From positions 1 to 32,232 of the forward strand of contig CACXEC010000053.1 in the NCBI GenBank assembly GCA_902766545.1: a DNA stretch of 32,232 nt, read 5' to 3'. The notes below the pieces were generated by a model. The model saw only the letters and a list, made by a program, of their open reading frames with translations. It was not told the DNA's origin and ran no database searches. The stretch's first letter is position 1; the number at the start of each line of letters is the position of its first letter. This DNA is from an uncultured Erysipelotrichaceae bacterium. GTDB taxonomy: Bacteria; Bacillota_I; Bacilli_A; RF39; UBA660. Positions 1 to 32,232 of this stretch are shown one piece after another. A program made the position numbers and the translations under genes.

Positions 1-1341
1 GGAACTTTAAGTGCACCAGATTTACTTAGTAATAGAACTGCTGCCACACCAATTCGAGAAGGAGAAGATGCAAGAGTATTATATACGGATGACTTACTTC
101 CTAATGAATCAAAAACATATGACTTTAGAATGTGGTTAAATCATGATGAGGTAGCTGCTAATGTTGTTGGAAAAGGAATGAGTGGAACCGTTATTGTTGC
201 TGGCACTATAAAAAAAGATAATACACTAAGAAGTGCCCTAATGTCCAATACAGCTAATTTTTTAATTGGTGATGCTCAAAGCGTATATACTGATCCTGGT
301 ACAGAAACTGCGACTCAAAACGAAGGACTAAGAAGTACTGCAGATGACTATGGAATAAGTTATTATTATCGTGGCGCAGTAAATAATAACTATGTAGAAT
401 TTGCTGGAATGTGCTGGAGAATTGTAAGAATAGATGGACATGGTAATGTAAAATTAGTACTATTTAATCAAAATGTTGCAGATGCAGCTAAACCATGTGA
501 AGCAACTGGAGTTGATGCTTATATCCATGATACTAATGGTACAGTTATTAAAGAATCTTTTAACGACAGAATAGATCCAAATTCATCTACAACTACTAAT
601 GGTCATATTGGGTTTATGTATGGTACGATTAATAGTACTCCTGTCAATAATACTCAAGAAGCAAAAATCGCTGCTTATGATGCAGAACACATGAATACTA
701 ACAAAAGCTCAGTATTGCTTGCCCTAGAAACTTGGTATGTAAATAATCTAAATGGTTATACAAATTACTTAGCTGATGTTATATGGTGTAATGATAAAAG
801 TCTATCTACAATTCAATTGCAAGGAAAAACTGGCTATAGTAATTTAGGTTACAATTATGAACAAACATTTTATGGTACCGGCACACGATTATTTAGCGCA
901 ACAGCATCTGGTAAACCAAATACGGCTTCTCCTAGCTTAACGTGTCCAGACGCTAGTGGTAGTGATAAAAATTTATCTAGGTTTACAGTTTATAGCGGTG
1001 GTAATAATAAGTTAACATATCCGATAGGACTATTAACTGCCGATGAAGTAACTTTTGCTGGTTCTTGTTTTGGTATGACTGCATGTGCCAATAGTGATTA
1101 TTATTTAAATGAAAATGCTAATACAGAAAACACATACTGGTATACTATGTCTCCCGCATATTTAAGAAAGTCTAGCTCAAACTATGTCACATATGAGCTT
1201 GCGGTACCATATGGAGGAGGAATGGCAGCTGCACCTACAGTTAATTCATATCAAGTCCGTCCTGCAATATCTTTAAAAAATACAACAACTATTGTTAAAG
1301 GTGGAGATGGAACTAAAACAAATCCTTATGTTGTTAATTAA
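1..1341 (+). CDS. Secreted/surface-type protein, 5' end outside the window (C-terminal DUF6273-like pattern)
   Basis: Frame 1 is open from nt 1, with no stop before the ATG at 130 (GTLSAPDLLSNRT...YDFRMWLNHDE), so the ORF is 5'-truncated. Composition is N/T/G/S/Y-rich and extracellular in style, with several Cys. Motifs MCWRIVRIDGHGNVKLV, YWYTMSP and the C-terminal QVRPAISLK resemble the WWLRSP...VRPA pattern of DUF6273-type domains (pattern-level only). A strong hairpin terminator follows. Confidence 0.6.
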   Translation, partial: GTLSAPDLLSNRTAATPIREGEDARVLYTDDLLPNESKTYDFRMWLNHDEVAANVVGKGMSGTVIVAGTIKKDNTLRSALMSNTANFLIGDAQSVYTDPGTETATQNEGLRSTADDYGISYYYRGAVNNNYVEFAGMCWRIVRIDGHGNVKLVLFNQNVADAAKPCEATGVDAYIHDTNGTVIKESFNDRIDPNSSTTTNGHIGFMYGTINSTPVNNTQEAKIAAYDAEHMNTNKSSVLLALETWYVNNLNGYTNYLADVIWCNDKSLSTIQLQGKTGYSNLGYNYEQTFYGTGTRLFSATASGKPNTASPSLTCPDASGSDKNLSRFTVYSGGNNKLTYPIGLLTADEVTFAGSCFGMTACANSDYYLNENANTENTYWYTMSPAYLRKSSSNYVTYELAVPYGGGMAAAPTVNSYQVRPAISLKNTTTIVKGGDGTKTNPYVVN

Positions 1342-1368
1342 AAATACTACTTATTGTAGTATTTTTTT
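1341..1368 (+). terminator. Rho-independent terminator
   Basis: Perfect 10-bp stem aaaatactac (1341-1350) / gtagtatttt (1356-1365), 5-nt loop, T run to 1368. Confidence 0.75.
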
Positions 1369-1410
1369 AGTCAAATAATTGTAAAAACTTATTTAATTAT
1401 CATAAATATT

Positions 1411-1419
1411 TGTTATAAT
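1411..1419 (+). promoter_or_regulatory. Extended -10 promoter element upstream of parC
   Basis: tgttataat matches TGnTATAAT. There is no good -35 at 17 nt. It lies 33 nt upstream of the parC start. Confidence 0.4.
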
Positions 1420-1451
1420 AATTATTAGCTAATACTAGTTAGGAGTACATT

Positions 1452-3944
1452 ATGGAAGAAATTATTAAAAGAATACACGAATATAGCCTCGAAGAGATAA
1501 TGGGTTCTCGTTTTGCAAGATACTCTAAATACATTATTCAAGACCGTGCTATACCTGATGTAAGAGATGGGTTAAAGCCTGTTCAAAGAAGAATAATATT
1601 TGCTATGTATAAAGATAAAAATACCCATGATAAACCATTTAAGAAATGTGCTAATGCAGTAGGTAATGTACTAGGTCATTATCATCCACATGGGGACTCA
1701 TCAGTATATGAAGCATTAATTCGTATGAGTCAGGATTGGAAACAAAATCATATATTAGTTGAAGTAGATGGAAATAATGGCTCAATTGATGGAGATGGAC
1801 CAGCTGCATATCGTTATACAGAATGCCGCTTAGCTAAAATAAGTGAGGAGCTTCTAAAAGATATTGATAAAGATACTGTAATAATGGCACCAAACTATTC
1901 AGATGAATTATTAGAGCCTACTGTCTTACCTGCTAAGTTTCCTAATTTACTTGTTAATGGTACTAATGGAATTAGTGCTGGTTATGCGACTAATATTCCA
2001 CCACATAATTTAATTGAAGTTTGTGATGCCATTATTAAACGAATAGATAGTCCTAACTGTCATGAAGACTCTATCTATGATATTATTAAAGGACCTGATT
2101 TTCCAACCGGAGGTATTGTTGAAGGTTTAGATGGAATTAAATCGGCATTTAAAACCGGTAGAGGAAAATTAATAGTTACATCCAAATGTGAATTTCAAAA
2201 AAATAAAGGTAAAGAACAAATTGTTATTACTGAAATACCATTTGAAGTAAATAAACAATTATTAGTTAAAAAAATTGATGATATTAGATATGAGAAAAAA
2301 ATAGATGGAATAGCAGAAGTAAGAGATGAATCTGATAAAGATTCCAATTTAAGAATTGTAATTGATTTAAAAGCAGGCGCTGATAAAGATTTAATCTTAA
2401 AATATTTACTTAAAAATACTGAAATGCAAACTACTTATAATTACAATATGGTATGTATTGATAAAAGAAGACCAAGATTATTAGGAATTATACCAATAAT
2501 TGATGCTTATATTGAACATCAAAAAGAAGTAGTAACTAAAAGGACTAATTTTGATTTAGCAGTTGCTAAAGACGAAATGCATATTACCGAAGGTTTAGTT
2601 AAAGCTATAAGTATTTTAGACGAAGTAATAGCAATTATTCGCTCAAGTAAAAATAAAGCAGATGCAATAAATAATTTAGTGAAGAAGTATGATTTCACGG
2701 AAGCTCAAGCAACAGCAATTGTAATGCTTCAATTATATAAGCTTACTAATACAGATGTAACTCTTTTAGAAGAAAAGTTAGAAAACTTAAGAAAAATAAT
2801 TGAAGGATTAAATGCTATTTTAAATGATGAAAGTAAATTAAAAATGGTTATTAAAGAAGAATTACGTAGAATAAAAAAAGAGTATGGAGTTCCAAGAAAA
2901 ACCGAAATTAAAGAAACCGTTACAGAAATAAAAAAAAAAAAAAAAGAACTTATTACTAAAGAAGATGTAATTATCATCTTAACTCATGATGGATACTTAA
3001 AGAAAGTAAGTTTGAAGAGTCACAGTGTTAGTGATGGAGAAACTGCACTAAAGCCAGGAGATTATGTCATTAGTTACATGCAAACTAATACTTTAAATAA
3101 ATTATGTATCTTTACATCTCTTGGAAATTATTTATATCTTCCAATTCATGAAATACCTTCATGTAAATGGAAAGATTTAGGTAAACATATTAGTAATATT
3201 GTAACTATCAGTCCAGATGATAATGTAGTATGCTCGTATGTTATTAACGAAGAAGTAACTAATCCAATTGTAACATTCTTTACCAAACAAGGAATGGTTA
3301 AGCAAACACTACTTAATGATTTTATTGTAACAAGATATAATAAAGTATATACAGCTATGAAACTAAAAGATAATGATGAACTTATAAATGTTTCAATTAC
3401 TAAACCAAATACGATTCTTATAACTAAATCTGGCTACTATTTAAACTATACAACTTCAGAAATACCAGTATCAGGTGCCAAAACATCTGGTGTAAAGGGT
3501 ATTAATCTAAAAGAAGATGAAGTAGTAAGTGCATTTACATATAATAGTGATGATGAATATATTAATGTATTTACAAATCAAGGAACTGCCAAAAGAATTA
3601 AAGTAAAAGATTTAAATACTTTGTCACGTGCTAAAAGAGGTACAACCTTAATTAAAAAAGTAAAAACTAAGAACTATGAAGTAATAGATGCTTTTGTAAC
3701 TAAAACGAAAGATAATATTGGGCTTTTATGTAAAGAAGATATTATCGAACTAAAAAACAGTGATATCCCAATTATGGATTTAATATCAACTGGATCAATT
3801 ATATCTAAACAAAAAATAACTAATGCTTTCATTTTAAAAGAACTAAAAACTATACCAAACGAAAGTGTTGAAGTAAAAATGGAAGAAGAAACAAAAGCGG
3901 TTGAAATGACCATCGATGACTTTATAGACGATTTTAAACTTTAG
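1452..3944 (+). CDS. parC: DNA topoisomerase IV subunit A
   Basis: 830 aa. The N-terminus closely parallels Gram-positive ParC/GrlA (RFARYSKYIIQDRAIPDVRDGLKPVQRRIIFAMY, YHPHGDSSVYEALIRMSQDWK, AAYRYTECRL with the catalytic Tyr, FPNLLVNGTNGISAGYATNIPPHN). No GyrA box (QRRGGKG) is present in the C-terminal domain. SD aggag lies 7 nt upstream. Confidence 0.9.
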   Translation: MEEIIKRIHEYSLEEIMGSRFARYSKYIIQDRAIPDVRDGLKPVQRRIIFAMYKDKNTHDKPFKKCANAVGNVLGHYHPHGDSSVYEALIRMSQDWKQNHILVEVDGNNGSIDGDGPAAYRYTECRLAKISEELLKDIDKDTVIMAPNYSDELLEPTVLPAKFPNLLVNGTNGISAGYATNIPPHNLIEVCDAIIKRIDSPNCHEDSIYDIIKGPDFPTGGIVEGLDGIKSAFKTGRGKLIVTSKCEFQKNKGKEQIVITEIPFEVNKQLLVKKIDDIRYEKKIDGIAEVRDESDKDSNLRIVIDLKAGADKDLILKYLLKNTEMQTTYNYNMVCIDKRRPRLLGIIPIIDAYIEHQKEVVTKRTNFDLAVAKDEMHITEGLVKAISILDEVIAIIRSSKNKADAINNLVKKYDFTEAQATAIVMLQLYKLTNTDVTLLEEKLENLRKIIEGLNAILNDESKLKMVIKEELRRIKKEYGVPRKTEIKETVTEIKKKKKELITKEDVIIILTHDGYLKKVSLKSHSVSDGETALKPGDYVISYMQTNTLNKLCIFTSLGNYLYLPIHEIPSCKWKDLGKHISNIVTISPDDNVVCSYVINEEVTNPIVTFFTKQGMVKQTLLNDFIVTRYNKVYTAMKLKDNDELINVSITKPNTILITKSGYYLNYTTSEIPVSGAKTSGVKGINLKEDEVVSAFTYNSDDEYINVFTNQGTAKRIKVKDLNTLSRAKRGTTLIKKVKTKNYEVIDAFVTKTKDNIGLLCKEDIIELKNSDIPIMDLISTGSIISKQKITNAFILKELKTIPNESVEVKMEEETKAVEMTIDDFIDDFKL

Positions 3945-3989
3945 AATAAATACCACCAATTAAAATATAATTTAATAGGTGGTTTTATT

Positions 3990-4334
3990 ATGGATAAAAA
4001 AGAAGAATTTAAAAAGTTTGTAAAAAAACATCCTGAACTAGTCGAGTACGTTAAAAATAAACAAAACACGTGGCAAGATTTTTATGAAATATATGATATG
4101 TACGGCGAAGAAGATAGTGTCTGGAACAAATATAAAGAAATAGATCGCTCAGCACCTTTATCCGAGCTATCTAATATCGTTAAAAATATCAATATGGATA
4201 CAATTCAAAAACATATAAATAATGCCCAAAAAGTTATTGGAGTAATTCAAGAGTTAACTACTAAACAAAACCCAAAAGTTCCAAATATAATTTCCAAAAG
4301 TCCAAGACCAATAAACAAATTTTTTGGAGATTAA
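3990..4334 (+). CDS. YlbD-like protein (putative coat protein family)
   Basis: 114 aa. FKKFVKKHPELVEYVKNKQNTWQDFYEIYDMYGEEDSVW, the NMD..Q..IN motif and the C-terminal P..KFFGD follow the B. subtilis YlbD pattern. RBS aggtgg precedes it, and a YlbE-like ORF follows as in Bacillus. Confidence 0.7.
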   Translation: MDKKEEFKKFVKKHPELVEYVKNKQNTWQDFYEIYDMYGEEDSVWNKYKEIDRSAPLSELSNIVKNINMDTIQKHINNAQKVIGVIQELTTKQNPKVPNIISKSPRPINKFFGD

Positions 4335-4556
4335 ATGAGTCCAGAAATATATGTTAAAATATCTAATGATGAAAAATTACATAATTATCTTAAAAACAAT
4401 CCGCACTGGTATAAATATTTAAATAGAAATAAAAATAATTATAAAAATTTTTATAATGCATTTAAACAAAATAACCGTAATGAAAAACTGGAAAAGGCTA
4501 GTAGTCTAGTTGATACTCTTGACATAGTTAACACTATTTTTAATAATTTACAATAA
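4335..4556 (+). CDS. YlbE-like protein
   Basis: 73 aa. NNPHWYKYLNRN matches the YlbE P-x-WYR-x-L-x-RN signature. The ATG directly abuts the ylbD-like stop (TAAATG). Confidence 0.65.
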   Translation: MSPEIYVKISNDEKLHNYLKNNPHWYKYLNRNKNNYKNFYNAFKQNNRNEKLEKASSLVDTLDIVNTIFNNLQ

Positions 4557-4561
4557 ATTAA

Positions 4562-4590
4562 TTGACAATTAAAAAACTATTTTCTATAAT
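4562..4590 (+). promoter_or_regulatory. Consensus sigma-A promoter of the pilin genes
   Basis: TTGACA (4562-4567), 17-nt spacer, TATAAT (4585-4590). It lies 26 nt upstream of the pilin ATG at 4616. The ORF-track start at 4562 is actually this -35 box. Confidence 0.8.
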
Positions 4591-4615
4591 TATTTTAGAA
4601 AGTAGGGATAAAAAA

Positions 4616-5026
4616 ATGAAAAATAAGAAAGGTTTTACATTAGTAGAATTACTAGCCGTTATTGTAGTTTTAGCAATCATTATGATAATAGCCGTACCAG
4701 CAGTATTAGATTCAATGTCAAGTGCTAAAAAAGGATCTTTTGTTGTAGAAGCTAGAAACGTTATTAGAAAAGGTATTGAAAAATATCAAGCTGATACATT
4801 AACAAGTACTCAGAAAAAATGCTATACAGTAGCTGAACTAAAAATTGAAACTGGTGGAAAGTATTCTGGAAAAGTTGTTCTTGAAAAGAAATCTGGTGAA
4901 TCAGAAGAAGATTGGCATGTATATTTAACTGATAAGGAATATGTTGTAAATGGTGTAACCAGTGCTGGTTTAAATACTGATTCAAATATAACAACAGGCA
5001 CAACTGTTTCATCTACATGTAGCTAG
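4616..5026 (+). CDS. Type IV pilin / pseudopilin paralog 1 (prepilin-type N-terminal cleavage/methylation domain)
   Basis: 136 aa from the internal ATG. It has a class III signal MKNKKG|FTLVELLAVIVVLAIIMIIAVP, with Gly-1, Phe+1 and Glu+5. It has two Cys (KKCY and the C-terminal STCS). The start at 4562 is rejected because it would put 18 aa in front of the leader. Confidence 0.85.
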   Translation: MKNKKGFTLVELLAVIVVLAIIMIIAVPAVLDSMSSAKKGSFVVEARNVIRKGIEKYQADTLTSTQKKCYTVAELKIETGGKYSGKVVLEKKSGESEEDWHVYLTDKEYVVNGVTSAGLNTDSNITTGTTVSSTCS

Positions 5027-5056
5027 AAATTATAAAACTTAGAAAAGGAAAGTAAA

Positions 5057-5485
5057 ATGAAAAATAAAAAAGGTTTCACATTAGTTGAATTATTAGCAGT
5101 TATTGTAGTATTAGCAATCATTATGATAATTGCCGTACCGGCAGTACTAGATTCAATGGAGAGTGCAAAAGCTGGATCATTTAAAATATTTGCTGAAAAC
5201 GCAATTAGAAAAACAATGGAAAAACATCAAGCGGATCTATTAACAGGCAGCGCTCAGGATTCTGCTGATAAATGTTATAAAATTTCTGACCTAAAATTAG
5301 AAACTGGTGGCAAGTATGCAGGAAGCGTAAAATATACTGCATCAGATAAATCATATAAAGCTTATATTGGCGACGGAACATATTATGTTGCAGGCAAAAC
5401 AATAAGTGATTTAAGCAATGCAAGTAATATCTTGAAAAGTGGACAAACTGGCTTTAAAGCAACCGCTCCAGATAATTGTCAGTAA
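5057..5485 (+). CDS. Type IV pilin / pseudopilin paralog 2
   Basis: 142 aa. The first 34 aa are identical to paralog 1. It carries the shared motif CY..DLKLETGGKY.GSV and a second Cys 2 aa from the C-terminus (DNCQ). RBS aaaggaaag. Confidence 0.85.
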   Translation: MKNKKGFTLVELLAVIVVLAIIMIIAVPAVLDSMESAKAGSFKIFAENAIRKTMEKHQADLLTGSAQDSADKCYKISDLKLETGGKYAGSVKYTASDKSYKAYIGDGTYYVAGKTISDLSNASNILKSGQTGFKATAPDNCQ

Positions 5486-5512
5486 AACCAAAGTACAAAC
5501 TTTGGTTTTTTT
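5484..5512 (+). terminator. Rho-independent terminator after pilin paralog 2
   Basis: Perfect 11-bp stem aaaaccaaagt (5484-5494) / actttggtttt (5499-5509), 4-nt loop, T run. An extended -10 tgttataat follows and could serve nfo. Confidence 0.8.
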
Positions 5513-5537
5513 ATGTTATAATTTTTATGGTGGTAAT

Positions 5538-6422
5538 ATGTTATATATTGGTTCTCATGTAAGATTTAATAATGAACAACTTCTTGGAAGTGTCAAAGAA
5601 GCATTATCTTATGGTGCTAATACTTTTATGTTTTATACTGGAGCGCCCCAAAATACTATTAGGTCTAATATTAATGATGATTTATTAAAAGAAGCTCATA
5701 AGCTAATGATTAATAATAATATTGATATTAATAAAGTAATATGTCATGCCCCATATATTATAAATCTTGCTAATAATGAAGATGAATCTAAGTATTTATT
5801 TAGTCAAGAGTTCTTAAGAAAGGAAATTGATAGATGTATGACTCTTGGTATTAAATACTTGGTTTTACATCCAGGCTCCGCTGTTAAATTAGATAAAATA
5901 AGTGCTATTAATAATATTTTAAATGGTTTAAATAATATTTTGAGGGAAGATGATAATATTACAGTATTATTAGAAACTATGGCAGGAAAGGGTACTGAAA
6001 TTGGGTCTAAAATGGATGAGATATCAACTATTATAAATGGAGTATACTTAAAAGAAAAAGTAGGAGTATGTTTAGATACATGCCACTTAAATGATTCTGG
6101 AATTAATATTAATGATTTTGATAAATATTTAGATATTTTTGATAAATATATAGGTATAAATAAAATTGGTTGTATTCATATAAATGATTCTAAAAATGAA
6201 ATATCATCTCATAAAGATCGCCACGAAAACATTGGATTTGGTACTATTGGGTTTAAAACTTTATTAAATGTTATATATAATAAAAGACTTGAAGATATTC
6301 CTAAAATATTGGAAACCCCATATATTGGAGACAATCCGCCATATAAATATGAGATTGAAATGATTAAAAATAAAGCATTTAATGACAAACTAAAAGATAT
6401 TTTAAGTAAAGAAGAAGCCTAA
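5538..6422 (+). CDS. nfo: Endonuclease IV (AP endonuclease)
   Basis: 294 aa starting at MLYIGSHV. Nfo metal-ligand motifs are present: HAPYIINLA, VLHPGS, LETMAGKG, CLDTCH, HINDSK. The ORF-track start at 5439 overlaps the pilin gene and the terminator and is rejected. Confidence 0.9.
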   Translation: MLYIGSHVRFNNEQLLGSVKEALSYGANTFMFYTGAPQNTIRSNINDDLLKEAHKLMINNNIDINKVICHAPYIINLANNEDESKYLFSQEFLRKEIDRCMTLGIKYLVLHPGSAVKLDKISAINNILNGLNNILREDDNITVLLETMAGKGTEIGSKMDEISTIINGVYLKEKVGVCLDTCHLNDSGININDFDKYLDIFDKYIGINKIGCIHINDSKNEISSHKDRHENIGFGTIGFKTLLNVIYNKRLEDIPKILETPYIGDNPPYKYEIEMIKNKAFNDKLKDILSKEEA

Positions 6423-6471
6423 CTAATTGACATAATTGGCTTTTTTTAATAAACTTATAATAGGAGTTATT

Positions 6472-7071
6472 ATGAAGAATAAAGGATTTACATTAGTTGA
6501 ATTACTTGCCGTAATTGTGGTACTTGCAATTATTATGATTGTGGCTGTCCCAAGTGTGTTAAATGCCCTTGATGCAGCTAGACAAAAATCATTTAGTTTG
6601 TTTGCCGAAAACGCAATAAGAAAAACTATGGAAGTGTATCAAAACGAAGAATTAAAACAAGAAAGTAAACATAAAAGTGTGAGTGGTACTTCTGAGTCCG
6701 GGGATACAATAACTAGAGATTATTGTTATCCATTAGAAGTTACTGGATTAGAAACAGGAGATAAGTATTTCGGAAGTGTTTTATTTGACAAAGATAGTAA
6801 TACGTACTATGTTTACTTATCAGATGGAGTTTACTATACAGAGATAGATTCTGAGTATCTTGGGGTTACATTATCTGATTTAAAGGATGGCAATAAAATA
6901 CTTTTAGTTGCTGATCTTGAATCAAGTAGTGAAGAGGATTACCAAGACTATTTTGGACCATTAGGAAGAATTTGGAATTGTGGATTTAAAGGTAGCTTTA
7001 AACCAATAACCCTTCCTCCAATAACTAGAATCACTGTACCAAGACCTACTAAACCAAAGGTTACTATATGA
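6472..7071 (+). CDS. Type IV pilin / pseudopilin paralog 3 (longer, proline-rich tail)
   Basis: 199 aa from the ATG at 6472 (RBS taggag). Leader MKNKG|FTLVELLAVIVVLAIIMIVAVP. Motifs CYPLEVTGLETGDKYFGSV, second Cys in IWNCGF, tail PITLPPITRITVPRPTKPKVTI. Its stop overlaps the next start (ATGA). Confidence 0.85.
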   Translation: MKNKGFTLVELLAVIVVLAIIMIVAVPSVLNALDAARQKSFSLFAENAIRKTMEVYQNEELKQESKHKSVSGTSESGDTITRDYCYPLEVTGLETGDKYFGSVLFDKDSNTYYVYLSDGVYYTEIDSEYLGVTLSDLKDGNKILLVADLESSSEEDYQDYFGPLGRIWNCGFKGSFKPITLPPITRITVPRPTKPKVTI

Positions 7072-7727
7072 AAAATAGAGGATTTACATTAGTTGAATTA
7101 TTGGCTGTTATTGTAGTTTTGGCTATAATCATGATTATAGCTGTACCAGCTGTATTAGATTCGATGGAAGCCGCACAGTTTAATTCGTTTAAAATATTTG
7201 GTCAAAATGCTATTAGGAAAGCTATGGAACTTCATCAAGAAGAAGAACTAACTGGAGAAAGACGCTGGGTTACTGGCCACTACTACAGTGGAAGTGACAG
7301 TGCAGATTATGATCGCATAAATTGTTATCCGTTAGATGTGTTAAAACTTGAAACTGGTGGAAAATATAAAGGTAGTGTTTGGTATAACGAGAAAGATAAG
7401 ACATATCGATTATATTTAACCGATGGAACATACTATACATACTTTTTCCCATATAAAAGTAACACTAAAGAAAGTGCAAGTGAGCCAACAAGGGTTGGAA
7501 TTACATTAAATGATTTAAATAATGCTACTTTAGTAGATGCTAAAAAAGAAACTAATAATATTGATGAATTGATGGGTATTAAAATAAGATTAGTTTCTAG
7601 TTATGTATCAGATACCAACACTATTGATAATAGTAATAAAGTAGATAAAGCAACATGGTTTGATTATAGAAGTGATAATGATCCGGGTATAATTAATCTA
7701 TGTGGACGTAGGTTTTCTCACAAATAA
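7068..7727 (+). CDS. Type IV pilin / pseudopilin paralog 4 (longest)
   Basis: 219 aa. Leader MKNRG|FTLVELLAVIVVLAIIMIIAVPAVLDSM. Motifs CYPLDVLKLETGGKYKGSV, second Cys in INLCGRR. Translationally coupled to paralog 3. Confidence 0.85.
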   Translation: MKNRGFTLVELLAVIVVLAIIMIIAVPAVLDSMEAAQFNSFKIFGQNAIRKAMELHQEEELTGERRWVTGHYYSGSDSADYDRINCYPLDVLKLETGGKYKGSVWYNEKDKTYRLYLTDGTYYTYFFPYKSNTKESASEPTRVGITLNDLNNATLVDAKKETNNIDELMGIKIRLVSSYVSDTNTIDNSNKVDKATWFDYRSDNDPGIINLCGRRFSHK

Positions 7728-7963
7728 CTTATATACTTTTTTATTAATAATTCAATCTTAGAGAAGTTTTCGCTTGAGAACTTCTCTTTATATTTACTAA
7801 AATCAAACGATTCTTTATTTTTTAAAACATCTTTATAATTATTTTTAATAAAATCATAAGTAAATTCTAATTCTTCTGCGCTTAGATTAATACCATTTTT
7901 TAAAGCAAAATTAGTTATATCTTCACGTCTTAAATTATTTATATATAATTCTATTATATTCAT
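7718..7963 (-). CDS. Small conserved hypothetical protein (DUF2624-like pattern)
   Basis: 81 aa, convergent with pilin 4 and overlapping it by 10 nt. RBS ggagaaat sits upstream of the ATG. The helical K/E/F-rich sequence loosely follows the small Firmicute DUF2624 pattern. The family call is tentative. Confidence 0.5.
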   Translation of the reverse strand: MNIIELYINNLRREDITNFALKNGINLSAEELEFTYDFIKNNYKDVLKNKESFDFSKYKEKFSSENFSKIELLIKKYISYL

Positions 7964-8014
7964 ATATTTCTCCTTTATAAGCTTAAATTATCAATTTTAA
8001 GCCATAATAATATT

Positions 8015-9943
8015 ATGAGAAACAAGGGAATAATATTAATCATTTTTGTTAATTTAATTGTTTTTATAAGAGTATGTTCATTAAATATTAATAATAAATA
8101 TATATTATCAGATAATATTTTTGAAGGATTAACCGCTCCTCGTGGAAGAATTCTTGATATTAAAGGTAATATTTTAGTTGATAATATTGGGGTAAAAAGT
8201 TTAATATTTAATCATTTAAATGTCAGTAATAATGAAGTAATTGAAATAAGTAAAATATTAAATGATATTATAGATATTAAAATAAATATTGATGATTATA
8301 ATTATAGGTATTATTACTATGTATTAAATAAAAATAAAATTGACAATTTAGTTTCTTCTTCAATGTTAAAAAAATATGAGGAAAGAAAATTATCATCTAA
8401 AGAATTACTTAATTATAAACTTAGTCTTATAACTGATAAAGAACTTAATAAGATAAGTAAAAAAGAAGCTTATATTTATTATTTACTAACTAATGGATAT
8501 AGTTATGATGATAAAATAATTAAAAAGAATTTAACCGATGAAGAATACATAGAAATTAATAAATTATCTTTACCAGGAATAAGAACTGATATTACATGGG
8601 AAAGAATATATCCATATGGGAGTACTTTAAGAGATGTTTTTGGTAGTGTATCATCATACTCTGAAGGTATCCCTTTTGAACTTAAAGATTATTATTTAAA
8701 TAAGGGATATAAGTTAAATGATAGAGTAGGTATTAATAATTTAGAGTATATTTATGATGATTATTTAAAAGGACAAAAAGCTAAATATAAGCTTATAAAT
8801 AACAAACTAATTAATATTAAAGATGAAGAAAAAGGTAAAGATTTAGTTTTAAGTATTGATATTAATATGCAACAAGAAATAGAAAAAATAATAGAAGAAG
8901 AGATGATTAAAGCTAAAAAAGAATATAATACTAAGTATTATGATTCATCATATATGGTTATTAGTAATCCAAATACAGGAGAAATTATATCTTTAATTGG
9001 TAAAAAGATTAATAAAGATAGTACTTTTAGTGATTATAGTTATTATAATGCGATTTCTTCTTTTACTATTGGAAGTGCAGTTAAAGGAGCATCTATTTCT
9101 GTTGGATATAAATATAATATAATTAATGAAAATACTAAAGTTAAAGATGGATGTGTTAGGTTAAGTAATCAAAATCCTAAATGCTCCTGGAAAACTTTAG
9201 GGTCTTTAAATGATATTGAAGCACTTCGCATGAGTAGTAATTATTTTCAATATTTAATCGCGATTGGTTTAACTGGTAATAAATATAAATCAGGGATAAA
9301 ATTAAATTGTAATAGTGATCATTTTAGTATGTATAGAGATATATTTGCATCTTACGGATTGGGCGTTAAGACGGGAATAGATTTATCAAATGAAAGTACT
9401 GGTCAAAAGGGAAGTACTGTAAGTGATGATTTACTTCTTAACTATTCTATTGGACAATATGATACATATACACCTCTAGAGCTTTCACAGTATATTAATA
9501 CTATTGCAACTGGCAATAGAACAAAGTTATCTTTACTAAAATATGTTTTAAATAACGACGGAAGTATTTACTATGAAAATAAGAATAAAGTTTATAATAA
9601 TGCTCCAATTGATGAATATTATTTAAATAGAATTAGAGAAGGATTTAAAGCAGTAAACAAAAGTGGTACAGGGTATTCTTACACTAATCACAAGTTTAAT
9701 TCAGCTGGAAAAACTGGAACTGCAGAGTCATTCTTAGATACTAATTTAGACGGACAAATAGATACAAAAACGGTTTCAACTTCATATATAATGTATGCTC
9801 CATACGATAATCCATTATTTTCCATGATTATAGTAAGTCCGCATATTAAGTATAAGAATAAAGTAAGTGATTATAAATACCCAATAAATGCTAAAATTAT
9901 GAAAAGAGCTAGTAGCCTAGTTTATGAAACTTTAACAAAATAA
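8015..9943 (+). CDS. Class B penicillin-binding protein (PBP2-type transpeptidase)
   Basis: 642 aa with an N-terminal TM anchor. Transpeptidase motifs appear in the correct order: SxxK (GSAVKG), SxN (SSN in RMSSNYF), KTG (AGKTGTAE). No clear SD precedes the ATG. Confidence 0.85.
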   Translation: MRNKGIILIIFVNLIVFIRVCSLNINNKYILSDNIFEGLTAPRGRILDIKGNILVDNIGVKSLIFNHLNVSNNEVIEISKILNDIIDIKINIDDYNYRYYYYVLNKNKIDNLVSSSMLKKYEERKLSSKELLNYKLSLITDKELNKISKKEAYIYYLLTNGYSYDDKIIKKNLTDEEYIEINKLSLPGIRTDITWERIYPYGSTLRDVFGSVSSYSEGIPFELKDYYLNKGYKLNDRVGINNLEYIYDDYLKGQKAKYKLINNKLINIKDEEKGKDLVLSIDINMQQEIEKIIEEEMIKAKKEYNTKYYDSSYMVISNPNTGEIISLIGKKINKDSTFSDYSYYNAISSFTIGSAVKGASISVGYKYNIINENTKVKDGCVRLSNQNPKCSWKTLGSLNDIEALRMSSNYFQYLIAIGLTGNKYKSGIKLNCNSDHFSMYRDIFASYGLGVKTGIDLSNESTGQKGSTVSDDLLLNYSIGQYDTYTPLELSQYINTIATGNRTKLSLLKYVLNNDGSIYYENKNKVYNNAPIDEYYLNRIREGFKAVNKSGTGYSYTNHKFNSAGKTGTAESFLDTNLDGQIDTKTVSTSYIMYAPYDNPLFSMIIVSPHIKYKNKVSDYKYPINAKIMKRASSLVYETLTK

Positions 9944-9963
9944 AAACCATCAAATGATGATTT

Positions 9964-10836
9964 TTATTTTAATGTAAACGGTTTAGGATCTAATGAATAT
10001 GTAGAATAGTCAATTTCACGTCTATATGGCTCATCTAATAGTAGTTTTAATTCTTCTGCTTTTCTAGTTAAATCTTCAATTTCATCAGTTGATATTAATT
10101 TATGTGAACTACGATCTACCGTAAAACCTCTAGCACGAAGTAACATTTCAATTATGGATGGGCTTAAAGTAGTAAAACCATTTGCGTTATTAATGCCAAG
10201 ATATTTACTACTTATACCAAAATTAAAAGGAACTTCTCCTAAACTTATGAAATGATCTATTAATATGTTAATTTTATCTATTAATGATTTTAAGTAATCA
10301 TCAATACTAGGTATTTTTAATCCAAGTTCTAATGCATGTAAATAAATACCAGCATATTTGTTAATATTATCTTTTAGAAATTTAAGATAGGAAAGTAAGT
10401 TTAAATAATCATTTTGATTATCATTTGCATAAAATTTTCCATTAATTACTGGTTCAGTTGAATGACCATGATTAGATTCTTCAAATACGACTCTATTTCC
10501 TAAATCCATTATTTGTTTACGAGAATATAAATTAAAAGGATATGGTAAATACAATGGCATTTGATATTTTTTAAAAGCATGTTGAGACTGAGTTTCTTTA
10601 CCTTCTTCGCTATAACAAGCACCGTACATAGCGTCAATAATATTATAATTTTTATCTAATAATACTAAAAAATCTTGATCGTATGTTGTTAAACATATAG
10701 TATTTTCATAAACATTAAATGCACTAATCCAAGATAAACCTAATTCCACGCATGCATGCCTAAATTTCTCATCATTTGTTATTTCAATTCTTTTTTCTGA
10801 CATATTGGTATTATTTTTTTCCATTTTAACCTCCAA
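9964..10836 (-). CDS. Hypothetical cytoplasmic protein, no recognisable family
   Basis: 290-aa ORF, one of only two coding ORFs on the minus strand (with 7718..7963). It has normal non-low-complexity composition and no TM or signal sequence. Alternative starts exist at the downstream in-frame Met residues (MEKNN, MSEKR). Confidence 0.55.
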   Translation of the reverse strand: MEVKMEKNNTNMSEKRIEITNDEKFRHACVELGLSWISAFNVYENTICLTTYDQDFLVLLDKNYNIIDAMYGACYSEEGKETQSQHAFKKYQMPLYLPYPFNLYSRKQIMDLGNRVVFEESNHGHSTEPVINGKFYANDNQNDYLNLLSYLKFLKDNINKYAGIYLHALELGLKIPSIDDYLKSLIDKINILIDHFISLGEVPFNFGISSKYLGINNANGFTTLSPSIIEMLLRARGFTVDRSSHKLISTDEIEDLTRKAEELKLLLDEPYRREIDYSTYSLDPKPFTLK

Positions 10837-10913
10837 TTAATTGTGATTTATCTTATCATTATTATTTTTTTAAGTCAATAAATCTATTGATTAAAATTAC
10901 TAAATATTAGGTA

Positions 10914-10943
10914 TTGATTAAGTTTTATTTAATATGATATAAT
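10914..10943 (+). promoter_or_regulatory. Sigma-A promoter for rpmG-efp
   Basis: TTGATT (10914-10919), 18-nt spacer that includes TG at -15/-14, TATAAT (10938-10943). Confidence 0.65.
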
Positions 10944-10971
10944 ACCTATGTTTGAAGAGGAGGAAATATAA

Positions 10972-11139
10972 ATGGCTAAAAAGAATGAAAATCGTGAAAG
11001 AATTGAATTAAAATGTTCAGTATGTGGTAATTTTATTAGACCAACTGAAAAAAATAAAGCTAACACTCCAGATAAGTTAGAAATTAAAAAGTTCTGTAAA
11101 ACTTGCGGAAAAGTTCAAGTATTTAAAGAAAAGAAATAG
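10972..11139 (+). CDS. rpmG: 50S ribosomal protein L33 (zinc-ribbon C+ form)
   Basis: Not in the ORF track because it is only 55 aa. Hand translation: MAKKNENRERIELKCSVCGNFIRPTEKNKANTPDKLEIKKFCKTCGKVQVFKEKK. It matches the L33 pattern (CxxC...NP/TPDKLE.KK.C..C......E.K). Strong SD gaggagg precedes it. Confidence 0.9.
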   Translation: MAKKNENRERIELKCSVCGNFIRPTEKNKANTPDKLEIKKFCKTCGKVQVFKEKK

Positions 11140-11150
11140 GAAGGTAAACT

Positions 11151-11711
11151 ATGAACGTTAATATAAATGATATTAAAAATGGTATGACTTTAATCTTAGA
11201 TGGTAAATTAGTTATGATTGTTGACTTTCAACATGTTAAACCAGGTAAAGGTCCTGCTTTCGTTAGAATTAAATATCGTGATTTAAAAACTGGTTCTACT
11301 ATTGAAGATACTTTTAATACCAATTTAAAACTAGAAAAAGCTCATGTTGATAAACTTCCTATGCAGTTTCTATATAAAGATGGATCTAATTATGTCTTTA
11401 TGAATACAGAAGATTATTCTCAAATGGAAGTTGATGAAAGTGTAGTTGGCGATAATGCTAAATTCTTAAAAGAAGGTTTAGAAATTCAAATCCAAATGTA
11501 TAATGGTACTATTTTAGGTTTAGTTCTTCCTGAAAAAGTTGAATATGAAATTATTGAGACTACTGATGCAGTTAAAGGTAATACTACTAATAATGCCCAA
11601 AAAGATGCTACTATTGAAACTGGATATACTATAAAAGTTCCAATGTTTATATCTCAAGGAGAAAAAATTATAGTAACTACTGCTGATGGTAAATACTCAT
11701 CTAGAGCTTAA
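11151..11711 (+). CDS. efp: Elongation factor P
   Basis: 186 aa. The canonical EF-P N-terminus is DIKNGMTLILDGKLVMIVDFQHVKPGKGPAFVRIKYRDLKTGS. SD aggaagg. Confidence 0.95.
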   Translation: MNVNINDIKNGMTLILDGKLVMIVDFQHVKPGKGPAFVRIKYRDLKTGSTIEDTFNTNLKLEKAHVDKLPMQFLYKDGSNYVFMNTEDYSQMEVDESVVGDNAKFLKEGLEIQIQMYNGTILGLVLPEKVEYEIIETTDAVKGNTTNNAQKDATIETGYTIKVPMFISQGEKIIVTTADGKYSSRA

Positions 11712-11723
11712 ATAAATTTATAA

Positions 11724-11753
11724 ATATAGATAAAATATTATCTATATTTTTTT
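11724..11753 (+). terminator. Rho-independent terminator after efp
   Basis: Perfect 9-bp stem atatagata (11724-11732) / tatctatat (11739-11747) plus a T7 run. Confidence 0.7.
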
Positions 11754-11786
11754 ATGCTATGATATAATAATTATTGTGGTGAAAAT

Positions 11787-13229
11787 ATGAAATATGATTT
11801 AATTGTAATTGGCATGGGACCTAGTGCAGTGTTTTTAGCCTATGAACTAATACAAAAGAATAAAGCTAAAAATGTTTTATTAATTGATCAAGGTAAGAGT
11901 GTTGAAAACAGATATTGTCCAATGGAAAAAGCCGGAAAATGTTTAAAATGTAAACCATATTGTAATATAACATGTGGTTTTTCAGGTGCTGGTGCTTTTT
12001 CTGATGGTAAACTTAATTCATATCATTTATCATCAAGAGATAAAGATGGAAAAATATATTTAGGTGGTAATGGTGGAGGATATTTTAGAGAATATTACTC
12101 AGAAGATGAATTAAATGAATTATTAACTTATACCGATAATATTTATTTAAAATTTGGCGCTGATCCTAAGCTTAAAGGAACTGAACATATCGAAGAAATA
12201 AAGAAATTACAAGAAAAAGCATTCAAGAATAATTTAAACTTGGTATCTTTTCCAATTAGACATCTAGGAACGGAAAAAGCTCATATATTATATGGAGAAA
12301 TTGAAAAATACTTAAAAGAGCATAATATTAATATGATGTTTGAAACTGAAGTAAAAGATTTAATAATAAAAAATAATACTATCAAAGGCGTTAAAGTTCA
12401 TCATATTAAAGAAAATATAGATGAAGAACTATTAAGTGATAAAGTTGTTATTGCTGTTGGTAGAAAAGGAGCATCATGGCTTAGTGAAATGTGTGAAAAA
12501 CATAACATAGCTACCAAAATAGGTAGTGTTGATATTGGAATTCGTTATGAGCTTCCAAATAAAGTAATGGCAAAGATTAATGAATATATGTATGAAGGAA
12601 AGTTTATAGGAAGACCATACCCATATGGTGATAAGGTAAGAACATTCTGTCAAAATCCAAGTGTATTTGTATCCGCTGAAGTTTATGATAATGGACTTAC
12701 TTTAGTAAATGGTCACTCATATAAAGATCGTAAAAGTGAAAATACTAACTTAGCTATTTTAGTATCTCACAACTTTACTTATCCATTTGATAAACCAATT
12801 GAATATGGTGAAAATGTAGCTCAAAACTTAAATAGGTTAGGTGGAAATGCTATAATGGTTCAAAGACTTGGCGATATATATCGTGGAAGACGTACATGGG
12901 AAGAAGATTTAAAAAATAATTCTGTTCGTCCTACCTTAAAAGGTGCTGTAGCTGGAGATTTAACATATGGTTTAGGTTATCGTACTATGACCGATATTTT
13001 GCAGTTTATTAAAGATGTCGATAAAGTAGTAGAAGGTTTTGCTAATCCAGATAATTTATTATATGGACCTGAAATAAAATTTTATAGTAATGAAATTATT
13101 TTAGATAAAGACTTTATGACAAGTATAAAAGGATTATATTCTATTGGTGATGGTGGAGGCCTTACAACTGGACTTATGATGGCATCATGCTCAGGCGTCC
13201 AAATGGCTAGAATTCTATGCAAAAAGTAG
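11787..13229 (+). CDS. FAD-dependent oxidoreductase (COG2509-type uncharacterised dehydrogenase)
   Basis: 480 aa. N-terminal dinucleotide-binding motif YDLIVIGMGPSAVFLAYEL and C-terminal GDGGGLTTGLMMASCSG, typical of this family. An extended -10 tgatataat lies at 11760-11768. Confidence 0.75.
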   Translation: MKYDLIVIGMGPSAVFLAYELIQKNKAKNVLLIDQGKSVENRYCPMEKAGKCLKCKPYCNITCGFSGAGAFSDGKLNSYHLSSRDKDGKIYLGGNGGGYFREYYSEDELNELLTYTDNIYLKFGADPKLKGTEHIEEIKKLQEKAFKNNLNLVSFPIRHLGTEKAHILYGEIEKYLKEHNINMMFETEVKDLIIKNNTIKGVKVHHIKENIDEELLSDKVVIAVGRKGASWLSEMCEKHNIATKIGSVDIGIRYELPNKVMAKINEYMYEGKFIGRPYPYGDKVRTFCQNPSVFVSAEVYDNGLTLVNGHSYKDRKSENTNLAILVSHNFTYPFDKPIEYGENVAQNLNRLGGNAIMVQRLGDIYRGRRTWEEDLKNNSVRPTLKGAVAGDLTYGLGYRTMTDILQFIKDVDKVVEGFANPDNLLYGPEIKFYSNEIILDKDFMTSIKGLYSIGDGGGLTTGLMMASCSGVQMARILCKK

Positions 13230-13250
13230 TATGATAAACTACTTTTTTTG
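13221..13250 (+). terminator. Rho-independent terminator
   Basis: 10-bp stem aaaaagtagt (13221-13230, including the stop codon) / actacttttt (13238-13247), 7-nt loop, T run. Confidence 0.7.
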
Positions 13251-13252
13251 TG

Positions 13253-13281
13253 TTGAAAAAGAAGAGCATTTGATTTATAAT
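13253..13281 (+). promoter_or_regulatory. Sigma-A promoter of the Tad-like operon
   Basis: TTGAAA (13253-13258), 17-nt spacer, TATAAT (13276-13281). SD taggag then precedes the ATG at 13316. Confidence 0.7.
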
Positions 13282-13315
13282 TAAATAGAATAGATAAGTA
13301 TGTATAGGAGAATAT

Positions 13316-13663
13316 ATGAATAAGAAAGGGCAAGCTTTAGTTGAATTTATCATTATTATTCCAATAGTTGTTTTTATGATTCTTGCTATTATTGATTTCA
13401 TGATGATATTTAGTAATAAAAACAAATTGGAAAGTAAAATGAATGATGTTATCGTATTATATAAAAAAGATAAAACTTCAATGGATATAATTGATTATTT
13501 AAATAAAGATTTAAAGGGCGTAACTTATTCATCTAAAAGTGATAATAAATATACTTATCTTGAAATTAAAATGAATTATAGTTTTGTAACTCCGGGAATG
13601 GATAAGATTCTTGGTAAAAAATATGAGATTAAATGTGAAAGAGTGATTTTAAATGAACAGTAA
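13316..13663 (+). CDS. TadE-like pseudopilin
   Basis: 115 aa. N-terminus MNKKG|QALVEFIIIIPIVVFMILAIIDF matches the TadE-type signature G-x3-VEF plus a hydrophobic helix (Glu+5). First gene of the Tad operon. Confidence 0.75.
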   Translation: MNKKGQALVEFIIIIPIVVFMILAIIDFMMIFSNKNKLESKMNDVIVLYKKDKTSMDIIDYLNKDLKGVTYSSKSDNKYTYLEIKMNYSFVTPGMDKILGKKYEIKCERVILNEQ

Positions 13664-14039
13664 AGGTCAAAGTTCTTCAATATTTATCATAATTATTCCT
13701 ATTATTATTGTTGCTTTAGCGTTTATTTATGATAATGCTATGATGGTTGTAACAACTAATAGATATAAATCAGTTACTAAAGATATTATTAAAGAAGTAT
13801 TAGTAAATAGTTATGATGATAAAGAAACTATTGTTAAAGATTTATTTGAAAAAAATAAGTATGAAACAGAACAGTTATCAGTTGAATACGATGGTACTAA
13901 TTTAAAAGTATATAATATTCACTCTTATCCAAGCATCTTTGGTATTGTTTTTGGTGTCAAAAAGTATCGAGCAGAAGTATATTTATCTGGACACTTAGAG
14001 AATAACGAAGTTGTTATTGAAGAAGTAGAAGAGGATTAA
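13653..14039 (+). CDS. TadE/TadG-like pilus assembly protein
   Basis: 128 aa. MNSKGQSSSIFIIIIPIIIVALAFIYDNAMMV resembles the TadE/G-like N-terminal helix, but there is no Glu+5. Overlaps the upstream gene by 11 nt. Confidence 0.6.
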   Translation: MNSKGQSSSIFIIIIPIIIVALAFIYDNAMMVVTTNRYKSVTKDIIKEVLVNSYDDKETIVKDLFEKNKYETEQLSVEYDGTNLKVYNIHSYPSIFGIVFGVKKYRAEVYLSGHLENNEVVIEEVEED

Positions 14040-14040
14040 T

Positions 14041-14790
14041 ATGGCAAAGGGGAAAGTTGTTTGCATTTATGGTGCAAAAGGTGGTATTGGCAAAAGTACA
14101 TTTACATTAAATTTAGCTGGAGTTATATCTAATATAAAAAAGAAAGTACTTATTTTAGATTTTGACTTATCTAATGGAGCAATTGCTTGTTCTTTAAATT
14201 CAAATATTAATAAAACCATATTTAACTTTTGTGAAGACTATGCTAATAATCGCTTTAGTGATATGGAAAATTATATAAATAGTTACAATGAGAATATTGA
14301 TTTTATATCAAGCCCTAAAGATCCTAGACAAGCAAATAAAATTGATATAAAACTCTTAGATGTTTTAATTGACAAATGCGCATATAAATATGATTGTATT
14401 TTAATTGATACATCATATGTCTTAGATGAGGTAAATGTCTTTGCTTTAGATAAGAGTGATAATATTTTGTTTATGACTACTAATGATATAGTAGCGCTAA
14501 AGAATTTAAAAAACGTTTTAAATATAATGAATGATAATGATTTTAAAAATTATAAAATAATACTTAATAATAGTGTTTATCCTAGTAAAGATTACTTTTC
14601 TTTATTCGATCTTAAAAGTATTTTAAATAATAATATTGATTATATAATTAGTTCATCATTTTATTATAAAAAAATGGATAATTTAATTATTAATGGAGAA
14701 ATAGCCACTTTAAAGTATAATAATTTTAATGATTACAAGATATTTGAGCTTATTGCTAATGATGTTTTAAAGGAGGGTAAAGATGAGTAA
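14041..14790 (+). CDS. ParA/MinD-family ATPase, TadZ/CpaE-like (no receiver domain)
   Basis: 249 aa. Deviant Walker A GAKGGIGKST is present, and it sits immediately upstream of the CpaF-type ATPase, as TadZ/CpaE does. Confidence 0.75.
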   Translation: MAKGKVVCIYGAKGGIGKSTFTLNLAGVISNIKKKVLILDFDLSNGAIACSLNSNINKTIFNFCEDYANNRFSDMENYINSYNENIDFISSPKDPRQANKIDIKLLDVLIDKCAYKYDCILIDTSYVLDEVNVFALDKSDNILFMTTNDIVALKNLKNVLNIMNDNDFKNYKIILNNSVYPSKDYFSLFDLKSILNNNIDYIISSSFYYKKMDNLIINGEIATLKYNNFNDYKIFELIANDVLKEGKDE

Positions 14791-16102
14791 GTCACTAATT
14801 GAAGATTTTGATTTTAAAACTAAAAAATCTTCTGAAATTAAAAATGATTACGATGTTTTTCCTGATAAAAAACTATTAGATGAACTAAGAAAAAAGATTA
14901 TTGAGCATTTAATTGATCAAGAGCTTCCTGAAAATAAAGATTTAAATGAATTTATTAATGAAAATATTGATGAATGCTTAGAAGGTTATGATTTAACAAA
15001 TTTAGAACGTAGTCATATATTTAATTTAATAGATGATGAAATTAATGGGTATGGTCCCATTAGTGAACTATTAAATGATAGTAATATTACAGAAATAATG
15101 GTTAATGGGCCTAAAGATGTTTATGTAGAAATAGAAGGAAAACTAATTAAAGATAATTCGATTTCTTTTATTAATGATGAACACATTATTAGAACGATGC
15201 AAAGATTAATTCAGCCTCTTGGTCGTACAATAGATTCTTCTAACCCTATGGTTGATTCAAGACTTGCTGATGGTTCAAGAATTAATGCTGTAATACCTCC
15301 TCTTAGTGTTAAGGGGCCAGTTATTACAATTCGTAAGTTTAAAAGAAATATGACTAGTATTGATGATTTACTTAGAGTTGGTTCCCTAACTGCTGAAATG
15401 GCAACATTTTTAGAGGGCGCTGTAAAGGGTAAATTAAATATAATTGTTTGCGGAGGAACTGGTAGTGGTAAAACAACTCTATTAAATATTTTAAGTAGCT
15501 TTATAGGAAATGATGAACGTATTATTACTATTGAGGATGCTGCCGAATTAAAACTTGAACAAGAACATGTTATAAGTTTAGAAACAAGAACTGTAAATTA
15601 TAACAATGGTAGTGAAGTATCTGTACGTGACTTAGTAATTAATGCCCTTCGTATGAGACCCGATCGTATTGTTGTTGGAGAATGCCGTGGAAAAGAGGCT
15701 TTTGATATGCTTCAAGCTATGAACACTGGTCATGATGGATCTCTTACAACTCTTCATGCTAATGGACCGATGGATGCTTTAAATAGATTAGAAACAATGG
15801 TTTTAATGAGCGGTATTGATATTCCAATCATGGCAATTCGTGAATATATTGAAAATGCAATTGACTTAGTTATAAATATTCAAAGAATGCATGATGGAAA
15901 AAGAAAAATAGTAAGCATTAGTGAAGTAGTTGGTATTGATAATGGTATGATAAAACTATCACCAATATTTGAATTTGTTCAAAAAGGATTAACTTCATCT
16001 GGAGAAGAAGATGGAGAATATCAAAAATGTGCTAAAAAACCATTTATTTATGAAAGATTAAAATCAAGAGGAATAACTGAAATAGAAAAAATTTTTAAAT
16101 AA
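14783..16102 (+). CDS. tadA: CpaF/TadA-family type IV pilus (type IVc) secretion ATPase
   Basis: 439 aa. Walker A GGTGSGKTT, Walker B/Asp box PDRIVVGECRG, His box GHDGSLTTLHAN. N-terminal ITEIMVNGP is typical of VirB11/CpaF ATPases. Confidence 0.9.
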   Translation: MSKSLIEDFDFKTKKSSEIKNDYDVFPDKKLLDELRKKIIEHLIDQELPENKDLNEFINENIDECLEGYDLTNLERSHIFNLIDDEINGYGPISELLNDSNITEIMVNGPKDVYVEIEGKLIKDNSISFINDEHIIRTMQRLIQPLGRTIDSSNPMVDSRLADGSRINAVIPPLSVKGPVITIRKFKRNMTSIDDLLRVGSLTAEMATFLEGAVKGKLNIIVCGGTGSGKTTLLNILSSFIGNDERIITIEDAAELKLEQEHVISLETRTVNYNNGSEVSVRDLVINALRMRPDRIVVGECRGKEAFDMLQAMNTGHDGSLTTLHANGPMDALNRLETMVLMSGIDIPIMAIREYIENAIDLVINIQRMHDGKRKIVSISEVVGIDNGMIKLSPIFEFVQKGLTSSGEEDGEYQKCAKKPFIYERLKSRGITEIEKIFK

Positions 16103-16120
16103 TAACGAAAGGAGGTTTAT

Positions 16121-17098
16121 ATGAACAAAATTGCTTTAATTCAAATAACTATTATAATTATAATACTTATTTTGACACTTAGAGTTTTAAGATTATCTAA
16201 GACTTTAAAATATAGTGAAAGAATTGCAAAATATACTGTAAATAAAAATAAAAAAGAAAGCTTATCATTAGGAGATAAATTATTAAATGTTTATATAAAT
16301 TTCCAAAATTCTATTGTAAATATTTTACAAAAATCTGTATATTTTAAAAATAAAGCGATAAAGTATGAAAGATATAGTTATATAGATAGTCCCTTAAAAT
16401 TAATTGCAAATAAATTTTTAATATCATTTTCTTTAGGAGTAGTATATATATTATCATCGTTTATTAATTTAAAATTTGATATTTTTATATTATTACTAGT
16501 AATGGTTATAGGGTATTTTATTTATAATATATACTTAATAATAGATGAAAAGAAACGTAATAAAAATATTCAAAATGATTTATCAAAGGCTATTATTATT
16601 ATGAATAATGCTTTTAAATCAGGATATAATATAACTCAAGCAATTGATTTTGTATCAAAAGATTTAAATGGCCCAATTAGTGAAGAATTTAAAAAAATCA
16701 GTAGTGATTTAAAATACGGGTTAGAGATTAAAGACGTTTTTGCCCGTTTCTATAGTAGGGTTAGAATTGAAGATGCTTTAATATTAACTAGTAGTTTAAG
16801 TTTGTTAAATATTACGGGAGGAAATTTAATTGGCATTTTTAGTTCTATTGAAAAGTCATTTACAAACCGTAAACGTTTAAGAGATGAACTAAATGCCATG
16901 ACTAGTAGTAGTAAGTTAGTATTTTATATATTATTAATTATGCCATTTATTATCATTTCAATGTTATTATTTTTAAATCCTGAGTATTACAGTCCAATAG
17001 TTCATAATCCCCTTGGAGTATTAATTTGCATATTAGCAACGATTCTTTATATCTCATATATTGCTATTATTAGAAAGATTCTGAAGGTGGATGCATGA
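16121..17098 (+). CDS. tadB: Type II secretion system F-domain platform protein, TadB-like
   Basis: 325 aa polytopic membrane protein with a cytoplasmic T2SSF-like segment (IIMNNAFKSGYNITQAIDFVSKDLNGPISEEFKKISSDLKYG). Its position after tadA fits TadB. Confidence 0.75.
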   Translation: MNKIALIQITIIIIILILTLRVLRLSKTLKYSERIAKYTVNKNKKESLSLGDKLLNVYINFQNSIVNILQKSVYFKNKAIKYERYSYIDSPLKLIANKFLISFSLGVVYILSSFINLKFDIFILLLVMVIGYFIYNIYLIIDEKKRNKNIQNDLSKAIIIMNNAFKSGYNITQAIDFVSKDLNGPISEEFKKISSDLKYGLEIKDVFARFYSRVRIEDALILTSSLSLLNITGGNLIGIFSSIEKSFTNRKRLRDELNAMTSSSKLVFYILLIMPFIIISMLLFLNPEYYSPIVHNPLGVLICILATILYISYIAIIRKILKVDA

Positions 17099-17793
17099 AA
17101 AACAGTTTTGTAGAAAAGATTTATACTAAAAAAAGTATTGAAAGAATTAAGAAAAAGAATCGTTTACTAGGAATTAAGTATAATTATGATATTAACTCAT
17201 TAATGACAAGTCATTTATTTATAAGTATATTTATTTTTATAATAATCTCTATTTTAAGTAGAAATATAATTATATCTATAATTATAACTTTAATATATTT
17301 TTGTTTTATGGAATATCTATTTTTTGATTTTAGATTAAGAAAAAGAGCTCATCTTTTAGAAAAAGAAGCGTTTTTTTACTTTCAAATATTATGTTTAACT
17401 TTAGAATCTGGAAGTAATTTAAAAGGAGCCATTGAAATAACTTGTAATAATTTAGATAATACTTTAAGTAATGAATTTAAGAAATGTATTGAGGATGTAA
17501 ATCTGGGAAAAAGTTTAAATGAAACTTTAGAAGATTTATCTCTTAGAATTCCAAGTGATGTAGTTAATAATATTATTTTAAATTTATTAGAATCTAATAT
17601 CTATGGAAATAATATGATTTCATCTTTAAATAATCAGTTATTATACTTAAATGATAAATTATTACTTGAAGCTAAAGCTAAAATAAATAAAATGCCAGTA
17701 AAAATAAGTATTGTTAGTGTTTTAATATTTGTACCATTAATAATGCTTATTATATTAGGCCCAATTATAATAACACTTATTAACAACAGTTAA
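17095..17793 (+). CDS. tadC: Type II secretion system F-domain platform protein, TadC-like
   Basis: 232 aa. T2SSF-like segment (FQILCLTLESGSNLKGAIEITCNNLDNTLSNEFKKCIEDVNLGKSLNETLEDL) flanked by TM helices. ATGA overlap with tadB. Confidence 0.7.
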   Translation: MKNSFVEKIYTKKSIERIKKKNRLLGIKYNYDINSLMTSHLFISIFIFIIISILSRNIIISIIITLIYFCFMEYLFFDFRLRKRAHLLEKEAFFYFQILCLTLESGSNLKGAIEITCNNLDNTLSNEFKKCIEDVNLGKSLNETLEDLSLRIPSDVVNNIILNLLESNIYGNNMISSLNNQLLYLNDKLLLEAKAKINKMPVKISIVSVLIFVPLIMLIILGPIIITLINNS

Positions 17794-17814
17794 GGTATAT
17801 TTAATACCTTTTTT
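17792..17814 (+). terminator. Short rho-independent terminator after tadC
   Basis: 7-bp stem aaggtat (17792-17798) / atacctt (17804-17810), 5-nt loop, TTTT. It is weak enough that read-through is plausible. Confidence 0.55.
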
Positions 17815-17815
17815 C

Positions 17816-17844
17816 TTGTATTTTTTTTTAATTTATAGTACTAT
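17816..17844 (+). promoter_or_regulatory. Candidate promoter of the giant sigma-like gene pair
   Basis: TTGTAT (17816-17821), 17-nt spacer containing a T9 run (17821-17829), TACTAT (17839-17844). SD-like aagggaa lies about 10 nt before the ATG at 17870. Confidence 0.4.
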
Positions 17845-17869
17845 ATCTATCTAAAGGGAATGGGTTTGT

Positions 17870-20800
17870 ATGGTTGATATTAATAAAAAATATTTAACAG
17901 ATGAAGATTTTGAAAGTTTATTTACTGAGTATACTAATGGCTCAAAAAATGCTTTTAAATTAATAGTTCAAAAATCTTATGTATTAATAGATGATATTCT
18001 TAAAAGTTATGTAAGTAATGAAAAATATGACTATGAATTATTACATAAGATTTGTGAATTTGCTTTATTTGATGCAATTAAAACATATGATCCTCATAAA
18101 AGCTATAAAAATCATATAAAAATGTATATTTTATATAAAATAAAATCTTTTTTGGAAAAGAATCCTAATCCATCTATTAGTAAAGATAATACCTTAATAT
18201 TTGAAAATATTAATAAAGAATTAAAACTAAATATTACTTCAAAGGACTATTTAGACATTAGAGCAATTATTGAGCTTCAATCATCAAGAGTTAAAGTAAT
18301 TATCAAGCTTAGATATGGTTATAATGGAAATTGTTTGCCTCCAGAAGAAATAGCAAGAAAGTGCGGCTATAATCTTGATGCTGTCATCAACGCTATTAAT
18401 AATTTTAATAATCTACTTACTAAAAGATATTTAAAAGTAGAATATAAAAGTGAAGAACATAAAGAACTACCAAAAGAAAAAATATCTTTAAAAGATTCAA
18501 TATATGAATACTTCAGCGAATATACTAAAGAGGAAGTAAGATATGCGGTTGGTATTCTTCCCCTTAATTATAGAAATATTATATATTTAAAATATGGTAA
18601 TTTATTATCGGAAAATAACAATATTGATACTGATAATAATAATATAATTTATAATGAAATTATTGGTATAATTGAAAGTATTTTAATAAATTTTAGAAAA
18701 AATAAAAATAAGAAAAGTCTTTATGAATATTTCTTAGAATACTCAAAAGAAGAAGTTAAATCTGCAGTTATGCATTTACCTAAAAAGGAGAGTCGTTTAA
18801 TATACAAACGTTTTGGATATGATTTAACAAGTTTTACTTTTATTTCATCAGATGACATTGAGAAAATAAATAGTACTATAATTCCTCATATAAGATCATT
18901 ATTGAAAGATAAAAAATCATTACATCAAAAAAATATATTTGATTATTTTGCAGATTATTCTGAAGAGCAAGTTATACAAGCTATTAGTAAATTGGGAGAC
19001 AAGCAAAAAAGAATTATTTTTAGTAGATTTGGCGAAGGCTTAGATAGTAGTAATATAATTGATAGTTATGATTTAAAATTATTAGAAGAAATCATAATTC
19101 CAAGAATAAATACTATATTAAGTGAAAAATCATCATTATTTGATATAAATAATATTACTAAAGATAAATTAAAAAGTGCTTTAAAAAAATTATCCAATGA
19201 AGAACAAGTCCTTTTTTATAAGAAATTTATTAAAAAAGAATCATTAACTAGAAGTGAGTTAATTAAATTATATATTGAAATAATACCTAAACTAAAATCA
19301 TTAATTAATTCTAAAACGAACACTTGTGTTAATAAAAGATTTAAACCAATATATGATTATTTTGATGGGTTTACTATAGAAGAAGTGAATTCTGCAATTA
19401 GTAAGTTAGATGAAAAATATAAGAAAATATTGCATGCAAGATATGGTAATACTTTGGATGAATACCATCAAATACCTAGTAAAGATCGAACTTTAATTTA
19501 TAATGTAATAATTCCAAGACTAAGAAACGTTTTAAAAGGTAAAGATGTTAAAAATGACAGAAGAAAGTTAACTTTACTAGAACATTTTGATGGCTATACT
19601 TTAGAAGAAATTAAAGAAGCTATATCTAAGTTAAATGATAAAGATAAAGAAATAATATTTAAAGTATATGGAGAGTCTTTAGACGAATATCATTATATAT
19701 CTAAAGAAAATAAAAACGCATTATATACTATTAAACGCAAAATACAAAGAATTTTAAATAGTAAAAAACATAATAAATCTTTATTTGAACGAATAACCGA
19801 TTATGACGAAAGTCAAATCAGAAAAGCCATTTCTAATCTTGCGCCAAAACATCAAGAAGTGCTATATAAAAAATATGGCCGTGCTTTAAATGAATATTAT
19901 GATTTAACCAAAGAAGAAAATCAATATTTAACTTCAGTTGTTATTCCAAGACTTAAAAAAATCTTAAAAGGAAAAGCATTATTATCAACAAAGATAACCG
20001 AATTATTATCAGCTTCAACAGAAGAAATAAATCAAATAATTACTAAATTACCTTTTGAACATCAAACTATTGTTTATAAAAAGTATGGTAGGTTTCTAAA
20101 CGAATATAATAAAATAGATAAAGAAGAAAGCACAATATTTTACGGAACTATATTACCTAAAATGAAGAGAATGTTAAGTAAAAGAACTATTATTAAATAT
20201 ATTGGTGACTATTTTGATGGCTATAATATCGATGAAATAAAAAATGCTATTTCTAAACTTATTGCATCGAAACAAGAAATTATTTATAAAAAATTTGGAA
20301 TTAATTTAAATGAATCAAATCAGATACCTAGTAGTGAGCATACTATATTTAAAAGAGCAATAAAAGATATAAGAAATGTTTTAGAAGGGATAGATATTAA
20401 TCAAAGGTTTCAAACATTAATTAAAAGATTAGATGGTTATTCTTATGAAGATATAACAAAAGCGATTGGTTTTTTAGAACCAGAAAAAAGGGCTTTGTTT
20501 TATAAAAAATATGGAACATATTTAGATGAATATCATGTGATAACTAAGAAGGAAAATAGCATCATTGAAAATGCTATTGTTAGCTTAAAAAATCTATTAT
20601 CATGTAATAAAAAATCCATAAATATTTCATTAAGAGAATATTTTAAAGATTATTCTTTAGAAGAAATAAAAAATGTAATATCTAAATTAAAAACTAAAGA
20701 GCAAGAATTGTTATATTTAAAGTTTGGCGAAAACTTAGATGAATGTAATTTAATAAATAGTGAAAAAATAAAATCACTTGAAAAATTAGTTATCATAGTA

Positions 20801-22693
20801 GGAAAAAAACTAAGTGGGGAATTATCTGTTAAAGATAGAAAAATCAAATATAAAACCATATTTGACCACTTTGAAGGTTATCAAGCAGAAGATATTATAA
20901 ATGTAATAAACAGTTTAAATCCAGATGAACAAGAAATAATTTATAAAAAGTATGGATGCACATTAAATGATTATAATACTCTTAATAGAGAAGAAACAAT
21001 AAAACTATATTCAATTATCTCAAAAATGAAAAATATATTAAAACGCAAACAAGGAAAATGCGGCCGAAAATCACAAACAGTATATGAATTTTTAGGCACT
21101 GATTCAAAAGAAACAATATTATCTTTAGTCAAAAATTTAACTGATAAACAACAAAATGTTTTCTTTAAAAAATATGGCCATAATCTAGATGAAAATAATA
21201 CTTTGAATTCTAGCGAAAACTCTTTATTTTATGGAATTGTTATACCCAATATGAAGAGACTTGTTAATAAAGAACCAGAAAAACACCGTGGACCTAAGAA
21301 TAAGCATTTTAGTGATTATTTTAAAGAATATACAAAAGAAGAATTATTAAGTGCAATTGCATTATTAAGCATAGAAGAGCAAGAAATCATTTTCAAACGA
21401 TTTGGTAAAAATTTAGATGAAATAAATACTATTAATAAAAATGAAACAATAAAGTTACATAATACAATCATTTCACATTTAAGAAAATTACTAAGTGGAG
21501 AAAAAGTACAAACTAGAAAAAGAAAAACATTTATTTCATATTTTGAAGGATACACAATAGATGAAATAATAAATGCAATTAGTGTTTTAGATGAAAAATA
21601 CCAAGAATTAATATATAAAAAGTATGGACACACTTTAGATGAGTATAATAAAGTTTCTAATAATGAAAATTGTATTATTAGTCAAAATATTATACCTAAA
21701 TTAAAATTAGTATTAAATGGTGAATTCCCTGTTAGGAAAATGAAAAAGATTTGGTATTATTTTGAAGAATATGCCAAAGAAGAAGTAATTAATGCCATAA
21801 GTAAATTATCAAACGAGGATCAAGAACTTATTCACAAAGTATTTGGTTTAGATTTAAATGAAATAAATAATTATACTGATACAGAAAAAACTAAAATAAC
21901 TAGGAGTTTATTTCCAAAAATAAAAAGATTATTATTAAATAATGACCATGTTAATAGTAATTTTATACCATTCTTTGATTATTTTAACGGATATAGTAAA
22001 GAAGAAGTATTATTGGCAATAAAAAGTTTAAGTAAAAAACACAAAGATATATTATTTAAAAGATATGGTCAAAACTTAATGGAACAAAATACAGCAAGTC
22101 ATAATGAAAAATCTATAATTAGACAGACAATTATTCCTAAGTTAAAAAAAGTGCTAAATAGAAAGATAATTAGACCAAGTAGTTTTTATGAACTTATTGG
22201 TTTATCTAGAGAAGAATTTTTAAGAAAGATAGAATTCTTATCGCCTGAAGAAAGAGAATCTTTGTATAAATATTTTGGCTATGATTTAGATAAAATAGAA
22301 TTCATTTCTAAAGATGAAGATTTAAAGACTGAAGTCGAAAATATAATTATTCCTAAAATTAGAAACATGGATATAAGTAAAGAAGTATTTAATTTTGATG
22401 CTTTAAGTCCAATTATTGAAAGTATCTTAAAAGAAGTTCCTAACGTAACAAAACTAGAAATAATCATTTTTATTTTAAGAATAGGTTTAGAAGCTAATGG
22501 ACCATATGATATGGATATGATAAGTGAGTATTTTAAATTATCACCATATGATATTAATCGTATAACTCTTAAAGTACTAAATGAAATAAGTGTTAATTTA
22601 GAAACTATTTATGATTATATTGCGAAAGGATTATCAAAAACAGAAGAAGTAAAACCATTAATGATTAATCCTATAGAAGGAGATAATAAATAA
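17870..22693 (+). CDS. Giant sigma-70-like protein 1. Degenerate region 2 plus region 4 head, 18 tandem ~70-aa region-4-like repeats, terminal HTH-like module.
   Basis: 1607-aa uninterrupted ORF. Aa 1-100 follow the sigma region 2 layout (NAFKLIVQKSYVLIDDILKSY...ELLHKICEFALFDAIKTYDP), but the WWIRQ signature is replaced by ILYKI. Aa 139-185 look like region 4 (RVKVIIKLRYGYNGNCLPPEEIARKCGYNLDAVINAINN). Repeats start at aa 211. No TM or signal peptide. Confidence 0.8.
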   Translation: MVDINKKYLTDEDFESLFTEYTNGSKNAFKLIVQKSYVLIDDILKSYVSNEKYDYELLHKICEFALFDAIKTYDPHKSYKNHIKMYILYKIKSFLEKNPNPSISKDNTLIFENINKELKLNITSKDYLDIRAIIELQSSRVKVIIKLRYGYNGNCLPPEEIARKCGYNLDAVINAINNFNNLLTKRYLKVEYKSEEHKELPKEKISLKDSIYEYFSEYTKEEVRYAVGILPLNYRNIIYLKYGNLLSENNNIDTDNNNIIYNEIIGIIESILINFRKNKNKKSLYEYFLEYSKEEVKSAVMHLPKKESRLIYKRFGYDLTSFTFISSDDIEKINSTIIPHIRSLLKDKKSLHQKNIFDYFADYSEEQVIQAISKLGDKQKRIIFSRFGEGLDSSNIIDSYDLKLLEEIIIPRINTILSEKSSLFDINNITKDKLKSALKKLSNEEQVLFYKKFIKKESLTRSELIKLYIEIIPKLKSLINSKTNTCVNKRFKPIYDYFDGFTIEEVNSAISKLDEKYKKILHARYGNTLDEYHQIPSKDRTLIYNVIIPRLRNVLKGKDVKNDRRKLTLLEHFDGYTLEEIKEAISKLNDKDKEIIFKVYGESLDEYHYISKENKNALYTIKRKIQRILNSKKHNKSLFERITDYDESQIRKAISNLAPKHQEVLYKKYGRALNEYYDLTKEENQYLTSVVIPRLKKILKGKALLSTKITELLSASTEEINQIITKLPFEHQTIVYKKYGRFLNEYNKIDKEESTIFYGTILPKMKRMLSKRTIIKYIGDYFDGYNIDEIKNAISKLIASKQEIIYKKFGINLNESNQIPSSEHTIFKRAIKDIRNVLEGIDINQRFQTLIKRLDGYSYEDITKAIGFLEPEKRALFYKKYGTYLDEYHVITKKENSIIENAIVSLKNLLSCNKKSINISLREYFKDYSLEEIKNVISKLKTKEQELLYLKFGENLDECNLINSEKIKSLEKLVIIVGKKLSGELSVKDRKIKYKTIFDHFEGYQAEDIINVINSLNPDEQEIIYKKYGCTLNDYNTLNREETIKLYSIISKMKNILKRKQGKCGRKSQTVYEFLGTDSKETILSLVKNLTDKQQNVFFKKYGHNLDENNTLNSSENSLFYGIVIPNMKRLVNKEPEKHRGPKNKHFSDYFKEYTKEELLSAIALLSIEEQEIIFKRFGKNLDEINTINKNETIKLHNTIISHLRKLLSGEKVQTRKRKTFISYFEGYTIDEIINAISVLDEKYQELIYKKYGHTLDEYNKVSNNENCIISQNIIPKLKLVLNGEFPVRKMKKIWYYFEEYAKEEVINAISKLSNEDQELIHKVFGLDLNEINNYTDTEKTKITRSLFPKIKRLLLNNDHVNSNFIPFFDYFNGYSKEEVLLAIKSLSKKHKDILFKRYGQNLMEQNTASHNEKSIIRQTIIPKLKKVLNRKIIRPSSFYELIGLSREEFLRKIEFLSPEERESLYKYFGYDLDKIEFISKDEDLKTEVENIIIPKIRNMDISKEVFNFDALSPIIESILKEVPNVTKLEIIIFILRIGLEANGPYDMDMISEYFKLSPYDINRITLKVLNEISVNLETIYDYIAKGLSKTEEVKPLMINPIEGDNK
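18500..22372 (+). repeat. In-frame tandem array of 18 coding repeats (~210-225 nt / ~70-75 aa each)
   Basis: Units start at IYEYFSEYTKEEV, LYEYFLEYSKEEV, IFDYFADYSEEQV ... FYELIGLSREEF. Each contains L-x4/5-[QKE]-x-hh-x-K-[KR]-[YF]-G-x-x-L-[DN]-E and ...IIP[KR]hKxhL. The repeats are diverged at the DNA level. Confidence 0.85.
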
Positions 22694-25600
22694 TGGATAA
22701 ATTAAAGATATTAAACTATATTAATAATAATTTAAAAAATAGTTCAGAGTTTAAAATAGTTTTTGATAATATTAGAAAATTATGTAAGTTTTTAGAAGAT
22801 ATTGATCCAGATGATATTCCATCACTTCTTGATGAATCAGAAGTTTTATATAACTATTTAAAAGTTTTGATTAAATTAGGAACTGGAAGAAATAAAAAAA
22901 CTCTAATTAAAGAGTATAGTGATAATGAAGTATTAAATACTTTAATAGATGCATATTTTGCAAAAGAAAACCAGTCAATAAATGCATGGCTTGAAAATGT
23001 ACAAGGAAAACTTTTAACGGATAGAGAAATAGAAGAACTTAGCATTAAGGCTAAAGCTGGAGATGTAAATGCTAGAAATACCATAATTGAAGCTAATTTA
23101 GGATTAATAAGATCTATTGCTGGTGTTTATAGTCAAAAAACTACTAAATTATCTTTTGATGAACTATTCCAAGAAGGCTTTTTTGGTTTAGAAAAAGCCG
23201 TAATGAAATATGACCCTAGTAAAAGTAAGTTTTCAACTTATGCTATTTGGTGGATAAGACAAGCAATAACAAGGTATATTTATGATAATGATCGTACAGT
23301 TAGAATTCCAGTTCATATGTTGGAAAAAATTAATAAGATGTTAAGAGTAAGGTCTAAACTTATTGCCGAATTAAACAGAGAAGTAACGTCTGAAGAAATA
23401 GCGAGTGCTATGGGTAAAGAGCCTGAAGAAATAGAATTTATGTTAGAGATAAGTACTCGTACAACTAGTTTAGATCAAAAAATAGATGATGAATCAGATG
23501 CTTCAAGCTTAAGTGATTTTATTCCAGATGATACTACATCTTACTTTGCAGATGATATTATAGATAAAGCCCATGGCTCTTTAGCTTGGGATATTGCTAA
23601 AAAAGTGCTAAGTAAAAGAGAGTATCAAGTACTATGTTATCGCTTTGGCAAATTTGATGGAAACGTATATACACTTGAAGAAACAGCTAATTTAATGGGT
23701 GGAAACAATTCTGTTACCAGAGAAAGAATTCGTCAGATAGAAGCAAAGGCCATACGTAAATTAAGTAGACCAAATATTAAAAATATACTTGATGAAAACA
23801 ATATGGAGAAAGTAAAAAATAATCCATTAACAATGGAAGAACCGCCTAAAGCAAAAGTTGCTATCGATTCAAGAACACTATTTGAAAGATTACCCGAGTT
23901 TACTGAAGAAGAGATTATTACGGGTTTAATGGAATTATCAGAGTATCAAAGAGGTATTTTATATCAAAAGTTTGGCTCTAATTTAAGAGAAGTTAATATA
24001 GTATCTAATACTAATGAAAATTATATTAAAAGTATTTTAAGAAAACTATCCGAATTATTAAGTGATATAAAATATAATCATGGTAAATCTTCTATTATCG
24101 ACTATTTTGTGGGTTATTCATTGGTAAGTATTAAATATGCTATAACATTTCTTACTTCTAAAGAAAGAGCGTTAATATATCAAAGATTTGGTAAGAACTT
24201 AGATGAATTCAATGAAGTAAATAATTTTTGCCGGGTAAAATTACAAACAATTATAATACCTAAAATGCTTGAGAAGCTTAATAAAAAAGTTAGTCCGGTT
24301 GTTGAAAAAAAATTAGAGATAATTTTTAGGGATGTTTCTAAAGATAAAATCATTAAAGCAATAAATTTTCTTTCTAATAATGAACAAAGAATAATATACG
24401 AAAGATTTGGTAAGAACTTAGATGAATTAAACAATATTAATGGTGGGGATATATTTGAACTATATGCAAATATTATTCCAAGATTAAAACAAATTTTAAA
24501 TGATGCATATTTAATGCAAGATGGTTACTCAATTCTATCTCATTTTGAGGGATATGGGGAAGAAGATGTTATTAATGCCTGCAATGAATTATTAAAAAAA
24601 GAAAAAGAAGCTTTACATGAAAAATTTGGTAATGATTTAAAACAATTAATGATTGTAAATGAAGAAACTTATAACAAAATATATAATATGATAATCCCCA
24701 AAATTCAAAAGATTTTAAATGGTGAAATAAAACATAATGGCAGATACTTTAAGCCAATAATGTCTTACTTTGAAGGCCATACAAAAGAAGAAGTGCTAGA
24801 GGCTATAGGTAGACTTGAGGAAAAATATCAAATTATTATTTATAAAAGATATGGAACAAACTTAGATATAAGTTATAATAGATTAAAAAAAGATTTAGAT
24901 GAAAGTTATGAGTTAACTACAAGCGAAATAAGAACGCTTCGTAATACGATTATTCCTAAAATTCAAAAGATTTTAAATGGTGAAAAAATTTATGCTGGTA
25001 ATCGTTTTAAGCCATTTGTGTCATATTTTGAAGGATATACCAAAGAAGAAATACTTGCAGCTATTGGCAAGCTTGATTCTAAGTGTCAAGATATAATATT
25101 TAGAAGATATGGACGCACTTTAGATGAGCAAAATGAAATACCTAAAAAGGAAATGGAAAAGATTTATAGTTCAATAATTCTAAGTATTAATAAAGCATTA
25201 AAAGGAGAAAAAACTCATATTGGACGTTTTAAACCTTTAATGTCATATTTTGAAGAATATACTAAAGAGGAATTATTATTAGCTATAAGTAATCTTGAAC
25301 AATCAGACCAAGATTTAATTTATAAAAGATATGGGCAAGATTTAGAAGAACAAAATACTGTATCTCAAGAAGATTTACGATATATACGAAGAATTATTAT
25401 TCCAAAATTAGAAGAATTAATTTGCCATAAACCTGTTAAAAGCAAGAATCTATTTGAATTATTAAATAAAAGTAAGGAAGAAGCATTAAGGATTATTGAA
25501 ATTATGCTAACAAAAGAAGAAAGAGAAGATTTATATAAATACTATGGTTATGATCTAGAAGAACCTAAAGAAGTTCCGTTAGATGAAGATTTTAGAAAAT

Positions 25601-25965
25601 ATGTGGAAGAAAAAATAATTCCTAAACTTAATCAAGATAATAATTTAGAATTACCACCAATAGGTTTAAGAAAAGCGCTTGAAATAGCTGATATGTTAGC
25701 TCAGCTAAATCTTTTAATGGGCTTTAAAAAAGAAATTATTATTGTGTTATCTCTAAGATTAGGTATTAATCAGGAAAGAACTTTTACAGTAAAAGAAGTT
25801 TCTGATATATTAGGAATTAGTGAAGAAGAGGTAAATTCTATTACTCATATAGTACTAACAAAATATCAAAAAATATTTAATGTTGTTTTTGATAATATCA
25901 TGCAACTACTTGGAAATAAAAAAGCTTCTAATATATCTACTGATTTATCAAATAATCCTTTCTAA
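22693..25965 (+). CDS. Giant sigma factor 2. Complete SigA-like (group 1/2) sigma-70 core fused to 8 tandem region-4-like repeats and a terminal HTH-like module.
   Basis: 1090 aa. Aa ~96-360 align almost residue by residue with B. subtilis SigA. Shared blocks are [75 protein letters not shown], and region 4 [14 protein letters not shown]...[34 protein letters not shown]. The start overlaps the upstream stop (TAATG). Confidence 0.85.
   Translation: [1090 protein letters not shown]
23878..25638 (+). repeat. In-frame tandem array of 8 coding repeats (~70-86 aa each)
   Basis: Units start at [91 protein letters not shown] and [12 protein letters not shown]. They are the same family as the array in the upstream gene. 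Confidence 0.85.
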
Positions 25966-25983
25966 TTGCTGAAAAATTTATTA

Positions 25984-26012
25984 TTGTAAAAGTTATTAAG
26001 ATGTGATAAATT
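25984..26012 (+). promoter_or_regulatory. Candidate promoter for the downstream structured RNA
   Basis: TTGTAA (25984-25989), 17-nt spacer with TG at 26004-26005, TAAATT (26007-26012). The predicted start near 26019 coincides with the left arm of the inverted repeat. Confidence 0.35.
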
Positions 26013-26017
26013 ATTGT

Positions 26018-26198
26018 TGTAAGAAACTAGATTATGTGCAAATTAGAAGTTATCATATTGCCAATTTTAGATGATACTTATTAAGAAAATTTGCGAAATG
26101 TTTTAAAAATGAAAAAGAGAAGTAAATGTTATTTTACACTTCTAGTTTCTTACACTTATGTTAAATAAATAAAACCATATTTAAAATGGTTTTATTTT
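26018..26198 (+). ncRNA. Candidate ~180-nt structured RNA (unclassified), or alternatively a structured 3' UTR of the sigma gene pair
   Basis: A 14-bp perfect inverted repeat tgtaagaaactaga (26018-26031) / tctagtttcttaca (26141-26154) encloses a 57-nt hairpin at 26038-26094. That hairpin has a 7-bp stem gcaaatt/aatttgc and a 9-bp stem aag(t)tatcat/atgatactt. An A-rich segment follows, then an intrinsic terminator. No convincing ORF. Confidence 0.35.
26171..26198 (+). terminator. Rho-independent terminator
   Basis: 8-bp stem aaaaccat (26171-26178) / atggtttt (26186-26193), 7-nt loop, followed by aTTTT. Confidence 0.65.
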
Positions 26199-26199
26199 G

Positions 26200-26208
26200 T
26201 GGTAAAAT
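26200..26208 (+). promoter_or_regulatory. Extended -10 element upstream of the FtsW-family gene
   Basis: tggtaaaat matches TGnTAAAAT. It lies 19 nt upstream of the ATG at 26227 (SD gtaggtg). Confidence 0.4.
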
Positions 26209-26226
26209 ATTAATAGTAGGTGAAAT

Positions 26227-27381
26227 ATGAAAAGCACATTAAGTAAAATGGACAAAGCGTTATTTGTTTTTATGCTATTATATAGTGTTTTAGGACTTAT
26301 AATGATATTTAGTGCTTCATCTATAACTGCTGTTTTATATAACCGAGTAGAAGAGTCATATTTTTTTAAAAAGCAATTTATTTTCGTAGTTTTAATGTGG
26401 GCGATAGGTCTTGGGTTTATTATTAACTTTCCAACATCTAAATATAAAAAATTAGCACCCCTTGGTATGGTTTTAATTACTGCTGCGCTATTTCTTCTTA
26501 TTCCATATGGAAAAGTTACTAATAGTGCAAGGAGTTGGTATAATTTAGGATTTTTTAATTTTCAGCCTAGTGAATTTGTTAAATCGATTATGATAGTATT
26601 TTTAGCAGTATATTTTGAAAGAATAATTGGCGAAAAAGATTATAAAATATCTAAAATAATGTTCCCATTTATTATAATATTGATCGCCTGTGGTTTAATT
26701 GCTTATCAGCCTGATTTAGGAACAGCTGTAATTGTTGCTGGTATAGCCGGATTAATATTTTTAGTTCTACCAATTAATACATTAACTATGAAAAAAATGA
26801 AAATAGGAGGAATAATAACTGCAATAGTTGTTTTTGCATTTATATTTATTGGTGGGAATACCTTAAATGCTGAACAATCTAGTCGTTTAACTTATAAGTC
26901 ACCATGTACTAGATATACCCAAAAAACTGGATATCAAGTATGTAATGGCTTTATAGCAATTAGTAATGGTGGATTATTTGGAGTTGGATTAGGTAACTCT
27001 ACTCAAAAATACTTATATTTACCGGAAGCTCATACTGACTTTATTTTTCCAATTATTGTAGAAGAATTAGGCGCAATAATAGGTTCAATTATAATTATAG
27101 GATTTGTCTGGTTATTATTTAGGCTTTTAAGTATTGCTAAAACTGCCAGTACCATCAGAGGATCTATAATTGCATATGGGACATTTTGTTATATATTGCT
27201 TCATTTATTAATTAATTTTATGGGAATTCTGGCATTAATACCCTTAACCGGAGTTCCAGTCCCATTTCTATCATATGGTGGTTCATTTTATATAAATCTT
27301 GCATTTCTTTTATTCTTAAATCAAAGAGTAGTAATAGAAAAAAATAGTAATAAAACAAAAGAATTATTAAGGAGTATATAA
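26227..27381 (+). CDS. FtsW/RodA/SpoVE-family peptidoglycan glycosyltransferase (SEDS protein)
   Basis: 384 aa polytopic membrane protein. SEDS hallmarks are present: LGLIMIFSASS, FQPSEFVKS, QPDLGTA, LPEAHTDFIF, PLTGVPVPFLSYGGS. Confidence 0.85.
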   Translation: MKSTLSKMDKALFVFMLLYSVLGLIMIFSASSITAVLYNRVEESYFFKKQFIFVVLMWAIGLGFIINFPTSKYKKLAPLGMVLITAALFLLIPYGKVTNSARSWYNLGFFNFQPSEFVKSIMIVFLAVYFERIIGEKDYKISKIMFPFIIILIACGLIAYQPDLGTAVIVAGIAGLIFLVLPINTLTMKKMKIGGIITAIVVFAFIFIGGNTLNAEQSSRLTYKSPCTRYTQKTGYQVCNGFIAISNGGLFGVGLGNSTQKYLYLPEAHTDFIFPIIVEELGAIIGSIIIIGFVWLLFRLLSIAKTASTIRGSIIAYGTFCYILLHLLINFMGILALIPLTGVPVPFLSYGGSFYINLAFLLFLNQRVVIEKNSNKTKELLRSI

Positions 27382-27983
27382 TGAATAATAAAGGAATGAG
27401 TATAGTTGAAATAATAGTATCTGTTGCCCTTGTATCAATTGTATTAATATTTATGATTAATTTACTAATAACAGTTAAAAGTAGTAGTGATACTTCACAA
27501 AATAAGTCTGATGCTCTAATTAATCGTGCATTAATAGTTAAAGAAATAGAAAAAGATTTTGTGGACTATGAGCTTAGTGGAGTATATAGTTGTAATACTA
27601 ATTCAATAACTGGTGGAGTTAGAGCAATTTTACCAAGTACAGCGAAAAACATTTATTGTCTAAGATTTACATTTAATAATATTACAGACTCAGGCTATTT
27701 AATTCAATATGTTGACAATAATAAAAGTATAATTGGGTACAAAAGAGGTAGCAATCAAATAGTTAGAGAATCAGCTTATCCAATGAATCCATCTGATAAT
27801 AATTCTAGAGGAAGCATTGAATCCTCCTGCTCAAGTAATAGCTATGAGAACTGTGCTATAAAAATAGTAATGCCAATTAAAGATGAAGAAAATAATAACT
27901 ATAGCATTAGACTGACATACATATATAAAAGAAACAATTTCACATATTCAAATATTAATAGTAATGGTTTTGTATCATATTAA
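27381..27983 (+). CDS. Prepilin-type N-terminal domain protein (minor pseudopilin-like)
   Basis: 200 aa. MNNKG|MSIVEIIVSVALVSIVLIFMINLLI has Gly-1, Glu+5 and a hydrophobic helix. The start overlaps the FtsW-family stop (TAATG). The C-terminal domain is unassignable and contains 5 Cys. Confidence 0.7.
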   Translation: MNNKGMSIVEIIVSVALVSIVLIFMINLLITVKSSSDTSQNKSDALINRALIVKEIEKDFVDYELSGVYSCNTNSITGGVRAILPSTAKNIYCLRFTFNNITDSGYLIQYVDNNKSIIGYKRGSNQIVRESAYPMNPSDNNSRGSIESSCSSNSYENCAIKIVMPIKDEENNNYSIRLTYIYKRNNFTYSNINSNGFVSY

Positions 27984-28003
27984 GAGGTTTAGCCTCTTTT
28001 TTT
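27982..28003 (+). terminator. Rho-independent terminator
   Basis: 6-bp stem aagagg (27982-27987) / cctctt (27993-27998), 5-nt loop, T5. Confidence 0.55.
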
Positions 28004-28049
28004 GACATTTTTTTATTATAATAAATTGTATATTTAATATGGTGATAAT

Positions 28050-28958
28050 ATGCAAAAACGATTTAGAACATATCATAAATATAATTATAAAAAGTATAAA
28101 TATCTTATATATATAATGCTTGTTATTATAGGATTTATTTTTACATTAAAAGCATTATTTAAAAACTTTAAAGATAGTGTAAATTATGATAATCTACTAT
28201 CGATAGGTAGTAATAACATCATTAAAGATTATAGTATTTTAAATTTATTAAATATTAGTTTATCTACACCAGATAATATTTTAAGCTTATCGTTTAGTGA
28301 TATTAATAAAAAAAATAATATAAACCATAAAGAAAACATACCAGTGATTAAAGAAACAAAACAAAATGAACCTATAGTGTATATTTATAATACCCATCAA
28401 ACAGAAGAATATGATGCAGGACTTTTAAAAAACTATAATATTACACCAACTGTTTATATGGCAGCTAATATTTTGAAGAAAAAACTAGCTAATTTAAATA
28501 TAACCTCAATCGTAGAAGATGAAAACATTGGTCTTGTCTTAAAAGAACATAATTGGAAATACAAAGATAGTTACTATGCTAGTAGGTTATGGCTTGAAAA
28601 AATTAAAACGACTAGTCCAAGTATCAAATATTATATTGATTTACATCGAGATAGCATCACAAGAAGTACTATAATAAATGATATGTCATACGCTAAATTA
28701 ATGTTTGTAATTGGTATGAATCATGATAATTATAAAGAAAATGAAAAATTAGTTTTAAAATTAAACGACTATCTAAAAGAAAATTATCCCGGTTTAATGC
28801 GAGATATCTTATATGCCAAAAAAAATAAATTTAACCAAGATTTTAATTCTAATACTATCTTAGTTGAAGTAGGAGGCCCCAAAAATAATATTGAAGAAGT
28901 TCAAAATAGTGTAAATGCTTTAGCAGATGCTATATCACATGTTATAAGGAATCGTTAA
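28050..28958 (+). CDS. spoIIP: Stage II sporulation protein P
   Basis: 302 aa with an N-terminal TM anchor. SpoIIP signature IYNTHQTEEY (compare IYHTH..E.Y), IDLHRDS, and the C-terminal LVEVGG. Confidence 0.8.
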   Translation: MQKRFRTYHKYNYKKYKYLIYIMLVIIGFIFTLKALFKNFKDSVNYDNLLSIGSNNIIKDYSILNLLNISLSTPDNILSLSFSDINKKNNINHKENIPVIKETKQNEPIVYIYNTHQTEEYDAGLLKNYNITPTVYMAANILKKKLANLNITSIVEDENIGLVLKEHNWKYKDSYYASRLWLEKIKTTSPSIKYYIDLHRDSITRSTIINDMSYAKLMFVIGMNHDNYKENEKLVLKLNDYLKENYPGLMRDILYAKKNKFNQDFNSNTILVEVGGPKNNIEEVQNSVNALADAISHVIRNR

Positions 28959-29293
28959 TGGAAGAGGTTAAGGTAAAAAAAATAAGTAAAATTAAAATAT
29001 TAATATACTTATTAATTAGTATTTTTGTTTGTCTTTATTTTGCTGGAAAAACAGGTTATTATGAGAATAAAATTCATAAAGATACAGTTCTAACTAAAGA
29101 AGCAATTATAGAGTTTGAAAAAGATGTTGCTGATGGTAAAGCCGTCGATTTAAAAGATTATATTAACCCGAATGATATTGATTTTCAAAATAAATACTCA
29201 ACTTTAGGGTATAATATTAGTAACTCGATTGATAAATTATTAAACGATGGAGTAAACTATTTAGTTGAAATACTAAAAGCTTTATTTACCTAA
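28958..29293 (+). CDS. Small membrane protein (YqxA/DUF3679-like by position and size)
   Basis: 111 aa with one N-terminal TM helix. TAATG-coupled to spoIIP, as yqxA is in Bacillus. The family call rests on synteny and size only. Confidence 0.45.
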   Translation: MEEVKVKKISKIKILIYLLISIFVCLYFAGKTGYYENKIHKDTVLTKEAIIEFEKDVADGKAVDLKDYINPNDIDFQNKYSTLGYNISNSIDKLLNDGVNYLVEILKALFT

Positions 29294-29326
29294 AATTGTG
29301 TGTTAGAATATTTTTAGGTGTCAATT

Positions 29327-30331
29327 ATGAATAAAATGAAATATATTATCCGTTCAATTAAGAAAATGAATATCAAAAACATGATTAAAATCGCTAAAAA
29401 AGTAGCTAAAAAAGCTCATAAATTAACTATATTTATTTTTATTGATATGATATATTGTGGTTTTAAATATGGAGCCGGCTATTATGATTATCAAGAGTTT
29501 GAATTTTATAATTTAAATAAAGATGAAAGAAAGACTTATCTTACTAGAACTAAAAATAATTTAATAATTAAGAAATATAATCAAAAAGAATATTTTCATA
29601 AACTAGATAATAAAGATGAATTTAATAATATATTTAAAAAATATATAAAAAGAGATTATTTAATTATAAATGAAAATTCTTTTGAAAACTTTAAAGAATT
29701 TATTTCTAAACACAATCCAATTATTGTTAAACCTTTAGACGGAGAAGGCGGAAAAGGTGTTGAAAAATATGAAATAGATGAAGAATCTAACACAGAGGCT
29801 TTATTTAATACCTTACTTATTAGAAAACAGCTATTAATTGAAGAATGTATAATTCAACATGATAAAATAAATAGGTTATATGCTGATTCAGTTAATACTT
29901 TAAGACTATTTACCTTTTATGATGGTAAAAACTCATATGTTTTAAATAGTGTATTTAAAATAGGAAATGGTGGAGTAACAGATAACTTTTCAAGTGGAAG
30001 TATGTATACTTTTACTAACGATAAAGGAGTAGTTATTTGTCCAGCAATTGATCAGGATGATAATTATTATGAAAATCATCCAATTACAAATGAAAGAATA
30101 ATAGGATTTGAAGTACCTATGTATAATAAAGCTTGTAATTTAGTAAAAGAAGCCGCTAAAGTAGTTAAAGAAGTTAAATATATCGGCTGGGATGTTGCTA
30201 TAACACCAACTGGTCCAGTTATTATTGAAGGTAATTCTTATCCTGGTGTATTCCAAATGAAACCCTCATTTGCTAAAGAACATGTTGGATTAATACCTAA
30301 ATATCAAAAATATATGGATATTGAACTGTAA
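29327..30331 (+). CDS. ATP-grasp enzyme of the sugar-transfer-associated (TupA-like) family
   Basis: The N-terminal pattern FIDMIYCGFKYGAGYYDYQEFEFYNLNKDERKTYLT is typical of this family. ATP-grasp core motifs: IVKPLDGEGGKGV, NTLRLFT, GWDVAITPTGPVIIEGN. The ATG at 29327 (SD aggtg 6 nt upstream) is preferred over the GTG at 29318. Confidence 0.7.
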   Translation: MNKMKYIIRSIKKMNIKNMIKIAKKVAKKAHKLTIFIFIDMIYCGFKYGAGYYDYQEFEFYNLNKDERKTYLTRTKNNLIIKKYNQKEYFHKLDNKDEFNNIFKKYIKRDYLIINENSFENFKEFISKHNPIIVKPLDGEGGKGVEKYEIDEESNTEALFNTLLIRKQLLIEECIIQHDKINRLYADSVNTLRLFTFYDGKNSYVLNSVFKIGNGGVTDNFSSGSMYTFTNDKGVVICPAIDQDDNYYENHPITNERIIGFEVPMYNKACNLVKEAAKVVKEVKYIGWDVAITPTGPVIIEGNSYPGVFQMKPSFAKEHVGLIPKYQKYMDIEL

Positions 30332-30345
30332 ATTAAAAAAAGTAC

Positions 30346-30374
30346 TTGAATAAAAAGAGAAAATATAATATAAT
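30346..30374 (+). promoter_or_regulatory. Sigma-A promoter of the tRNA gene
   Basis: TTGAAT (30346-30351), 17-nt spacer, TATAAT (30369-30374). It lies 20 nt upstream of the mature tRNA 5' end. Confidence 0.65.
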
Positions 30375-30393
30375 CTTTTTGTTCAGTTAATTT

Positions 30394-30470
30394 GTCCCCG
30401 TAGCTCAGCTGGATAGAGCATACGCCTTCTAAGCGTACGGTCAGGCGTTCGAATCGCCTCGGAGACACCA
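30394..30470 (+). tRNA. tRNA-Arg (anticodon UCU), CCA encoded
   Basis: Hand-folded 77-nt cloverleaf. Acceptor GTCCCCG/CGGAGAC has one C4-A69 mismatch. D stem GCTC/GAGC. Anticodon stem TACGC/GCGTA with loop CTTCTAA. Variable loop CGGTC. T arm AGGCG-TTCGAAT-CGCCT. Discriminator A, then CCA. Confidence 0.9.
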
Positions 30471-30480
30471 CTTATGAAAT

Positions 30481-30507
30481 AAACGACTTTTTAAAAAAGT
30501 CGTTTTT
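30481..30507 (+). terminator. Rho-independent terminator after the tRNA
   Basis: Stem aaacgacttt / aaagtcgttt around a short loop, then TT-G-TTTTT. Confidence 0.75.
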
Positions 30508-30527
30508 GTTTTTGTTATATAAAATAA

Positions 30528-30556
30528 TTGATAAATGCATCTAATTATGTTAATAT
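30528..30556 (+). promoter_or_regulatory. Sigma-A promoter of the T-box leader
   Basis: TTGATA (30528-30533), 17-nt spacer with TG at 30548-30549, TAATAT (30551-30556). Confidence 0.65.
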
Positions 30557-30562
30557 TATTTA

Positions 30563-30752
30563 CGTAAAGCGATTATATAGGACTAGTAATTAAAAAAGTC
30601 TTCATAGAGAGTTAGCGCTCGGTGGAAGCTAATAAGATAAATTTAATGAATCTACCTATTAGTGATGTTAATAACATCCGGCCTAGCCGTTATAATAATT
30701 AAGAAATAAAAGGATGGTACCGTCTATATGACTCCTTACCAGTCCTTTTTTT
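30563..30752 (+). promoter_or_regulatory. T-box riboswitch leader, serine-specific (specifier UCU)
   Basis: Stem I elements: AGAGAG (30606-30611); distal loop GGTGGAA (30621-30627) closed by ttagc/gctaa; S-turn AGTA (30585-30588). The specifier loop reads GAA-TCT-A (30648-30654) above the helix atagg (30577-30581)/cctat (30655-30659). The T-box sequence is AGGATGGTACCGTC (30711-30724). The terminator is aaggatggta (30710-30719)/taccagtcctt (30737-30747) plus a T run ending at 30752. serS lies in the downstream operon. Confidence 0.8.
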
Positions 30753-30770
30753 ATTTTTAAAGGAGTAGTT

Positions 30771-31298
30771 ATGAATCATTTAAGTGAATTACAAATTCAA
30801 AAGTTACTAAAACTATCTGATGAGTATGAAAGGGCTCTATATTTAGTCTCGATTCTTTTTGCAAATAAAAAAGATAAGGCAGGCTTACCATATATTAATC
30901 ATCTAATAAGAGTAAGTATAAATGTTAACGAAAAAAACACAAAAGTAGCAGCTCTATTACATGATACTGTTGAAGATATTGAAAATTTTACTTTTGATGA
31001 TTTAAAAGCACTAGGCTTTAATGAAGAAGTAATATCTTTAGTAAAATGGGTTACTAAAGATAAATATGATAAAGAATATACTCAAGAAGAAAAGAAAGAA
31101 ATATATCATAAAAAAATAACTAGCATAATAGAAAGTGGTAATATAGAAGCAGTTAGATTAAAATATGCTGACATGTCAGATAACTTCGATGAAGAAAGAT
31201 TGTCTAGATTAGATATTGATACCCAAAATAAATTAAAGAATAAATATGCAAATGAAATTATAAGATTAGAAAAATATTTAAAGGAAAATATATTATGA
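30771..31298 (+). CDS. HD-domain protein of the RelA/SpoT-hydrolase type (small alarmone hydrolase-like)
   Basis: 175 aa. INHLIRVS...ALLHDTVEDI matches the H...HD...ED motif arrangement of (p)ppGpp hydrolase domains. There is no synthetase domain. Confidence 0.65.
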   Translation: MNHLSELQIQKLLKLSDEYERALYLVSILFANKKDKAGLPYINHLIRVSINVNEKNTKVAALLHDTVEDIENFTFDDLKALGFNEEVISLVKWVTKDKYDKEYTQEEKKEIYHKKITSIIESGNIEAVRLKYADMSDNFDEERLSRLDIDTQNKLKNKYANEIIRLEKYLKENIL

Positions 31299-31525
31299 GA
31301 AAAGTTAAAGTAAATACAATCTATAAACATTATAAAGGTGATTTATATTTAGTCGAAGATATTATATATCATAGTGAAACTGGAGAAAAAATGGTAGCCT
31401 ATAGGGCATTATATGGTGATAATAAACTATGGTGTAGACCATATGATATGTTTTTAGATGAAGTAAATAAAAATGGACAAAAATATCGATTTAAAGAAGT
31501 AAAAATAGAAAGTAGGAATAAATAA
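31295..31525 (+). CDS. DUF1653 family protein
   Basis: 76 aa. YKHYKGDLYLVEDIIYHSETGEKMVAYRALYGDNKLWCRPYDMF is the characteristic DUF1653 pattern. ATGA overlap with the upstream gene. Confidence 0.75.
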   Translation: MRKVKVNTIYKHYKGDLYLVEDIIYHSETGEKMVAYRALYGDNKLWCRPYDMFLDEVNKNGQKYRFKEVKIESRNK

Positions 31526-32232
31526 TGATAGATATTAAATTGATAAGAGAAAATAAGGAATTAGTAAAAGAAAACATTAAAAAGAAATTTCAAGATGAAA
31601 AACTTCCTTTAGTAGATGAAATTTATGATTTAGATGTTGAGATAAGAGAAGCTAAAGTTAAAGGGGATAATTTAAGAGCAGAAAAGAATAAATTATCAAG
31701 TGAAATTGGCATACTTATGCGTGAGGGTAAAAAAGAAGAAGCCGAAGAAATAAAGAAAAAAATAGCTGATATGGATGCTCAAATTAAAATCCTAGAAATA
31801 TCTGAAGAAAAGAAGAATGCCATTATTAAAGAAAAAATGTTGGTTATTCCTAATATTATTGATTCATCTGTACCAATTGGTAAAGATGATTCCGAAAATG
31901 TTGAAGTAGAGCGTTTTGGAGATCCTGTTATTCCTTCTTATGAAATTCCTTATCATGCTGATATTATTTTATCTTTAAACGGTATGGATAAAGAAGCTGC
32001 TGGAAGAACTAGTGGTGAAGGATTCTATTATCTTCTAGGAGATATTGCAAGACTACATGAGGCAATGATCGCTTATGCTAGAGACTATATGATTGATAAA
32101 GGATTTACTTATGCGATACCACCATTTATGATTCATAGTAATGTTGTAACTGGTGTTATGTCTTTTCCAGAAATGGAAGCTATGATGTATAAAATTGAAG
32201 GAGAAGATTTATACTTAATTGGAACAAGTGAA
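31525..32232 (+). CDS. serS: Seryl-tRNA synthetase (3' end outside the window)
   Basis: Not in the ORF track. The ATG at 31525 overlaps the upstream TAA (TAATG). Hand translation: MIDIKLIRENKELVKENIKKKFQDEKLPLVDEIYDLDVEIREAKVKGDNLRAEKNKLSSEIG..., followed by ...YLIGTSE, the typical SerRS coiled-coil N-terminus and motif region. The frame is open to the end of the window. Confidence 0.85.
   Translation, partial: MIDIKLIRENKELVKENIKKKFQDEKLPLVDEIYDLDVEIREAKVKGDNLRAEKNKLSSEIGILMREGKKEEAEEIKKKIADMDAQIKILEISEEKKNAIIKEKMLVIPNIIDSSVPIGKDDSENVEVERFGDPVIPSYEIPYHADIILSLNGMDKEAAGRTSGEGFYYLLGDIARLHEAMIAYARDYMIDKGFTYAIPPFMIHSNVVTGVMSFPEMEAMMYKIEGEDLYLIGTSE

What the first reader, a model, noticed from the sequence alone, without database searches (positions are those of the whole stretch)
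17870..25965. Two adjacent giant sigma-70-like proteins with 18 and 8 tandem repeats that look like degenerate sigma region 4 modules
Two head-to-tail genes share a stop/start overlap (TAATG at 22691-22695). They encode 1607-aa and 1090-aa K/E/I/N-rich proteins with no signal peptide or TM helix. Each begins with a sigma-70-type domain and continues, in frame and without stops, into a tandem array of ~70-75-aa units (nt 18500-22372 and 23878-25638). The approximate unit consensus is h-x-x-[YF]-F-x-G-Y-[TS]-x-E-E-h-x-x-A-I-x-x-L-x4-[QKE]-x-h-h-[YF]-K-[KR]-[YF]-G-x-x-L-[DN]-E-(7-9 aa)-E-(6-8 aa)-I-I-P-[KR]-h-[KR]-x-h-L. The block L-x5/6-hh-x-x-[KR]-[FY]-G has the same spacing as the region 4.1 helix of the genuine region 4 in the second protein ([14 protein letters not shown], aa 306-319) and of B. 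subtilis SigA (LTDREENVLRLRFG). The following TL[DE]E ... IIPKhKxhL can be laid over TLEE...[15 protein letters not shown] (the 4.2 HTH). Each unit therefore looks like a degenerate region 4 plus one extra helix, giving 26 copies in total. Sigma-70 family proteins are normally about 200-600 aa with a single region 4, and I know of no described sigma with a poly-region-4 tail. Possible roles are all inference: multivalent DNA or activator binding, RNAP clustering, or an auto-inhibitory or tethering domain.
Basis: partly seen in the sequence, partly recalled or inferred. Interest (0 to 1): 0.92.

Follow-up and report, generated by a model that had tools for sequence, protein, structure and literature searches.

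The report
Giant sigma factors with sigma-region-4-derived repeats
Two coupled genes encode very large RNA-polymerase sigma-type proteins whose tails are strings of 18 and 8 small modules copied from sigma's own promoter-binding domain. They belong to an undescribed family in uncultured gut bacteria, and its function is unknown.

Summary
ORFs 17870-22693 (1607 aa) and 22693-25965 (1090 aa) overlap in TAATG and carry 18 and 8 tandem units of about 72 aa. The units are about 31% identical as protein and 60-79% as DNA, so this is not an assembly artefact.

- **Protein 2** has a complete RpoD-like core, with regions 2, 3 and 4 all above Pfam cut-offs.
- **Protein 1** has only a degenerate region 2 + region 4 head, detectable by profile comparison alone.
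- **Both proteins** end in a region-4-like domain (shown for protein 2 and the family profile) whose −35-contact residues are replaced by acidic or neutral ones.

Four tests tie the repeat to region 4:
- The summed Pfam score is above cut-off.
- hhalign gives 91.6% probability, about 12 sd above shuffles.
- The top 14 PDB sequence hits are all region 4 (best E 0.004).
- Most Foldseek hits are region 4, though none is significant.

The first helix of the helix-turn-helix is lost. AlphaFold gives independent four-helix beads on flexible linkers.

The family is large: 948 clusters at E≤1e-10, with up to 21 units. All 19 reference-genome hits are uncultured Bacilli, "Tenericutes" or other Firmicutes MAGs, several labelled as from animal or human gut. 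Family genes often sit in tandem, sometimes beside rpoD. No family model or paper was found.

Function is inferred: most likely a region-4-mimic protein-interaction tether rather than 26 DNA readers.

The parts
17792..17815 (+). Weak hairpin plus U-run after tadC. It may separate the two-gene unit from the upstream Tad pilus operon.
   Evidence: The RNA fold is -5.7 kcal/mol (z -1.8) and is followed by UUUUUU. This is suggestive only.
17870..22693 (+). Gene 1 (1607 aa): degenerate sigma-like head, 18 repeat units and a C-terminal domain that aligns with the family's region-4-like tail.
17870..18484 (+). Protein 1 aa 1-205: degenerate two-domain (region 2 + region 4, no region 3) sigma-like head.
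   Evidence: There is no Pfam sigma hit. hhalign against the sigma cores of family members gives 96.6%, E 7e-10. Smaller relatives such as L003 are hit both by this head's HMM and by an RpoD HMM at r2 and r4. 'FSTYAxWWIRQ' is replaced by 'YKNHIKMYILYKIK'.
18485..22387 (+). Array of 18 region-4-derived four-helix units (aa 206-1506). Net charge +39, pI 9.2.
   Evidence: Supported.
22388..22690 (+). Protein 1 C-terminal tail (aa 1507-1607, acidic). It matches the family's C-terminal region-4-like domain but gives no Pfam hit on its own.
   Evidence: It is hit by the A4 C-terminal HMM. The A4 profile matches region 4 at 97.1% by hhalign and at E 1.5e-8 against PDB sigma4. Scanned alone, this tail has no Pfam family even at E≤10. 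pI is 4.55.
22691..22695 (+). TAATG stop/start overlap, which suggests translational coupling. A GAAGGAG ribosome-binding site lies at 22677-22683.
   Evidence: Sequence read.
22693..25965 (+). Gene 2 (1090 aa): complete RpoD-like sigma, 8 repeat units and a C-terminal region-4-like domain.
   Evidence: Supported.
23086..23298 (+). Protein 2 sigma region 2 (aa 132-202).
   Evidence: Pfam Sigma70_r2 scores 58.2 bits against a cut-off of 24.
23323..23532 (+). Protein 2 sigma region 3 (aa 211-280).
   Evidence: Pfam Sigma70_r3 scores 61.6 bits against a cut-off of 25.3.
23605..23763 (+). Protein 2 genuine sigma region 4 (aa 305-357), including [16 protein letters not shown].
   Evidence: Pfam Sigma70_r4 scores 60.2 bits for the whole protein and 40.2 bits for the core alone, against a cut-off of 24.1. 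Motif positions were checked.
23863..25653 (+). Array of 8 region-4-derived units (aa 391-987). Net charge -6, pI 6.0. Unit 5 carries an 11-aa insertion.
   Evidence: Supported.
25654..25962 (+). Protein 2 C-terminal complete region-4-like HTH domain (aa 988-1090). Its recognition helix reads SEEEVNSI in place of TRERIRQI.
   Evidence: Pfam Sigma70_r4 gives E 6.7e-5 and 22.8 bits, just below the 24.1 cut-off. hhalign gives 97.1%. The family profile matches PDB sigma4 at E 1.5e-8.
26167..26204 (+). AT-rich hairpin plus U-run, a likely terminator of the two-gene unit.
   Evidence: The RNA fold is -10.1 kcal/mol with a 12-bp stem and z -2.3.

Best explanation
**What is shown**
- The two genes form a translationally coupled pair from an undescribed branch of the sigma-70 family. 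The branch is found in uncultured low-GC Firmicutes.
- Protein 2 is a complete RpoD-type sigma with the standard promoter-recognition motifs.
- Protein 1 has a degenerate two-domain (region 2 + region 4) sigma-like head.
- After the sigma part, each protein continues as a flexible string of small, independently folding four-helix modules.
- The modules arose by repeated duplication of sigma region 4. They gained a short N-terminal helix and lost the first helix of the helix-turn-helix.
- Each protein ends in one more domain of the family's region-4-like type. Its −35-contacting arginines and glutamine are replaced by acidic or neutral residues.

**What is inferred**
- The DNA-reading parts are gone, while the region-4 scaffold is kept. 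That scaffold includes the L-x3-E-x2-I-x-x-[KR]-[YF]-G helix and the basic positions of the last helix.
- The modules are therefore most likely region-4 mimics used for protein contacts and tethering, not 26 promoter readers.
- The tail would project from genuine region 4, which sits on the RNA polymerase beta-flap at the upstream edge of the promoter. It could do one or more of the following:
  - hold proteins that normally dock on region 4 (the beta-flap tip, anti-sigma-like or activator-like partners);
  - fold back to regulate the sigma, as C-terminal extensions of some ECF sigmas do;
  - join protein 1 to protein 2 through their conserved terminal unit and C-terminal domain.
- Protein 1 is probably a non-initiating partner or decoy of protein 2.
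For: **Architecture and sigma core**
- Domain layout.
- The protein 2 core matches RpoD_Cterm over 234 of 238 positions and is 47-51% identical to ordinary RpoD proteins.

**Repeat is related to region 4**
-, as set out under the first-reader verdict.

**C-terminal domain is related to region 4 but lacks DNA contacts**
- Homology.
- The aligned recognition helix is SEEEV.. against TRERIRQ.

**Beads on a string**
- A single unit has pLDDT 90.6 and four helices.
- A three-unit block has pLDDT 92.1 but pTM only 0.50, with dips at the linkers.

**Conservation pattern**
- Conserved columns are mostly core hydrophobics and helix caps.
- The ends of the array are positionally conserved (units 1-5 and the last unit) while the interior turns over.
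- The terminal units of proteins 1 and 2 are each other's best match at 47%.

**Pairing and clustering**
- TAATG coupling links the two genes.
- The same protein-1-type then protein-2-type pair occurs in a contig only 38% identical.
- Tandem paralogues occur in L001, L015, L016 and L020, sometimes right after rpoD.

**Family size and absence from phages**
- 948 clusters at E≤1e-10, and 99 of the top 164 end in the C-terminal domain.
- No family member was found in IMG/VR with the pattern used.

**Known precedents for the ideas**
- PhyR sigma mimicry and regulatory C-terminal extensions of ECF sigmas (titles and abstracts of PMC4598750 and PMC7730460).
Against: - No partner protein is identified, and no neighbouring gene is conserved across loci.
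- No unit surface was shown to be conserved, so the modules could be inert spacers.
- The array of protein 1 is strongly basic (+39). Several region-4 basic positions are kept (KK before YG, PK-KK in the last helix). Non-specific nucleic-acid binding therefore cannot be excluded.
- The homology to region 4 is only moderately strong: no single unit passes Pfam, and Foldseek gives E>1 and TM 0.40.
- Expression, binding to core polymerase, and whether the genome has a separate housekeeping sigA were not testable here.
Confidence: 0.45

Rival explanations
1. Multivalent nucleic-acid binder. Each unit, with its K/R-rich linker, binds DNA or RNA non-specifically or with a weak AT preference. The sigma would then coat or wrap upstream DNA, acting as a built-in UP-element reader or a nucleoid-associated tether.
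For: - The array of protein 1 has net charge +39 and pI 9.2.
- Conserved basic positions correspond to basic positions of region 4, and the linkers are enriched in K/R.
- The genome is about 25% GC.
- The tail leaves region 4 towards upstream DNA; this rests on established holoenzyme structures.
Against: - The helix-turn-helix is broken, with a loop in place of its first helix.
- The recognition-helix contact residues are not conserved.
- The array of protein 2 is slightly acidic (net -6) and the C-terminal domain of protein 1 has pI 4.55. Basicity is therefore not a family property.
Confidence: 0.2
2. Passive spacer or ruler. The units have no ligand of their own. They only set the distance or entropic reach between the sigma core and the conserved terminal unit plus C-terminal region-4-like domain, which is the sole functional element of the tail.
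For: - The AlphaFold block model looks like beads on a string.
- Conservation is confined mainly to core positions.
- The interior of the array turns over and unit number varies from 1 to 21, while the ends and the C-terminal domain are conserved.
Against: - Maintaining up to 21 well-folded, long-diverged (~31% identity) domains as mere linker is costly.
- Units 1-5 are positionally conserved between orthologues, which suggests individual roles.
- Many family members lack the C-terminal domain (65 of 164), although some of these may be fragments.
Confidence: 0.2
3. The repeat is an unrelated alpha-helical repeat, and its resemblance to region 4 comes from convergence or composition.
For: - No single unit reaches a Pfam domain threshold; only 3 of 26 units hit Sigma70_r4, with best E 0.03.
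- Foldseek gives best E 1.1 and TM 0.40.
- With the 26-unit profile alone, DnaJ and designed armadillo proteins scored as well as sigma.
Against: - The hhalign score is about 12 sd above column-shuffled and reversed controls.
- With the 114-unit profile, the top 14 PDB hits are all region 4 and align over its whole length.
- The repeat HMM picks out the genuine region 4 of a canonical RpoD (L016).
- The arrays are always attached to, or clustered with, sigma genes and end in a clear region-4 homologue.
Confidence: 0.1
4. Assembly artefact, or decaying or selfish repeat expansion with no function.
For: - The window is probably a metagenome contig, since all detectable relatives come from metagenome assemblies or MAGs.
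- Some relatives are called either as split or as fused genes in different assemblies.
Against: - DNA copies are only 60-79% identical, so collapse or expansion during assembly is not expected.
- Both frames are open for 4.8 and 3.3 kb in 25% GC DNA, where stop codons are frequent.
- Independent assemblies hold relatives of similar size and the same gene pair.
Confidence: 0.03

Closest known systems
Group 1/2 sigma-70 factors (RpoD/SigA and RpoS-like)
   Same: Protein 2 has regions 1.2-4 with RpoD-type region 2.3/2.4 and 4.2 motifs ([29 protein letters not shown]). It is 47-51% identical to ordinary RpoD proteins.
   Different: - It scores below every NCBIfam RpoD or RpoS equivalog cut-off (225 bits against 354 or more), and no region 1.1 is detected.
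- It carries a 730-aa tail of 8 region-4-derived units plus a second region-4-like domain.
- Known sigma-70 proteins end at region 4.
ECF sigma factors with regulatory C-terminal extensions (for example ECF41, ECF42, and ECF56 SigG1 with a SnoaL_2 domain; PMC7730460 abstract)
   Same: Protein 1 and small relatives such as L003 have a minimal region 2 + region 4 head followed by a C-terminal extension. An extension acting on its own sigma is an established idea.
   Different: - The extension here is a tandem array derived from region 4 itself, not a SnoaL, TPR or zinc-type domain.
- Protein 1 does not reach the ECF superfamily model cut-off (33.3 bits against 42.9, and that match lies in the repeats).
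PhyR sigma-like domain (sigma-factor mimicry; PMC4598750)
   Same: A sigma-derived domain that has lost its promoter function and serves as a protein-binding decoy. This is the closest precedent for region-4 mimic modules and for the degenerate head of protein 1.
   Different: - PhyR has one sigma-like domain fused to a receiver domain and works with the anti-sigma NepR in Alphaproteobacteria.
- Here there is no receiver domain and no NepR-like neighbour, and there are up to 21 copies.
Pfam Sigma70_r4 / Sigma70_r4_2 domains
   Same: The unit keeps the region 4.1 pattern L-x3-[ED]-x2-[IVL]-[IL]-x-x-[KR]-[YF]-G and a final amphipathic helix with K/R at the positions of ALRKLR.
   Different: - It is 7-10 residues shorter between the G and the last helix.
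- The first HTH helix is modelled as a loop.
- There is an extra short N-terminal helix.
- The −35-contact residues are absent.
- TM-score to region-4 structures is only 0.40.

Membership tests
Sigma-70 family (protein 2) | Regions 2, 3 and 4 detected above curated thresholds | tested here: met
   Pfam r2 58.2 bits (cut-off 24), r3 61.6 (25.3) and r4 60.2 (24.1). TIGR02937 scores 116 bits against 42.9.
Sigma-70 family (protein 2) | Binds core RNA polymerase and directs promoter-specific initiation | not testable with these tools
   This needs biochemistry. Only the conserved motifs can be read from the sequence.
Housekeeping RpoD/SigA equivalog (protein 2) | Score above the NCBIfam equivalog cut-off, and region 1.1 present | tested here: not met
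   RpoD_Cterm scores 224.7 bits against 354, and PRK09210 scores 221 against 572. There is no Sigma70_r1_1 or r1_2 Pfam hit. The gene is not in a dnaG-sigA context.
Sigma-70 family (protein 1 head, aa 1-205) | Region 2 and region 4 detectable | tested here: inconclusive
   There is no Pfam hit even at E≤10. hhalign against family sigma cores gives 96.6%, covering r2 and r4. Relatives are hit by both the RpoD HMM and the protein-1-head HMM. The region 2.3 aromatic motif is not conserved.
ECF sigma (protein 1) | TIGR02937 sigma70-ECF superfamily cut-off reached by the sigma part | tested here: not met
   The score is 33.3 bits against 42.9, and the matched stretch (aa 504-581) lies in the repeats.
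Pfam Sigma70_r4 / r4_2 (repeat unit) | Sequence match to the family model | tested here: inconclusive
   The whole-protein summed scores pass (48.1 against 25.7, and 40.1 against 24.1) but no single stretch passes. Of 26 units scanned alone, 3 hit r4 with best E 0.03. Profile-level evidence is positive.
Pfam Sigma70_r4 / r4_2 (repeat unit) | Intact helix-turn-helix (region 4.2) with −35-contact residues | tested here: not met
   There is a 7-10 residue deletion. AlphaFold models a loop at residues 38-48. The aligned recognition positions are not basic or conserved. TM-score to sigma4 is 0.40.
Sigma region 4 (C-terminal domain) | Homology to region 4 over the full domain | tested here: met
   The family profile matches PDB sigma4 at E 1.5e-8. 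hhalign gives 97.1%. Protein 2's tail alone gives Pfam r4 E 6.7e-5 and 22.8 bits, just under the 24.1 cut-off; protein 1's tail alone gives no Pfam hit.
Sigma region 4 (C-terminal domain) | Conserved DNA-contact residues of the recognition helix (R-E-R-I-R-Q) | tested here: not met
   The aligned residues are S-E-E-E-V-N-S in protein 2, and the family consensus is I-S-E-E-E-V.
PhyR-type sigma mimic | Sigma-like domain fused to a receiver domain, with a NepR-type anti-sigma partner | tested here: not met
   There is no Response_reg hit in either protein and no such neighbour.
Anti-phage MZA system sigma (MzaA) | Score near the model cut-off and MZA partner genes nearby | tested here: not met
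   NCBIfam MzaA scores 201 bits against 800. PADLOC MzaA scores 104 bits on the sigma core only. The neighbours are Tad pilus and FtsW genes.

The most novel reading that the evidence does not exclude
These proteins may define a new way of organising transcription. A sigma factor would carry up to 21 region-4 decoy modules that each engage a region-4 ligand (beta-flap tips of other polymerases, or anti-sigma or activator-like proteins). One molecule would then cluster several RNA polymerases or act as a high-capacity sponge for regulators. The sigma-less or degenerate paralogue (protein 1) would serve as the matching scaffold. This would be a lineage-specific transcription hub in uncultured gut Bacilli.
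Probability: 0.2. Interest if true: 0.85.

Novelty: new variant of a known kind. Interest (0 to 1): 0.68.

Why it matters
Sigma-70 proteins are among the best-studied bacterial proteins, and their domain plan (regions 1-4, ending at region 4) is regarded as fixed.

**What this family adds.** It comprises hundreds of sequence clusters in which region 4 has been duplicated up to about 21 times into a new HTH-less module. A second region-4-like domain caps the protein.

**Why that is useful.**
- It would be a new type of sigma extension built from sigma's own interaction hub.
- It is restricted to uncultured gut Bacilli and "Tenericutes"-type lineages whose transcription is unstudied.
- It gives a concrete object for testing how the protein-docking surface of region 4 can be reused.
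- It supplies a new domain model for annotation. Family members are currently labelled 'hypothetical protein' or generic 'sigma-70 family'.

Tried and rejected
**Searches that failed or found nothing**
- The search for related loci with the broad unit alignments A2 and A1 failed because no stretch was conserved enough.
- Protein 1 alone found no relative among the GTDB representative genomes, so the source species is not represented.
- Exact look-ups of both window proteins found no record, so the sample of origin and the taxonomy of the window remain unknown.
- An IMG/VR scan with the unit pattern found no relative. Foldseek against BFVD gave no significant hit. PHROGs gave only the sigma core and weak hits to families of unknown function. 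A phage origin is not supported.
- PADLOC and NCBIfam matched MzaA only through the generic sigma core, so the defence-system reading was rejected.
- Four literature searches found no description of a multi-region-4 or giant sigma.

**Tests that were uninformative**
- The PDB sequence search with the 26 window units alone was inconclusive: designed armadillo proteins, DnaJ and sigma scored alike. It only became informative with the 114-unit profile.
- The consensus promoter scan gave 86 sites against 76±7 expected, so it says nothing in this AT-rich DNA.

**Ideas considered and dropped**
- I looked for a conserved neighbour that might be a partner. Recurring neighbours were P-type ATPases with ArsR, ClpB-like AAA proteins and ABC transporters. 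These look like lineage synteny, not a functional link. Only other sigma genes recur meaningfully.
- The Tad pilus operon upstream is not conserved next to relatives, so a link between pili and this sigma was dropped.
- A rigid solenoid was considered. It is not favoured because pTM is 0.50 despite pLDDT 92.

Full report
**1. The observation**

The window is about 25% GC and nearly all its genes are on the + strand. ORFs 17870-22693 (1607 aa) and 22693-25965 (1090 aa) are open throughout. They overlap in TAATG at 22691-22695, and a GAAGGAG ribosome-binding site lies 9 nt before the second ATG.

Weak hairpin-plus-U-run structures lie just after the upstream tadC gene and about 200 nt after the second gene. 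The pair therefore looks like its own two-gene transcription unit.

An HMM seeded on the [YF]-G motif finds 18 units in protein 1 (aa 206-1506) and 8 in protein 2 (aa 391-987), each with E between 1e-15 and 1e-31. The period is about 72-75 aa.

- Units are about 31% identical on average, within and between the two proteins.
- At DNA level the copies are 60-79% identical, and Tandem Repeats Finder reports no array of the unit period.
- Assembly collapse or expansion is therefore not a concern.
- No hydrophobic segment reaches transmembrane level.

**2. The non-repeat parts**

*Protein 2.* It has a complete RpoD-type core.
- Pfam regions 2, 3 and 4 are all far above cut-off.
- NCBIfam RpoD_Cterm is matched over 234 of 238 positions.
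- The core is 47-51% identical to ordinary RpoD proteins from many phyla.
- It has the canonical [13 protein letters not shown] and [16 protein letters not shown] motifs.
- It falls below every RpoD or RpoS equivalog cut-off, and no region 1.1 or 1.2 is detected. It is a diverged RpoD-like paralogue, not demonstrably the housekeeping sigma.

*Protein 1.* Its first 205 aa give no Pfam sigma hit at all.
- An alignment with its three closest relatives matches the sigma cores of family members at 96.6% (E 7e-10). It aligns regions 1.2/2 and 4 and skips region 3.
- Smaller relatives such as L003 (440 aa) are hit both by an RpoD HMM (at r2 and r4 separately) and by the protein-1-head HMM.
- Protein 1 therefore has a degenerate two-domain sigma-like head in which the aromatic region-2.3 motif is replaced.

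- Protein 2's tail hits Pfam Sigma70_r4 at E 6.7e-5 (22.8 bits, cut-off 24.1); protein 1's tail gives no Pfam hit on its own.
- A 12-sequence family alignment that includes both tails matches genuine region 4 at 97.1% by hhalign.
- It matches region 4 of RpoD/SigA structures at E 1.5e-8.
- Its recognition helix reads S-E-E-E-V-x-x where sigma has T-R-E-R-I-R-Q. The −35-contact residues are gone.

**3. Is the unit a region-4 derivative?**

Four tests that do not presuppose the answer agree.

- *Pfam.* Protein 1's whole-protein scores for Sigma70_r4_2 (48.1 bits) and Sigma70_r4 (40.1 bits) exceed the cut-offs, summed from many weak partial matches to the first 20-30 profile positions. No single unit passes.
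- *hhalign.* A 114-unit family-wide profile against 11 genuine region-4 sequences gives 91.6% probability and score 33.6 over 51 columns. One hundred column shuffles of either profile give 9±2 with a maximum of 17.7, and reversed profiles give about 8.
- *PDB sequence search.* The same profile against all 177,635 distinct PDB sequences returns region 4 of SigA, RpoD, FliA or RpoS as the top 14 hits (best E 0.0041). The alignments span the whole of region 4.
- *Foldseek.* The AlphaFold model of one unit (pLDDT 90.6; helices at residues 6-10, 15-24, 27-37 and 49-67) has no significant PDB match (best E 1.1, TM 0.40). Most of the listed hits are nevertheless region-4 chains.

In addition, the unit HMM picks out the true region 4 of a canonical 369-aa RpoD in locus L016.

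The alignments agree on the correspondence:
- unit helix 2 matches region-4 helix 1;
- unit helix 3, ending in [KR]-[YF]-G, matches the ...LR-F-G helix of region 4.1;
- unit helix 4 matches the recognition helix.

Between the G and the last helix the unit is 7-10 residues shorter. hhalign deletes the TLEEIG helix, while HMMER deletes the preceding loop and lines up L-D-E with T-L-E-E. AlphaFold models this stretch as a loop.

So the unit descends from region 4 but is no longer a helix-turn-helix. The aligned recognition positions are neither basic nor conserved. I put the residual chance of convergence at about 10%.

**4. Shape of the array**

A three-unit block with a 39-row alignment gives pLDDT 92.1 but pTM 0.50, with confidence dips at the two linkers. 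The units are confident independent domains with undefined mutual orientation, that is, beads on a string rather than a rigid solenoid.

Conserved columns are mainly core hydrophobics and a helix cap (Y-S/T-K-E-E).

The array of protein 1 is basic (+39, pI 9.2) but that of protein 2 is slightly acidic (-6, pI 6.0).

**5. The family**

*Size.* The word-indexed search found only 20 relatives. The exhaustive profile search found 1562 cluster representatives at E≤1e-3 for the whole 1.8-billion-protein library, 948 at ≤1e-10 and 234 at ≤1e-30. Each carries up to 21 units.

*Architectures among the 164 best.*
- 55 are sigma core followed by units.
- 9 are units followed by sigma core.
- 100 have no RpoD-type core; these include protein-1-type proteins and fragments.
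- 99 end in the C-terminal region-4-like domain.
- The median is 6 units.

*Names and hosts.*
- The only names attached are 'sigma-70 family RNA polymerase sigma factor' or 'hypothetical protein' from Bacilli MAGs.
- A pattern scan of one genome per GTDB species gave 19 loci. All are uncultured MAGs, most labelled Bacilli, Tenericutes, Mollicutes, Erysipelotrichaceae, Firmicutes or Clostridium sp. (one is labelled Muribaculaceae); isolate names point to Hadza human gut, rabbit and roe-deer rectum samples.
- No relative was found in IMG/VR with the pattern used.
- The window's own species is not among the GTDB representatives. Its sporulation genes (spoIIP, ylbD, spoVE/ftsW-type) mark it as a spore-forming Firmicute.

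*Gene neighbourhoods.*
- The closest relative of protein 1 (P0002, 38% identity) is followed 10 nt later by a protein-2-type gene with a true sigma core, 7 units and the same terminal unit. The gene pair is therefore conserved.
- Tandem family genes also occur in L001 (five sigma-like genes in a row, two of them with 21 and 18 units), L015, L016 (canonical rpoD followed by three family genes) and L020.
- Apart from other sigma genes, no neighbour is conserved. The Tad pilus operon upstream in the window is not found next to relatives.

*Array evolution.* Between orthologues, units 1-5 and the last unit are collinear while interior units are shuffled. The terminal units of proteins 1 and 2 are each other's best match.

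**6. How it most likely works**

*Shown.*
- The sigma parts are a full RpoD-like sigma (protein 2) and a degenerate sigma-like head (protein 1).
- The tail modules descend from region 4 but have no HTH and are flexibly linked.
- A region-4-like cap lacks the DNA-contact residues.
- The two genes are coupled.

*Inferred.*
- Region 4 is sigma's main protein-docking hub. From established structural work, it binds the beta-flap tip, anti-sigmas, and class II activators or appropriators.
- Modules that keep its scaffold but lose its DNA-reading elements are most simply read as region-4 mimics for protein contacts or tethering.
- They may regulate their own sigma, capture region-4 ligands, or link proteins 1 and 2 through the conserved terminal cassette.
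- Precedents are PhyR sigma mimicry and regulatory C-terminal extensions of ECF sigmas (PMC4598750, PMC7730460).

I give this reading 0.45. Descent from region 4 and the architecture taken alone I rate at about 0.85-0.9. The rivals are:
- non-specific nucleic-acid binding, 0.2;
- a passive spacer that positions the C-terminal domain, 0.2;
- an unrelated helical repeat, 0.1;
- an artefact, 0.03.

**7. Novelty**

Nothing in Pfam, NCBIfam, PHROGs or PADLOC models the unit. Four full-text searches found no description of it.

These are sigma-70 family members with a new region-4-derived repeat domain and a new architecture, so I rate the finding a new variant of a known kind. It would surprise transcription specialists, but its function is open and every carrier is uncultured. 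I set interest at 0.68.

Noticed in passing
window 13316-17793: A Tad/Flp-type pilus operon lies directly upstream of the giant sigma pair. It comprises a TadE-like gene, an unknown 128-aa ORF, a TadZ/ParA-like ATPase, a CpaF/T2SSE ATPase and two T2SSF (TadB/TadC) genes. The host is a spore-forming, 25% GC Firmicute. The operon is not conserved next to relatives of the sigma genes.
   Followed up: partly
window 4562-7727 and 27381-27983: Four genes carry prepilin N-methylation motifs (4562-5026, 5057-5485, 6436-7071, 7068-7727). They are interrupted by an AP-endonuclease-2 / xylose-isomerase-like TIM-barrel ORF (5439-6422, GTG start) that overlaps the preceding pilin gene. A further weak ComGE-like pilin lies at 27381-27983.
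   Followed up: no
window 130-1341 (ORF open to base 1): A 403-aa ORF lies immediately upstream of gyrA, where gyrB might be expected. It has no Pfam or NCBIfam hit. It has BLAST relatives on two contigs that also carry giant-sigma family genes (L009 2-400 and L020 2893-4884).
   Followed up: no
window 9964-10836 (- strand): This is the only sizeable minus-strand ORF that does not lie inside another gene (290 aa, TTG start). It sits between the PBP2-type gene and efp and has no family hit.
   Followed up: no
L001 4162-20382 (GCA_017435485.1, Bacilli MAG): Five sigma-related genes lie in a row. They are a 381-aa region-2 + YlxM-like protein, a 595-aa protein with 3 units, a 949-aa full sigma with 3 units, and then 1864-aa and 1568-aa proteins with 21 and 18 units and no sigma core.
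   Followed up: partly
L016 4011-11618: A canonical 369-aa rpoD (regions 1.1-4) is immediately followed by three family genes of 871, 587 and 404 aa. This suggests that the family arose by duplication next to rpoD.
   Followed up: partly
proteins P0040, P0185 and P0186: One 90%-identity cluster holds a 1620-aa 'hypothetical protein', a 447-aa 'sigma-70 family' protein with the adjacent NCBI accession, and a 2081-aa protein, about the sum of the two. The same locus thus seems to be called split in some assemblies and fused in another. This could be a frameshift, programmed recoding or an assembly or calling difference.
   Followed up: no
P0008 and 8 other representatives: Some family members have the reverse order, with the unit array at the N-terminus and the RpoD-type core at the C-terminus. 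In these the array cannot act simply as an extension leaving region 4.
   Followed up: no
window 24862-24894 (protein 2 unit 5, about aa 724-734): One unit carries an 11-residue insertion ([11 protein letters not shown]) right after the YG motif. This is the same place where the units are shortened relative to region 4.
   Followed up: no
window 28050-31298: Downstream genes include a spoIIP-family gene (28050-28958), an ATP-grasp/RimK-like ORF (29318-30331), tRNA-Arg(TCT) at 30394-30470 and a small RelA/SpoT-like HD-domain ORF (30771-31298).
   Followed up: no

Follow-up and report, generated by a model that had tools for sequence, protein, structure and literature searches.

Bacteria usually control their sigma factors with separate anti-sigma proteins, although some ECF groups rely on a fused sensor domain instead. 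In ECF41, ECF42 and others, a covalent C-terminal extension appears to tune activity in place of a separate anti-sigma; sigma factors of this type belong to group 4, have only sigma-2 and sigma-4, and carry extensions that are SnoaL-like or built of TPRs. In Firmicutes, the primary sigma factor is typically encoded in the gene order dnaG–rpoD. To our knowledge, no described group 2 sigma factor has a C-terminal array derived from region 4 with a second helix-turn-helix (HTH) domain, or a paired pseudo-sigma, and our full-text literature search found none. Paralogues of sigA can accumulate in a single genome, as in Turicibacter sanguinis, where one of three is the true orthologue (PMC13492147).

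Here we describe gene B, encoded in a 32,232-nucleotide stretch of DNA (the window; contig CACXEC010000053.1) from an uncultured Erysipelotrichaceae bacterium. Together with its relatives, it presents a primary-like sigma factor joined to modules, sometimes a dozen or more, that seem to derive from its own promoter-binding domain; paired with a degenerate copy, such genes recur in uncultured gut Bacilli at the end of operons for pili. Because annotation pipelines are likely to call these genes 'RpoD', it matters that B is very probably not a primary sigma factor. The features of the locus are collected in Table 1.

Table 1. Position and basis of the features discussed in the text, all on the forward strand of the window.
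Feature	Position	Strand	Description
Promoter-like site TTGAAA-17-TATAAT	13253..13281	+	11/12 consensus; best site, consensus match only
Tad/Flp-type pilus operon	13316..17793	+	NCBIfam
TadE-like	13316-13663	+	NCBIfam
Tad operon gene of no assigned family	13653-14039	+	Position in operon
CpaE/TadZ-like ATPase	14041-14790	+	NCBIfam
CpaF/TadA ATPase	14783-16102	+	NCBIfam
TadB	16121-17098	+	NCBIfam
TadC	17095-17793	+	NCBIfam
A	17870..22693	+	1607 aa; degenerate sigma paralogue
A aa 1-205	17870-18484	+	Sigma-2-like domain and HTH, without melting and -10 residues
A aa 210-1500	18497-22369	+	18 copies of 66-aa repeat
A aa 1501-1607	22370-22690	+	C-terminal region-4-like domain
Shine-Dalgarno GAAGGAGAT of B	22676..22684	+	Read from sequence; strong ribosome-binding site
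B	22693-25965	+	ORF, 1090 aa; segment 22978-23772 is aa 96-360
B aa 1-95	22693..22977	+	Helical N-terminal domain, family-specific, where region 1.1 would sit
B aa 96-365	22978..23787	+	Sigma-70 core, regions 1.2 to 4.2
Sigma-2 of B	23086-23298	+	Pfam Sigma70_r2, aa 132-202
Sigma-3 of B	23323-23532	+	Pfam Sigma70_r3, aa 211-280
Sigma-4 of B	23605-23763	+	Pfam Sigma70_r4, aa 305-357
GGNN insertion, aa 336-339 of B	23698..23709	+	Turn of region 4.2 helix-turn-helix
B aa 366-394	23788..23874	+	Core-to-repeat linker, low confidence, pLDDT 30-46 (AF2)
B aa 395-981	23875..25635	+	8 copies of 66-aa four-helix repeat
B aa 982-1090	25636..25962	+	C-terminal region-4-like HTH domain
A+T-rich hairpin AAAACCAT-ATTTAA-ATGGTTTT, then ATTTTG	26171..26198	+	3' of B; read from sequence

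The sigma core of B

Regions 2, 3 and 4 of the sigma-70 family occur in order in B, with Pfam scores of 58 (Sigma70_r2), 62 (r3) and 60 bits (r4) that all exceed the gathering cut-offs (each E ~1e-16). Among solved structures, aa 82-362 match B. subtilis SigA best (7ckq_F; E 3e-53), and both SigA and SigmaS chains match the AF2 model of B (Foldseek, E 1e-14 to 1e-11). The four sigma motifs on which the original prediction had built its case are all present (aa 180-196, 201-215, 261-280 and 341-357), the region 4.2 recognition helix is that of SigA but for one I/L difference, as it had claimed, and the promoter-contact residues of regions 2.3/2.4, 3.0 and 4.2 are kept. With the contacts in 2.4, 3.0 and 4.2 preserved, B could plausibly recognize canonical -35/-10 promoters.

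The earlier description of these signatures as close to identical to B. subtilis SigA was overstated, however, as B is only 43.9% identical to SigA residues 88-362, with 8 gaps; over the same stretch, the SigA proteins of S. aureus and C. difficile are 92% and 80% identical to that of B. subtilis. The curated NCBIfam models for RpoD score B far below their cut-offs (TIGR02393, RpoD_Cterm, 224.7 against 354; NF006666, Firmicute RpoD, 221.4 against 572; NF004208, 225.4 against 555), and the RpoS model gives a near-equal 220.5. Region 1.1, for which PF03979 is present in most canonical RpoD matches, was found neither in whole B by the same model (Sigma70_r1_1) nor in aa 1-96 when E values as high as 1 were allowed, nor in the family members listed from the protein database search; B instead has a block that is conserved among its family members and helical in the AF2 model (pLDDT 76-89). 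Pfam Sigma70_r1_2 likewise gave no match in B even at E up to 1, although region 1.2 aligns weakly to SigA, and region 2.2 has QEGFFGL in place of QEGNxGL. The GGNN insertion is absent from all other family members and from canonical SigA (17 sequences compared), opens a gap in the phmmer alignment of B to SigA, and lengthens a loop of the AF2 model (aa 336-342, pLDDT about 64). Its place within the HTH turn makes -35 recognition less likely, so that this function may be impaired. The core is a genuine but divergent version of the housekeeping type, and the original description was confirmed in part.

Some of these features are those expected if B were the organism's only primary sigma factor and had gained a C-terminal tail of repeats (725 aa): the part before the tail, aa 1-365, is roughly as long as SigA, the residues for -10, extended -10 and -35 contacts are kept, the PDB and NCBIfam give SigA/RpoD as best matches, and a second sigA in this genome is one that we infer. 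Against it stand the absence of region 1.1, the missed RpoD cut-offs and the low identity to SigA, to which the genomic and evolutionary evidence below adds.

At the 5' end of B, the stop codon of A and the ATG of B overlap by one base (TAATG), an arrangement that suggests translational coupling of the two genes. The hairpin 3' of B has fewer G-C pairs than the terminator scan requires and went unreported by it; it might at most be taken as a possible terminator.

The repeat tail, its family and its neighbourhoods

Whereas the repeats that had been predicted for the tail were confirmed, that prediction missed that the units may themselves descend from sigma region 4. Each of the eight units spans 66 aa with a period of about 72 aa and is modelled as four helices (AF2 pLDDT 70-88) separated by low-confidence linkers, and the last unit is degenerate and bears an LYKYYGYDL signature. 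The repeat aligns with the profile of sigma region 4 (hhalign, probability 62%, E 7e-5), its HMM matches region 4 of canonical RpoDs, and Pfam scores summed over A reach 48 bits for Sigma70_r4_2 and 40 bits for Sigma70_r4, with no one stretch significant. This modest homology suggests a remote derivation of the tail units from region 4. A Foldseek search with the tail model of B had no top matches other than sigma chains and gave nothing below E 0.06; its results include a local match to domain 4 of S. aureus SigA (4g6d_A; probability 1.0, TM 0.71 over 65 columns, E 0.4). This match, for which the search gives no aligned query range, is provisionally assigned to the terminal HTH of B and not to a repeat; aa 982-1090 score 23.1 bits with Sigma70_r4 (Pfam, E 5e-5; cut-off 24.1). 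The repeats are charge-neutral (net -4 over 587 aa), and DNA binding by the array is therefore not favoured. No Pfam or NCBIfam model covers the repeat, a profile search of PDB sequences gave no significant match to a known solved domain, and a recent expansion was rejected since DNA-level tandem repeats are absent in A and B.

The repeat family is large yet unnamed. At least 917 clusters match its profile among 1.84 billion representatives searched, and no member has a name in the databases searched; exact look-up of the B protein found no entry, and no description of such sigma-tail proteins was found in the full-text literature. We define the family by tandem 66-aa four-helix units, usually with a sigma core before and a region-4-like HTH after them, an architecture shared by B, and B and A contain 8 and 18 such units. 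A near-full sigma core is present in 49 of the best 149 clusters. Searches of 185,579 GTDB species genomes by exact 8-mers or the terminal-repeat signature yielded no family member, the one 8-mer match being an unrelated Doudnabacteria sigma factor, and the signature LY[KAT]Y[YF]G[YF]DL was absent from GTDB genomes, JGI metagenomes and IMG/VR. Among the matches listed, those to a degenerate DNA pattern were mostly due to chance, with L172 and L268 as the only true members, and those of a family-alignment scan of GTDB genomes were 80 unrelated rpoD loci.

A Tad pilus operon, A and B follow one another in this order, with B closing the series. The identical Tad genes of locus L003 match Pfam TadE, CbiA/ParA, T2SSE and two T2SSF domains, and N-termini like that of A match the RpoD core profile (hhalign, probability 96%, E 3.4e-9). 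Neither the degenerate paralogue A nor the position of A and B at the end of the Tad operon had been noticed in the original prediction. The best promoter-like site of Table 1 lies just upstream of the operon and follows a hairpin with a T-run at ~13221-13250, as read from the sequence. Where several canonical promoters had been claimed, the one at 4562-4590 is indeed a perfect TTGACA-17-TATAAT but is the sole perfect match in the window, for a chance expectation of 0.20 per window (at least one in 19 of 100 shuffles); looser promoter-like sites between 12900 and 26400 are not above chance (120 versus 113.6 ± 9.1 in shuffles). A 403-aa ORF upstream of parC, considered as another sigma factor, was discarded as it has no match to the sigma-tail family.

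A Tad operon lies directly upstream of sigma-tail genes in the window (and L003) and, in two further lineages, at L002 and L086, and at L290 a tandem sigma-tail pair adjoins a SpaA pilin and a sortase. The pilus link holds in only 4 of 9 independent contexts, with other neighbours in L087, L172, L268, L289 and L291. The A–B pair also occurs at L004, where another species has retained it with 33-40% identity. Whereas dnaG is upstream of 64 of 80 canonical rpoD loci, it is upstream of none of 11 sigma-tail family loci, which counts against B as the only primary sigma factor; the placement of B outside the dnaG–rpoD context, already recognized from the window, holds, the genes upstream being tadC and A.

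One relative (P0008/P0139) has a core as canonical as that of a true SigA, scoring 410 bits on the RpoD-core profile and passing RpoD_Cterm (388, cut-off 354). Some family members may therefore hold a primary role, and as P0139 sits in the same Tad-linked position, it also speaks for such a role of B. A search with the P0139 core found Lachnospiraceae-type SigA at 77-78% identity; the top matches, P0289-P0294, were set aside as misassembled proteins with internal duplications, and gene conversion from a resident sigA was rejected since the database holds no near-identical canonical sigma.

Evolution and proposed role of B

A vertically inherited primary sigma factor would be expected to match or exceed ParC in conservation. 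In a database of 5.8 billion proteins, relatives of ParC follow at 99, 89, 87, 86, 85, 83 and 82% identity and no fewer than 120 clusters reach 82%, whereas homologues of B drop from 99% within the species to 33% over the whole protein and 39.7% over the core, and sister species with ParC at 82-89% have nothing above about 40-49% to the core. This gap counts against a primary role, but divergence as such carries less weight here than it would in model organisms, because the clade has further SigA-like genes that diverge strongly. Gene order is shared with the nearest sister species (ParC 88.6%) between parC and efp and is lost at position 11716 of the window, before the module; the locus of that species has no Tad genes, repeats or sigma core. 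A precise 14-kb insertion separating efp from ftsW was rejected: the FtsW-like gene of the sister species shares only 31% identity, which indicates that synteny is broken there by more than an indel. The absence in sister species and the synteny break suggest that B may be dispensable.

Fast divergence is also seen elsewhere in the family. Across the syntenic pair L002/L086, Obg, RuvA and CpaF are 81%, 86% and 86% identical but the sigma part only 42%, and in a neighbour-joining tree the canonical sigma factors form a tight cluster with short branches, with the family cores on long ones. Within the species, synonymous versus nonsynonymous changes number 3/10 in B, 5/0 in CpaF and 6/1 in FtsW. 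Each of these observations weighs against B as the only primary sigma factor, a reading that we consider very unlikely. Position at the end of a pilus operon together with fast, accessory-type evolution makes it very probable that B is not the main sigma factor, and it would then co-exist with a separate primary one in this genome. Of the two options that the original prediction had left side by side, the tailed SigA paralogue is supported, while every indirect test that could be applied speaks against a tailed primary sigma factor.

The excess of nonsynonymous changes looks relaxed and the family is patchily distributed, as they would be if the locus were a decaying or unexpressed relic with residual sigma similarity. 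We regard this as the least probable explanation, and a barely credible one: ORFs of 1607 and 1090 aa are uninterrupted at 25% G+C, where chance stops are frequent, nine full-length B alleles come from independent samples, B has a strong ribosome-binding site and an apparently coupled start, its sigma-2, sigma-4 and C-terminal domains are conserved, the A–B pair persists in another species at the identity given above, and the family counts 917 clusters.

How variation is spread along B bears on what the protein may do. Among the nine full-length alleles, which stem from different samples, a single site varies in sigma-2 and another in sigma-4, and variable sites per 100 aa number 1.8 in the C-terminal domain versus 5.8 in the repeats, whose copy number differs (9 versus 7) among alleles more than 90% identical. 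That the repeats are the most variable part and change in number, that their conserved positions are mostly hydrophobic core while surfaces vary, and that the family evolves fast would also be expected if A and B were RNA-polymerase-binding or sigma-4-mimicking decoys or scaffolds and no longer initiation factors. They might then titrate proteins that target sigma-4 (activators or anti-sigma proteins of phages, for instance) or tether the polymerase. The HTH-turn insertion of B, the retention in tandem of an A without melting residues in two species, and the local match to 4g6d, a sigma-4 domain crystallised with phage G1 ORF67, fit as well. However, sigma-2 and sigma-4 are the best conserved segments of B and their DNA-contact residues are intact, which fits a working sigma factor; the signature search found no family member in IMG/VR, the neighbourhood of B holds no pointers to defence, and the one defence-system match is generic sigma similarity to MzaA. 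We therefore judge a decoy or scaffold role, which is proposed by analogy, improbable.

By the usual classification, B falls outside group 1 (RpoD cut-offs, region 1.1, dnaG order, housekeeping-level conservation) and outside ECF or group 4 (region 3 is present and TIGR02937 matches as superfamily only), and has the group 2 set of regions 1.2-4.2 with contact residues and without region 1.1. We consider it probable, on balance, that B is an accessory, fast-evolving, group-2-like paralogue of the primary sigma factor whose region-4-derived tail has the role proposed here, the role of the tail itself being a tentative proposal that may well prove wrong. As such a paralogue, B would bind core RNA polymerase via regions 2 and 4 and, with its -10, extended -10 and -35 contact residues, would read near-consensus -35/-10 promoters. 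Its tail, a flexible string of beads ending in an HTH, might make extra DNA or protein contacts that limit when and where B acts, and pilus and adhesion genes are its most plausible targets. Since A has the terminal module in common with B but no longer has the residues for DNA melting, it is probably a competitor or partner of B through this module.

A bolder and more doubtful idea is that sigma-tail proteins form a distinct class of sigma factors, in which the array derived from their own region 4, together with the terminal HTH, is a built-in regulator or targeting device for surface-appendage loci. The array might act by self-competition at the beta-flap, by binding of reiterated DNA upstream, or by recruitment to a partner common with A, and Tad and sortase pilus loci would carry their own sigma factor of near-housekeeping specificity. 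If the tail controls where a sigma factor of housekeeping specificity acts, a regulatory principle new to bacterial transcription would have come to light, with RNA polymerase partitioned in a new way while promoter specificity stays as it is; it would also give access to the expression of adhesion and pilus genes in gut organisms that are abundant.

Comparison with known systems

B resembles the group 1 factors B. subtilis SigA and E. coli RpoD in the order of regions 1.2, 2, 3 and 4 and in its predicted fold, but differs from them in the 725-aa tail, the insertion in the 4.2 turn, the lack of region 1.1 and of a dnaG neighbour, its poor conservation in sister species and its scores below the curated RpoD cut-offs. 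With group 2 (RpoS, mycobacterial SigB, cyanobacterial SigB-E), it shares a primary-like core without region 1.1 and accessory behaviour; RpoS/SigB models score it near RpoD models and SigmaS structures match it as well as SigA does, yet it evolves much faster than RpoS-type sigma factors. The presence of several sigA paralogues in Turicibacter sanguinis, a gut spore-forming relative, parallels what we propose for the host of B (PMC13492147).

Like ECF factors with fused C-terminal domains, B has a covalently attached extension, but regions 1.2 and 3 are present in addition, and units resembling sigma-4 make up the extension. Another long protein with a group-1-like sigma domain is MzaA of the MZA anti-phage system, whose models match B (NCBIfam, 201 bits against a cut-off of 800, profile positions 471-712; PADLOC, 104.5 bits, sigma part only). 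The sigma domain of MzaA, however, is C-terminal, the repeats of B lie outside the model and no Mza partner genes are nearby; we therefore rejected B as a member of this defence system, its similarity to MzaA being that of sigma domains in general.

Relation of the core of B to SigA

Protein B (1090 aa) is encoded by ORF 22693..25965. Among solved structures, its closest relative is Bacillus subtilis SigA (E value 3 × 10−53), and chains of SigA and SigmaS match the full-length AlphaFold model (mean pLDDT 71) about equally. The original prediction had described the core as fully intact and its contact signatures as close to identical to those of SigA. Its four quoted motifs were all found, and regions 2, 3 and 4 are present, with the contact residues for −10, extended −10 and −35 promoter elements retained, but intactness does not extend to region 1.1 (not detectable in B with Pfam), to the conserved Asn of region 2.2, which is gone, or to the helix-turn-helix (HTH) turn of region 4.2, where B has a four-residue insertion seen neither in other family members nor in canonical SigA. 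Near-identity did not hold for the core as a whole either: it is 43.9% identical to B. subtilis SigA over 278 residues, with 8 gaps, whereas Staphylococcus aureus and Clostridioides difficile SigA reach 92% and 80% over the same stretch. RpoD models score B at 221–225 bits (cut-offs 354–572), and the RpoS model gives it the same score.

The several canonical promoters originally described as visible in the window reduce to a single perfect consensus, TTGACA-17-TATAAT, for which the chance expectation is about one window in five, and promoter-like sites are no commoner than in shuffled sequence. This promoter precedes, by 27 nt, the ATG at 4617 that starts a ComGC-like prepilin gene (MKNKKGFTLVELLAV), so the TTG at 4562, a start codon assigned mechanically, is probably wrong.

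Features of the window, its proteins and related loci
Feature	Location	Description
Sigma region 2	B, aa 132-202	Pfam
Sigma region 3	B, aa 211-280	Pfam
Sigma region 4	B, aa 305-357	Pfam
N-terminal domain of B	aa 1-95	Helical, specific to the sigma-tail family
Repeat array of B	aa 395-981	Eight 66-aa units (iterated profile)
A	17870..22693 (+)	1607 aa; eighteen 66-aa units (iterated profile)
N-terminal part of A	aa 1-205	Degenerate sigma-2 domain and HTH
Perfect promoter	4562-4590	TTGACA-17-TATAAT
403-aa ORF	130-1341	Gly/Asn/Thr/Tyr-rich
290-aa ORF	9964-10836 (-)	
Five prepilin-type ORFs	4562-7727; 27381-27983	Around nfo; after ftsW
Other window genes		ParC, Nfo, PBP2B, L33, EF-P, FtsW/RodA-type, SpoIIP, YlbD-type coat protein, several prepilins, tRNA-Arg
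L290 pilus locus	3949-12870	Tandem sigma-tail genes (913 and 884 aa), SpaA-type pilin (918 aa), sortase
L087 small protein	14146-14943	C-terminus region-4-like
L289 small protein	3823-4680	C-terminus region-4-like

The repeat array and its family

AlphaFold models every repeat unit as four helices (pLDDT 70–88), with low-confidence linkers between units and no confident mutual packing (pTM 0.25). Several lines tie the unit, modestly, to sigma region 4: its profile aligns with that of region 4 (probability 62%, E value 7 × 10−5), skipping the first HTH helix; Pfam region-4 scores on A, the protein encoded directly upstream of B, exceed gathering cut-offs in sum while each individual stretch stays below; and in a Foldseek search with the tail model the best-ranked hits are all sigma chains, of which none reaches significance, and there is one local match to domain 4 of S. 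aureus SigA. The repeat profile also weakly matches region 4 of canonical RpoDs. A fuller region-4-like HTH closes both A and B. The N-terminal part of A (hhalign probability 96%, E value 3.4 × 10−9) has a sigma-2-like domain that is missing the aromatic melting residues. No DNA-level tandem repetition was found in either gene, which implies that the arrays are old.

Among 1.84 billion representatives, the profile retrieves 917 clusters (50% identity), 90 of them at an E value of 1 × 10−30 or better. Within the best 149 of the 917, a near-complete sigma-70 core, usually at the N-terminus, is present in 49, roughly 15 carry a sigma-2-like domain only, and the remainder are fragments or repeats alone. 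Searches of Pfam and NCBIfam gave no model for the repeat, the sources searched contain no named member, and full-text literature searches yielded no description of these proteins. In one species-level cluster (P0007, with P0132–P0138), alleles more than 90% identical measure 1382 versus 1210 aa, a difference of two units, so copy number varies within it. On an RpoD-core profile made here, the core of B reaches 248 bits (true RpoDs 408–434, family minimum 185); that of the family member P0008/P0139, at 410 bits, is canonical. A-like proteins form a subfamily of their own (P0141, P0142, P0146, P0150, P0161, P0165 and P0244). Several Lachnospiraceae-type SigA entries (P0289–P0294) contain internal duplications of 30–100 residues, probably assembly artefacts, which inflate HMMER scores and push them to the top of search rankings.

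Primary sigma factor or paralog

Of the two options originally offered for B, a SigA paralog with a tail is supported, while a primary sigma with a tail is, in our judgement, very improbable, as the indirect evidence is consistent in speaking against it. The window, which is on record in NCBI/ENA as a contig of 32,232 bp, is chromosomal DNA with roughly 25% G+C from an uncultured gut bacterium belonging to the Bacilli. Its ParC is 86% identical to that of MAGs labelled Erysipelotrichaceae RUG12877 and RUG11246, 76–82% to Hadza 'uncultured Bacilli' and 'Tenericutes UMGS' MAGs, and 65% to Firmicutes bacterium CAG:582; we take these MAGs to be RFN20/RF39-like lineages. Judged by ParC relatives (89, 87, 86, 85, 83 and 82% identity, with 82% or higher in at least 120 clusters), the clade is densely sampled in the protein database. 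Beyond its own species, identity to B drops to 33% for the full-length protein and roughly 40% for the core, where unrelated RpoDs share 48–49%. The nearest sister species (ParC 88.6%) is syntenic with the window between parC and efp, at 76–87% nucleotide identity; synteny ends right after efp (window 11716, L292 18614), before the FAD-protein/Tad/A/B block; Tad genes, repeats and sigma core are all absent from the sister locus. The sister sequence upstream of parC includes genes missing from the window, namely a reverse transcriptase (RVT_1), a MutS_I fragment, ORF6N and RhuM, so both flanks of the parC–efp block are variable.

Between L002 and L086, two further lineages with syntenic orthologs, identity in the sigma part is 42%, versus 81–86% in Obg, RuvA and CpaF. 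In a neighbour-joining tree (no support values), canonical sigmas from many phyla form one tight cluster and family cores occupy long branches; B groups with P0002, P0004 and P0196. Between two strains, synonymous and nonsynonymous differences number 3 and 10 in B, 5 and 0 in CpaF, and 6 and 1 in FtsW, all small numbers. In A, most of the 37 nonsynonymous differences between the window and the same-species locus L003 fall in aa 150–390 (18320–19040), which suggests a recombined or hypervariable segment. As originally stated, B stands outside the classical dnaG–rpoD context: Tad genes and A lie upstream, and dnaG occurs in 0 of 11 family loci versus upstream in 64 of 80 randomly fetched canonical loci of rpoD (canonical examples read dnaG–sigA–trmK).

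Turicibacter sanguinis, a cultured gut spore-forming relative, has three sigA paralogs, one of them the ortholog (PMC13492147). Four clade genomes (L020, L021, L023 and L036) carry a tail-less SigA-like gene about 1 kb upstream of parC (positions 1–910); their ParC proteins are 96–98.5% identical to one another and the SigA-like proteins 38–48% (L020 versus L023, 85%), so the site looks like a hypervariable sigma-paralog locus. At this position the window has the unrelated 403-aa ORF, which could encode the end of a surface protein; neither it nor the 290-aa ORF has a match in Pfam, NCBIfam or PADLOC.

Pilus-linked context and proposed role

In the window and L003, a promoter-like site is followed by tadE, an unknown gene, cpaE-like, cpaF/tadA, tadB, tadC, A and B; the A stop codon and the B start codon overlap, with a strong Shine–Dalgarno sequence ahead of B. 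At L004 the C-terminus of an A-like protein likewise precedes the B ortholog. In L002 and L086 the sigma-tail gene directly follows a complete Flp/Tad operon, the module lying between obg and ruvAB; in the window, unlike these two, no flp pilin gene is evident ahead of tadE, and the five prepilin-type ORFs, with N-terminal methylation motifs, stand apart from the Tad operon. The SpaA-type pilin and sortase genes that follow the tandem sigma-tail pair in L290 tie the family to another type of pilus locus. Remaining members have unrelated neighbours (RNase J/rpsU; sigF/spoVA; another sigma and KilA-N; a small region-4-like protein). At L087 and L289 the overlapping next gene encodes a 265–285-aa protein, with …LKYGY…YDLEEISKILSIS… in its C-terminal part; identity between the two proteins is 26%, and they may represent a conserved small partner.

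Besides the window copy, other samples supplied eight full-length B alleles at 99% identity or above; one of these lies on a 190-kb contig whose gene order is the same. The nine alleles have one variable site in sigma-2 and one in sigma-4, and 1.8 variable sites per 100 aa in the C-terminal domain versus 5.8 in the repeats. Together with two very long ORFs left uninterrupted in an A+T-rich genome, and an A–B pair kept at 33–40% identity in another species, this low variability indicates that B is most likely a working sigma, its DNA-reading parts and the terminal module common to A and B most likely being under constraint. The main rival reading, that the sigma-4-like array is instead a decoy or scaffold, would fit its variable repeat surfaces and copy number, but we consider it unlikely given the conservation of sigma-2 and sigma-4 in B.

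We infer that B, as a working sigma, binds RNA polymerase as an accessory, group-2-like factor with near-housekeeping promoter preference; the region-4-derived tail, with the terminal HTH, would limit its deployment, probably in connection with pilus or adhesion genes; A could be its competitor or partner through the common terminal module. Whereas the sigma-70 family to which B belongs is already known, a region-4-derived repeat array on one of its proteins, combined with a pseudo-sigma partner and a link to pilus operons, is, to judge from the full-text searches, undescribed.
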